In this document: piece by piece, positions 1 through 64,000 of the stretch | Layout of the letters: every line of letters starts with the position of its first letter | Position numbering within the stretch: position 1 is the first letter of the stretch | From: Schmidtea polychroa | Taxonomy: Eukaryota | Length of the DNA stretch: 64,000 bases | Direction of reading: 5' to 3' | NCBI GenBank assembly: GCA_044892525.1 | Contig: CM097885.1 | Span: forward strand, 253,084,001-253,148,000 | Translations under genes and position numbers: made by a program | Notes under the pieces: model-generated | Database searches by the model: none | Told to the model about the DNA's origin: nothing | Seen by the model: the letters and a program-made list of their open reading frames with translations, nothing else

Positions 1-987
1 GATTTATAAATTGAATAATATTTCTTTTATAATCTTTGCGTTTATGCAAGTTTGCAGTTATTAATAATTGATTTGTTTGTTTCATTTTTCATAATTATAT
101 TTATATACTAATATTAATTATGTACCTCAACCCATCTTCCCATTTGCATTAGCTTTCCTTGTTCTCCAATGGTGCAACATGAAATTACATCGAATTTTGA
201 CTAAACTAGAATCTATGAGACATATTGTGACAAGATTAATATATTATTAATCTCTTTTGACTTATTTACCCACGAGTTCTTAGTTTTTCATTCATTTGTT
301 TATATTAGCTATCCACATGGACAAACTACATTATATCCCTAAATTATATTTTATGAACTATAATCTATTCTGGAGGCGGGTATTAATTCTGATATGTGCA
401 GCTAGGAAGCTTTAGCAGTAAAAGTCATGATGCTATTTTGAAATTGTGATTAAGAAAAGTTCGCCATGTAAGGTATAAATTGGAGCTTGGGAAAAAATTG
501 ATTATCAATCTAACTATAAAAAATGTAACTTTTTCTGTTGTTTTGTTAAGAAGGATGAATTAATAAATGGAAACATTCTAGTTCAAGTTTCGTGTCGAAA
601 AAAAAGATAAAAATGGTAGAATTTTAGATTATTTCTCGAAGCATTGATAGTTATTTACGGGAGAAGATATTTTCAAACACAGAAAAATTATGTCGAAATT
701 TTCGAGCCATATTTTCGATGCATAGCATTCATCACTCAATGAAACCGATATCAGCAGTAAATTAGTGTTTTACCACTTCTGATCAAAATTCAGTAATCTG
801 TTCCTTTTATAATTCCCTAGTGCGCTAATTGTCAATGCTAGTTAAACCATATACATTTCTTTCTGTCTTTTTACCACCGCTTTCATTCCTTGTTATTAGT
901 CGTAGAAATAAAGTATATTAGATATTCCAATATATACATTGAAACAATTTTATTTTAATTGGTTATTTTAATTATTTAATTGTTCAG

Positions 988-1014
988 ATGTTGAAGAATC
1001 TATCAAACTAATTG
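988..1014 (+). CDS. DEPDC5: DEPDC5 27-nt exon ([10 protein letters not shown])
   Basis: ttcag acceptor and gtaatt donor; the phase-1 end joins 5208 to give LIGVDWKSL. Confidence 0.6.
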
Positions 1015-4000
1015 GTAATTTCCTGTTGAAAATTTGCTTTATATTTTCTATTTTCTATATATTACTCCATTATATATATATATGTATATATTACTGGCTG
1101 GCATAATATTAACTGAATGAAATGTATTATTCACACCATTTTATGTTGATCAATGTAGTTGCTATATGTTTCTGTTGAGTTTAGTTACATATTATAACAG
1201 GTCAGTATTTCTTCCATCGTACAAAGCAATATGATTTGCAGCACTAAAATAGTTATAAATTAAAACTTGCACATTTCACATTTATTATAATAAAAAAAGT
1301 TCCCTTCTTGATAAATTATTGACAGTTTATCAAGTCATTTTCTAATGTCAGAAAATCCTGATCTGTGATTTTGTATTAACTGCTAATTGTAGCTGGTACT
1401 TAGAGCATGAGTTATTTGTTTTGAAATACTTTATCACCGGTTTCAGAACTAATTTTTCTTGTGATAACAGGTGAGATTTGTTTAAAATTGAATTATTATT
1501 ATTACATGGATAAATATAAAATTCAGGTTTCAAATTTGTAATTATAGTTTAATCCGGTTGGTACTACTTTTTCACATATTCCATATTTACTGACAGATAT
1601 GATGAAAGAATAATAACTCAAAATTTGTCCTTAGTCTTCATTCACTTTTACATAAGCAATAGGTGCAGGTTTACTGTCAAGTGTATTTGTTAATACATAA
1701 AACCTCATTAAATAAATCTAAAACGTATCTATAATGAAAGTATGTTTACCAAAATTAACATTACATCCGGTTTTTTCTATAATTAAACAAAATCAACAAA
1801 TTGTATAATATACACCAACTGGCAATTAGAATGAGGAGTCGGGAAAAAAGACATATTGTATAATCGATGACATAATAAAGGCATATACCCCCACCCAGGG
1901 CTTCATGTCCTACCCCACTCTAATGTTTTTCCCTCTTTAGCCCTTTTTCATCGGTCCGATTGTGTAACCATGTATAGGCAGAATTTAATTCTCTACAAAA
2001 TGGCTCAATTGCAATTTTAGTTTGTCGCTGTGTGTGTAATATACACATGTTTTTACGATAAATTTGTATTTTTCATACAGTTAACATAATTTTATTTAAA
2101 ATTTAATTTTCTATAAAATGGATTGATTAGAAATGATGTCTCGTATGTTGTGTGTAAGAAACACATGTTTTCAAATAAATTTGTATTTTTTGAGTCAGTT
2201 AGTGTAATGACTATATGGACATTGATTTAAAGATTAATAATATAAATAAATCCAACCCAGTGTTATAACCAAGTGACATTTAATTATATTGATGACATTA
2301 AATAATGGCTCACACTAGACCCGAATGGGGTAATAAGGAAATTTTTCAAATTTTCCATTTTATTAACTATTATAGTGTTTTTACTATAATGGGTTAAACT
2401 AAAAGCTTTCCCGGGAATTCAAAATCGTAAAATTAATAAAGTTAAAAAAATATAAAAACATTAATATAAGGTATAAGTTTTTTGTCATGATGAGTGTTAG
2501 TCTATTTTTTCTTTTAACAAAGTCTTTTTATAAAGCAATCAGTTAAACCCGGCAACGTCGCCTTTTCAATTTCAAGCTAACTTCACTATTGTTATATGAA
2601 CAACAAATAACAACATAAACCTGTGTGATTTTCGAATTTTATTGTACGGCAATACCATCGCATATTTTGGCTCATCTTGTTTGTTATTATCAATACTCAT
2701 CTTCACTACATCATTCGACATATCAGTCAATTTACATTCATTCATACTACATACGTTAACAATAAAAACCGTTTTGAGTAGCCATTCTTCACTAGTAATT
2801 CAACTAATTTATCTACACTTTTTACTGAATTTTTAAAAGTGGAAGATAAGCACCATGATCGATAAACCAATCGTTTCACCATGTTTCTTTTATATTTAAA
2901 TTCACAAAAACTCTCTGGGGTAGTATAGAAGGATATAAGGATTTCAAAAGAAAGATTGGTAAACAGCTGGGTACATTGAATTATGGAATTGTTTCAAAAT
3001 CGTTAGTAAATCTCAAACGCAGGTTGGGTTGTGTTCGGATCTCGTTTATCAATTCACATGTAATGGGTGTAATGCCACATACATTGGAGAGACTTCCCGT
3101 CATCTCTGTACTCGAGTTCAAGAAGACTGTCGGCCGAAGGGAGTGTACAATATTAAGGATCACAATAAAGTATGTATGAGAGAATTAGGAATGTCGGATT
3201 TTAAAATCTTATCAAAAAATTTTGATAATCGTTTTTAGCGTGTGATATGTGAAGCATTATTGATAAGAACTTTTAATCCTAAAATCAATGTGCAGAATGC
3301 AGTGAATACGTGTGTGTTGAATGTTTTTAATTAAATTTCTGTATGTTGATGTATAGTTACGTTAAATAATTATGTTAATAGTTATGTTAAATAATTAAAA
3401 AAAATAATTAAAATAATATTTTTTAAATAATTTTAAAAGTTTAAATATAATTGATTATTGAAAATTATTTTTAAAAAAATTAATTGTTTGAAATTTTTAT
3501 TTATAATTTAAAATTTATATATTTTATAATTTGTTTATATATTATCAATATAGAATAGTTATTCATCCTTCGTGAATGTAGGTTAGCTGATGATGATAGT
3601 GACGCTATCGAAATATATAGTGAAAAAGATGTACGAATGGCGAAATTGGTGATCATTAAAATCATTGCGTTCAACATTATCCAAATTAAATTTTTTATTG
3701 AAAAATTCTTTAAAATTAATGAATTATAAAATTATTTTTTAAATCATAGGAATTAACTTTCATTTACTAATAAATAATAAACTTAATTCATATTTTCATG
3801 TAAAAATAATACTTTAAACATTTTGTTATCAAAATTACTTTAAATTAAATAAAAATACTAGTGTAAAATTGCCTTAAGCTGATAAATTAATTCACTAAAT
3901 GTCTATAATAAAAATACACAATAAATAGCATCATAATTTTCAATTTTAGAGAAATTATGAGTTCTAAGTAGTTTAATCATAGATTATTGGTGCCCATGTT

Positions 4001-7000
4001 GTTTACCATAGACTTATCACTAATTGGAACGAGAGTAATTTTCTAGGAGATTTGCAGGTTTAGTTTCTGAAACGTTGCTAGAATTAGAAGGAAACTCTTC
4101 ACATTGTTGACTACCTACTGAAACACTCTGGTTAGTGATAAACCAATGAGTGACACCAAATGTTTTAAACTACTTAAGAACTATATGTAAATAAATTTGT
4201 GTTTAAGAAAAAAGTTGAGTCCTGATTTGATATAATTGAATTCTAAATAATCTAAACTAGTTAATGAATGTAAGAATTCTTCATTCTGATCCATGATTAA
4301 TGCGATCAATTGAGGATGATTTCTCTACATTAATTTTAGATTAGGTATGGTTTTGAATAAATTTCCTTTTGTGGAAATAATTTTCGATACTTTTGATTCG
4401 ATTTCATCTCTATTTCTAAAATTTCTTTAGTTTATCAATATCCTTTTAATTTAATTAAAGATTTCAAAACTGAGTATTGGTAAATTTTCCCATTGTGTTC
4501 TGTATTTTAGGTGTAGGCGCTAGGATTTCTTTGAATAAACAAAATTTCATTATTCCTAGCAACCTCAGTCACTAATCACTTTGAAAATCATATAGATAAA
4601 CTTACAAATTGAAACTTTCCTCTTTGTAAATTTAATCATAATATAATATAAACCAGTGATTGCTAAATTGGATGCTACTAAGCTTTTAAAAGATATTTGC
4701 AATCACTAACGTATTTGAGCCATTGAAGATAATATTGTAATTATTTTTATTTAAACATTATTTCATCTCTCGATATAAATTTCTATTTAACGGTTTAATA
4801 AAATCGAATAGTAAATTATTGTTAATTTATTCAGATATATTATAATTTCTTGTATGTAAAAAGTTTCAGAAAAATAAGTTTAAAGAAAGTTTCAGAATCA
4901 TTGATCTAAACCACGAATATTCTTTACCAATTATTATTATTATTATTATTAAATATAAATAAAGGCATATAAATGTGTGCAAATTCTGTAATTAGAATAA
5001 ATAACTAATCAATATTTTCACATTTTATGTAACTTATTTAGTAATTGTCATTGATTTACCGATGTGAATATTTTCAATAATTTATAAATCCAAATTATTG
5101 TTGTGCTGGATGTGTGGGGGAAATATATCTAATAATTTATAGCATTTTGTGTTAACCGCTTTCACAATTATGTATGTGTCTCTATTTGAGCGAGTATACA
5201 TTTTTAGGAGTCGATTGGAAATCTTTGACCTTACCTGCAATGTTGCCTATCACTTCTGACTATTATCCGAGTGCAAGAGTTCTCGAGGATGAATTTTTGG
5301 AATCGAACTATCAATTAATGGCTAACAGGTTGTAATCAATTGTCATTTTTCAGTTCCGATATTTTACGTATTGGAAAACTCATTGATATTTAAACCTTAA
5401 AGATTTAGTTCTATATAAAAACCCTATATTCATTAGAGAAAGACAGATATTGCTTTTTTATTTATTTAGGACCATGCTGTATTAAGGCTCCTATTTATTC
5501 GCTATGTATTTTATTAGTGCCTTTATGTATTTTTTTCTAAGTAAATATTTATAAAATGCTAAGTATTATATTAATTATATAAGTAAAAAAATAGAATTCA
5601 TTAGGTATTTAATTATTTTATTATAGGTAATATTTTTAATTTTTATAAGTAAAAAAATACAAAAACTAAGTAAAACAATGAAAAATTCATAAGAATAAAC
5701 AAAAAGTGACACAATAAAAAAATCCATAAAAATACAAAGACTATTATAAAAATATTTGAAATTATTGTTTTAATAAGGCTTTTTTAGCTTTTGTTGGTCT
5801 TCCTCGTGGTAGTTTACTTCCAAAAGAAGTATTCTTAGCTACTGCCTGTACTTTGCAATATTTAAGTCTGATTGAAATGCCGACAACATGCTTGCAAATA
5901 AATTTTTTTTTAAATGCTGGACAATTGCACTGACCGTCGGCCCAATTGGCTTTATCGTTTGGTAAATTAATGTGCCAGACAGTAAAAGCTCGCTTCGTAA
6001 ATTGATCGAATGTTGTCCAGCGCATTTTTTCAACCTTGTCAATGTCTTCTTGAGTTACTACTAGCTGAGTTCACTAACTGAGTTCACTAGCTGAAACATA
6101 GTAGTTTGTCGACTGTTCTTGGGGCACCGAAAGAATTGCTTTGCTTTATTTAGCCCATTGATAAGACTGGGTCCATAATGCTGTGTCGATTGATTGTTTT
6201 GTAATAAACTCCTTCAGACTTCGAGGATATGCTAGTGACCACTTTTTAACAATATCTTGTTTGCTAAATCTAGATAATGGCGTGCGCTCTCTGATAGTTT
6301 CTTCGTCTTTAAGAACTTGATTATTTGACTCTAGATTATTGTTAGTACTTGGCGTGAAGGGCATGTATCCTTCATACCAAGTATTTTGTGTCGTAAGCCA
6401 CATCATATTCGTATTGTCTAAAAACTCAGTCGCTTTTTTTGTCTGCATTTTTTAACAAATAGAGAACTTGCTTTTTCAAAAATGACTTGGCTTTGTGACA
6501 ATTGAAGTTGATCTACATCTTCAATTAATTCGTTTTGATCTTCTTTAGCTACTAAAGACTCGATTTTTTTGACACAATTTCTACGCATATGTGCCCAACA
6601 CATCACAATTTCATTTTTATTAAAAACTTGTGAATAAGCTTTACGTATAGCGTTAGAAGCATCAGAAATCAATACACGAGGATTGAATAATGATGCATTT
6701 ATTTTTTTCAAGCCAATATTGATACTTGAAAAAATAAAATTAAAATCAGCAGTTTTTTGATTGGTACATATACCTAGGCCAAACGAATGAAAATGCCTAT
6801 CTAAATCGGTTGTACCAATGATTAAAATTGGATAGCCCTGCCAAACCAGTTTATAAGTTGCATCAGCATTTAAAATTGTTGATGCTGAGGCGAGCTTAAG
6901 TAATCTTATTGTACTTATAAAAAATCTAAATTTAGAGCCGTGGTTTTCTTCATCTTCATCGTTTTCTTCATTACTCTCTTCACACTCAAATTCATCGGCA

Positions 7001-10000
7001 TAAGTTATTTTATAATTGACTACAAAGGCTTCATCTTCTATCTCTAGTATGGAAGATGATGATTGAAGCCAATTTTCAAGCTCATCTAAACTTATTACTG
7101 GTGGCCCGTAAACTTCATTTCTAATCTTGTTTAATTGATTTCTTAATTGTATAGTAGTAGGAACAGGCTTTATACCTCGTTCATGAAAGATTTCTAACAT
7201 TCTCTTAGGTTTTATTTTAAGCTTAAACAACTCTTTAATTAGTTCTTTAGCTTCGTTAGATATTGCAGATTTAGACATGTTTTCTTCATGCTTATGCTCA
7301 GCTTCTGCCCTAAAAAGAATAACTTCGTCTGATCTTGAGTCGTAAAGTAAATGTAATGCAGAATCACATTGCTTGCCTTTAAATTTAACTTGATTGCATC
7401 GATAGTAAACTTTTTTACCATCTTCAGTTTTGTTGGAATAAGAGTAACTCCATATCTTCTCTTCTTTAATTGCATTTTTTGCTTCTTCAGCACTTTTAAA
7501 TACTTTTTCATGAGTCCAAACTTTGGACACTTTTTTGGCTCGTGGTTTCTTTAAACTTGTAACATCAAACTCAAGATCAGACTGATAATCTTCAACTTCT
7601 GCAAAATTATTAGCCATTATAAGTTCAGTATTTGTTTTAATTTTGTTTATAATAAATATATAAACAAAATGATTAGAGTTCTAAGACTTTACGTAGAAAA
7701 ACATACCGCTTTATTGAAAGTTTGTAATAATTGTCGAAAAAAAATAAGATCTAAGAACATCTTAGAAAAAATTAAGATTTATTGATGGATTTTATTAATT
7801 GACATATCGTTTTTTTATTTTACTTTTGACTTGGCATTTATTTATTTTACATAGTTTTTAATTAATTACTTAGCGAATGTATTAAATATCTAGAATTAAT
7901 TAATTAACATAGAAAGTGTTTATAAAATACATAGCGTTTAGTAAAAAATACATAGCGAATAAATAGTTCTCCTGTATTAATAAATTGATTATTATTAGTA
8001 AACGTATGATTTTTTCCCTCTATGTTTCAGTAGGATTATCGAGTTTATAAATAATATTCATTTAGAATCCATTAAGACAACGTTTCGCAATTTTGATAAT
8101 CTCTTTAAGGTTTTAATGTGCTATTTCGTGTTTACATGTTGTGAGATTTACTAATTTATTAATGAATTTGGAAAAATCCAGCGAGAAACAGAAATTAGTA
8201 TAACTGATGAATAGACAAGTTCGCGGTTTTCTAAAGGATTATCTATTAAATTTCGGGTGACGAGTCTGTTCGCTAACAGTGTATTTGGTGGAGTGGCACC
8301 ACTGAATCTTTGCAGTGATTATGAAAGGTGTAAAGCTGTTCATATATAGTTGGTACTGTGTTACATGCTCCATCACAGAACCAACGAGACATAGGTCTGT
8401 GTAACAAGTGCAGATTCGCATCTGTTCCAAGCATAAAAATGCGGTCTTCATCTGCACTGTCAAAAAGAATGAAGTTGTTATCACTCAATGTATTCTGTAG
8501 ATTAGTCTCGATTAAATCTACATCCTGGTAACGAGCCGGTAGAGGTACTGGATTTCATGCTTTGTGTTGTGAACGCCGAATTGGTTTTCCGGTCTGAGTA
8601 ACGTCAATGAAGCACGCCCTTCGTCAGAAACATCTATTAAAACCCTACGTGTGATTTCAGCTATAGGCTTCTGTGTTTATGCTGCTCTTTTCGATTTTTC
8701 TAGGAACTTGTGCGTTATTGCAAGGCATCGTTGGCGTTAATAATTACTGAATTCCTCTGCCGCTGCATTTCAACAAATCTAGTATTCAGAAGTACCATCA
8801 ATACTAAGTTTGTGTCTTTGGTATAAAAACTAAGAGTATACTATCATTCTACAAACTCTAGTATTTTTTACAATTTCCACATTGAACGCTAAATTTGAAT
8901 TAACCCCCTAAGGAGACTTTCAGTTAATTGGCTTTAATATTTTAATATTGCAAAGATTAGCTTTTTTTCTTGGTTGTTGATCGTATTTCATAGTGGAATT
9001 TCAAATTGCTTTGTATATATTGTACTTACTTGAAGTTATTGGCTTTATTAATAATACCTCTTACCGAATTGCATGTCACCAAAAACAACGGTACCGAACT
9101 GTTTGTTACCTAATTGCCCTGGAATGAAATATCACGATAAGAACTTTATTTATTTTTTGATAAATGAACAGTTAACCAATTGTTTCTCTTGTTTCACAAT
9201 GTGGATTCTTTATATTTTGATTAATTATCCGTATATCTAATCAAAAATAATAAACCACTTATTTTCAGTTTAAATAGTAGCAGTGATATGAATAATCAAT
9301 CTCACAGAAAACCTCTAGGAATTCATGATGTTTTCCAAGAGTTGATTTATCAGAGATTAAACCAGGTTTCATAGAGATCTGTCATTAATATTTTGTCATA
9401 ATCAGTCAATCATAGGGATTTCAATTGATTACAAATCCCCCGACTTTGAACCACTCAACTAGCAGCTTTTCTAAAGATATTAATAAAAAAGGTTCTTTCA
9501 AAATAAAGGATAAAAATGTATAATAAAATATTCCAACTCATATCTCTTACCTATTTATTCACAGGCCATTTATAAATTCGGACTTGGTCGCATTTTTCAT
9601 AGTATTCAAATGAAACAAGATCTCATCCATGTTACGCAATATAGTCCTCGGTATTTACTGCGGTTCTTGAGACGATAATTTTCTATGTACATATTCATTT
9701 AGACATACGAATAATTTGCCTGATATCACTTATAATTATTGTCTGAAAATGCCAGACTCCAAGGACTTCATGATGTCCAAAACGAAATTCTCTACTCAAA
9801 TGCTAGAAAAATTCAATTGGAATTATCATGATCATTACATTTTGAATTACGGTGGAAATATCAATGAAAGCACCGACGATATTTGTCGCTACAAATTAAT
9901 TCCAGTAAAAGCGTATTTGCTGTGAAATTATTATTATAACTGCTATTAGTCTCTAAAGTTTTGGCGTAGCAGATTTTATTTACTACCAACACATTCGGCT

Positions 10001-13000
10001 ACTAAGGTCATAATGGATATGGACAAAAAGTAAGAATTTATCAATTATGGTACATATTCGATAATTCGTTAAGACAAAAAATCAAAAATTATTTTTTGAT
10101 CTTTTGTCATAATGAAATTAAATAAAATATTATAAAAAAAGAAAACAGATCAAATGTGACCAAATAAATTAAGATTTTATTGAAAGTCAATATTTACAAT
10201 TTTATGAATCGTAAATATTAATCAATATAAAATACAAAACCGAATTAAAGTTTTTTTACCCTAAACACTCTTGAATTTGATCATAGCTCAATGTGGTCCT
10301 TAACCCTTTATATGGCAAAGGCTGAAATTGGTTTATATATTAACCAGTTGCTTTAAGGTATATATTTCTAATACCGCCCATATAAACATCAACTTTAATA
10401 CTTTGTCGAGAACGCTCTTTGGTTAATTTATTGTTCTAACTTCGTGAAGTTGGCGTTGTTACATAGAATTAGTCTTGTAGAAAGCCTTTTGTAGTACTGT
10501 AAAAGATCCAAAAGATCCAATGTATGTAAACAGTGTAATGTGCCGTTTTGTGTTTTGAACCTGTGAGGTGTTTTCAGTTGAGAATTAAATATTTCAATGA
10601 TTTATTAAGATAATTTTAAATGATAAATAATAATTTGAAATAACTATTTGAAATAACTTTTACAAACATTTTTAAATTGGAATTTTTAAATTGAAATTTT
10701 TAAATAAAAAATTAAACAAGCTTTTATTAGTAAATCATTTTTAAATAAATATATTTTAAATATCAAAATTTTAATAGATGGTTTTTGAAATATTTTATTC
10801 AACGCTGAAAAATTGTTTGGAAATTATACAATATTTCATTAAATAAATACTTGGAATTATGACGTTAACTTTTGAACCGGATTTAAAAAATAATTTAGAA
10901 GATGTTTTAGCAGCTTCTAATAGAACCATTTCACAAGAATACTTGTAAAAATATATAATGTTTGAAATGTTTATATTTTTTATAATAAAATTTTGTATGA
11001 ATATCTATCTTTTTTATTACATAAATTTATTTCTTACATAACGCTAAACAATCTTTGCAATCTTTGATTTTTCTGACGAACTAAGAAATATTTTTATTTT
11101 TATTTATCAAATTTATTTTATCTAGACAATAAGTATATTAAAATATATTAGTTAAAATTCAAATTCCAAAATCATTAATTTGTTCTATAAGGGGCTAAGT
11201 AAAAGTTTGCACCGGTAGTATTTGGTTTACCTCAATAATATTTTATTAATTTAATAATCAATTTAATAATTTAATAATCGATTTAATAATTCCTTATGAT
11301 ATTTAAAATAAGTACTCATATATTCGACTGGCTGTTGTCTTTATAAAGTAGACAAAAGTTGAACAATAACTGAACTAGAAATTATTATATAATTTATAAA
11401 TGGCAAAATAAATGGCAGCTGTGAAACACTAATAATTGCATAAAGTTAGGCTTGCTTAGTAAGTATTATATATTGAGTATTTCAAAAATATATTAGTTAA
11501 AATTCAAATTCCGAAATAATCAATTTGTCCTATAAAAGGTTAAAGTGAATTATGGAAGATATTTCATTACAATATTACAGGAAAACCTTTAACATTTTAT
11601 ACTTTCTTAAATATCATCTTATTTTAAAGTTTTTAGTCAAAATTTACTCGAGTGCATAGTATTATTGATTAATATTGATTTTCGGAATTAATATTTTCTA
11701 TATCAATAAATTTTGAATTCTGATAATATATAAAAATGATTTTCAAATTTATATCTGATATGAAATTTTTCTATTGTGGCTGTAAATCTTATAAACCTAA
11801 TTCGTATCTTCCTACTACAGAGTTCATTTTTCAAATAATAAATAGGACCTCATTTCCCAAAAAATACTAAAGGAACACATAAAAATATATTGATTTAACT
11901 CAAAATATTTAGTGCTTTATAGTTTCAAAACTTCGAATCCAAAAACTTATTATTTTTACATTAAAATATATTTTCTACGCTTCGTTGAGTTATTTGAAAA
12001 TATGGATAGAGCTGTACATAAAGTTGCTTTCTTTGTGATGATATTTGATGTCCTAATTTGATTCTCATCTTTTTAAATAAGGAAGACTTATCGGAGAAAT
12101 AAAATGTGAAAATGTTATTACAATAGGAATAAATATTCTCCATATTATCATTAGTTATTTATTACCGATGTAAATTGAAATTTATTATCCAATTTCATAA
12201 ATGCGGGTAACTAAACCATAGAAAATCGGTATAGAAGGTGAGCAAGTAGGATTAATTCTCCAATTACTACTTACTATTTGTCATTGAAAATAAAATATAT
12301 TATTTTTAAAATAGTTAATCAAGCTAGCAGATTTTGTTGTAATAATAGTTGATTTTTTCCCATTAAATTTTTTATCTCTAGCAAAAAAATACGATGCGAT
12401 ATATATGATGACAAATCAGTTGTGGAACAGAATTCACTGATTGAGGAATTTTTCAAATTTCTTGAAGGTATAAACAAAATTAAAAGACGATCTCCTAATT
12501 CTAAGGTTTGTATATTATAATATTATAATTATTATTATTTATTATTGTTATTATTATTATTGAATCTCTTTGAACTTTACTGAAAGAAATATTAATTCTA
12601 TTTTACGTCATAAATTTTAACCACCTTTTATAAATCTTTAAGAATGTGATATAATTATTTCCATATTTTCCATTATCATTATCGACTAAAAAGGATCGAA
12701 ATAAATGGTAGTCTGATGGCCCTGTATGTGGGTATTTCAAGTTTCAACAATTTTTTCACGAATGATCTAACTTGTACATTGTCTTGGATTTTCATGGTGA
12801 AAAACAACACCTTTCCGATTGACAATGTCCGGTCGCTTCTGTCTAGTTGCATCATTGAATTCATCTAGTTGGAGACAGTATAATTCCAAATTAATTGTTT
12901 TGTGCATATAATGGATATTAAATTAGATGTTACAGACAATTTAATCTATCACCAAAAAAATACTCACACTAAACTCCATATACGAGATGTGACAAATTAA

Positions 13001-16000
13001 TTTTTAAAAAGTATGCATGTGATTACTGTCAGCTTCAAAGTACATCTATGTGCTGACTTAAACACTTTCCATTTCTGGAAGCAGGCATGAAACTTATTAA
13101 CCAAAAGTACTATTGAGTAGTTGTTTCAAGTCCTGTTGGATATCAGTTATACTAGCATATCTTCGTTATTTCAGCTCAACTCTTAATTTTGAAAATATTC
13201 AGTAATCACGAAGAACTGTATTAGGTGAGTAGTTAATGAGTAGTTACTTCTGTTTATTCTTCAAAATCCGAGGCTGAAGTATTTCAATTTGTTATCGAAT
13301 AATCTGCATTTTTTCAACTATTCAAGTTATGTCATCACATATTCTTTTCCATCATTTGATGTTTTTGGCTACCCAAACTCATTTGACTTCGCATCTTACC
13401 ATAAGCGACTTGCAACATTTGAAACATTATAGGAGCCTTATATTTAATTAGCAACCATTAGTAACCTTGCACTTTATTTAATTCAATAATATTGTATACA
13501 CGAACACTCGTGTGATTTCGTTGCAGTTATTTTCAATGGTGACACTGCACTATATTTCGGGAATTAAATTACCACACATTGTATTGCTTAAAATTATAAT
13601 TAGGTTCCGATTGTATAGGTTTACTAAACATATTTTTTATTATATGTTCATGTAATGAACTAAAAGAATAAAAATAATCGCATGAGTCTCAAATGTCATG
13701 ATATGCGAGGGGAATTCTATGGGATTTAATATGTTCCAAATGATCTGCAATATTGTTCAATAGCTATGTACACCACTTTGAAAACCTGTGAATAAATTAA
13801 ATCGGGTTGACAAATCGTCCTAACTCGAGAAAGTCATAAGTTAAAAATTAAATTTCATTTCTTACTCTCTTAATGATTGTTAACCATAATTAAATTTCAA
13901 TGTAATCACGTTTTTATGATCTCTAGCTCAGTATAATGGTACTTAACCCGACAAAATTACAGGATTATTGTAGTGAACATATATATGATTTTCAAATTAG
14001 TTCTCAAGTTCTTGTAAATTATTAAATAATAGGATATGTCGAAGCAGCATAAACCACATGGTTATGAATTAAAACACTATGAAACATTATTTATAATATG
14101 TTCCTGTATTGTTCATTTAATTTTTGTCCAGCATTGAAAATTATATAATTTGGTACTTTATTTTCAATATCTTCAATAATTTTTCATGTAACTTTGTACC
14201 ATAGGAAGAATAACTTATAAATCACATTTTTTATTTATCCTATTTGATATATTCTTCTAATAAAGAAATCTTTTATTTTATTTAACATAAATATTGCCTT
14301 TCATAATCTATATAGATACGTTGAATCTTTCCAATTTTTGCTGACGTGTATTTTAAGGTATAACTCAAAAAATGCAGTTATTAGTTCATTTAACACGTTC
14401 GCTGCCGAGCGACTTTTTCAAAAAATGGTTCACCGCGACTTCTAATATTTTATTAAACGAGTTCTACGATTTAACTTATGCGTTAATAAAATCATTGCAT
14501 CGTCGTCTCAGGAAAACGCTTTTGATACAACAAATTGGATAAATTACGAATGTTTTACGTTTCCTATCTTGTGTAAATCATTTCTCAGACATTGTGGTGT
14601 TCAATCTTTACTGACCATAAGCACAGTTTTTAGAATACTTATAACACTATTTTACAATCATTTCTAGCTCCGTGTTGATATCTTATCAATTTGCCATGAT
14701 CGCTCGTAAAAATTGTCAATCCCGTTGAGGCAAAATAATTTATCCATCAAGTTTTATCTTTACGCTTTACTGATATTTATTATTTTACAATAATTTTCTA
14801 CAGCGGTAGAAAATTGTTTTCAAATTCTCTTGTGATCTTGCAACGCACTCCTTTGATTGTTTTAGACAAATAAATTTCAATTATTTTACTAAATCATTTC
14901 CATTTACTACATTTGTTTAAAGCCGAAAATGTCGATGCCAGTCATTGATAATTCATCAAATTTGATGAACAACCCCAGCATGGTGAAAGTGAAATCCGTC
15001 AGCGGTAATCTATTAGAAATGAAAGTAAGTTCTTGAAATTGGCTATGTTTATTATTGAAAATTTTACTGTTAATTATGCGCTCCTTGATTAAATTGATTT
15101 GCTTATGCTTATCCAGTCTTATTTAATTGCGTGTGAATCTTCCATAAATTCAACCTTGGACAATATAGTAAATATGGTTCCTACTAGTGGTGGTTCATTG
15201 AATCAACATCAGGTAAATCCGGTATGTTTCGGTTTTATGTAGCAACCCGCATCTCTTTGAACATTTGAATATACTCGTATTTGCACTATGCCAAGGTAGA
15301 AATAGCTTTTATATAGCATGCGTGTCGTATGTGAATTTTGTGTTTTCCCGTACCACAACAATATTTTGTATAAATATTTTACCTACAAGGTCTTAGATAA
15401 ATATTCTACACCATACTAAAAGAGATTATAATAAAGGTTAAGTTAAGTCAAGTTATATTAAAAAAAAAATATGTCGTATCCGTTTATTAAATAAATTTAA
15501 GGTTCTTTTAGAAATTTTGTAGATTTGTGTTCTAAAATATTGAAACAATTACTTCTCTGTGTTTTCAACCACATGTGGAAGGATATTAATAGCATGTTTA
15601 AGTACTCTAATAAACATAAGGTTTTTTTAATAGAAATTTTCGTTGTTTGGTGTAGTTTAGCGAAAGAGACGCGGCTTTATGTGTATGCAGTGAAAATAAG
15701 TGCATTTTCCCATTAATTATGGTGTTGCTTGAAAAGCTGTTTATAAGGTTTTCTAAGCCTGTTATTGATTATTTTCGGTGTTTAATTTTTTTTTCATTTT
15801 TTACTGAATTACAATTTTACTAAATTTTAATTTTCCCTTTAATTTATTGATTTCAGTTGTTTATAATAGTTATGCTTTTGGGGTGATACTTTTATTAAAT
15901 TCCTAATTATTTTTATTTAATCGTTTGCATTCACTAATAAATAATATATGCACTGCCTATTTTAATTTATACGTCATAATTATGATGCTTTTAGACAAGT

Positions 16001-19000
16001 TTTGGTTAATAATTAATGCTTCTCCGATATCAATATATTTTTCCCGTAATCCTTATTTCAGTCAAAATTTACATTATAAACATTGTAAACCTGAGGAAAA
16101 ATACCAGATCAGGCTTTACTGGACTCAATTGTAAACTTTATCTGATCTTTCCGAATATGCATAGCTTATATTGTTGAGTGCAAAAAATCATTATGTACCT
16201 TTTCTATATTGAATCTGCTATATGCTAATATAATATCAGTCAAATTCGTGTGGCAGTTTAGATAAATTGTAAATAAATTAGATGAGAGTTGAGGAGTGTG
16301 TTTTTGCATGATTAATTTATTGTTCTCCATTTCTTTATGCCTCAGATATTCAATTACAATCACTGTTAATGTTTTAATAATATGGAATAAATTTGAGGCT
16401 AAATTGGAATCGGTCTGTATTAATTTCTATTGTGTACCTTGGCCAAAACCTTAAAAATAAATTGTATTATAAATTCAATAATACTAAGTTCTTTCGCATA
16501 AAATATAGAAATGTTGTTTTTTGAATTGCTTCATTTTACATAGGGATCGCCCTACGAAAGGTGATCAAGTAATACTGTTATTAATGTGAATGTAGTTAGA
16601 ATATGTATGGAGAATTGTCAATGTCATTTATCCATGCATGAAAGTATTATCAACAGCATTTTGTAGGCAATAATTATTTGCTATCAATGAGGCTTTAAAC
16701 TCAGTATATAATACGTTACCATACCTCACATACAAATTCATCAAAATATGGGATAACTATTTTCTTATATTACAAATGAAGTTACAAAACTTTCTACAGG
16801 TAATCAATCGAAATTTAATTACAAATTCCTGTTTGTAGTATTATTTATAACTAAACCCCCATTAGAAATCAGCCATTCAATCGGCATGCATAGTCACGAA
16901 TGCAAACCCAATGTCTCCGAGTAGACCACCAGTTCATCATCGGCATTCTACAACTCACGAACCTAATCATTACAATCAACTCTGTGAACTCATTTCCAAC
17001 AATAGTTCAAATCCGGTAACACCGATAGAAAAGTATCCGCGTCAGGTTTGTTTTAATAGCATCAAATATAAAAATTATATGCCAGGACTGGGTCGATATG
17101 AATAACACTAATTGTTATTGTCGATATTTATTTATTTGATTTATTTTGTGATTTGCATGTTATAAGATTTTAATTTCAATCTATTAATTTTTCTGAGGTA
17201 CGAAGGATGAGTAGCATGACTGAAAAGGTAATGATTTTTGATAACATTAACATTTCATCAAAGGAACCTAGTCTTTTTAATACAATATCTAGGGCCGACT
17301 CAAGCTCCTGTATCGCCTAATTCAAAATTTATTGTTTCTGCTTACTTCATATTTATATAATCATTATTTTTATTGCTCAGTTTAAACGCAGAACAATACA
17401 ATTTCTGGCCTTTATCATTATATTCATTTTGCAAATGCTTGAGTCGACCCTGATAACAGGCACCTATAACCAAATGGAATTTTCGTGCATTTTGACAACT
17501 ATTGCTTTTTCATTTGTTTTTGTTTATTATTTTTATTCGCATATTTTGTATTCGTTGTTTTTATTTTTCATTTATATCTAAGGTTTTCAGCCCGGTTAAG
17601 AAATTGTTAAATCTCGTATCTAATAATAGAAAAGTATGACGGGTTTAGAATTAATATAGAATTTTTGTTTCAGTTATTTTTATAAGCCAGCTAAATTATT
17701 ATCTTGGTGATATGTTTTTAATATTTTTCAGAATTTGATGGTTTAACAATAACATCAATTTTCAAGGATAGAAGGAATTGGCTGTTTGATGACTGAAAAG
17801 TTCTGCCATGGGCTACTTTGTCAAACAAAAAATTTAAAAAATTGATAAAATGTATATGTAAATTGAAAATACTTCAGGATTCTAAAGATACACAACATGC
17901 ATCATATTTTGATGAATCTTTGTTACCGTAAAATTCGAAATGTCAAGTAGTAGCTAGAAATGTTGAATACTACGATAACAAAATTTCATCAAAAAATAAT
18001 TTATGCTGAAGAATACTGGAGTATTTTCAAGTTACATATACCTTTATTGAATTTCTGTTTTAAACCATATGAAGCTTTTACCAAAATATAATACACTCTG
18101 TCGCAAAAATAACCGAAATGAATTAGTATACAAATTGGCAAAAACATACATTTGTTTGTCATCAATCAATATCATAATGTTTTTATCGATCTACATATTA
18201 TTGCAATTATAATATAAATAGGCAAACAATTTTACTTCCGTAAATATTCAGGCGTTGCAACTAGTTGAAATGAAACACTTATAAAAGATGTATTGTGGAA
18301 TAATTGGTCTTATTTATTCAAATTATTTGCCTTCTTAAGAAATAGTCATTTGTTCGTTCAACAAGTGCATAAAATGAGTGTTTTATGTCGTTGATTGGAA
18401 TATTGTTAAGGATAATTTGCATGTTTTAACAGATGGGAAAGGTTTTGAGAAAGGAAAATAATTACACTGAACCAATTATGATCCATCCAATATCAGATAT
18501 CTTGAAGAAAGTCTTGTAGGAATAAATCTTTTAACAGAATGTGTTATTATAATAATTATTATTATTTTATAGTTTAGTTTCTTTTGAATTCTATTGTTTT
18601 CCAGTAATTTTTCAACTATTATTGAGTTTAAAATATTGTTTTGATATCCAAAACATATTCTAGAAGAAAAATTAATAGATCACAATTGCACGCCTGAATT
18701 ACAAATTTTGGCACATCTCGACATTGAAAATGAAGGTTTTTGCATGTAAATATTACTTTTTTTGCAAAAGAATCAGGAAAGGTAACGTAAAAAGGATATG
18801 AATTACATTTTTTATCTATTATTGTATTCCTCTGGCAGTTATCGCATTTTTTGTTTATTTGTAATGGTGATCATTTGTGCGCATTTTGTGCTTCTTGATT
18901 CGTGCTTGTCGAATGGGATTTTGTTTTATATAGTTTTAGTGAATGTTTTTAATGGTTTATTATTTTTTAATAGCTTTTTTTTTAAGTTCACGTTCGACTC

Positions 19001-22000
19001 GCTAGATAATGCTATGAAATCTTCAAGTGGTTTGGAACTGGATAAACTCAGTGATTCATCACTTTATACGAGAGTTTTGGAAGAAATGATGAGTCCTCAG
19101 TAAGAAATTTTGTGTTGTGATAATTAATGAATTTTCGAAATTCAATTCAATCTCACTCATGCTTTTAAAATTGAACATATTCAAAAACAAATATTTTTTT
19201 CTTGTAGTCTTAGTTTTTGACACATTTCAGTAGGCATTTCATAGTTCCAAACATTTTGTTCTGGGTTTCTTTCCCATTGACTTGGCTTCCAACTTTTTTT
19301 TTCATGATGGATCACAATTTCTATGGTGATATAGATCTGTTTGAACGGGTTTTTATTGGATTTCTGGATACCTGTAATCGATTGAAAACTTTTATTCTTA
19401 ACAAATTTTACGTTTTTAGTGTTTTAACATATTCAATTACTGATTTTTCCAGATTATTTTTAGAAATGTGTTAATATGATATGAATTCTCTGAAAATATT
19501 TTTTGCAACCGCATTTTATTAAAATCTTTATATTGACAGGTTACATCTACATTATTGCTACAAGCTTCCCAGCCTTTTCGGCGATATGACACATTAAATA
19601 TTATTATGGTGACAAACGTTACAGCTCAATTTAAAGCCCAATTATAATTTATTACACTTAATGTACAAATTAAATTAAATTTTATCCAAAATTATTTGAG
19701 ATTGATTTGTCTATTTTCACCATTTCAAAAATTAAGATGTAAGATTAAAGTAGTAATTATCCCACTTTAAAATTATTATCTAGAAATATTGCATTAAAAT
19801 CTATTTAATTTTTCAAATTTGATCCTTTTTTACGACTTAGTTCATCTTTATTCTTACAGATTGTAGATTAAAGTGTTCAATGGCAAACGTTCTGATTTGT
19901 AGTTGTAGCTATTAAATCCCAATTTTTCAAATCGGTCAGTGTTTAAATAAGCCAAATTTTCTGTGTTCAATTGAGCTAGATTTTCAGTAAAAAATTTAAC
20001 ATTCACAGTGGGACCTAACTGTTTGGATTGTACTTGTCTGTTTTAGAAACATTCATTTTTTCATGCACTTTTCTATTTCACATGAGATTTTCACTCTAGA
20101 ATCGACACTGGTAAATTTTAATTAAATTATATGAAAATACAGTCGAGCCCGCTTTAGTTGGATCAGGATATCTTGGATTTTGACGTCTGTCGTAGTGTTT
20201 TAAAAACTGAATTTTTTACTTTACAATTCATATAAATTTTTTACAACTTAAGTCGTATTTTTTCTACATATTACGTTCATTCACTGTCAGTACTTGCAAG
20301 AACAACAAGAATTTTGTAATATCTGTGAGTAACTGTGTAATATTTTCCTCGACCAGTTGCCTTCAATAAATTCATAGGTAGATGTCGATTCTGGTTGTGA
20401 GTGTACAAAAACCCTGACAGAATTATCGGAAACTGAAATCGTAGACTGTTTTAAATCGGAATTAGACAGATGACGATGGGAATGAATAGGAAGATGAAAT
20501 TGATGAATTGTCGGTACCTAAGATTTTGGTGGTTAACCATTCATTTAAAACAATCGTGTATTTTGCCCTCACAAAAGACCAGAAATTGTTCGTAGATGAA
20601 GTGAGTAAATTTAAATAGAGATTTGAAGCATTTATTACCAAGCTTCCGAAAAACCAGAAATCAGTTATGGACTTTTGATTGTGGACTATCCACCCATGCA
20701 GAATTGGTTAAGTAATAACATAACAATGAAATGAAAAGTCATTCATTTTTATTCTATATTAAATCATCTATAAACAAATAATACGGCCAAATCAATCTGT
20801 GGTATAAGTCGTATTTGAGATAAATCGTATGAATTGTGCCATTCCTATCAAATCCGACTGTATATATTTTTATACAATAATAATAATTCTGCGTTGTGGT
20901 GGTTGATTCATATATTCATTGTGTAATAATGTGTGAATTATAACAAAGCTATTAATTCTCTACTTAATTTTGAGGACTTAATAAATAGTTAGTAAATTTT
21001 GATTTTATTTCCATTTTTTAGGAATGGTTTGATATTTTTACAGTCTCCGGAATTTCCTAATGAATATACGTTCACTTCATACGAAGCTGTCAATTGGTGC
21101 ATTAATAAAATTGACAAAATTAATGATGTCAAATCAGCTGTAACATATCTTCAAGTAAATATCCTCATGTTCCCTCTTTAGTTGTGTCTTCATTGGTAAC
21201 GATTTAGAAATTGATGAATTTAAAATATATATTTCATGCGTCGGAATATTCTTCTCATAAATTTGTCTACGGATTTGTGTTTTATTGTTTGTGTAATCCA
21301 ACAAAGTTTCTAGGAAATGGCTGGTTAGACGTGCGAAATATTAGCAATGCGAATAGCAGCAGTAGCTCGCTCACGAATTTAGCTACCGATGAATCAGGTT
21401 GAATTTTCATTGGGATTCGTTTTAATGAAATGTTTGACTAAAATTAGATAATTTTTTTAAATCAAAGAAGAATAATATTGAATGGGTGGAAGTATATTTA
21501 TCCTCAATAGAAATTGATGGGAAATCTGAAAGAGATTGGTACTCTGAATATATAGAGAAACCGTTCACTGTAAATAAATTGAAATATTATTACTGTTATA
21601 ATTGTATTTTCTAAAGGGATTTCATTTGTCTGGAGATTATAAACCTGTTGATTCTTCCCATAATTTTATATTTTTGATGAAAAACATTCCGGAAAAATAT
21701 CTCATTAATTGTTTAACCCATAAAAATGTTCAGGAATATATTGGTAATTCTCATGATCCGGGAATGCTATTTGGTATTATTAAATTTATCATTTCTGATT
21801 TTATTTATGGTTTCCATAGAGAAAAATGGAATTTTTTATAAGAAAGTCGTTTTGGATATTGAAAGTGAACAAGGTGAAAGAGCAGAATGGGGAGTGTTTC
21901 AGTATCAAGCTAACTACCATCCGACTATGGCGTTCGAATTTATGCTACAGTGGCTGGTAGCTACTGGTGGTAAATTGGCAGAAAAGGTTTTTTCATATTC

Positions 22001-25000
22001 TAGTTGATTAATTTTTGGTTTTCATATAAAAAATTGTTTCGAATTTTCGGTAGAGTGTTTATCAAGTGTTAGTTAATTCATTTTATCTTATTTATTATAC
22101 CCAGGAATAAGAATTTTTTTAATTATATTTTAGATTAATTTTATTGATTAATGATATTACTAAATTTAAAGGAAATCAATTAAAAATTATTTATAAGACT
22201 ATATATCAAAACAATATCGTGTACTTTATATATTCTTTTGATATATAGTCTTAACATTAATATGAAAATTATTGAATTAAAAAAAGATATAAAATCAATT
22301 TCAACATTACCTTCTCGTTTTTTTCAATAATGGAGTAATTTCTTCAAATCCTTTTCTTCGAAAGTTAATCTTAGTCTTTTAAATAATTTTGATCCGAAAT
22401 TTCGTCATCTTTGCTACGAGACTTTTCATTGAAATTAGCTCGAACTATTACTTTTACGTTGACTGTTATCCAATTAAATCCAAATTATTTTAAAAGTCTG
22501 CTGTCGTGTAATAAGATTTAGCAACTATTAACATCAAATAATTATTAATGGAAAGTAGCCAATTCACACTTGCATGATGTATTATTATTAATCATTGGGA
22601 TTAATAATATACAAGGGCATAATCTGAGGATCAAGGAATTCGTATAGACCAGGGGTGCCCACTAATTTTTCTAGGAGAGCTACATTCACATCCAAAATGT
22701 GTATGCGATCTACTTTTTTAATACTTACATAATATTTAAATTAAACTAAATAACATTTTGGAAATGGTGAAATCAAAATTAAAAAATGTTATTTAGTATT
22801 ACCATAGAAATGGAACACAGAACATGAAAATTGGCAAAAAAATTAAGCATAAAACAGAAATTTTATATAAAATCTAAATTTATATAAAAAATATTTTTTT
22901 ATGAAGATCTACTAAAAAAATCCTTCGTGATCTACCGGTAGATCGCGATCGACCTTATGGGCACCCCTGGTATAGACCAGTTATATACGTTTGTCGTTTG
23001 CATAAGATAATATATGCTTCGGGTGAATAAAGTATTAAAGTATTACATATTATATATTTCTCAAATTTATCATGTGCTGGGAAACTTTATTTTTCTCAAG
23101 ATTTAAGAAATGCCAATTGTGTTGCAAAGGTCGCATAGCTATATTCTTTTAAATTAAATTGGAATTCCATTAGAAACTACAAGATTTTTGGAATTCGGTA
23201 ATCATTACCATGAGCATTGTGAAAATTTCAAATGTTTTAATATGTTTTTAATATATAATTCTTTGATTCCGGAATTTATTTGGACTACACTCGTAAAATT
23301 CTTAAAATGAAAGACATACAAATAAATCTTTGATGCATTAATTTGAATTATTCCAGCAAGTACAAGAATATTAAATGGACCTTATATCTAGTTGTTCTTA
23401 CATCAGCGACTACAAATATGTTCAGTGTGATTAGTTAGTTGAAAGAACTATTTGTGTTAAATTTGGAGATTATAATCGATATTAAAATAATTATATTTAT
23501 GATCAACAGTTACATCAATATTAATAATTACACGCCTCAGTTTTTTTAATTTTCAGAAAACCGAAAGATTTTAAAATTGTTATTAATAAATAAATCTTGG
23601 AAGAAATATATACATGACATTTATAATCGTGTATTATTGGGATATAAAATATCGGGCTCAGACCAACCAAATTTCTTTAAAACAATTACAATAGGTAATC
23701 CCAATTATTTTTTTAGTTCCTGATTGTAATACCAAATATTTCTCAAATTTATCATGTGCTGGGAAACTTTATTTTTCTCAAGATTTAAGAAATGCCAATT
23801 GTGTTGCAAAGGTCGCATAGTTATATTCTTATATTATGTTCAAAGTTGAAAATATTGAAATTTTATTTTGTATAATAAAATGAACTAAATTCTTACCATT
23901 AATAATCACATAAATAATGGTCAATCAGCAAGTTCCCTTGAAATATGACTATGTAAACTCACTGGTGACATTCAATAGGCGCTTGATATTAATATAATGT
24001 TGACGTGATTCTAGGCAATGTATATGCATTCAAATGTAATAATTTACCAGTATATATATATATATATATATGAAATTTTGACAGAACTTTCAATATATAT
24101 ATAGGAACATTTTTCAAATTTCATCACTGATTTCTTTTCCATTGATATTGTATTTATTAAAATGCCCGATGACTGTGAATCAGTAAATATATCGATGTTT
24201 TTGATATTCACGAATTTTCGGCACTGCCTTTTTAAGTGAATAATGATATGGATTTAAATATAAGTAAAAAAGCCAAATTCAATATATATTTAACGACAAT
24301 ATATATCGACAGACTCATTGTCTTCGTCAGGTAGAATTGAAATTCCAACTAAATTAATCTAAATTGCGCTTTTTAAATTATATTTTGTTGAAATTCTGTT
24401 TTCTTAATACAAAAATTTTAAAACTTACAAAATTGTGTTTTAACTGATATTTTTGTATTTGGAGTGTTATACAATTTGCGTAAAGATATTAAACAAAAGT
24501 TGTGTATTCAATGTTTTAAGGTGGTTTCTAATTCCGGTTTTTATAACTTCTTGTTTGTTAGTGGATTTCTGTTCTTGGTTATGAATATTTATGTCATGGA
24601 TGGTAGACCTCGCACATTGGAATGACTGTCCGTCATCTCCGATCTCAAGTTCTTGATCACTATTGACTGAAGGAATTGATTAATATTAGTAAACACAATT
24701 TTTATCAAAAATATATTGAAATAATGTTTGATTTCAACTTTTGTAAGTTTTAAAATTTTTAAAGGTTTGAATTGAGAAAATAGATTTATATATATATATA
24801 TATATATATAGTTAGTCAGTCAGTAATACAGAAATTAGTATAAGGTCATTTATCTAGAACCTAGAATACAATAAATTGTTTATCATATTTGAAATTTTTG
24901 CAAACAATTATTGTTCGATTTCTTGGAATTAACTTGAAATGTGTTGAAATAAATCTTAAGATTTGTCTTATTTGAATGGAAAAGGAAAGGTATTTAATTA

Positions 25001-28000
25001 AAATATTCTTTTTAGAACTTAAGCACTGAGATAGTAGCATTACCTTTTACTTAACTAAGTGGGCTGTTATCTCTGGTTTTTTGCTCAAACTGCGTTAAGT
25101 TTTCTTTAACCATCCATCGATGTTTACCTGTTAATGAATTTTAGGATTCGCTTTAGTATTTAGAAATACCCGAATAAACTATTTCTTAATTTTTGGGTAG
25201 ATGTGTTAAGGCATAGCTGTTTGTAGTTCGATGCCTTTATTTGTGTTATTTATATGTCCTAAGACATATAATAATCAACTCTAAAAATAAAGCCAGCGAA
25301 ATCATCAACCTACTTCTTTATTGGCTTGGCTTTGTTAAAGATTTTTTAACAAGAGGAAAATGAAAATTAATTCTTTAACTATTTAAAATTAAAAAAACGT
25401 CAAAGTATGAAAATTATCATAGTTTAGAATTGTTTTTAAAAAAATCACACTTTGAACTTTTTAATTAATTTCTGAAACAGAATGAAAAGGATTATTACAT
25501 AATCGAAAATTCTCATCTCATAAAACTTGCAGAAAAGGCTTATAATGTCATTTATTATTTGTTTAACATTATAAAGATTGTAATGAACTGTGAAAATTTA
25601 CTTTAATTTAATAGCGTTATAAACTAGATATTGGCTGAGATATATATCATTTTTGTAGATAATTTTTTCGATTTTCTAAAATTAAATAATTTTACATATA
25701 GATTAGTCTATGGAGTAAGAAAAAACCCATTCTTCAATTAGTTCCTGTTCCTTGTGACCCATTTGCTCTCCCTAGTTCTATCAATTCAGATCCTTTGCGT
25801 GGACCAATTTTTGTACCCCTAAATATTGAATGTTTGATAGAGAATGCAGATTATTTCAAATCATCTCACCGTTCTATTAATGATACAATTGATTTCTTAT
25901 TTGATGGTTTGTATTTGGAAATATCGAGGAAATTTATTTTTTTATAATTTATTAGAATTTTCAGATGAAGAGAGATTATATAGATTAATGTTATTGCAAG
26001 AAGCTATTTTGAAAAGGTTTGTTTTGATTTTTTATTTTATAAATATTAACTTTTTATAACATATAAAATTACTATCTTAAATTAAATCATTATTTAAAAT
26101 TACTAATCGATCGCGGAATTATTGATAAAGACATAATTTAAATAAATAAATACATTCGCAGCAAAAGGCTTAAATTATCATTTAATTGTTTAAAATTTAA
26201 TTAATGCTGCTACCAAGAAATCATCACTTCATAAATAGTTAAGCCATTTGAAATTATTGCGTCTGGAATAGATTCTGTTAATTCCAGTACGAGCTTTTAA
26301 CCTATCTTTCTCTCTTTTCGTTTCCTTTTTCTTATTCTTCACTTGATTTTTAGCAAACATAACAATTTAAGCAAAAAGTGAACAACATGAAAAAGAAAAT
26401 TTTTAATTAACTAGAGTTAAAAGTATCATTAAGTTGTCGTATTTGAATCAACAGTGGTAATTTTATATTTAAATTTTTTCAAATAATAAACACCGTCGAA
26501 ATAGCTTGCTTATTTTTTTATTTAAATTATGATATTATATTGATTTATGTTCTTATTAATAAAATAATCAATTTGAATGAAATAAAAATAAATAAAACTA
26601 GAAAAATAGGTTTTCCTTCATAATGTAGTAATTTTAAAAATATTTTGCAAAATCCTCGTTTTGTCGAGATTTGTTGAACTACACTTTCTATGGAATTTTT
26701 TCCCAAATTAAATAATGCATATAATCATATTTCCTATTCCTAAGTTGATAAAAGAATTAATTTATATAAAGAAAAAGTCAAAATCATAAACCAATCCAAA
26801 ATTTATTTTCGTAAAATCTTAATACTTACAAATATTTGGAAAGAAAATCATTTTTTAGCAATCACCAGAAGTTGTTTTTTTAAACAAAAATGAAATTTCT
26901 AAATCTTAGTAAAAACCAAAATTTTTATCATTAAATAGTGACATACAATCATTTTTTTACAAAATTTTAAAAAATTTTAATTATTACAATTTACAAAAAT
27001 ATCTCAAAATGTCATAACAAATTTAATTAGGATTAATCACATAAAAGAAAAAAACAAATCGGAAAATATATTGATTTATTATTGAAATCTAAATGAATAT
27101 AGATGAAATTCTATTGTATTTAATTTATTTTGAAATTAATCAATGATCAATTTCTTAATAATTATCTGTAGTTGTTTCTGATAATTGGATTTTCATCAGT
27201 TAGAATGCTGTCTGCGACTAGATAAAATGTTTAGAAACCTATTCCAAATTGTCCCATCATTAAAATATCACCTGCAGCATGAAGTGCTCTTGTGAATGCC
27301 TTAGTTCCAGATCTAGCGATTGTTTTCAAATTGTTAATCAAATCTGCCTTTGTCATTCCGATTTTAGTGTTAATAATATTTAAAGTTCTAACATTTTTAT
27401 CGGAAATAATTTTAATCATTAACTCTTTGGCGGTATCCAAAAGTATTTATGTCGGAATAAAAAGAATCGTTAATAATGCTGAACAGTTGGGTGATTTCTG
27501 CTTTAAATGTAAGCGTCTCAGAGTCAATCGTTGTTTTCAAAGCGATGATCATCTTCTTTTCATTATAATTCATTTATACTAGTCGATTCCAGAAAATTCA
27601 ATTTAATTTCCAATTAACAAAGAAAAATTCGAGATTCCACGAATTGAAACAAAGTTTAAGAATCCTTCCAGAACAAAAAAGGCATGCGCACATAGACGCG
27701 ACAACATCAGATCGGCTTTTTTTTTTCTTTTAACGTTTCCCTTTATGGCGTTATTCAAATTTTAAATAAGTGAAGTTGACTTAAGAGAATGAGGACTCAA
27801 TTGGGATGATATTATTCAGCTTTTAAACTCACACTTCGTTTAATTTTAAGTAAATGTGGTATTACTGTATATCAACCCGTGATCCGCGAAAAAAATGACA
27901 TTTTATCTTTAAATTTGCATTTAAGATACATATCATCAAAAACCTCAATTAATGTTTTTATAAGATGATTCAATAAGAAAGCCGTTACACATATATATAA

Positions 28001-30858
28001 ACATACATATATAAAAGTGTTTTTATTGCTTGTTATTGTTGCGCGTGGTATTATCTTTGCTTATAAGAAGGCATTGTTTACGTTTACGACAGATTTATAG
28101 TAATCTGTGATTGGTCACTCATTGTGGGCAAGTATTTTTTTGTCAGTGGTCCGCTTAAAATAATCATGTGAATGGTGTTCCGCGCTTTTATATACACTAA
28201 ATTAAGGTATAGTATAATATCTAATTTATTTATATATTGAAAAAATATTCACACTTGGAATAAATATAACTATTAATGGCACTGGCATAAATACATACAT
28301 TTATTATGATTTTTTTAATTATAAAAATATGCATATTAGGTGTTTTTCTAGAGTTTTATCACATTCCACCTTTCCACGAGCAGTGGAGAAGCAAAGAGTA
28401 GCAATGTAAATTATAATTATGTAAAACTTATAGAAATTTGGAAAATTATGACAGATTGCTGGAAATTATTAGAAATATAGGAGATAAACATCGAAAAACA
28501 TAATTTATGATTGAAATATTAAATTTAAAGTTAATTATTTTTTAATATTGGAAATTGATAAAAAATATCCCAAAATTATTTGTAATTGAAATGATTTTAT
28601 AATAGCTTCAAAAATATATTTAAATGACAATTTAATAGCTCTTGCTGCTTTTAAAAATATATCCTAAATGACCTTAAAATAATAATAAATTAGAAATTTT
28701 AATTTTAAAATAAATAAAATTAGTTTTTTAAAACTTTAGAAAAATGTTAATTTAATAAAAAATATTACAATTAGCTTGCTATTTGCTAATTTTATATATA
28801 TGTGTGTGTGTGGCATTTCTTTATGAGATAAGTAAAACATATAAGGTATTTGTGTATTTATCTTTAACTCACAGTGACTTATTATCTTTAGTGTACCATT
28901 GTAACAACTACGTCACTCAAGACTAGGCACTTGGTGGTTATTTTGATGTGTTAGGAATAAACATGTTTCTCTGATATCTTCCCGTGTTCCTTTTCGTGTG
29001 GTTTCAACATTTTTTAAATCTCGATATCTTTTTTCTTAAGAACGGTCCCTCGTAGATCAATTGCAGTGGACGTTGGACTCTTTTCTTAATCACCCATGAT
29101 TGGGCGCCTTCAAACGAATTTTCAATAAATGGAATTAAAATGATGTCTCTAGGTTTTATCTTGCTTGTTGCAAAAGTATCTGTTCTACGTCGAATTGTTC
29201 TAAGTGCATGTTTCAGAACATTTTATCGCATTTCTGTCGAATTTCTTATAATAAATGCACAATGTTTCTGGTTTTGTTATTAATTTCCTTTTGTATTTGC
29301 TTTTTACCTTTATCAATTGTGTGAAGATTTTGGATTTCGTTTTCTCAATATATGGATCTGAATAATTTTATGGCAGTTAATAATTTCATTGAAGATTGTT
29401 AGCTGTTTCTTGCAGTAATTGCTTTCCTGCTTTATTTATATTTCCGTTACCTTTGCTGATTTGCTTTCTATTTTTCATAAAGAAGCTCACATTATCCCCC
29501 AATGGCATGATGTCCCTAGATTATCTCTTCCTTGTTGCAAAAGTATCTGTTTCACGTTGAATTGTTCAAAGTGCATGTTTCAGAACATTTTATCACATTT
29601 CTGTCGAATATTCTATAATAAATGCGCAATGTTCCTGGTTTTGTTATTAATTTCCTTTTGTATTTGCTTTTTACTCTTATCAATTGCGTGGAGATTTTGG
29701 ATTTCAATTTTCCTGTCATGATGCGAATTGTCCAAGATTTCTTGATTGATCAGAAATTTGTTTTAAACAATCTCTCCAGTGACTTTGTTTTCTCAATATA
29801 TGAGTCTGTATAATTTTATGACGGTTAATAATTTCATTTAATATTGTTAGCTGTTTCTTGCAGTAATTTCTATCTTGCTTCATTTATGTTTCCGTTACCA
29901 TTGCTGATAAAATAGTTATTTTCTTGATCACAATGTCTTTTTATTTTTCTTAAGGAAGCTCACATTATCCCCCAATGGCATGATGTCCCTAGGTTATCTC
30001 TTGGTTGTTGCAAAAGTATCTGTTTCACGTCGATTTGTTCAAAGTGCATTTTTCAGAACATTTTATCGCATTTCTGTCGAATTTCCTATAATATAACATA
30101 GACTATATCTTTACTAAGATATCGAAATGCAAGCTCGTCAGTAAATAAAAATACTTTCTGACACCACTTTTGTCATCATAAAAATCAATAAAAACGTTTT
30201 TTAAATAAATCGATTTAATCACTTAAAATAATTGATTTATTTAATATATATATTACTGATTAATGATTGATATTTAATGATTTCAAATTAATGATTATAT
30301 TTCAAATGTTTTTGGCTCGTTTTTAAGAAATTAAATATTAGATTTGGTTTTATACGTGAATCTTGTATAAACTACTCATCTAAAGATCATTTTTTAAATG
30401 CTCAAATTCAAAATACTAGAAAAAATGTAAACGGAAAGCAAGTGACAGCGGATGGCTGTACTTCTTTCACTTGGTCTTATATACATTACAGTGGGGGAAT
30501 GTTCGCAATGATTCCTTCCTATAGTCAATATAAGGATATCAACGAACTGATCACTCTACCAGTAAAGATTGAAGAGACTCAATCTAGTTTATCTAGCTCC
30601 AACACCAGGCATGTTAACACTGATGAAGATTCAGAAAGCTGGGAAACTGTAAACATTGGTTTTCTTTGGTCTTGGAATAAAATGTTGACTCGAAAATGGA
30701 CAACTGGTCCAATGGTTATTGATGAGCAGTTCCAAGATCGAATGCTGGCTGACTTTCGTGAATTTTCTAATAACACTGACAATCGACTGAAGCAATTTTA
30801 TTTGGATGTCAAAATGACTGCCGCAAAATATTTCTGTGATAAAGCTTCACATGTTTAA
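988..30858 (+). CDS. DEPDC5: DEPDC5/IML1 GATOR1 subunit, multi-exon gene; 5' part lies upstream of the window
   Basis: GT-AG exons join in phase and give DEPDC5 motifs in the correct order: [22 protein letters not shown]; [17 protein letters not shown]; GLGRIFH; [10 protein letters not shown]; [13 protein letters not shown]; [20 protein letters not shown]; DEP domain; [22 protein letters not shown]; [21 protein letters not shown]; [11 protein letters not shown]; [28 protein letters not shown]. Compared with the human protein from memory. Linker exons at 17.0-18.7 kb are unresolved. Confidence 0.93.
2900..3620 (+). mobile_element. Penelope-like retroelement 3' remnant (GIY-YIG endonuclease plus tail)
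   Basis: [50 protein letters not shown] with one stop; hammerhead-like core downstream. Confidence 0.8.
3587..3620 (+). ncRNA. Minimal hammerhead-ribozyme-like core in the Penelope tail
   Basis: CTGATGA-t-GATAG-tgacg-CTATC-GAAA-tatata; stem II perfect, stem I not evident. Confidence 0.4.
5208..5328 (+). CDS. DEPDC5: DEPDC5 exon ([21 protein letters not shown]...)
   Basis: Conserved GVDWKSL motif; tttag acceptor and gttgta donor; the phase-2 end fits 9269. Confidence 0.9.
5486..7971 (-). mobile_element. Mutator/MULE transposon with TIRs, 9-bp TSD and frameshifted transposase
   Basis: TSD ctgtattaa at 5477-5485 and 7972-7980; inverted ctatttattcgctatgtatttt at both ends; ORF pieces 7617-6418, 6448-6146 and about 6100-5762 with DATYKL, VMCWAH, TNNNLES and SWIM finger [14 protein letters not shown]. 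Confidence 0.93.
8040..8290 (+). mobile_element. Degenerate Penelope-like 5' remnant with inverted hammerhead-like motif
   Basis: Minus strand 8068-8112 attaa..CTTAAAGA..GAAACGTTGTC-ttaat; plus strand FRVTSLFAN resembles the RT motif FDVTSLFTN. Confidence 0.4.
8280..8780 (-). mobile_element. MULE transposase fragment
   Basis: [38 protein letters not shown] resembles the MULE first catalytic block. Confidence 0.75.
9269..10029 (+). CDS. DEPDC5: DEPDC5 exon cluster 9269-9365, 9416-9517, 9565-9650, 9703-9904, 9950-10029 (SHEN region)
   Basis: Five exons separated by 45-52 nt GT-AG introns, all phases compatible; [12 protein letters not shown]|[42 protein letters not shown]. Confidence 0.9.
10304..11539 (+). 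mobile_element. piggyBac-derived non-autonomous element
   Basis: TTAA on both flanks; ends CCCTTTATA and TATAAAAGG; remnant C-terminal Cys domain [11 protein letters not shown] at about 10520-10555; right end duplicated at about 11140-11195. Confidence 0.65.
12382..12505 (+). CDS. DEPDC5: DEPDC5 exon ([11 protein letters not shown]...[11 protein letters not shown])
   Basis: Matches CDIYGD...FVEGLNRIRRR; phase 2 in, phase 0 out. Confidence 0.9.
12680..13440 (-). mobile_element. mariner transposase remnant
   Basis: [11 protein letters not shown].. at the N-terminus; [15 protein letters not shown] and PSDYHLFRS; many stops and frameshifts. Confidence 0.75.
14394..15440. mobile_element. Possible piggyBac-like remnant
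   Basis: TTAA-CACGTTCGC left end and ATAAAGG-TTAA right end; internal coding similarity weak. Confidence 0.3.
16866..17045 (+). CDS. DEPDC5: DEPDC5 linker exon, Ser/Pro/His-rich (60 codons)
   Basis: attag acceptor and gtttgt donor, phase 0/0, open frame, locally GC-richer; no conserved motif. Confidence 0.65.
17198..18781 (+). CDS. DEPDC5: Tentative small DEPDC5 linker exons (17198-17227, 17265-17308, 18664-18735, micro-exon 18771-18781)
   Basis: Splice-site and phase fitting only; the exact chain is ambiguous. Confidence 0.35.
18987..19099 (+). CDS. DEPDC5: DEPDC5 exon preceding the DEP domain ([14 protein letters not shown])
   Basis: Resembles SSTLTEILEAMKHP; gtaaga donor; phase 2 fits 21022. 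Confidence 0.75.
20140..20860 (+). mobile_element. pogo/Tigger-like remnant
   Basis: TA-CAGTCG...CGACTG-TA termini; internal [18 protein letters not shown] resembles a Tigger C-terminus. Confidence 0.45.
21022..21986 (+). CDS. DEPDC5: DEPDC5 exon cluster 21022-21154, 21208-21397, 21448-21569, 21617-21773, 21820-21986 (DEP domain and start of CTD)
   Basis: [10 protein letters not shown]..; [20 protein letters not shown]; IEWVEV; [28 protein letters not shown]; 46-53 nt introns, phases consistent. Confidence 0.9.
22650..22969. mobile_element. hAT MITE, 320 bp
   Basis: TIR CAGGGGTGCCCA / TGGGCACCCCTG; perfect 8-bp TSD gtatagac (22642-22649, 22970-22977). Confidence 0.93.
23054..23830. repeat. 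95-bp direct repeat pair (23054-23148, 23736-23830)
   Basis: Copies differ at one position. Confidence 0.9.
25702..26016 (+). CDS. DEPDC5: DEPDC5 CTD exons 25702-25906 and 25956-26016
   Basis: [35 protein letters not shown] and [12 protein letters not shown] match LLVPVLEGPFALPS..DPLRAQLFIPLNISCL and HLFQEAIAHR. Confidence 0.92.
27190..27552 (-). pseudogene. HSP90: Hsp90 N-terminal fragment, antisense inside a DEPDC5 intron
   Basis: [12 protein letters not shown]..; [52 protein letters not shown] then a stop; the LRELISN..DKIR block is deleted; frameshift present. Confidence 0.88.
27573..27599 (-). promoter_or_regulatory. Heat-shock element and TATA box upstream of the Hsp90 fragment
   Basis: TTCcaGAAaaTTC at 27587-27599 (three alternating nGAAn units); TATAAA on the minus strand at 27573-27578. 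Confidence 0.6.
28800..30095 (-). mobile_element. LTR-retrotransposon 3' remnant with an internally triplicated segment
   Basis: [25 protein letters not shown] at about 29040-29125 resembles an integrase C-terminus; three diverged copies of a segment at about 29140, 29480 and 29950. Confidence 0.5.
30342..30858 (+). CDS. DEPDC5: DEPDC5 terminal exon
   Basis: R|[57 protein letters not shown]; TAA at 30856-30858; AATAAA at about 30890. Confidence 0.92.
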
Positions 30859-31051
30859 ATGATGGACTTTTTGATGCAATTCTTATTAAAATAAATCTTA
30901 TTTTTGTTATTACTTATTTATTATAATTAAATATCATTATTATTATGTAATTGATTTTCAATTTTACAATAATTTTAATTGACAAATTAATATTTTAATC
31001 GACTTTTTGTTATACAAATATTAAAAGTAAGCTTTTGAAAATGATATATTA

Positions 31052-31326
31052 TCTCTATATATAAAAAAAGCTAATGGCCCCCTCCATCCGAATTTTACTT
31101 TTTACCTTTTTTTTGAAATTTTTTTATGATGTATTTATTCTTTTGTACTTATCGTTCTATAATACTTTGAAACGGGTTATGCTATTATCTTTTATCATAG
31201 TTATGTAAACATATTAATAAAATGAATCTTACTCCTGTGCAAGAATACCCTGGATATTAATTTTAACATTAACCCCACGTTCTGACGGGGTTGGTGAAGC
31301 GAAGCGAACAGGGCCAGAGCGCCTAG
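31052..31326 (+). mobile_element. Non-autonomous Helitron, 275 bp
   Basis: Starts TC after A (a|tctctatatataaaa); subterminal GC-rich hairpins (aaccccacg..cggggtt; gcgaagcg); ends CTAG before T. Confidence 0.75.
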
Positions 31327-31559
31327 TAATTAATAAATTTGTTATATTAGTCGTTGTATTTTTCCTAGCTATGATAATTGGTGTCAGAAGTGACAACACT
31401 CAGTACATGCCTGTCCACCTATCCTTTAATTTTAATTGACAAATTAATATTTTGGTGCCTAGACGTTACACATAAATGAATTTTAATGTTATTCATATTA
31501 GGCAGGTTATCTTCTTGCTCTGGAATATAAGCAAAGTTATTCTTTAATAATCTTCCTAT

Positions 31560-32860
31560 ACTATGTGAATATATCTTTTTTGTGCCAGAGTTCTTAAACT
31601 CATCATACGACGAACAAGCTCAAGAATTCTCAACTTATTAATGAGATACATTCGCTTTATTGGGTGTCTTCCTGTGACCCGCAAATAATTGCTCAATTAA
31701 AATTCTGTTGTCATCTTTTCTCATGAACTCAAGAAATTTCCAAACCCTTCAACGACATTATTCGTTCGTCGGTGTCCAGAGAGTTTAGAGTTATAACAGC
31801 ACGTAGTGTTCTCAAATCTTGGTGTTACATATGTCCAGTTATTTCAGATTCTTATTAAACCTATATGGGCTCTTCAATAAATTCGATAAAATCATTAAGC
31901 TCAGGCTGATGAAGAGCCACTAAATCTTTAAAGGTTCTAGCTACATCCTCTTCAGGAATAAATGGTAAACTTATCAATGCAGCAACTAACCCTTGCAAAT
32001 TAGTGTTTTACCCATTACGATATCTCGCAGTCAACCCATTCTCTTGTATTTTTCTCCACAATGATTGGTTGAATTTCATGCTGAATTAGGCAACATGTTC
32101 TTGGATGCCATCTCAAAGTCCATCTTTACTGTTTAAGGTGAAAAAGTAATATTTAATCTGATAGGTGCTTCTTTGAGATGATTAATTATACTTTACTAAA
32201 CAAACCTTGTTTTTCTTAAGCAAAGAACATAAACAAAGTGGGAAGTATAACCTAAAACCTCACAATCTATCGTCTACAGTTGGAGAAAGATTCTTGGTAC
32301 TGTATCAAAAGTTCCATCTGCAAAAATCTGAGTGCTTCCACATAGAGATCGTTGGCCAACATCAGAGTAGAATATGAGAACTCTGTTAGAGTCATGCACG
32401 CCAGAATCAAACCTTAGAAATAAATCACCCTCAAATGTCTTATAATATGGGGGGTGGTGATTAAGCAACTCGAAACAGATGCTGGCAGACTCGATCCTGC
32501 AGAGTTTTGAACTCTTGGCCATTTTATTACTGAGTTTGTTTCGCTCCTATTGTTGGGCGCTTATGGGTGTCACCATTAATTGTGTTAGGGGTACTGACGG
32601 ATTTCGAATTGACTCCTTCCTGAACGCTCTCTGATTATTGTCTTTATCCCATCTGTATACCCATGGCCATAACCATGTTGGTGCTGTATACAATGGTTGA
32701 AAATTCATGAGCAGCTGTGCTCCATTGCTGAAACTACTCGTAATATTCTTATCTTCGGGTCCTGGTAACCCGATAGAAGGGCTTACATCCTCATACAGTT
32801 GTAGCGATAAACATGCATACACAAATCTCTGGTCCAAGTGAGATTATCAAACTTACTTAG
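31560..32860 (-). mobile_element. Degenerate MULE transposase
   Basis: DLFLRFDSGVHDSNRVLIFYS..QIFADGTFDTVPRIFLQL; further degenerate blocks downstream. Confidence 0.75.
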
Positions 32861-33037
32861 GCATTTATCGAACAATTACCTAGACGTTAAATTATAAAAG
32901 AGAAATTAAAAGGAAAATAAAACAGTAAGATGTATTACAATTAATGACAATTACAAATAGTCAGGTAAATCAGAATCCCCATGAATAAACTAAGGTCATG
33001 TACTCAAAATATTCATGCCATACTGACAGAAGAGTAT

Positions 33038-33842
33038 CTAGATAAGGGATGGTGTCAATGAAGCTCTCAACTCATCCGCGGTTGTCACAGTAGTGGTCCA
33101 GAACCCACTTTCCTCTGCTTCTCGCGAATGGTGGATGTCTCCTTCCAGATGCGGATCTGTTAACCAACGGGTGCCGATGCTTGGTATCACCCTAAACGGA
33201 GGTGGTTCAGTTGTTGCTTGAACCGTCTCGAGTCCTGTAGTAGACGGAATACAATTCGAAAACAGAGCGGCCTCGACAACGGCTAAGTCATCTCTTTTGC
33301 GCTTTGAACGCTTGGCGCGATTGAGCCTTTTTCTTTTTGGTCGACCGATCGGATTGGACGTAGACGGATCAATGATAGGCGTCGGTGACTTGACAGCTCC
33401 GATCCTGGTCCAAATATAAACGACATCTGGCTCGATGGAAGGCGAGGAATTTTCGCTATGGTTTAGACAAACCGTCTTTTTCATTGAATTTGGGCCATCC
33501 AGTAAATGTTAAATCGGGAAAATGTTTTACCTGCCGATGATTGTGCACTCGATGATACACGATCGCAACTCGGATTTGGAATAAATCCGTTGAAAGACCT
33601 TTGACTACTCTTTGATGGTGAGCCGCTAGTTGCTCTCTTCCAGCAGGCTGTCCCTGCAGTGCTCTAGTCGTAAGATTTTTCGATTGGCCTCTTTCATTTG
33701 GACCGGGGCGAACCACATCCTCTCCAAATCGTTTTTTAAGGTTCCCGATCTCCAGCTGCATCTTCTTCATCGCGGCATTCTTATCCGCACAAGAAAAGCA
33801 TGGTTTTTCGACCAGATTTCGGTATGTTTGGTTCTGACATTT
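33038..33842 (-). CDS. Unknown spliced ORF, diverged member of the Y coiled-coil/basic family (exons 33842-33531 and 33475-33038)
   Basis: A 55-nt GT-AG phase-0 intron joins the two track ORFs; RPKRKRLNRAKRSKRKR and IPSIGTR resemble KPKRKRLGRNTRDKLKR and VPSIGVR at 53.5-53.9 kb. Confidence 0.45.
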
Positions 33843-35169
33843 CTACAAAGGAGAGATTTACGTAATGATTGTATCATAATTCGGACATTCAGTATGTTGA
33901 CAAGAGATGGCCTATCTTTTACAGGGTTACTAATCACCCATCAGAAATGGTTCGGCGAAATAAGGATCAAGTGAACTGATGGCATCATCACTTGCATTAT
34001 TATCATTATTATCTAGCTATTAAAGTTCTATTGATTCGATATACATTTAGTTATTAAAATACTTTATTATTACCCTATTTATGTACTTATCGTCCCATAT
34101 TTATGCCCTACTTAATTACTTATCATCAACTTACGGGCACCATACTCATTTACTCATTAGAATTTTATTAATACGATATTATCCATTTACAATTTATTAA
34201 AATAGTAGTTATATATTTTCTCATTCATCCATTTCTACACCTATAACAAATAACTTACGCAGGCCAAGGGCAAATTTGATTGGGGATGACGACAAGTTTT
34301 CGGTATTTTAGTGATATTTAATTAATCATTTTATATAATACCTCATTATTCATTTACTAAGGCAGTACTGGTCTAATCATTTAAGGTATTAAGACCCTAA
34401 TTATTCATTTTATTCGCCGTTTATCTATTAATTTTCTCCGAAACACATTCGAGAGATGGCCGTAGGGAAACTGAAACTGTAAAATTCACACTGAAACCTT
34501 CTGTAACGCGATAAGACTTGTGGAGTCTATTTTTACGAGTAATAAGGGAAATTAAATATGAGAATCATCTTAAATTATCAAACTTTTATGAATTCCTTAA
34601 TTCGTTTCACTCTAAATGGGTGAAGACATGAAACGAAGTTCAGATAAACATTACTAAGAGATACGCAATGATACCAGAAGTTTATAGTGGGAGTACGAGA
34701 TTTCCAATTTATGATTATTAAGACTAAGCGTAAACAACAGATCTTAGATTGTTTATTGATTACAATTCGTTTCGCTCATTGGCTCGACAAAACTTTCTCA
34801 CGTATCATAAGGTGGTCGATCCTTGTCGATCTCAAATTTTTCTTTATGTCAATTCCTGGAACTTTTTCAGACCGGAATAAACAGTATGATTTTACTTATC
34901 GTGTGGATCAAGGGTTAGATTCAATAGAAATCGACAATTTCCGCTTGGGCAAGTGTTATACTAAAAGTGATCTCACGACGCCTTTGTTGATAAAGATTAT
35001 TATTCTCTTATTCTTGCTTTGCACGTCTGCACTATCGAGAAGTTTACTTTATCGCTATATCTCCGAAGATGGATATGAGATTACTGGCATAGATTACTGT
35101 AGATTTCCTAATTTCAATGATCGTACGACTTTTAAGTCATCCATTTCAAATCAACTATTCTCCTAGAAT

Positions 35170-35280
35170 TGTTACAATTATTTGTGATTATCAATAAAGA
35201 TTTCTGTTGTCAAGTGTTATTTGTGGATCAGTCAAAGACACACTTGGAGTCAAATATTATCACCAACCCAATAACCCAAT
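35170..35280 (+). repeat. 3' tail of the LTR family found at 48.3 and 50.1 kb
   Basis: atttgtgattatcaataaagatttctgttgtcaagtgttatttgtg nearly identical to 49171-49216; ends atcaccaacccaataac. Confidence 0.8.
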
Positions 35281-35399
35281 TTTTTTAAAAAAAATAAAAT
35301 CAAATATACATAAGTTTTTCTTTATATATTTTATTTAATAAAAGATTTGTAGATTGATTCTTGCAAAGGACCATAAATGTCTAGATACGCCATTGTATA

Positions 35400-35990
35400 A
35401 CATTGGACTCTTTTTCCATTGTTGAATAGCTAAAATGCGCTCTGTTTAGTGTTTTATTTGCATATGCTATTACGTAATTTTTACATTTTTTTCTGTTTTC
35501 CTAAGACTGCCTCTACGGCCTTCCTTCAAGCATTTGTCATGACGATAATTTTTTTTTGAAGTCTTGAAGGTCTTCACTCCTTTTGTTAATTCTATTATTG
35601 GTACTGCAATTTTAGCATATTCCGTAGTACCCCGTTAATCCTAAAAATCTCTGCACCTATTGTAATATTTAAGGAACTATTTTATGTGTAATCCTTTAAC
35701 TTGCCTTCACTGACTTCATTAACTCTCTTAAATACTGACTGCTGCTTATTCAATGACTGTTCTAAATGTTTAACTTTATCTTCACATAAATTAACACTGT
35801 ATTTATTAAACTTCGAAGCATGGTTTGTTTGTTAATGTCTTCGAACATAATCTTTGGCAACAGCAATCTGTTTGTTAAAAATTAAACAGGTAGGCTTTCT
35901 ATTAATGTCAACCGAAAAGTACGATAGTCTTCAGTTTTCAGCATCATCAGACACTCTTCGTTAACTTTTCCTTGCTTTAAAAACATTGGT
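35400..35990 (-). mobile_element. hAT (SPIN/GTF2IRD2-like) transposase N-terminal remnant
   Basis: KPTCLIFNKQIAVAKDYVRRH*QTNHASKF..KVKHLEQSLNKQQS. Confidence 0.7.
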
Positions 35991-36774
35991 TATAAATTTA
36001 GAAAATAAACACAATATAAGTAAAAACACAAACAAAACACAAATGTAACAAATGTTAATTCAAAAAGTTACAGCGCTTAGTCCAGAACAACTAAATTAGA
36101 CAAGTAGGACAACTTTGCCGTAGGTGCGAGAGGATAATCGTTGTACCTCTTTTACTGGTGCTAGACCATCAGATATGTACACTATGGTCCGTTCGAAGGA
36201 CTAATGTTTCGTTGGCAGTCTTGCATGATTATTTGTTATTTGTCATGCAAAACATTGCGTGTGGACGCAAATTGGACACTTTTCATGATCTAATGAGGTT
36301 GGTCAAACTTTAAAGTACTGATGGGCTGTAGCATCGTATACAAGAAAGATTGCAGATCAAACATTACGTTTGGGCAAGCATTTATCGAGGCTGCATATGT
36401 CCTCAAGATTCAAGCTACATTCATCCTTTAAATTTTTCGAAACCGACCGCACAAAATACACTAACATTACGTACAATTGCTACAATATCAATCTGCACCG
36501 ATGAACTGGATGGATGGACGATATCAAAAGTGTCGACAGTGACCTTACACTTCACACAAACGGATGTGACCCAATTTTAGTAGTCAGCATGACCAAAGAT
36601 AGCACAAATCAAAGTGAAGCTAAATGACTATGTTGATAGAAGGATGATCTCACGTCGAAACTGTTACACAAAATGTGATCATTGATATGTTAGATTTAAC
36701 TTATTAATTTACTTAATTAACTTATAGGTGACCAATTACAGGGTATTAGCAAAATATAGACATAATTCTATTTG

Positions 36775-37320
36775 TTTAAAGCAGATCCTGGTAATATGGG
36801 GATTGTCATGATTGTCATGATGTCATGATTGTCTGATGAACTTTTAAAAAGATCATTGTGTTGATAACTTACAAGAGTGTATATGAAAGGTTGAAAGGAT
36901 GGCCCTAGTATTGAGTGTATTAATGCCTTCTAGTGATATCCTGAACCAACGAGATTTTGGAATATTTCTGACTCTGTGAGTGTTCAACTTTATTTTCGGA
37001 TCCCATCCAAGTAACACATGATCAAGTCATTAGATATCACCTGCATTTTTTATGAGGATTGAAATTGTTTTAGGTTGAGCTGTGAAGTGAGCCTTGCGTT
37101 GGTAACTATCGAGAAGGAATACAGGTCAACCGTGATAACCACACAAATTTATTCATAAATCAATTTAAACAGAGTTTGGTCAAAGTGAATGCCTGAATGT
37201 CTGTTGATTTGCTTAAGGTAAAACATCGTGAAAACATGAAAAGATTGAGTTAAACCACCCTAGTGAACGATTATAGTCTTTTAAAGTTACTTAAAACTGT
37301 TGTAAAGCTTTGAATGAAGC
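36775..37320 (+). mobile_element. Highly degenerate Penelope-like RT remnant
   Basis: KADPGNMGIVM resembles KADKGNAVVIM; KSLDIT resembles VSLDVT. Confidence 0.35.
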
Positions 37321-37743
37321 TGTTCTTGTTTTATGTGAGTCTTTTATTCCTAACGTTTAAATTGAAATGCAACTAATTCAAGTTTCATGTGTTTTTTACG
37401 ATTAAATGCAATTTAAAACTTTTAAAAGTTTTATAATTTAAATTTAAAAATTAAATAATACAAATTTGTTAACGTTTTCACTTTAATTAAAATTTACTTA
37501 AAATTTGAAATGATTTATTTAAAAACTTTATAAAATATGAAAAGTTAACATATTTAAATAATTTAAGTTTAATTTAAAAAATGATAATTTTAAATCCTTA
37601 CTATAAATTTATAAGTTAATATTTAAAGTATATTAGTAATTTTGAATGTTTTTCTAATATACTTTTATTTTTAATATATATTTTATTTCTGGGTGTTTGT
37701 TTAAATTTGATTAAACTTTGAAATCGAATAGTAATTTTTAGAT

Positions 37744-38357
37744 ATGGTGAGTTTAATTTTTGTATTGTTACATTCTGTTTTAGTTTTATGCTATAAGCAA
37801 TGTTAATTTTTTTTTATTAGCCGATGCCAAAAAGTGCAAAAATTACTCAACATCTTGAGTATAGAATGAGAGCCACACTTCAAGATGGTCGTCAATTGGT
37901 TGGAACATTTAAAGCCTTCGATAAGCACATGAATGTCATCTTATGTGATTGTGATGAATTTCGTAAAGTTAAGAGCAAAGGTTCAAGAGAAGAGAAAGAA
38001 GAAAAACGTTCATTGGGTTTTGTGTTAATTAGGGGTGAACAATTGGTCAGTCTAAATGTCGATGGCCCTCCTCCAACTGAAGATAGTACTAAAACTCCAG
38101 TTTTACCTGGTACTGGTGCAACGGGTATTGGTCAAGCTGTTGGACGTGGAATGCCAGCTTTTACAACAGTAGCAGCTCCTCCACCTGGATTAACCGGTCC
38201 ACCTACTTGGGGCGCTGGACCTCCTGGTAGCATGATGCAACCTCGTCCAATGCTCGCAGGTATGCCACCTGGAGTTCCCGGTATTCCACCTCCACCTTTT
38301 GGAGCTCCTCCCTTGCCACAAGGAGGAAGAGGATTTCCACCTTTTGCTAATCAATAA
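37744..38357 (+). CDS. SNRPB: Small nuclear ribonucleoprotein SmB, join(37744-37746, 37821-38357), 179 aa
   Basis: Sm1/Sm2 motifs [50 protein letters not shown] and a Pro/Gly tail; ATG-only first exon (ATG|gtgagt) as in other animal SmB genes. Confidence 0.95.
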
Positions 38358-38509
38358 ATATTAAAGATTTCATTGTGAATATAACTTTGTGTTTCTGTTT
38401 AAGTATTTCTTATTAGTCTTAATTTCAATTTAATTATAAGTAATTTTTTAAAATAATGTTTGTTTAAATAAGCTATATTTTAGCGCTATTTTTATCTTGC
38501 AATTAGTAA

Positions 38510-40717
38510 ATGGCGAATGATAAAAATAATGATTGGTGTTCTTCTGAAGAAGTAAACAATAATTTAATTAAAATTTTTTATTTACAAAATATGAATAGGA
38601 AGATTTTAAACCTATTTTGAAGAAATGCAAAATTGAATCTGATGTCGAAGAAGGTGAATTATCAAGTGATGATGGCGATGAAGTACCACTTGAAAAACTT
38701 TTCAAAGATGAAGATGAACGAAATAGAGTTATGCGTTTAACAGAGAAAGATCGAGAAGAAGAAATTTTTAAACGATCTGTGGAGTTACTTAATATTAAAA
38801 GCAGACAAAAAGCTTTTAAAAAATTAAATGAACAAAAAAAGAAGCAATCTAATCAACGACCTATCAATAAAAAGCGCTCACTCGCTGAGGTTTTTAGTAG
38901 ATGTACCAGTGGTGATGAATCAGCTCATAGTTCTTCTAATGAATCATCTAAAGACAATTCGTTACCAAAAAAGAAATCAAAAGCATCACCTCAACCATTT
39001 GGTCGCCAAAAAGCTCTCGATAATCAAAAAGTTCAATTTAAATTGAAAATTTTGATAAATTGACATGTTTCATAGCGTTCACAAAATGTTATGCTTTCAC
39101 AGTTAAACGAAATTCGTAAACAGAGAAAAGAAAAAGCTGAAAAAACAAAAGAAGAAAATACGAAAAAGCCCCAATTAGATTCTGACTCAAGTGACTTGGA
39201 AGAAAAAAATATTGACAATGTCGAGTAAGTTAATATGATATTTTAGTTTTTTAAATTTTTGTAAAGTTTTTTAATTTATCTTGAAATATTGATTTGGTAT
39301 ATTTTGAAATGTCTATTGATTTATATAATTAATGTTTTATAATACTGATACGTTCATGAATTGTGATTATTTTTCATGAAGCCGCCAATCCATAATATCG
39401 AGCTCCAGCTCAGAACAGATAGGTGAAACAGAAGATCAAGATGAAGATAAAGTAATTGAAACACTCGAACATTTATCGAAAATTAGATTGTCGAGACATA
39501 AAATGGAAAAATGGGTTCACATGCCATTTTTTAAAGTTAGGCTTTTAATTTTATAAGTAAATCAAAATGAGATTTTAGGATCTTGTCAAAGGATGCTTTG
39601 TTCGTGTAAACATTGGCGAAGGTCCGTCTGTTCAGCCGATTTATCGTTGCGCAGAAATAACCGAAGTTGTCGAAACGGTGAAAATTTATGATCTCGGTAC
39701 GACAAGAACAAATGTTGGATTGAAATTGAAAATCGGGAAATCCGTAACTACTTTCCGATTAATATTCGTGTCAAATCAGGACTTCCAATCGTCAGAATTC
39801 GAAAGTTGGCGACGACGAGTAATCAGCGATGGAATGCCATTGCCAAAACTCAGTTTCATCGAAGAAAAGGCTCGACAAATCAAAGAATATTCGAATTTTT
39901 CAATAAACGACGAACAGACTATGCAAAAGGTCCTTCTGTCAAAGCAGAGATTTCAAAAAGGCCCGGTAAATTTCGCAATGAGAAAAGCTGAATTAACCCG
40001 ATTGAAATTGGGGGCCGAAAATGACAACGACGATGAGCAGGCGAAAAAGTATCAAATGGAAATCGACGAATTAAATATGACTGCAGAAAAGCTGGAACGG
40101 AAACGAACAACCGGAATCAAAAACATTAGTTATATCAATCAGAGAAATCGGGAAATTACTCAAACCCATGTAGAAAAGGCGATCGAATTGGAAATTGAAG
40201 AGAATCGCGAATGGGAGAAAGTTGGAGGCGATCCGTTTTTGCGAGAACCAACAAAACCGGTGTTGAATTATCGGAAAAAGGTGGAAATTTTGATCTCTCT
40301 CGTTAATATTTACAATTTTTCCAGAAGCAGCAATTGCTAGAGAAAGCAGCTTTGGAAGCCTTGGAGAAAGAAATGAAAGTCGTCGAGAAAATCGAACCGA
40401 CAGTTAACAATACTCCAATCAAAGAGGAAGTTTCGGTGAAATTTGATCCGATCGACGAGTCCAAAATAAATATCAATAATATCCACAATTTCGAGGTTCA
40501 CCTTGAAATCAAAGAAGAAAACACAAATCCTCACATTGCAAAAGTGATCTCAGAAAACGATAAGACATTTGATCTGAAAGATTCGATTTTGAATGCGATC
40601 AATAACAGTTTAGGGAACATCAACGCAACAGCTGCTCCCGCAAACTCGTCTCAGAGCTCAACCAATCGGCGCGTGCTGAATCTGCAGGATTATAAACGCA
40701 GAAAAGGCCTTATTTGA
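38510..40717 (+). CDS. RTF1: RTF1 (Paf1 complex, Plus3 domain); exons 38510-38551, 38599-39030, 39103-39224, 39382-39535, 39579-40280, 40325-40717; about 614 aa
   Basis: DEDERNRVMRLTEKDREEEIFKR; Plus3 LSKIRLSRHKMEKWVHMPFFK|DLVKGCFVRVNIG..YRCAEI; SNQDF..SEFESW; NFAMRK; DPFLR; C-terminal LNLQDYKRRKGLI; all splice phases compatible. Confidence 0.94.
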
Positions 40718-40751
40718 GGCGGAAGTAGAGACAGAACATAGCGAGATTTGT

Positions 40752-40961
40752 GCGTGAGTGTGTGTGTGTGTGATTGTAATTTATCGATCGATTGCTAGGT
40801 GATTATAATAATTAATATTATTATTATTAAACGTCCATTTGAATTTCTATTATAATTTGCGTGTTTTTTGTTGCTCTTTTATGCCGACTTTTTAATTGTC
40901 ATTCAATTTGGTTGGATAATTTGTGATAAATAATTCTCTTCAATTGGTGTGTTCATAATAA

Positions 40962-40992
<31 letters not shown>

Positions 40993-40995
40993 ATT
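40752..40995. repeat. (GT)n and (ATT)n microsatellites downstream of RTF1
   Basis: gtgtgtgtgtgtgtg at about 40759-40772; attattatt.. at about 40965-40992. Confidence 0.9.
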
Positions 40996-41569
40996 GATTT
41001 TCTGTGAGATTGGTGATCAATTGGAATCATCATCATCGTTTTTAGAAGTATCGATAGCTCAGATCGGTATTATATGTAAATTAATAAATCATTGTTTATT
41101 ATTTTTTATATTTCAACAATTACATGAGATATTTGCGCTTTACGCACTCGAATTAATGCGATTGTAAAATGCAGTTTTGATTTGATTCAGCCGAGATGAA
41201 ATGAACTTATTTTTCGTACGTTGTGAAACTTTTTTATTGGACAATTTTTTTGATGGATTTTGAATAAATGTTATTTTTCCATATTTTACGAATTGAGTTC
41301 CTATTGTAATGGTTGTGTTTGATTCGTTCATAATTATGTTGATCCTTTAATGTATTGTATCTCAACACGTTGATCTCCTTAGATCTCCAGAATATCCGAT
41401 TAGTTTTACGTGACAAGTTGATGAAGAAACTCGTTAATTGTTTTTTAAAAAATTTCGCAGATCAGCATTTTTGGGACATCTTAAATAAATTAATTAGTTT
41501 CATTTTACAGAAATTTATTAAATTAATGTCGTTATTTGATTTAATATTGTGGTAAGTTACAGGTAATCT

Positions 41570-42190
41570 ACATTTTATCCCGTCTTGTTGCTTCAAACGC
41601 AATCCAGAATACAAACTTTTCTATTCGTCACCCGTTGAATGATTAACGTTGGAACTGTCTGATGGGTGAATACTCGCGAAAAGTGATTGCACATCTGTAC
41701 ACTATTATTCGAGCGTGTTCGTGGACCCCCGATAGATAGTAATTGTCCTTATTTAGGTAACCTTCTCATCGATTTAGATTAGAATTTGGATCTCTCTTGT
41801 ACTAAAATTAATGCTAGTAAATCGATTCGGCACTATAAGTTTGGAATTCCTTGTGAAAGTTGAAATATGCCATGATTCATAATAAAATACCACATAATAC
41901 AGTTTATTTTTATTCACATGTTTTTTCATTCACCTGGTTTGCATTTCTTCTCCTGCCGTGTGGCAGGCATTCTGGGTTCCATCTGACCAGTGACGTGTTG
42001 GTCTACTAAACCTTGATATGTTTGCGTCTCTAGTTGATGAATACGAACTTTTAGGCCTCTGATCTCCACCTAGTCTTGGGTTTCCTGTAATTGTTATTCT
42101 ACCAGTTTACACTTTTGCTCTATTGCATCGGCTTGGAGCCAGGTGCTTTCCATTTTCGGCTGAAGCATCGGTGGAGGTACTCTTTCCATT
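41570..42190 (-). pseudogene. Degenerate second Y-Z unit of the unknown cassette
   Basis: MESTWLQADAIEQKCKLVE*QLQETQD*VEIRGLKVRIHQLETQ (41925-42190) aligns to the 42646-43002 ORF; Z block TVPTLIIQRV at about 41600-41690. Confidence 0.75.
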
Positions 42191-42399
42191 CCTCACCAAC
42201 TAAATGACGGTATCCGATATAATGCCCCATTTAATGTCCTGTTCCACTCTACGTAGGTTCCTAATGTCATCCTGAGCCTGCAAACTTGTCTTTATAGTTA
42301 TCTATTAAAATTTTCAGTTATAATTTATATCGACTTTATATTTAATTTATTATTCATTCTTTTAAGAGTTAGAATAGTAGTGGGTTACAGGTAAACAAA

Positions 42400-42540
42400 C
42401 ATTTTACCTTGTCGTGCTGTTTCCAGCGTAACCCAGAATTAAAGCAATTGATTTCTTCACTTGATACCCGTTGAACAATCAACGTTGGTACTGTATCAAA
42501 GGTTTGAGTACTGACAAAAAGTGAGCATGCTTAGCATACT
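42400..42540 (-). other. Z block of the unknown cassette
   Basis: SLFVSTQTFDTVPTLIVQRV..ILGYAGNST with one frameshift; nucleotide similarity to 53391-53513 and 41570-41700. Confidence 0.7.
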
Positions 42541-42645
42541 ATAATTGTCCAGTACATACAACAAAAACAACTATGTCAGCACAGTAAATATCGAAATCAA
42601 AACAATTCAATTTGGTTGGGCGCTTGGCCCATTTTGCAGCTGCGC

Positions 42646-43002
42646 CTATCGGAATTTTGCCCGAGCGGTCTTGTCGGGTCGGTTCCTCTTTTTTGGCTTA
42701 GTAAGTGATTCAGAACCACGATCGGTTGCGATTATCTCCGCAACGGGTCGGATTTGGGATGCTACATCCTGGTCGATATCTTTCTGATGTAGTTGCGCTT
42801 CCAGCTGTCGAATCCGAAGGCGGAGAGCTTGGATCTCCGTCTGGTCTTGGGCGCTCTGAAGTTGCAACTGTTGGACCAACTTCAGGCGCTTCTGCATTTC
42901 CGTCGGGCAGAACCAAGTACCTTCTAGTTCGCGACATCGTCCTTTGAATTTTATGACTTTTAACCGGAGTTCTTCCGCCTGTTGTTCCATCAGTTTGAGC
43001 AC
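42646..43002 (-). CDS. Unknown coiled-coil protein Y with basic C-terminal motif
   Basis: 118-codon ORF; clear paralog of 53702-54187 (RELEGTWF.P.EM.K, QDQ.EI.AL.LR.R.LE, QIRP, KPKKR); preceded by acceptor taattttag. Confidence 0.6.
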   Translation of the reverse strand: MLKLMEQQAEELRLKVIKFKGRCRELEGTWFCPTEMQKRLKLVQQLQLQSAQDQTEIQALRLRIRQLEAQLHQKDIDQDVASQIRPVAEIIATDRGSESLTKPKKRNRPDKTARAKFR

Positions 43003-43099
43003 TAAAATTACACAAGCATGATATCGACTAATATTAGAATTTGATAAGTGTGATTATATTTTCTCTTCATATATATAAACTTTAATTTTCAGCAAACCC

Positions 43100-43197
43100 G
43101 TTAGTAATTTCTGCGTTTGGTGTCAAAAGGAATTTTATTTGTTTTAACAAAGTACCCTAACTTTCAATTACACTCCGCATATGGGAACCCAATAACA
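43100..43197 (+). repeat. Diverged LTR-tail-like fragment
   Basis: gcgtttggtgtcaaa..aacccaataaca resembles the ends of the 48.3 and 50.1 kb LTRs. Confidence 0.4.
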
Positions 43198-43557
43198 TTG
43201 CAGGTAGGCCTAAAATTACAACATATAGTTCCAATACAAAGGTGTTTTTACGAAATCTGACTCAGAATGAACAGTTTTTCCGTAAATAAAATAAGTAGTT
43301 TAAAATTGGTCTAGGTAAATATACGCAAAATTTCCAGTTGCACTTTTAAGGTTGGCCCATCACGCCGACTATTTCTCGTCTGGTGCAATTAAATTGGTTC
43401 TACCGCGAATAAGTCGGTAGGATAATTAATAATCTACTCAGCCATTCAGGACATTTAATGTTAAGATAATATATTTACTCACTGCATAAACTACATTACC
43501 AATGTATTACATTAGATTCAAAATAAATCACGCGACAGTCTATTTTCCAAAAATCAA

Positions 43558-43776
43558 TCATAGATCACAGTATAAATCGATTTTGGGTTGTACGGATACG
43601 ATATCCCCGTACATCCATTCGTGGATCCGATACCAGATCCATCTGGTACGGAGACGAGTGATGGACTCGTTGTCCTCAAAGACGACCTGATTACCATTTT
43701 CCACTTGGAGTCCATCCTGGTCAAACCCAGCCGTCGAGGTACTGTCCTGAGAAGTGGCTTGCCGTGTTTGAGACAT
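43558..43776 (-). CDS. Unknown ORF X, probably truncated
   Basis: ITRLRTRWIWYRIHEWMYG matches VTRLRTRYIWGHIHRWSQG at 54.8 kb; starts cag-aa-ATG-TCT. Confidence 0.5.
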   Translation of the reverse strand: MSQTRQATSQDSTSTAGFDQDGLQVENGNQVVFEDNESITRLRTRWIWYRIHEWMYGDIVSVQPKIDLYCDL

Positions 43777-43899
43777 TTCTGTTCATAACAACAAGACACA
43801 GTTATTTACTCATTAAAGGATTTACTTAAAACTCTTAGATTTAACTACCGGACCTGAACTCTCAGGGACCCCTATACCCTAATTCTCCCTTCCGCGGTT

Positions 43900-45984
43900 A
43901 TTGCATGACAGTCACCGAATTTAGTTCTCGTTTGTGGCACCGTATGTACTACGATGTTGTTGTAAATAAGACTGGTGCCCTATCTCAGTATTCCATAACT
44001 GAACTCCCTTATCCCTAAGTGTTGTCTTATCTCCTAACAGACTATAACAAGAAAACCCACTTACTATAGCGCAGCCCTTTACTTTTGTCCTTAAATTTAA
44101 ACCTTCTTTAAATTTCGTTCTTGTGTTCAAAATAAATCGCTCCACCCCGGCCCGAACTCTGACCAATCTCTGCCATGAGGAAAAGGTTTCTACATTGAAT
44201 TTTTATTTGTATTTAAATTTATTTGTATTTTCCCCTCTACACTTGCCATTATTGTTATTCTCTTTCGAACCTTCTTCGTCACCTTGTCTTTCACTGCAAA
44301 CCATTTTCCTTTAGCCCACTCTTGTAAATCTCACGATGTCGTTCCATTTTTCTTTCCGAACCATCGCAATTACCAAAGAACGTTCTTATGAAATTGCTCT
44401 GATGATTCCAAGTTCTTCCCTTTGATGTTATTCCAACTCATTTCCAGCCAAGTGGCGTTAAACGGGCAATCGGTTCATCCAACTTTCCTTCAATTTCTTT
44501 TATCACTCGATGAAGCGTGAGATAATCTGCGCCAATCAGTGCTTCAACCGTCTGCTTCTCGTCTACCATGGGAAAATGAATGTTTCTAAGATGCGTCCAT
44601 TTATATTTTTCGCTTGCCCAATTTATCACTTTCATTTCTCCAGTAATGTTTTGTACAGCCAATGCATTGAAATTCTTATTCAATTGTCCATCGTTGCTAA
44701 TTAGCTTCATGGTCACCGGAATCGCCATCATTAGTTGAACATTACCGCCGATAACTCCAATCGATGTCCTCTTTTCAACACCTTTTAATCCTAGCTCATT
44801 TAAAATTCTTAGATTTACGTAACTCACTGAGCTTGCATCATCTAACAAAGCGTTTACTTTTATTCTCTTATTTCCATTTTCCAGATAAATGGGAATAGTT
44901 CTTAAACTGAGAAAACTTCTTGGATTCTCTTCTTTAATTACCTTGTGCGTCGTCATTGTGTTATTTCCTTTTCCACTCTTCACTGTGTTGTCTTTTGTGT
45001 AATAATTCATTGTGTCTTTGATTACATCTGGTAACTTTGAAAAAAGATTCTTTACGACAATCCTTGGCCACGTGATTTCCTTTGAAGCAATTCCTGCACA
45101 GTTTTTTTTCTTTAATGACTTTCTTCCTTTTTGAAATTGCGAGTTGCTTGAACTTGTAACATTGGTCCAGGTAATGTTGATTACCAGATTGTGCACACTC
45201 CTGAAATGCGTGCGACCTCCTTGATTGGAGCTTTCTCTTCCCCTAGACATACCTTCCACTCTTCGCCCATCATAAGTTCTAGTATTTGGTTGAGTCCCAT
45301 AAACGACTTCGTTTGTGGATCTTAAGATCTCCGTTTTTTGTTGTATCCATCTTCTCAAGCCTCTAATATCTCTTGCGATTTCTTTTCTATTTTGTCTTTC
45401 TTCCATTTATAAACAAGATTTGTGGTTAACTTTCCCAAAAACCTTTGAAAAAGACATCCAGTCTTTAATTCGGATTCTTTCCCAGTGGATTTAAATAGAA
45501 CGGTGACTGTTTCCAATAGCCCAACAAACAAATCTAAATCCTTCAAATCTCCTTCTTGAATTGGCCTGAACTTGTCCATCTCCTCTAACATTGACAGATA
45601 TATCCTTTCATCCACACCATATTGCCTATCCAACTTCTCTTTTGCCATTTGATAGGCCTCTGCCGAATACCCTAGATTTTCAATTAGCTTTAATAGATCT
45701 CCGTGAAGGTACTTATGCAGCTGAAACATATTTTCAACATCGTCACCTTCCGCTTCATCAAGACACGCTGTAAAGGCTGCTTTCCTTGGTTCATATTCTT
45801 TCATCCTACCTTCAAAGACAGGTATTGTAATCTTTTGTGGGCTTTCCAGGTTTCTTTTAGGCACTGAATTGTTTTTCTTAATTGTGTCAGCATTCTTATT
45901 TTCATTCTCTTCCTTAAAAGATTGATTTGCCTTTTTTCCCATTAGTTCTCCAATCATTTGATGCTTTCCCTCGATCTCATGCAA
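43900..45984 (-). mobile_element. BEL/Pao LTR retrotransposon gag-protease remnant
   Basis: Gag-like IPVFEGRMKEY..FQLHKYLHG..A.E.LDRQYG; protease VNALLDDASSVSYV..ALIGADYL..IARLTPLGW; degenerate pol pieces to about 43900. Confidence 0.85.
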
Positions 45985-46069
45985 GTCTTTTTTCTAATAT
46001 TGCAGTGATGTCCAATCTTTGCAATTTTTTACTAATAGTTCTTAAATGCCCCAATTCTTCATCTAGACT

Positions 46070-46720
46070 CTCCTTTTGATTTTCATATTCATCCAACCAT
46101 TCGCGGACTTCCTTCCCATTTATATCATTGAGAATCTTGTTTCTCAATCTCGTTAATTTTCCTTGCGACTTATAAGCAACAGGCTGACTTTTATAAATTA
46201 AAATTCCATTCTTATTCATTACACAACAAACAAAAATGTTTTTTGATCGTAAAGATGGGACTACCTTGATAGCTGGAGTGCCTAAAGCAGATCTTCCCTT
46301 AGTTGACCTCATAGCAACATTGATTCCAACTTCATCTATAAAAATAAAGTTTTCTTCAGCGAAACTAGATTGTAAACGAATAAAATTCATGGCATTATCT
46401 TTTCTTGTTATAAGAGTATCTTCAGTGTTTCTTCTAATAGAAAGAACATGAACACATTTTTCGAAGTGCATTTGCAATAGTTGAGAGACCCAATTTAATT
46501 TCATGTTTTTCATAGAATCTTTGTGAAATTACTTTAAGTATTAGAGTACAATCATCATCAACCATTAGTTTAATCCAGAGCTTTCCAACCGATGTGTCGC
46601 GACACTTTAGTGTGTCGGCAGCGCTGCATAGGTGTGTCTCGTGAGCATAATGAAAAGCCACAGAGTCCCTTAATTTTATAAACCTTTTAACGATTGTTAG
46701 ACTGAAATACAATACACATA
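46070..46720 (-). mobile_element. IS630/Tc1-like transposase remnant
   Basis: DDDCTLILK..LSTIANAL; FIFIDEVGINVAMRSTKGRSALGTPA..VPSLRSKN. Confidence 0.75.
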
Positions 46721-46790
46721 TATAGTCCGTCGTGTTTTAGCTGCAAGAACGCTTGTTTACCTTATTTATTAGTTATACAATAATGATTAT

Positions 46791-49333
46791 ATGAAACTGG
46801 GATTCACATATTTTGGTAATGAAAACAATCCTAGTCCCCAGTATTTAGTTTGCGGGGATATACTTGCAAATGAAAGTATGGTACCAAACAAATTTAATCG
46901 CCATTTTGCTACAAAACACAGTCATCTGCCAGGAAGACCAGTCGAATACTTTGTTGAACTTTCAAGGTCCTTTAAAAAGCAGTCTGTATCGTTCACAAAG
47001 AGAATGAAAACATCAGAGAGAGCTCAAGAGGCAAGTTACTTAGTTGCTCAAATAATTGCCAAAAACAAAGAACCACACTCTATTGCAGAAACCACCATTA
47101 AGGACTCTTGCTGTGCTATTGTTCGAACATTGTTTGGGCCCGAATTTGAGATAGAAGTTAATAAATTTCCTTTTCCAGATAATACGATTGGAAGACGTAT
47201 TCAAGACATGTCTGGTGATATTAAGCTTCAAATGAAGGCTATTTTTCAAGACAATAATATGATCTTTACATTGCAATTAGATGAATCAACAGATGTCAGT
47301 GGGTTAACACAATTACTAGTTTTTATACGTTTCATTCATAATGAGAAAATTACTGAGCAATTCTTGTTTTGTCAAGAACTTCCAATGAGAACTAGAGGCG
47401 AAGACATATTTAAAACTTTAGATTCCTTCATGAAGGAAAATAATTTGCTGTGGTTAAATTGTGTAGGAATATGCACAGATGGTGCACCCTCAATGGTTGG
47501 TTCAACAAAAGATTTTGCAGCATTTGCAATAAAAGAGAATGAAAATATTATAATTACTCATTGTTTTTTACATAGCGAAGCGTTAGTCGCGCAAATCATT
47601 GGAGATGAATTAAGAAAAGTTATGGACAAGGTGGTTCAAATGGTCCATTACATAAAAAGTAGAACTTTTAAATCCAGATTATTTTTTCATATTCGTGAAG
47701 AAATGGGGGCAAAGTATAAGAAGCATTTACTACACACAGAGGTTCGTTGGATGTCAAGAGGTCGAGTGCTTTGTCGTTTATACGAATTGAGGGAAATAAT
47801 GTTTGAAATTTGGAAAAGAAAAGTGAACGAAGAAAATTTTGAAATGTTTTCCAAAACTGCTGAGTTCGAGCTAAAATGTGATATCAGCACGCTAGTTGTT
47901 GACCATCTAACATTGCTTGGAAAGAAAATTCATCATTACTTCCCAAATGTTGAAATTAAAGAATATGATTGGATCAGAAATCCATTTCCTTCAACTGCAC
48001 TGAGTAACTTTTCAACTGTTAAAGAAGAATTAGCTCAATTAAAAAATGATCGGAGTCTGTTAATAATGTACGTAGAGGGTGACTTAGACAACTTTTGGAT
48101 TTGCGTTTCGAAAAAGACATCTAAAGTTTAGATTCTAAACATAGGCAAAAAAGCGTTAAAAATTCTTCTGCAGTTTTCTACTACTTACATTTGTGAAGTT
48201 ATCCTTCTCAACAATGTCAAACTTAAAGACATTGCACCGAGAAAGCTTAAAAATGCTTGATGACGAAATGCGAGTCTCATTATCTAATGTTGAGGATACC
48301 TAAATAACAATTTATAAACAAATAAATAAAATTACCTTGGGGGAAGATCGCCATGACAAACGGGACGATCTATTGGAACTCAGAAAAGAAAACGGAAGTA
48401 AAAAGAAACTAAAATGAGAAAGATAAAGGAAATAAAAGGAATCAAACAGGAAAATGAAAACCAAGGTCAGTACTAATTAATTAGTACAAAAAGGAAAAGG
48501 AATTTTGAAATAGGGGAAAAAGGAAAACAACAATATCCTTATCTCGTCAGCTTGCCAGTAATAATAGAATTGCTGGGAGAAGGCGGTCAAACAAAAAAGG
48601 GAAAAGTGAAAACAACTTGACAGCTGTCAGAGATAAAAATTGGACAGTCGGAAAAAGCAGGAAAAGGAAAATGGAAAAACACTTGATTATCTGAAGTGCC
48701 ACAAGAGAAGCGAACTATATAAGGGAAAACTGGTGAACATGAAATTACAACAAAATTAGAAGAAAAATTAGAGACACAGTGACGCGAAATTGAAAACGAT
48801 TTGAGAGACGATTTGAGAGATAAAATTATTGGAGAAAATTAAACGTTGGACGAAACGTTGTTGGACAAACGATTGTCAAAAATAATTGCAAAGGAAATAA
48901 TTGTGGAAAATAATTATTGGAGAAGAGTTGAAGAAAAGAATTAGTTGAATAATAAAACGAAAAGAAGTTATTTGATTATTTGAATAAAGTTTGGAAGAAA
49001 GTCAAAGAAAACAACTAGTTCAAATCCCAGTTTAGAAACCAATCAGTAATTTGTGATCTTTTGATCCGGTGTTATACAAAAGTGCTATTCCTCACCGAGT
49101 GCTGTAATAAGCATTGTATAGTCACCAAGCAGAGTGTTGAATTTATTGTCAGTGTCAAGTGAAAGTTTATTTGTGATTATCAAATAAAGATTTCTGTTGT
49201 CAAGTGTTATTTGTGAATCGTATAAAGACACGCTTGGAGTCAGAATAACATTAAAATTTATCACCAACTATATAACATTCCACCAAATATTGAAAGGTTG
49301 TGTTCTTCCCATCCAGCTCAAATATCTCATTAA
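46791..49333 (+). mobile_element. hAT (Buster/ZBED5-like) transposase, internally deleted, split by a solo LTR
   Basis: 446-aa ORF with LQLDESTD, CTDGAP, THCFLH, LLHTEVRWMSRG; C-terminus DEMRVSLS (48260-48287) resumes as IPPNIERLCSSHPAQISH* (49278-49333). Confidence 0.9.
48288..49277 (+). mobile_element. Solo LTR, about 990 bp
   Basis: TG..CA termini (tgttgag..tataaca), TATA at about 48715, AATAAA sites; colinear with 50132-51070; no matching TSD seen. Confidence 0.8.
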
Positions 49334-49599
49334 AATTGTAAATATATATTGGCGTTATTCAAATTTTTTAATTCTTAATTAATTACATATTGTTACTTAT
49401 AAACGATACCATCCACATTAAATCTTGTTTTCAGTCATGAACTATCCTTTTCTACCATTTATTTTGATATTTATATTTAAAAATGTTTCATTGTCTCTTG
49501 TATAACGGTTTACCATATAACGTAAGTTGTATGACGTATGGTTTTCTGGTAAAACTGATTTGCTGTGTCGTGAAATGATGGGAGTCTAAAAAGTGTGTC

Positions 49600-49790
49600 A
49601 CAAGCATGAAAAGGTTGGAAAGCACTGGTTTAATCTCTTCCTTTATTAGTGAGGTTAGTTTTGGTTTTCTATTTCTTCCTCTTTTTTCAGATTCTATTTT
49701 GTCAGTTGCTTGATACTTTTTAATAATTTTATGCATATTAACGCCGAGAATTGCAGAATGGTGGCAACGGTATCTCCTTTTACACATGAA
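49600..49790 (-). mobile_element. Tc1/IS630-like N-terminal HTH remnant
   Basis: IIKKYQATDKIESEKRGRNRKPKLT..KEEIK. Confidence 0.5.
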
Positions 49791-50120
49791 TTTTCAATCC
49801 TTTCGCGGTTTGCTTGCGAAAGTTTTACGTTTTTTCTCATAATTGTGATTAAAAATAATACTAAAATACTTATTCAAAATCAATATGAAAATATTCAAAG
49901 TCGATCTGGAAGGATTCAAAGTCAATATGAAAACCCTGTATTATCATTTAGTTTTTTCACAAAATGCCACATAGATGTCTATAAATAAAAAATGACCATA
50001 AAATTAGTAGAATGTACAAGATAATAGACCTCAGTAACTTATGGGTTAAAATAATAAAATAATGTTACAAATAACTAAATTCCAAAATTTTAATCTAATT
50101 TAAAGACGACATTTTTTTAC

Positions 50121-51070
50121 AAGGGGGAGATTGTTGAGAATACTTAAATAACAAGTAATATAATAAATAAGTAAATTACCAAAGGGGAAGATCTTCATGA
50201 CAAACAGGACGATCAATGGGAACTCGGAGAAAAAAAACGAAAGTAAAAAGAAATGAAAATTGAGAAAGATAAATCAAATAAAAGAAAATAAACAAAAAAT
50301 TAAAACAGAGGTCATTGTTAATTAAGAAATGGAAACGAAGGAAGAATTTCAAATTCCAGAAAAACAAAAACATGGGAAAAGCCGTATCTTGACAGCTTGT
50401 CAAAGATATCGAAATGACAAGGAAAGTCGACATACTACAAAAAGGGAAAGCAGGGCATATCTCAATATCTGCTAGAGATAGGGCTGAAATAGCGGGAAAT
50501 ACAGAGAAGAAAATAATGGAAAAACAAAATTATCTCAAGTACCGGTATAAAAGGGAAGGCATAGAAGTCAGAAGAAAGAAGTGAAAGGAGGGTAAAAGGG
50601 TGAATAACCAAGAGAGTTAAAAGAGAATTAAAAAAAGAATCAAACAGAGTTCAAAACAGAGTGACAGAAGAGAACTGGTTGATAATAAATAATTTTTTGG
50701 TAGAGTGACGAAAATCTTTTGTAAAATTAAATAAAAAGTGGAAGTGGAATGAATAAAGTTGTGGTCAAAGCAAATAGAAAAATCGATCAACGTAACCTGT
50801 GATTGAGTTGGTTGACGGCTAGTGATTATTGTTACTGTTACAGAAAATTATACGAGAAGGGCTATTCTTCACATAGTGTCGTAATAAGCTCTGTGTAATT
50901 GATTGATTTGGAGTTAATTAGTTGCAATTGCTACTTGTGCGATCTATTGTGAACATTAATGAGAGTTTATCTTGTTCGGTATTGTCAATTTGTGAATTAA
51001 TAAAACACGCTTTTGAGTCAGAGTGAAAATTTAAATTTACAATTATTATCACCAACCCAATAGTCCAACA
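50121..51070 (+). mobile_element. 3' LTR with polypurine tract
   Basis: PPT aagggggaga (50121-50130), then tgttgag..gtccaaca; same family as 48288-49277. Confidence 0.8.
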
Positions 51071-52789
51071 AAATTAAATACGTAATGCCTGACGTTTTAT
51101 TGGTAATTATAGGTTTATTTTTAGCTGTCTAATCGCTGGACTTTCGTTATCTTTTATGATGTTATTCTCTTTGGTATAAGGGGAAGCTAACATAGAAACC
51201 AACTATTAAATAAGTTGACATCACGACGAAATAGTAGAAATACTCACACGAAAACGATTACATCTAGAATCTAAGCATCTACAACTATTTGGTGAGTGAG
51301 TTTTCTCAAAATTATGGCATCATCGGTCTATTCTCCAGTCTCTGGGAATAACCTTGGTCTCTGTTATATTAAATAAATTAAACAAAAAAATTAAATAAAA
51401 TCATTTCTCTATCGTCTAAAACTAAATGAAGATAAATCATTTTACTAATAGAATTTTTATGTGACAATATATTTTAATATAATTAGTAAAATAAATAATT
51501 AAATGAATTTCACTTTTTTTGGCCTACAACACTAAAATCTGAATGTAAAAAAATTTAAGATTAATTGGTTTGATCCATTCTTTGTGTTTGTTTGAAGGGA
51601 CTCCCTGAATTAATAATTTCGATTTTAGTGAATGTTTATATAATGGAATTGCTTATTCGATTCGAAACAAATTATTTTGTAGTTTATTCTAATTTCTAAT
51701 GATACCAATAATTATATATATATATATATATGAAGTAAAATTTGCTTGATTTGTTATAGTAATTTATTTTAATCTTAGGTAATGTTATTCAATGTCAAGT
51801 GAGATAATACTGACTATTACCTAGTGCGTGTTACAAGTAAGCTTTATATTTATGATTATGTAATAGTATAAAAATAAATAGTTATATTTTTAAAGTTATC
51901 AAGCAAATAAATTTTAATTTCTATTTTAATATATCGAAGCTTTTATTATAACGTTAATACTGCAGAATTATTTTATAAAATGTGATTTGATGAACTTTGG
52001 TATTTTACAAAACTGCATAAAACAATTTTTAACCTTGATCTGTAATTGCTATTAAGGAATTTACGTTTATTATGTTCATATATTATTTACGAGGCCTCAT
52101 ATGGAACGGCAGTAAACTAAAATGAACATTAACATTTAGATAGTCAAGTTTATATGCGGAAAATAATTGCCACAGGTTCGAGTGTATTTGAAACATATAA
52201 ACAGCTAAATATTGAAAATATACAAAATTATTCTAGTATTTTATTAGTATTAATATAAAATGAGATTGTGCAATCATCTTTTTTCACATTAGAATTCCTT
52301 TTCATTTGTTTCCTTTTGCCTCCATCCAAAAAGGGACCACCACAAGGCCGTGCGATACGTCAATTCAATTTTCTCCAAGTACCATTATCCCTAAAGTTAT
52401 TTTTATCTTTATCAGAAGAGATTTAGCTTATGAGTAGCAATCAATTGGTTATTCAGCTTCCCACCCTCCCTTTCCATCATGCATTCTGCCAACTTTCCAG
52501 TTCTTCTAACAGAGACATTTATATTTCATATCAACTTTCCCAATAGGAAAAAACTTTGCATTTTCAAACTAATTGAATTCCACAAGCGCTACAGCGAGTT
52601 GCGTTAAATAAAGTTTTGTAGGCTATGGCGGAGAATAAGAATACTGATTTTGAAAATAAATAAATAATATAATATAATATAAGTATCTTGTGATTAAACT
52701 AAAATATAAAATAAGATAAATGTTCAGTGATTTTTTAAGACAGAAAAGCTAGACATTAATTTGGAATATACAAATGGCCAAATGATCAA

Positions 52790-53260
52790 TTATTGTATTA
52801 AAGAAATAATCAAAACCAATCCTTTTTCTAGCCATCTATTCATCAAGATAACTTGGCAGTAGTGCTTCGCTTGTTCCATACATATATTTGAACTATTTTT
52901 TTGTAGAACTCCAACAAACTTCAACATTGTTGGTATGAAATCCAGTTATTGGATTTTTATAATGTAAAGAATGATTAACATATTGGTGATCATATGGTCC
53001 CAAAGCAGCAAGCGGTGGAGGTTGAGTATTCATCAGTCCAAATTCTTGTATTAGGTTTAATTATTCGTCTTATGATAGGAAAAAGTGTGTTTCTTTTTCT
53101 GTTGCTTACCAATTACCAATGACAAAATTTAGTGTTCATATATATCGAAAATATCGAAAGCCCATTTTTTTCTTCCTGAATTTCGAGTTGGATTCCCCCG
53201 GTTTGATTTCAATTTCATAAACTTTTTCTCGTCTATCTGACAAGTTACACCTCCACCGAA
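52790..53260 (-). mobile_element. Merlin/IS1595-like transposase remnant
   Basis: TLFPIIRRIIKPNTRIWTDEY..HQYVNHSLHYKNPITGFHTNNVES..YLDE. Confidence 0.8.
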
Positions 53261-53390
53261 TTCAGAAAAATTTGAACACACATGATTAAAATAGCAAAAC
53301 CATTGTATAACCTTTGTCTAATTTTGTTTTTACAACAGTTGTTTTTATAGTTGATTCTCAACTCCTGGTGGGTTACTGGTGGTTGAATAT

Positions 53391-53513
53391 TTAAGTGCTG
53401 TTACCAGCGTAACCCAGAATACAACGTTGTTTTCCTCCTGGTACCCGTTGAGCAATCAACGTTGGTACTGTACCAAGGGGTTGAGTACTCGCAAAAAGTG
53501 AGCGCGTCAAGCA
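53391..53513 (-). other. Z block of the unknown cassette (40-codon open frame after an AG)
   Basis: CLTRSLFASTQPLGTVPTLIAQRVPGGKQRCILGYAGNST*; differences from the two other copies fall largely at third codon positions. Confidence 0.6.
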
Positions 53514-53701
53514 CTGTAATTGTCGAGCACTCTATGGGTTCACGGACGCCGATAGAAGGCACGTGTCCGATTTGTTTCGGTCCCTCATCGAGATTGTTTT
53601 TCCCCAAACGCCTTTCTACCCATCCTCTTGTCTTAAACAACCGCAAAGTTCAATCACATACTCGTTAAACAACAAGAATTATTTATTAAACCACTACTAT
53701 A

Positions 53702-54187
53702 TTACAAAGTTTGTTTACCCAGGAGGGTCGCACTCTCGAACGTCTCTCGGGGTCGTGGATTGGCTTCAGTCTCTTTCAACTTCTCCTGCTCGGCCAGCCA
53801 GGCCCTTTTCAATTTGTCGCGGGTATTCCGCCCGAGCCGTTTACGTTTCGGCTTGCTTGTCTGGGCTGGTGGGTATATTTTGGCTAACTCCACCGGAAGA
53901 GGCCGAATCTGCTCTTGGAGGGCGTCCTGGATGAGTTTTTCATTCAATTTGCTCTCGAGCGAGCGTACTCGTAGCTTCAACGCTCGAATCTCGAGTTGGT
54001 CTTGCTCCGCCTGGGTCTGGAGTTGCGAGATGTGGGTCGTCTGTTTCTTCATCTCGGCTGGACTGAACCAAGTACCTTGGAGTTCTCGATACTTCAGCTT
54101 GAGTTTTTCGACCCGACCTCGGAGACCTTCGGATTGTTGCTGGGCCTGTTCACGGTCCTTTCGTAGATTTTCAAGTAACTGGTACAC
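53702..54187 (-). CDS. Unknown coiled-coil protein Y with NLS-like PKRKRL
   Basis: 161-codon open frame with heptad-like E/Q/K/L pattern; paralog of 42646-43002; begins at acceptor ttctccttcag|TG; AATAAA 15 nt after the stop. Confidence 0.65.
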   Translation of the reverse strand: MYQLLENLRKDREQAQQQSEGLRGRVEKLKLKYRELQGTWFSPAEMKKQTTHISQLQTQAEQDQLEIRALKLRVRSLESKLNEKLIQDALQEQIRPLPVELAKIYPPAQTSKPKRKRLGRNTRDKLKRAWLAEQEKLKETEANPRPRETFESATLLGKQTL

Positions 54188-54501
54188 TGAAGGAGAATAA
54201 TAATAAATTCCATCGCTCGCAACCAGGTGCGCAAAGTTGATTAGAGTACGTGCATGAAATTAATAAGTGGGTGATGAGAAAAGCGTCACCTCAATCATGG
54301 ATACACCTCATTAGCTATAAAGTCCAAAATGTAATAGCAAAAAAAATGATTTAGTGCACTACTGAGATACACGATAGACTATATTGTCAAGATTTATTGA
54401 ACAAAAAAAAAAAAAAACAATTCGTTATGCTACTACAAGGTAAAATATCACTGGATGAAATCAGTCAAAATCATTCCATTCAAGCCGCGATTGTCGATGA
54501 G

Positions 54502-54867
54502 TTAGGCCAGGTTCTTGCTGGGCCTTCCCCGTTTTCGTGGAGGGGTGTCGGTCTCCTCCAGCTCTTTGATAGTTACCCCCAGTGTTTCGGCTTTGAGTTG
54601 GAGCTCGAGTCTCCTCAGCCGTTTTTGGGCCTCCACCACCTCATCGGCCGCTCGATCGCGGGCTTCCCGGAGCACGTTGTTGGTGGGCTCTACTTTCACC
54701 CACGCCGGGGCATCGGGCTCTGGGCCGTTTCGGATAACCCGATTGGAGCAGTCCAGGTCCCGTCCCTGGCTCCACCTGTGAATATGACCCCATATATACC
54801 GGGTCCGGAGCCGCGTTACCATCTGGTCGTAATCTTCATCACCGTTGGATTCGTCAGAGTAAGACAT
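54502..54867 (-). CDS. Unknown ORF X with C-terminal AT-hook-like motif (PRKRGRPSK)
   Basis: tag-a-ATG-TCT start; TRLRTRYIW motif; short coiled coil; AATAAA at 54393-54398. Confidence 0.6.
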   Translation of the reverse strand: MSYSDESNGDEDYDQMVTRLRTRYIWGHIHRWSQGRDLDCSNRVIRNGPEPDAPAWVKVEPTNNVLREARDRAADEVVEAQKRLRRLELQLKAETLGVTIKELEETDTPPRKRGRPSKNLA

Positions 54868-55289
54868 TCTATAATACAAATCTACGTTAGGTCATTTGGC
54901 ACCGACTGAGGTGAGTCACAAGATTTATATTAGCTACCCTTCCCACACGCTAATTCGCCTGCCCTGGTTCTGTATAGTGGGTTCAGCCTCAATCGATGGA
55001 AACGAAGATAGATGGGCGGAAGTAGTGGGTGATATTAAGATATCACTAGCATTTAACTTATCAAACGCAAATGATCTAATTTGAACAGATGTCTCAATGT
55101 ACGAAATCCCCCACATAATAACCAGGTCGCAAAACAAAACATCGGACCACGGAGTTCGTCATTAGAGCCTTGCATTCAAAGCTAATCGTCTTGATATATG
55201 AAGGCATTTAACGGAGTGGTTCGACTGGAAAATTCACTGCCGTTACTACTCAGATTTCTGAACGTATTTCCAATTTAACAGCCTAACAT

Positions 55290-55412
55290 ATTAATTTGGT
55301 AAAATTTACTCTTTAATTAAGTATTTTCTGAAATTACCTAATAGTTGACTGATTAATTTGGTAAACTTTGCACTTAATTAAATACATTCTGAAGTTGCTC
55401 AATAATTGACTT
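55290..55412. repeat. Two diverged tandem copies of an approximately 62-bp unit
   Basis: attaatttggtaaa..ttaattaa..ttctgaa..aata..tgact, twice. Confidence 0.75.
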
Positions 55413-55499
55413 TGTTTAAATTAATCATTTTAATTCAGGATCATGTTTACTTTCAGCCGACGACTCAAGACTTAATATGCGAATTTTTATAATTTTTTG

Positions 55500-57900
55500 C
55501 CTTTAAATCAGACATTATGGTCAATACCACTTAATTCGGGCACATCGGGGCGATTGGTATTAGAGGCGAGCTTAGTTTCTCGTTTGCTTACCTCTCCCTC
55601 GGTTGTGTTCGTCATGAGTGGTATAATCTCCTAGTTTGGAAGTAATTTATGTACTAACTAATAAATTTTCATGTTCAGGTACATTCAGTGGGGATTCTTT
55701 TTCGAACGACGATGGACGATTCTAACTTGGAGATGTTGTCCTACGACTTATTACTAGAAATTCTGCTCGGTGGCATACAACAAGTACACATTTAAAATTT
55801 GCTAATAATAAAGTTAAATATTTCTTTTACTAATGCTTCTATGTTTTGTGTACAGTATACATTAATAATTTATAAAGTTGTTCTTTCACATAGTTCAGTA
55901 ATCGCACTATTAGTCTCTATGCTTTTCAGGTGGTTCCATTTACCTCGATTGATCATCTCAAGTTGTCAAGGCAAGTCTTATCTAGCTCCTAGTTTCTGGG
56001 GAAGCTAAGTTACCTGCTATGTTCCCGTCCATTGATAACCTGGTATTAAATTAAATGGGTATGTACATGTGGGTATCTATATACATCTGCACGTATTTCT
56101 ATTCAAAGTCAATAACCCTAACCTTTTCTCTGGGGGGGGCTGTTACTAAAAATAGATCTCCTTAATTTTCGCTAATTTTATTGGAGGATAGGGTCCTTGA
56201 ATCTAAATTTAGAGATAGGGGAATTCCAAAATTAATACTTTTGTTTAGAGTTTCATGTTTATAAAATGACGATAATTATTTTAACAATATATGAATAATA
56301 ATAATGAAATAGTACTAATAATAAGGACGCTAATGTTAATAAGAATACTACTACTACCACCATTAATGTTAATATTAAGAATAATAATAATAATAATGTT
56401 GAATTTATATCCCTATAAGGCTATCACCGACATGAGGGGGGGGGTCATTCTAAAAAAAAATTATAATTGGTATTTTTAGATATAATCCAAGTTAGGAGTA
56501 TATTAAAGTAAGTTAAATTTTTATATTGTTGCAAATTATATTGTAAATTTGTGGTTTACATTTTAGGAGTCTAAGTTCACAATTCTTATTTCAGGATCAA
56601 TTCCGATTTATATTTCTTCAAATAATTTTTTTTTATACAATATATATAGTTGCAATTTATAATATAATTTGGAATTTATGTACTTTATATATAATTTGTA
56701 GTTCAGGATTAGAGTTTATTTTTACTCTAGATAGATATATAATCTCTGACCTAGCCAATATATACTTTATAATTTAGTGATTTGGAAATACATTTAATTT
56801 ATATTTTATCAATAATTCATGGATATAATTTGACCAATCTGTACTTTGTAGGTTAAGGATTAGGGTACATTATGATTTATATTTTATATATAAGTTATAG
56901 TTGCAATTTATAGTTCAACTAATACACACCTTATAGTTTAGTGAGTAGAATATACTTTATATTTTATAGGTAATTTATAGATATAATTTAACTGATAGTT
57001 TAATGATCAGAATACACTATGATTGATAGTTACAATTTATAGTTCCATTAATATATATCTTACAGTTTGATGATTGAAATATACTTTATACTTTATAGAT
57101 AGTTTATAGTTATAACTTAACTAATAGTTTGATGGTTAGGGTACATTAGGATTTATATTTTACATATAATTTGTAGTTACAATTTATGGTTTCATTAATA
57201 TATGTCTTATAGTTTAATGAGTCGAATATACTTTATATTTTATAGGTAAATTATAGTTGTAATTTAACTAATAGTTTAATGATCAGAGCACATTATGATT
57301 TAAATTTTTTATATGATTTAATTGGTAATATTAATTTCGACTTGAATAGATATGGATAATACAAAGTTTTATTTTATCAATCGAAAAGGTTGTATAATTG
57401 ATAATATTATATTTTTTCCAAAATAATAATACCTCATGGATACCAGTTTATAAGTAATAGTGAGAGGGGTTAGCTATTTCCACAACATGACCTTTGATTG
57501 AGCTGACGTTTTAACTATGAGGTAAAAAGATATAGGTCAATTGTTGAGGAGGTTATAATTAATTGAATCTGTCCCATCATTCACGCCTGCCGAACCTCTA
57601 GATAGTATTATCATAATTGGATCTAAGAAAATCCTTACGTCTTTACAACAATTTTATTTACTAACGATGTTCAGCAAACGTGTATTTGAAGCTGGTTCCT
57701 AGGAATGTTCAACCGACTACATATGTTTAATTTGGGTCTGAGATCTACTCAATTATGATCCTAGTGTGAAGTAGTGTGTGAAATTTTTAATGTTGATTTT
57801 AAATGTGTACTGCATTGGAACTCGGGAAGAACGCTTGCTTACACGGCCCTACTGTGACCGCTACGACAAGCCCTATTGTAATGTTGAGTCGAAACATCAC
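55500..57900 (+). mobile_element. BEL/Pao-like integrase 3' remnant, PPT and long LTR
   Basis: AHRGDW resembles APHWGG.W; LGDVVL..NSARW; G8 tract 56132-56139 then TGTTAC at 56141; right LTR end not fixed. Confidence 0.5.
56630..57320. repeat. Diverged minisatellite, approximately 130-145 bp unit, inside the putative LTR
   Basis: Repeated tagttrcaatttatrgtt..aatatactttatattttatagg..tagtttaatgatcag at about 56895, 57027 and 57172, plus older copies. Confidence 0.75.
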
Positions 57901-59659
57901 TGTCGACCGATAAATAAATATATGGAGCCATAGCGGAGGGGTTTTATCGACACAACTCCATGGTAGAACCATGAAGTGGCCGACCTCCGATGACCGAACG
58001 AAAAAAAAAATATATATATAAAATATATTGCCTGTCTGCCTGTGAAATTGTTAGTTAAAAATTAATATTAAATGCAGGACTAACCAGCGACGCACTAAGA
58101 CGTCGCTGATCAGTCAAAAAGGTAAAAACAAGTTAGGTAGAGGATTAAAATCGATTAAAATCATTAAAATAATTTACATTCAAAACATAAAATACCAATA
58201 TCAATGATGAAAATGATAAACATAAGAAAGGAAAACTACTTACTGTTAGTTTTCTGGACAAAATTTCGTTCAAGAAAATATTGGCATAAAAAGTGATTGA
58301 TTGTGACTGAAACGTGTCAGTATATATACCTATTTTGTACACGTGTATGTATTGATGCATTAAAACAAACTCGAATTCTTTTTATTCCAGAATTTTCTAT
58401 TTCGCGATTTTGATATTTTTAATGGCAATTTTTGTGCCATAATTTTTGTTTTTATTTCTAAAGTTCACATTTTTAATTATTTTTCATTAATTTTACGTCC
58501 ATGATGGATTTGGAACGGTTCCAGAACATTCTATATTACTTTTAATTTAATTTTTTATTTTAATTGATGTTTTATGAATTTCTTTTTAAGAATTTTTATT
58601 TTTATTACTAATCTATTTATTTTTAGCTTTTATGATGGTCATCGCCATTTTTATGGAATGTTCTGGGTTTTTTCTGGAATCTTTTACTGTTTTTACGATC
58701 TTTTAAGTTATTCGAGTTTGTTTTTTATAACTCTATGTTTATTCGGTTATTTTTGAGTTAGATTTTGCATAACTTCTTGCTCTTGTATAATTTTATTTAA
58801 TTTTTGTGTTTATGCTTTTGTTGTTTTCTCCTTTAATTAATATTGTTTATTTGGTGTATTCTTACTATTTAACTATACTTGGTGCTTTTTTACTTGCTGC
58901 GTACCTACACATTTCAGTCACACTTAGTATTTTGGGTCTAAAATCAGTTCTAGCCCAACACTCCATTCAGTTAATTAAACGCAATTTTAGCTAATTCAAA
59001 AAAGCAACCTACTGCTACACCTCTTCCAAATGTGTGTTTTGAATTTTCTTTTTGAGAACGTCAAATCCATTTAAAGGAATTCAAAGATTCAGGTGTTCTG
59101 GTAAGTTTGGCTTCTTTCTCACATATTTCGCATAATAGCCGTTCTCTTATTAACCTGTGTTCAATAAACCATAAAATTGTTTTCATAAAATCATTTATTA
59201 TTCCTGAAAGTCCTAAAAAATCCATAGTTCCAATAAAAGATTTATATTATATATTACATTATTTATTTTCAAAATCATTACTCTTATTCTCCACCATAGC
59301 CGTTTTATATTAATATTTTATCCATTAACCTCTATGGTAGTGAGTTTTGGTATGATGTACATACTTATACGGAGTGAGTTATTTTAATATAAAAATTTAA
59401 AATAAAAAGTATTACATTTGACGACTTCCGACACAATAATCGGGTAAAAAAAAATTAAAACTTACTACTTTTCAAAGTTTTTATTGAAAAATCGTATTAT
59501 TATTTCAGGTGTTTTCAACTATAGGTTGCGGTGTCAAAATATTCGTACCCTAGTTAAAAAATCTTCACTTCACTAAAAGTAATTGAAAACTTACAAAACA
59601 ATTAAAAACACATATAAACACACAAATGAAACAAAAAACATGACTAATAATGTTTTTTA

Positions 59660-59760
59660 GTCTTTGAAACATGGATGTATACACAAAGCGACGTTGCACA
59701 CTTCACACATGAATTTTGTGTCTTCGACATTTTGGTTTTATGTATGACAGTTGTATGTTT
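59660..59760 (-). mobile_element. piggyBac C-terminal cysteine-rich domain remnant
   Basis: TKFMCEVCNVALCIHPCFKD. Confidence 0.7.
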
Positions 59761-60409
59761 TTAAAATATTATGGAGGAAAGCTGATAGATGCCATTGGTT
59801 TATCCATTTCTGACGTTTACTTACGATTAAGGTCTGTATGACCACAGCCGTACGGGTAAGGCCATACTAACTTAGAGGTTAAATAAAAATTATTAAAATT
59901 GTAACAAAAATTGTTTTTATTAAATTACAGCAAATTTCAAGTTGTATGCGGTGCCGAAAATAATAATAAATAAAATAATATTGATAATAATAATGCCAAA
60001 ATTTTCATATCGATGTTACTTATTTTATTTCGGACTCGATAGGCAAGATTTTTAGCAAAAATTGAGTTAAATTGCTTTAATAACAATATAACAATATTTA
60101 ATTTGGTAAATTTTAATTTTCAACCATTTTGGCATTATTTATGCATTAATTATTCTTTTTTTATATTTTATTCCATTGTCTGTGATTCTGTCCCCATCAA
60201 TTCCCATGTCTGACGAAGCTTCCCGTTTTCGATCTGGCTTACATTTGGGCATGAGCCCATATTCAAATGTAAATTGAGTTCTTTCGATATTGACATTAAC
60301 GATCAACCTAACATTTTCTTCAACTGTTTCCAAGAAGTTCTCAATTGCCGAATTCAATTTCACTGTTTGCTCCAATGTTACTTCCATATTATGCAGCTTT
60401 TGGGTTCTA

Positions 60410-60646
60410 GGACAAAATGTCACGGACAAAATGTCACGGACAAAATGTCACGGACAAAATGTCACGGACAAAATGTCGTGGACAAAATGTTATGTGGACA
60501 AAATGTCGTGGACAAAATAGACATACTCAGAGTTTATCCGACAATATATTTTGTCCCCTATGGGTATTGGTCACAAAGGTACTGATCACACTCAACATGT
60601 CGCAATGGTATATTATCAACAACATTTATACCATGACATTTTGTCC
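60410..60646. repeat. Eight tandem 14-16 bp ggacaaaatgtc-xx units plus one inverted copy (60635-60646)
   Basis: Direct reading of the sequence; resembles TE subterminal repeats. Confidence 0.9.
60522..60605. mobile_element. Truncated, diverged copy of the 62476-62647 foldback element
   Basis: gagtttatccgacaatatattttgtcccctatgggtattg..gtactgatcacactcaacatgtcgcaa matches one arm plus the loop in reverse orientation. Confidence 0.8.
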
Positions 60647-61149
60647 GGCCACTGCTTTTTGTATTCATTCCGTGAATATTTACTCAATAGTATAATTTTA
60701 GTCATTTTGATGTCCTTAATCAATTGATTTGATACCCATTAGTAAACCTTGTGTATGTTCTTTACATCTTCTACAGCCGAATATACTCCCACTTGTGTAT
60801 CCTCGACGCATAATTTTACAGTTTTCGATTTGAACCAATCTTCTCTATTGATTATACTCATTGAATTTTTCACAGAATTTTTTACAGGCACTCTTACTGC
60901 AGCTAAATCTTCAATACCATATAATTGATCAGTCCAAATTTATATCTTAGTTTTGGGCTTTTTAACAATAAAAACATTCGAAAAATAAATCTACAATTAC
61001 TTCAAACAAAGCCACAAGGAAAATCAATCAAAATTACAGAAGAATAATAAAAGACAAAAACTCAACTACTCACACCCGGGAATAAAATAAAGCTGGTAAA
61101 TTGTTTTTGAAGTTCATCTGCACTGCCGATGATTATCTTGAAGTTTATA

Positions 61150-61304
61150 TTTTACTAAATTTTTGATTTTTGCTGAATTTGTCTCCCACACTAGTAGACC
61201 TTCATTTTCAAGGTTTGTATTTTCGTCTTTGAATCTTTAAGCCATCTCTGCACTGTAAATTCTTCATAAACATTATTTTTGAAAGCTTTATTGATGTTTA
61301 TGGT
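61150..61304 (-). mobile_element. mariner N-terminal remnant interrupted by the hAT
   Basis: NINKAFKNNVYEEFTVQRWL.RFKDENTNLENE; the upstream part appears to continue beyond 62093. Confidence 0.55.
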
Positions 61305-62085
61305 CAGTGCCGGATTTAACATTTAGGGAGTGCTGTGCGGCTGTGCCAAAAAATAATCTGAATAAATGTATAATGAACAAAGAAATGAGTAAACTATTTT
61401 TTAGAATGATTGATCAATGATCACTGATAAAATAAATTAACTAAAAAATGAATTATTTATTAAACTCAATCGCTTCTTCGGTCTTTTTGGGTGTTACTGT
61501 TAGTTATAACGTCTCCATCACAATGACCATATTTATTTATTAGATGTTAATTTTTCGACGCTTTACTAAAATGAAATCATTGATAACGTCATCAAAATCA
61601 ATTTTTTGTAAGAGTTCACTTTTATTTTTGAAGATATAAATTGGTTTTATTAATGTTCTGAATAAAATCGTTCCACATTTCAATTAGAAACACCTTTTCA
61701 AAAAATGACAAATGTCTGAAAATATCATTTGCTTCTCGTCGTGTTTCTAGTTTTTGATCATCACCTGCAAGACATGTTAAAGCTTCTATTATATTGTTGT
61801 ATCCATCGGAAAAAAGCTTTAATTGCATCTGGTCTATCTGACCATATAGTTTGGGAGGGAGATTTTAAAAGTAAATTTTAGGATCTCAAACAACGTTTCA
61901 TAACTGCCCATCTAGATGTAAATGCACTTAGGAAATTTGATAATTTCTGCAAAAAGCCAAAAAAATTAACAGTGTCGACACAACATTCAACAGTTAAAGT
62001 TCCAACTAAATTTAGGATTTTTTTACATTTTCGGGGTCAGGTCCTGTGCCACGGCACAGTTAACACAATGGATAATCTGGCCCTG
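61305..62085 (-). mobile_element. Internally deleted hAT element with 8-bp TSD
   Basis: TIR CAGTGCCGGATT / AATCTGGCCCTG; TSD tttatggt (61297-61304, 62086-62093); ORF NIIEALTCLA..RREA..LSFFEKVFLIEMWNDF..IN..LQK. Confidence 0.9.
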
Positions 62086-62294
62086 TTTATGGTTTTATTT
62101 CACAAAGAAAAATTAAATTTATTAAAGTTTATTTACTTTAATTGAATTTCTTAATTACTGCCTTTTTCATATGTTGTGTTATGTTGTGCAGAAAATTTGT
62201 GTTAAATAGAAAAAAAACATTGATATATAGTCGAAAACTTAATGAATGTAAGAGTATTTAAAATAATTTGTAATTTCATCAATGTAATTAATTG

Positions 62295-62321
<27 letters not shown>

Positions 62322-62325
<4 letters not shown>

Positions 62326-62856
62326 ACGGTGAAAGTAGATATTGTGGCAAATGTACACATTTTCCGGTAAATGTGCACATTAGCCTCCTCATTTGGGTAA
62401 TGTGCATTAAACTAACATTTACAATTTCAAATAAGGGAAATGTACATTGAATTATCGGTTCTTGTTTGATATATCAATAAAGACCATATACTCCGAGTTT
62501 ATCCGACAATATATTCTGTCCCCCTATGGGTATTGCTAGCAAGGGTACATGTTGCGACATGTTGAATGTGACCAGTACTCTTGCTAGCAATACCCATAGG
62601 GGGACAGAATATATTGTCGGATAAACTCGGAGTATATGGTCTTTATTGATATATCAAAATACTCTTATTTATAAATTAACTAAAACATTGGATATTTATA
62701 TATTTAATTTTAATTTAATTGTAATTTTAAGTGGGGGAAATATCAAACAAGAACATACATATACATTATATTCAGTTCACTTATACCTAACTTTTTGGGA
62801 AATGTACACATTTTTCGGTAAAAGTGTACATTTCCCAAGATTGTACATTTACCGTA

Positions 62857-62859
<3 letters not shown>
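62322..62859. mobile_element. 538-bp TGT..ACA element (Ginger-like or short solo LTR) inserted in a TA microsatellite
   Basis: TGTTACGGT / ACCGTAACA termini; internal atgtacacatttt repeats; flanked by (TA)n and (CA)n(TA)n. Confidence 0.65.
62476..62647. mobile_element. Foldback MITE, 73-bp arms with one mismatch and a 26-nt loop
   Basis: Arms 62476-62548 and 62575-62647; gatatatc on both flanks (possible TSD, ambiguous because it is palindromic). Confidence 0.9.
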
Positions 62860-62913
<54 letters not shown>

Positions 62914-64000
62914 ATAAATATATATTGTAATGTAAATATTATATACGGCATACATAGTTGTTATTATCATTTTAAAAATCGTCTAATTAAAAAATGTATG
63001 TGTTTAAATAAAGTCAAAAGAAAACTTTCATAAATATCTTCCAATAAGATTTATTATTTAACCATTACATAACAGCGTAAGTGAACCACGAACTATTATC
63101 TCAATACTGTTAATACACGAGGCATACACTGCTTGTCATCTTTTAGGTGATCGCGTCTCTTTTGGAAACTCCTTCATACATTAAATGACAATTGCGTGTC
63201 GAATTTTGCGTGAAAACTGTACCATCCTAACACGTTGGTAGTGTGTGATAGGGTCAAAGGTTAATGATTAGATGAACTTCCTATTCTATTTGAAGATTCT
63301 ATTTGCAATATTATTACAAGATAACATTCAAGTAAACATCGATGGCTACTTTTAAGAAAGAATCACTTTCCAAAAGCGATTCTATAGTTAGGTTGATGAT
63401 TTTACTTCTAACTGTTCCATTCTTTTGACGAAATTTTCGTTTGGTAACACCCTTGGACAATGGATATGAGAGTTTATCGATTGGACGGTTATGCGTTGGA
63501 ATTTGATTGGCTTCTTTGACTTTACCCAAGTTAGGCATGCGTTGTTTCAATTCGGCTTCAGTGTAAATGCGCAATGGAGCCCTTGGACCATACTTTCAGT
63601 TATCAAGCCATCTCGACATTTGGACAGTCGGAATATCTGTTTCTGGAGCTCTTTGATTTGCAATGGGTCACACCATGTCATTGAACTCGTTCTAATTTGG
63701 CTCTTTTCGATTTCTAGTTTCTTGTACAAATTTCTGCAGACGGTATCGTGGATTTCCTAGTTAGTTTAAGGCACTAAAATAGTATCATTTAAACAAAGTA
63801 GTTGAAGTAAACAAAAGTAAATGCCATCATTGACCTTTGGGTCAATTAACTCTTTCATCTTACATCTATTTTTACACAATGTGTAAGATGTATTTATATA
63901 AACTATTCATATTTATAGCATTTATATTTTATTATTTGAATGTTATGGTATGTTGAAATTGAATGTTGAAATTGTTCGAAATATTATTTGGATTTGAATT

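Follow-up and report, generated by a model that had tools for sequence, protein, structure and literature searches.

Two genes under purifying selection and a conserved non-coding end segment in the long terminal repeat of a giant Burro-type retrotransposon of Schmidtea polychroa

In the 64,000-nucleotide stretch of Schmidtea polychroa DNA analysed here (the window), three closely packed minus-strand units, X, Y and Z, raise the question of what kind of genetic unit they belong to and what each of them may do. The initial annotation, made from the letters of the window, had described them as a cassette richer in GC than the host. The results agreed with this, as GC content was 58.5% in X, 52.6% in Y and 48.1% in Z, compared with 30.5% in the window. 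The main features of X and Y were also recovered: X (121 aa) is an intact open reading frame with the motifs TRLRTRYIW and PRKRGRPSK, and Y is an open frame carrying PKRKRL and a coiled coil, with no ATG at its start. An acceptor-like AG precedes each of them (54870-54869 for X, 54188-54187 for Y), and each is followed by AATAAA (54398-54393 and 53687-53682, respectively).

The cassette had been thought to lack termini, a target-site duplication (TSD), reverse transcriptase and capsid genes, and this view did not survive. We found that X-Y-Z occupy the final 1.5 kb of an LTR of 5,595 bp on the minus strand, which opens with TG at 58960 and closes with CA at 53366, the cassette end. Because GGAG stands at both ends of this TG...CA unit, the window copy is a solo LTR with X-Y-Z as its tail, and the element to which it belongs is a giant Burro-type retrotransposon. 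The coordinates of all features are given in Table 1.

Table 1. Features of the solo LTR and of related remnants in the window
Feature	Position	Strand	Description
Solo LTR, giant Burro-type Ty3/gypsy element	53366..58960	-	TGTTGGG start, CCCACCA end; 95-98% identity with the LTR at either end of full-length elements
Target-site duplication GGAG, upstream copy	58961..58964	-	
Target-site duplication GGAG, downstream copy	53362..53365	-	
TATA box of putative LTR promoter	58321..58328	-	kept in families A and B; TATA + TCAGT in family C
Putative leader exon 1, ~55-65 nt	58244..58308	-	last base A at 58244; donor GTAAGT from 58243
GC-rich block, nucleotide-level conservation, predicted folded RNA	57815..58000	-	z = -3.0; second donor-like GTAAGC at 57842
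Variable AT-rich middle, putative intron	54871..57800	-	129-147-nt tandem units at 56849-57307 (repeat family D1)
Gene X, 121 aa	54502..54867	-	own ATG 1 nt past acceptor AG; Trp-rich helix, coiled coil, AT-hook-like motif at the C terminus
Gene Y	53702..54186	-	160 codons, preceded by TG directly past the acceptor AG; long coiled coil, EGTWF-type motif, basic helix at the C terminus
Z, near-invariant 3' end of LTR (U5 end), non-coding	53366..53600	-	
Bulged stem-loop in Z	53434..53479	-	8-nt bulge between a lower stem and a 6-bp upper stem; predicted signal in RNA
Decayed LTR remnant, related family	41550..43780	-	truncated X, Y, Z + second Y/Z remnant; cut upstream by BEL/Pao-like fragment
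Decayed LTR remnant, family C	32645..33850	-	one Y-related gene with own ATG, then Z-type hairpin 32647-32701; X absent

The genome was then searched for further copies. A DNA search gave at least 41 matches from the 40 scored of 3,115 candidates, and most of them stop at window position 53366. In protein searches, all 150 scored candidates matched for X and likewise for Y, giving lower bounds of at least 150 copies each; the X protein matches were at 73-100%, with an internal stop listed in six. The LTR repeats of the family designated A are 5.0-7.1 kb long with TG...CA ends, and their pairs are 99.3-99.8% identical. Of 30 LTRs for which a single locus contained both ends, 19 had an exact 4-bp TSD and one had a TSD with one mismatch, while a motif resembling a primer-binding site (PBS) followed six and internal DNA preceded four. 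An exact TSD was present in 19 of 20 solo LTRs, and one full element was bordered by ATAG. Around the window copy itself, 43-nt inverted repeats (93%) lie at 52621-52663 and 59259-59301, and a frame at 52896-53018 weakly matches an ISXO2-like transposase (E 0.038); the solo LTR appears to sit within a decayed Merlin-like DNA transposon.

Many genome copies are direct pairs about 30 kb apart, and in three such pairs, with repeats 99.3-99.8% identical, very long frames lay between the repeats. The paired LTR copies enclose gag, env-like and pol frames, and two full elements measured 35.7 and 35.8 kb. In one element, Pfam identified CCHC knuckles, MATH, a mononegavirus-type fusion glycoprotein, protease, RT, RNase H and integrase, together with ankyrin, TRAF fingers and BIR-RING; gag came before protease, RT, RNase H and integrase (PR-RT-RH-IN) in that order. 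The same TGG-containing motif, which may match a tRNA-Pro end, followed six of six 5' LTRs. Four 3' LTRs had an identical 8-nt flank, and a clear purine run directly before the 3' LTR was not seen in the one element inspected (L034:4480-4845).

Burro1/GYPSM1 elements are giant gypsy-like planarian elements of more than 30 kb with an internal part of up to ~25 kb, and contain CCHC gag, MATH, PR-RT-RH-IN, ankyrin and BIR, with an env-like fusion protein placed between gag and protease (PMC6431247). The present element likewise exceeds 30 kb with an internal part of ~25 kb, carries MATH, BIR and ankyrin, and has env between gag and protease. By this comparison of size and domains, it is of a known kind, that of the planarian Burro/GYPSM1 giants. 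The BCL2-like, SUMO-like and dUTPase motifs of Burro1/GYPSM1 were not found in it by Pfam at E 0.01; some of these motifs had been detected with HHpred (PMC6431247). Section 7 of that paper deals with internal ORFs only and does not mention genes, introns or RNA structure in the LTR, and PMC8532177 and PMC11410931 add PIWI control and abundance.

Beyond pol, we also noted accessory ORFs (L033, L034, L042) that encode TRAF fingers, BIR-RING, a 533-aa product and a product of ~255 aa. These four ORFs start 0-3 nt past an AG, AWTAAA lies no more than 200 nt beyond the stop in three of the four, and together they resemble a row of alternative last exons. One element contains a 5.7-kb internal duplication (L043/L044, G000:C1:99546273-99560076; 99.98%), which is either recent or an assembly artefact.

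Whether X and Y are genes was assessed from dN/dS among copies, a check set beforehand. With 23 of 33 copies aligned (the other 10, mostly near-identical or partial, were omitted), dN/dS in frame was 0.25 for X and 0.16 for Y, compared with 1.0-1.9 in the other frames, and third codon positions were about twice as variable as first and second positions. By family, the values for X were 0.24 (0.18-0.32, 14 copies) and 0.30 (0.22-0.41, 12 copies), and those for Y were 0.14 (0.10-0.20, 11 copies) and 0.17 (0.12-0.22, 12 copies). All of these ratios, 0.14-0.30, are well below 1 and all 95% intervals are below 0.42, with a downward bias from retrieval by protein search and, for the by-family set, from the choice of intact frames. 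On this codon-level evidence, X and Y are coding genes, and purifying selection acts on them in each of two families. Among 19 young copies, rare changes likewise gave a low ratio (0.30 and 0.38) and did not separate selection at the element level from selection at the host level. The motif AWTAAA, which is frequent by chance in AT-rich DNA, occurs within 250 nt past X in 16 of 16 family A copies and in 4 of 15 other copies, lending weak support to a poly(A) signal there.

The Trp-rich helix, coiled coil and RKRGRP-type tail of X are kept across families, as are the long coiled coil of Y, interrupted by an EGTWF-type motif, and its basic helix. Of 23 X copies, 20 matched the AT_hook profile (PF02178) weakly (best E 0.011); the window copy scored 11.3 bits against a Pfam cut-off of 17.4 and has S where R is usual. 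X thus resembles AT-hook proteins in keeping an RKRGRPRK-type motif in families A and B, but it differs from them in having a single motif, below the cut-off in the window copy, and an otherwise unmatched sequence. Searches of 5.8 billion proteins with X and Y gave no match at near length, and the Y profile had one match among 1.84 billion representatives, an unnamed 157-aa family B read-through on a 638-nt contig. The X profile had no match among PDB sequences, and Foldseek at E 0.001 returned none for X against PDB and viral structures or for Y against viral structures. The predicted models of X and Y are helical with low pTM (0.31 and 0.35, respectively), and the atlas matches of the Y relative, all below 170 shared features, were generic coiled coils. 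X and Y therefore have no known family, sequence relative or fold in the libraries searched; a hit to a known transposon protein family, considered earlier, did not appear for either protein.

Z gave a different result. It had been taken for a 40-codon block, but it showed no codon periodicity, it contained indels of 0, 1 or 2 nt immediately past its AG, and its pS was ~0.04 compared with 0.37 in X/Y; Z was about eight times more conserved than synonymous sites. By these measures Z is a non-coding cis-element and not a third ORF. Within it we predicted a bulged stem-loop, for which 93.6% of cells were paired across 23 of 35 distinct versions from several families, and 67 double changes were counted compared with 25 +/- 4 in shuffles (0/500), although kinship among the sequences inflates these measures and the bulge letters belonged to the search pattern. 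The number of pairs with double changes was not significant (36/500 shuffles). At this level of evidence, the compensatory changes show covariation of a conserved non-coding segment.

Bulged stem-loops serve as signals in other retroid RNAs, among them HBV epsilon and HIV TAR. The Z hairpin is like these in having two stems, a one-sided bulge and a place near the 5' end of the putative genomic RNA; unlike them, it has no match in Rfam at E 1. A further LTR family (L200:1201-1255, L213:8374-8428) carries the Z hairpin with different stem letters. In family B the predicted folded GC-rich block upstream is replaced by another, with complementary arms closing it.

Comparison of LTR families showed how far this arrangement extends. 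Family B, a second young family, has X, Y and Z in the same order as family A, with protein identity of 37-44%, and its LTRs surround a gag 93% identical to that of family A. Family C has a single Y-related gene of ~245 aa with its own ATG; no full-length partner was found for it, and a pair 45 kb apart is a segmental duplication. Homologs of the cassette had also been proposed elsewhere in the window. The one at 41.6-43.8 kb was borne out, with the start of X, Y (46% identity), Z and a second Y/Z remnant, whereas that at 33 kb has a Z-type hairpin and no X, and its Y relative is distant, with a profile probability of 93% over 24 columns when compared with an intact family C copy. A family C solo LTR at L194:3660-7790 has the TSD GATG, and the last 20 nt of its leader are repeated at the end of a short first intron. 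In L021-L030, identity of 92-95% over X-Y-Z gives way to unrelated DNA upstream from at or just inside the X start; this break indicates that LTR modules are exchanged between subfamilies.

To place X and Y within a transcript, we examined the layout of the LTR. Positions 58960-57724 and 54871-53366 are conserved across subfamilies, and the middle is unalignable. We infer that U3 extends from 58960 to about 58310, where transcription would start. In copies that are related by descent and so do not count as independent events, the last base of the leader is A in 37 of 37 distinct copies, with all four letters occurring before it, and TG comes directly after the Y acceptor in 40 of the 41 copies having the AG, with a variable next base; 7 of 48 Y copies have no AG at the expected place. 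All 100 genome matches of the leader end continue with G. For X, nine different spacers separate the acceptor from its own ATG, and in family C, whose gene has its own ATG, the base before the donor is G in 3 of 3. Since the leader ends in A and the Y acceptor continues with TG, splicing would create an ATG for Y, and the start codon of Y is likely completed in this way. A leader ATG that is open and in phase with Y was found in 10 of 11 parsed copies of family B and in 2 of 11 of family A.

The first candidate for the Y start had been the ATG at 57897, joined through the donor at 57842 to give 18 codons plus 1 nt and a hydrophobic N-terminal anchor. Neither donor nor phase varies among the 15 family A copies displayed, but the family B block differs and has no such frame, and a Leu codon would not call for the G that 40 of 41 copies retain past the acceptor. 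We rejected this ATG as the Y start and consider it quite improbable in that role; its product could be a minor isoform in family A. Junctions were also sought in other data. No genome match had either donor replaced, with 100 sites for the leader donor, and this lack of processed copies fits both copying of unspliced RNA only and an absence of splicing. Contigs of six sequencing runs, which are uninformative on expression either way, showed no joint at the predicted junctions; one joint, 54191-54694, was read as a diverged genomic copy, as it keeps intronic letters with unknown letters between.

Taking these results together, we propose with a probability of about 0.7 that X and Y are selected genes expressed by alternative splicing from the LTR's own promoter, and that the non-coding Z forms the LTR end and contains a predicted hairpin. 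Transcription would begin near 58300, and the leader would have two alternative partners: X, whose ATG is its own, and Y, in which the leader's A and the TG past the acceptor would make the start codon. Both mRNAs would end at their AATAAA signals ahead of Z and the primer-binding site, and therefore only unspliced RNA running through Z, the genome, could be copied back into DNA. Alternatively, X and Y could lie in U3, so that only their 3' LTR copies would be expressed, through long-range splicing; the genomic start would then fall between Y and Z, and solo LTRs would be silent for both genes. A transcribed R-U5 of ~4.9 kb with introns would be unusually long. There is also a precedent in MMTV, whose sag gene lies wholly within U3 (PMC3621094). 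However, TATA box, leader and donor are conserved 4 kb upstream of X in three families, the last base of the leader suits the need of Y, and between Y and Z no conserved TATA-leader unit was seen, AATAAA aside, so that expression from U3 appears improbable.

The functions of X and Y were read from their motifs. In the proposed splicing arrangement, a 4-kb intron-bearing leader in the genomic RNA would demand control of splicing and export. X combines a coiled coil with an AT-hook-like tail, and Y combines one with a basic helix; like the regulatory proteins encoded by complex retroviruses, both could be nuclear and act on the element's own DNA or RNA, influencing transcription or letting unspliced RNA escape. 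The basic helix of Y is kept across families, and the leucines of Y are as consistent with a coiled coil as with the export signal of a Rev/Rec/Rem-like protein. We give an even chance to the idea that X and Y regulate the element's own transcription or RNA fate. The initial annotation had already suggested nuclear proteins with an accessory or regulatory role in a mobile element or endogenous virus, which fits X and Y, but it had called the element undescribed, which does not agree with the Burro/GYPSM1 size and domains.

With the same anatomy, X and Y might instead act on the host, in apoptosis, ubiquitin signalling or piRNA silencing. The other cargo of the element (MATH, TRAF zinc fingers, BIR-RING, ankyrin) is host-directed, Y is largely a generic coiled coil, and BURRO1 is a PIWI target (PMC8532177), all of which fit such a role. 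However, no host domain was detected in X or Y, their basic tails, resembling nucleic-acid-binding ones, are kept across families, and both genes adjoin conserved RNA elements; we regard a host-directed role as the main alternative, possible but on the unlikely side. A host gene family spread by lineage-specific duplication, also put forward before, would account for the purifying selection and the low ratio in the 19 young copies, but this ratio can be explained by exchange between subfamilies, X being visibly mosaic. Sharp LTR ends, TSDs and gag-pol partners, with the copies examined at a fixed place in the LTR, make that origin highly improbable. Returning to regulation of the element by X and Y, a more speculative extension, which we consider rather doubtful, is that this Ty3/gypsy lineage independently evolved the control known from complex retroviruses within its transcribed LTR. 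X would then be an AT-hook activator and Y a Rev-like protein with a start codon made only by splicing, both acting on LTR RNA structures, and hundreds of solo LTRs would be two-gene units acting in trans on the family and the host.

Retrotransposon LTRs are normally non-coding, solo LTRs are usually regarded as inert scars, and accessory genes in or at the LTR are familiar from HIV (nef) and HTLV (tax/rex). The arrangement described here resembles that of complex retroviruses in that small accessory ORFs lie within or beside the LTR and are accessed by splicing (here predicted), with basic motifs and structured RNA nearby. It differs in that X and Y apparently lie downstream of the LTR promoter, so that a solo LTR could express both, and in having two genes in a Ty3/gypsy element without sequence or fold similarity to the retroviral ones, among which Rem and Rec are export proteins (PMC3621094). 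The kind of element and retroviral LTR-borne accessory genes are thus known. The literature searched, which did not include the original Burro paper with its supplements or Repbase, gave no account of genes in Burro LTRs and no splice-made start codon in gypsy elements; the original description or its supplements may already annotate the X and Y ORFs. What the present data add is a very abundant, recently active element whose 5-6-kb LTR contains two orphan genes and a pair of structured RNA blocks, with X and Y retained across families only ~40% identical in protein. If the splice model is true, it would provide exact junctions, start sites and RNA targets for the balance of spliced and unspliced RNA in an enveloped giant Ty3/gypsy element, and solo LTRs would be protein-coding units in a regeneration model organism.

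Other features were observed elsewhere in the window. A MULE transposase lies at 6418-7617, an intronless LSM-domain (SmB-like) ORF at 37824-38357 and a BEL/Pao gag-like fragment (DUF1759) at 44438-45957. Beyond the solo LTR we found a 14-nt tandem array at 60396-60520 and an 84-nt inverted repeat (99%) at 62465-62658, with related arms at 60523-60605.
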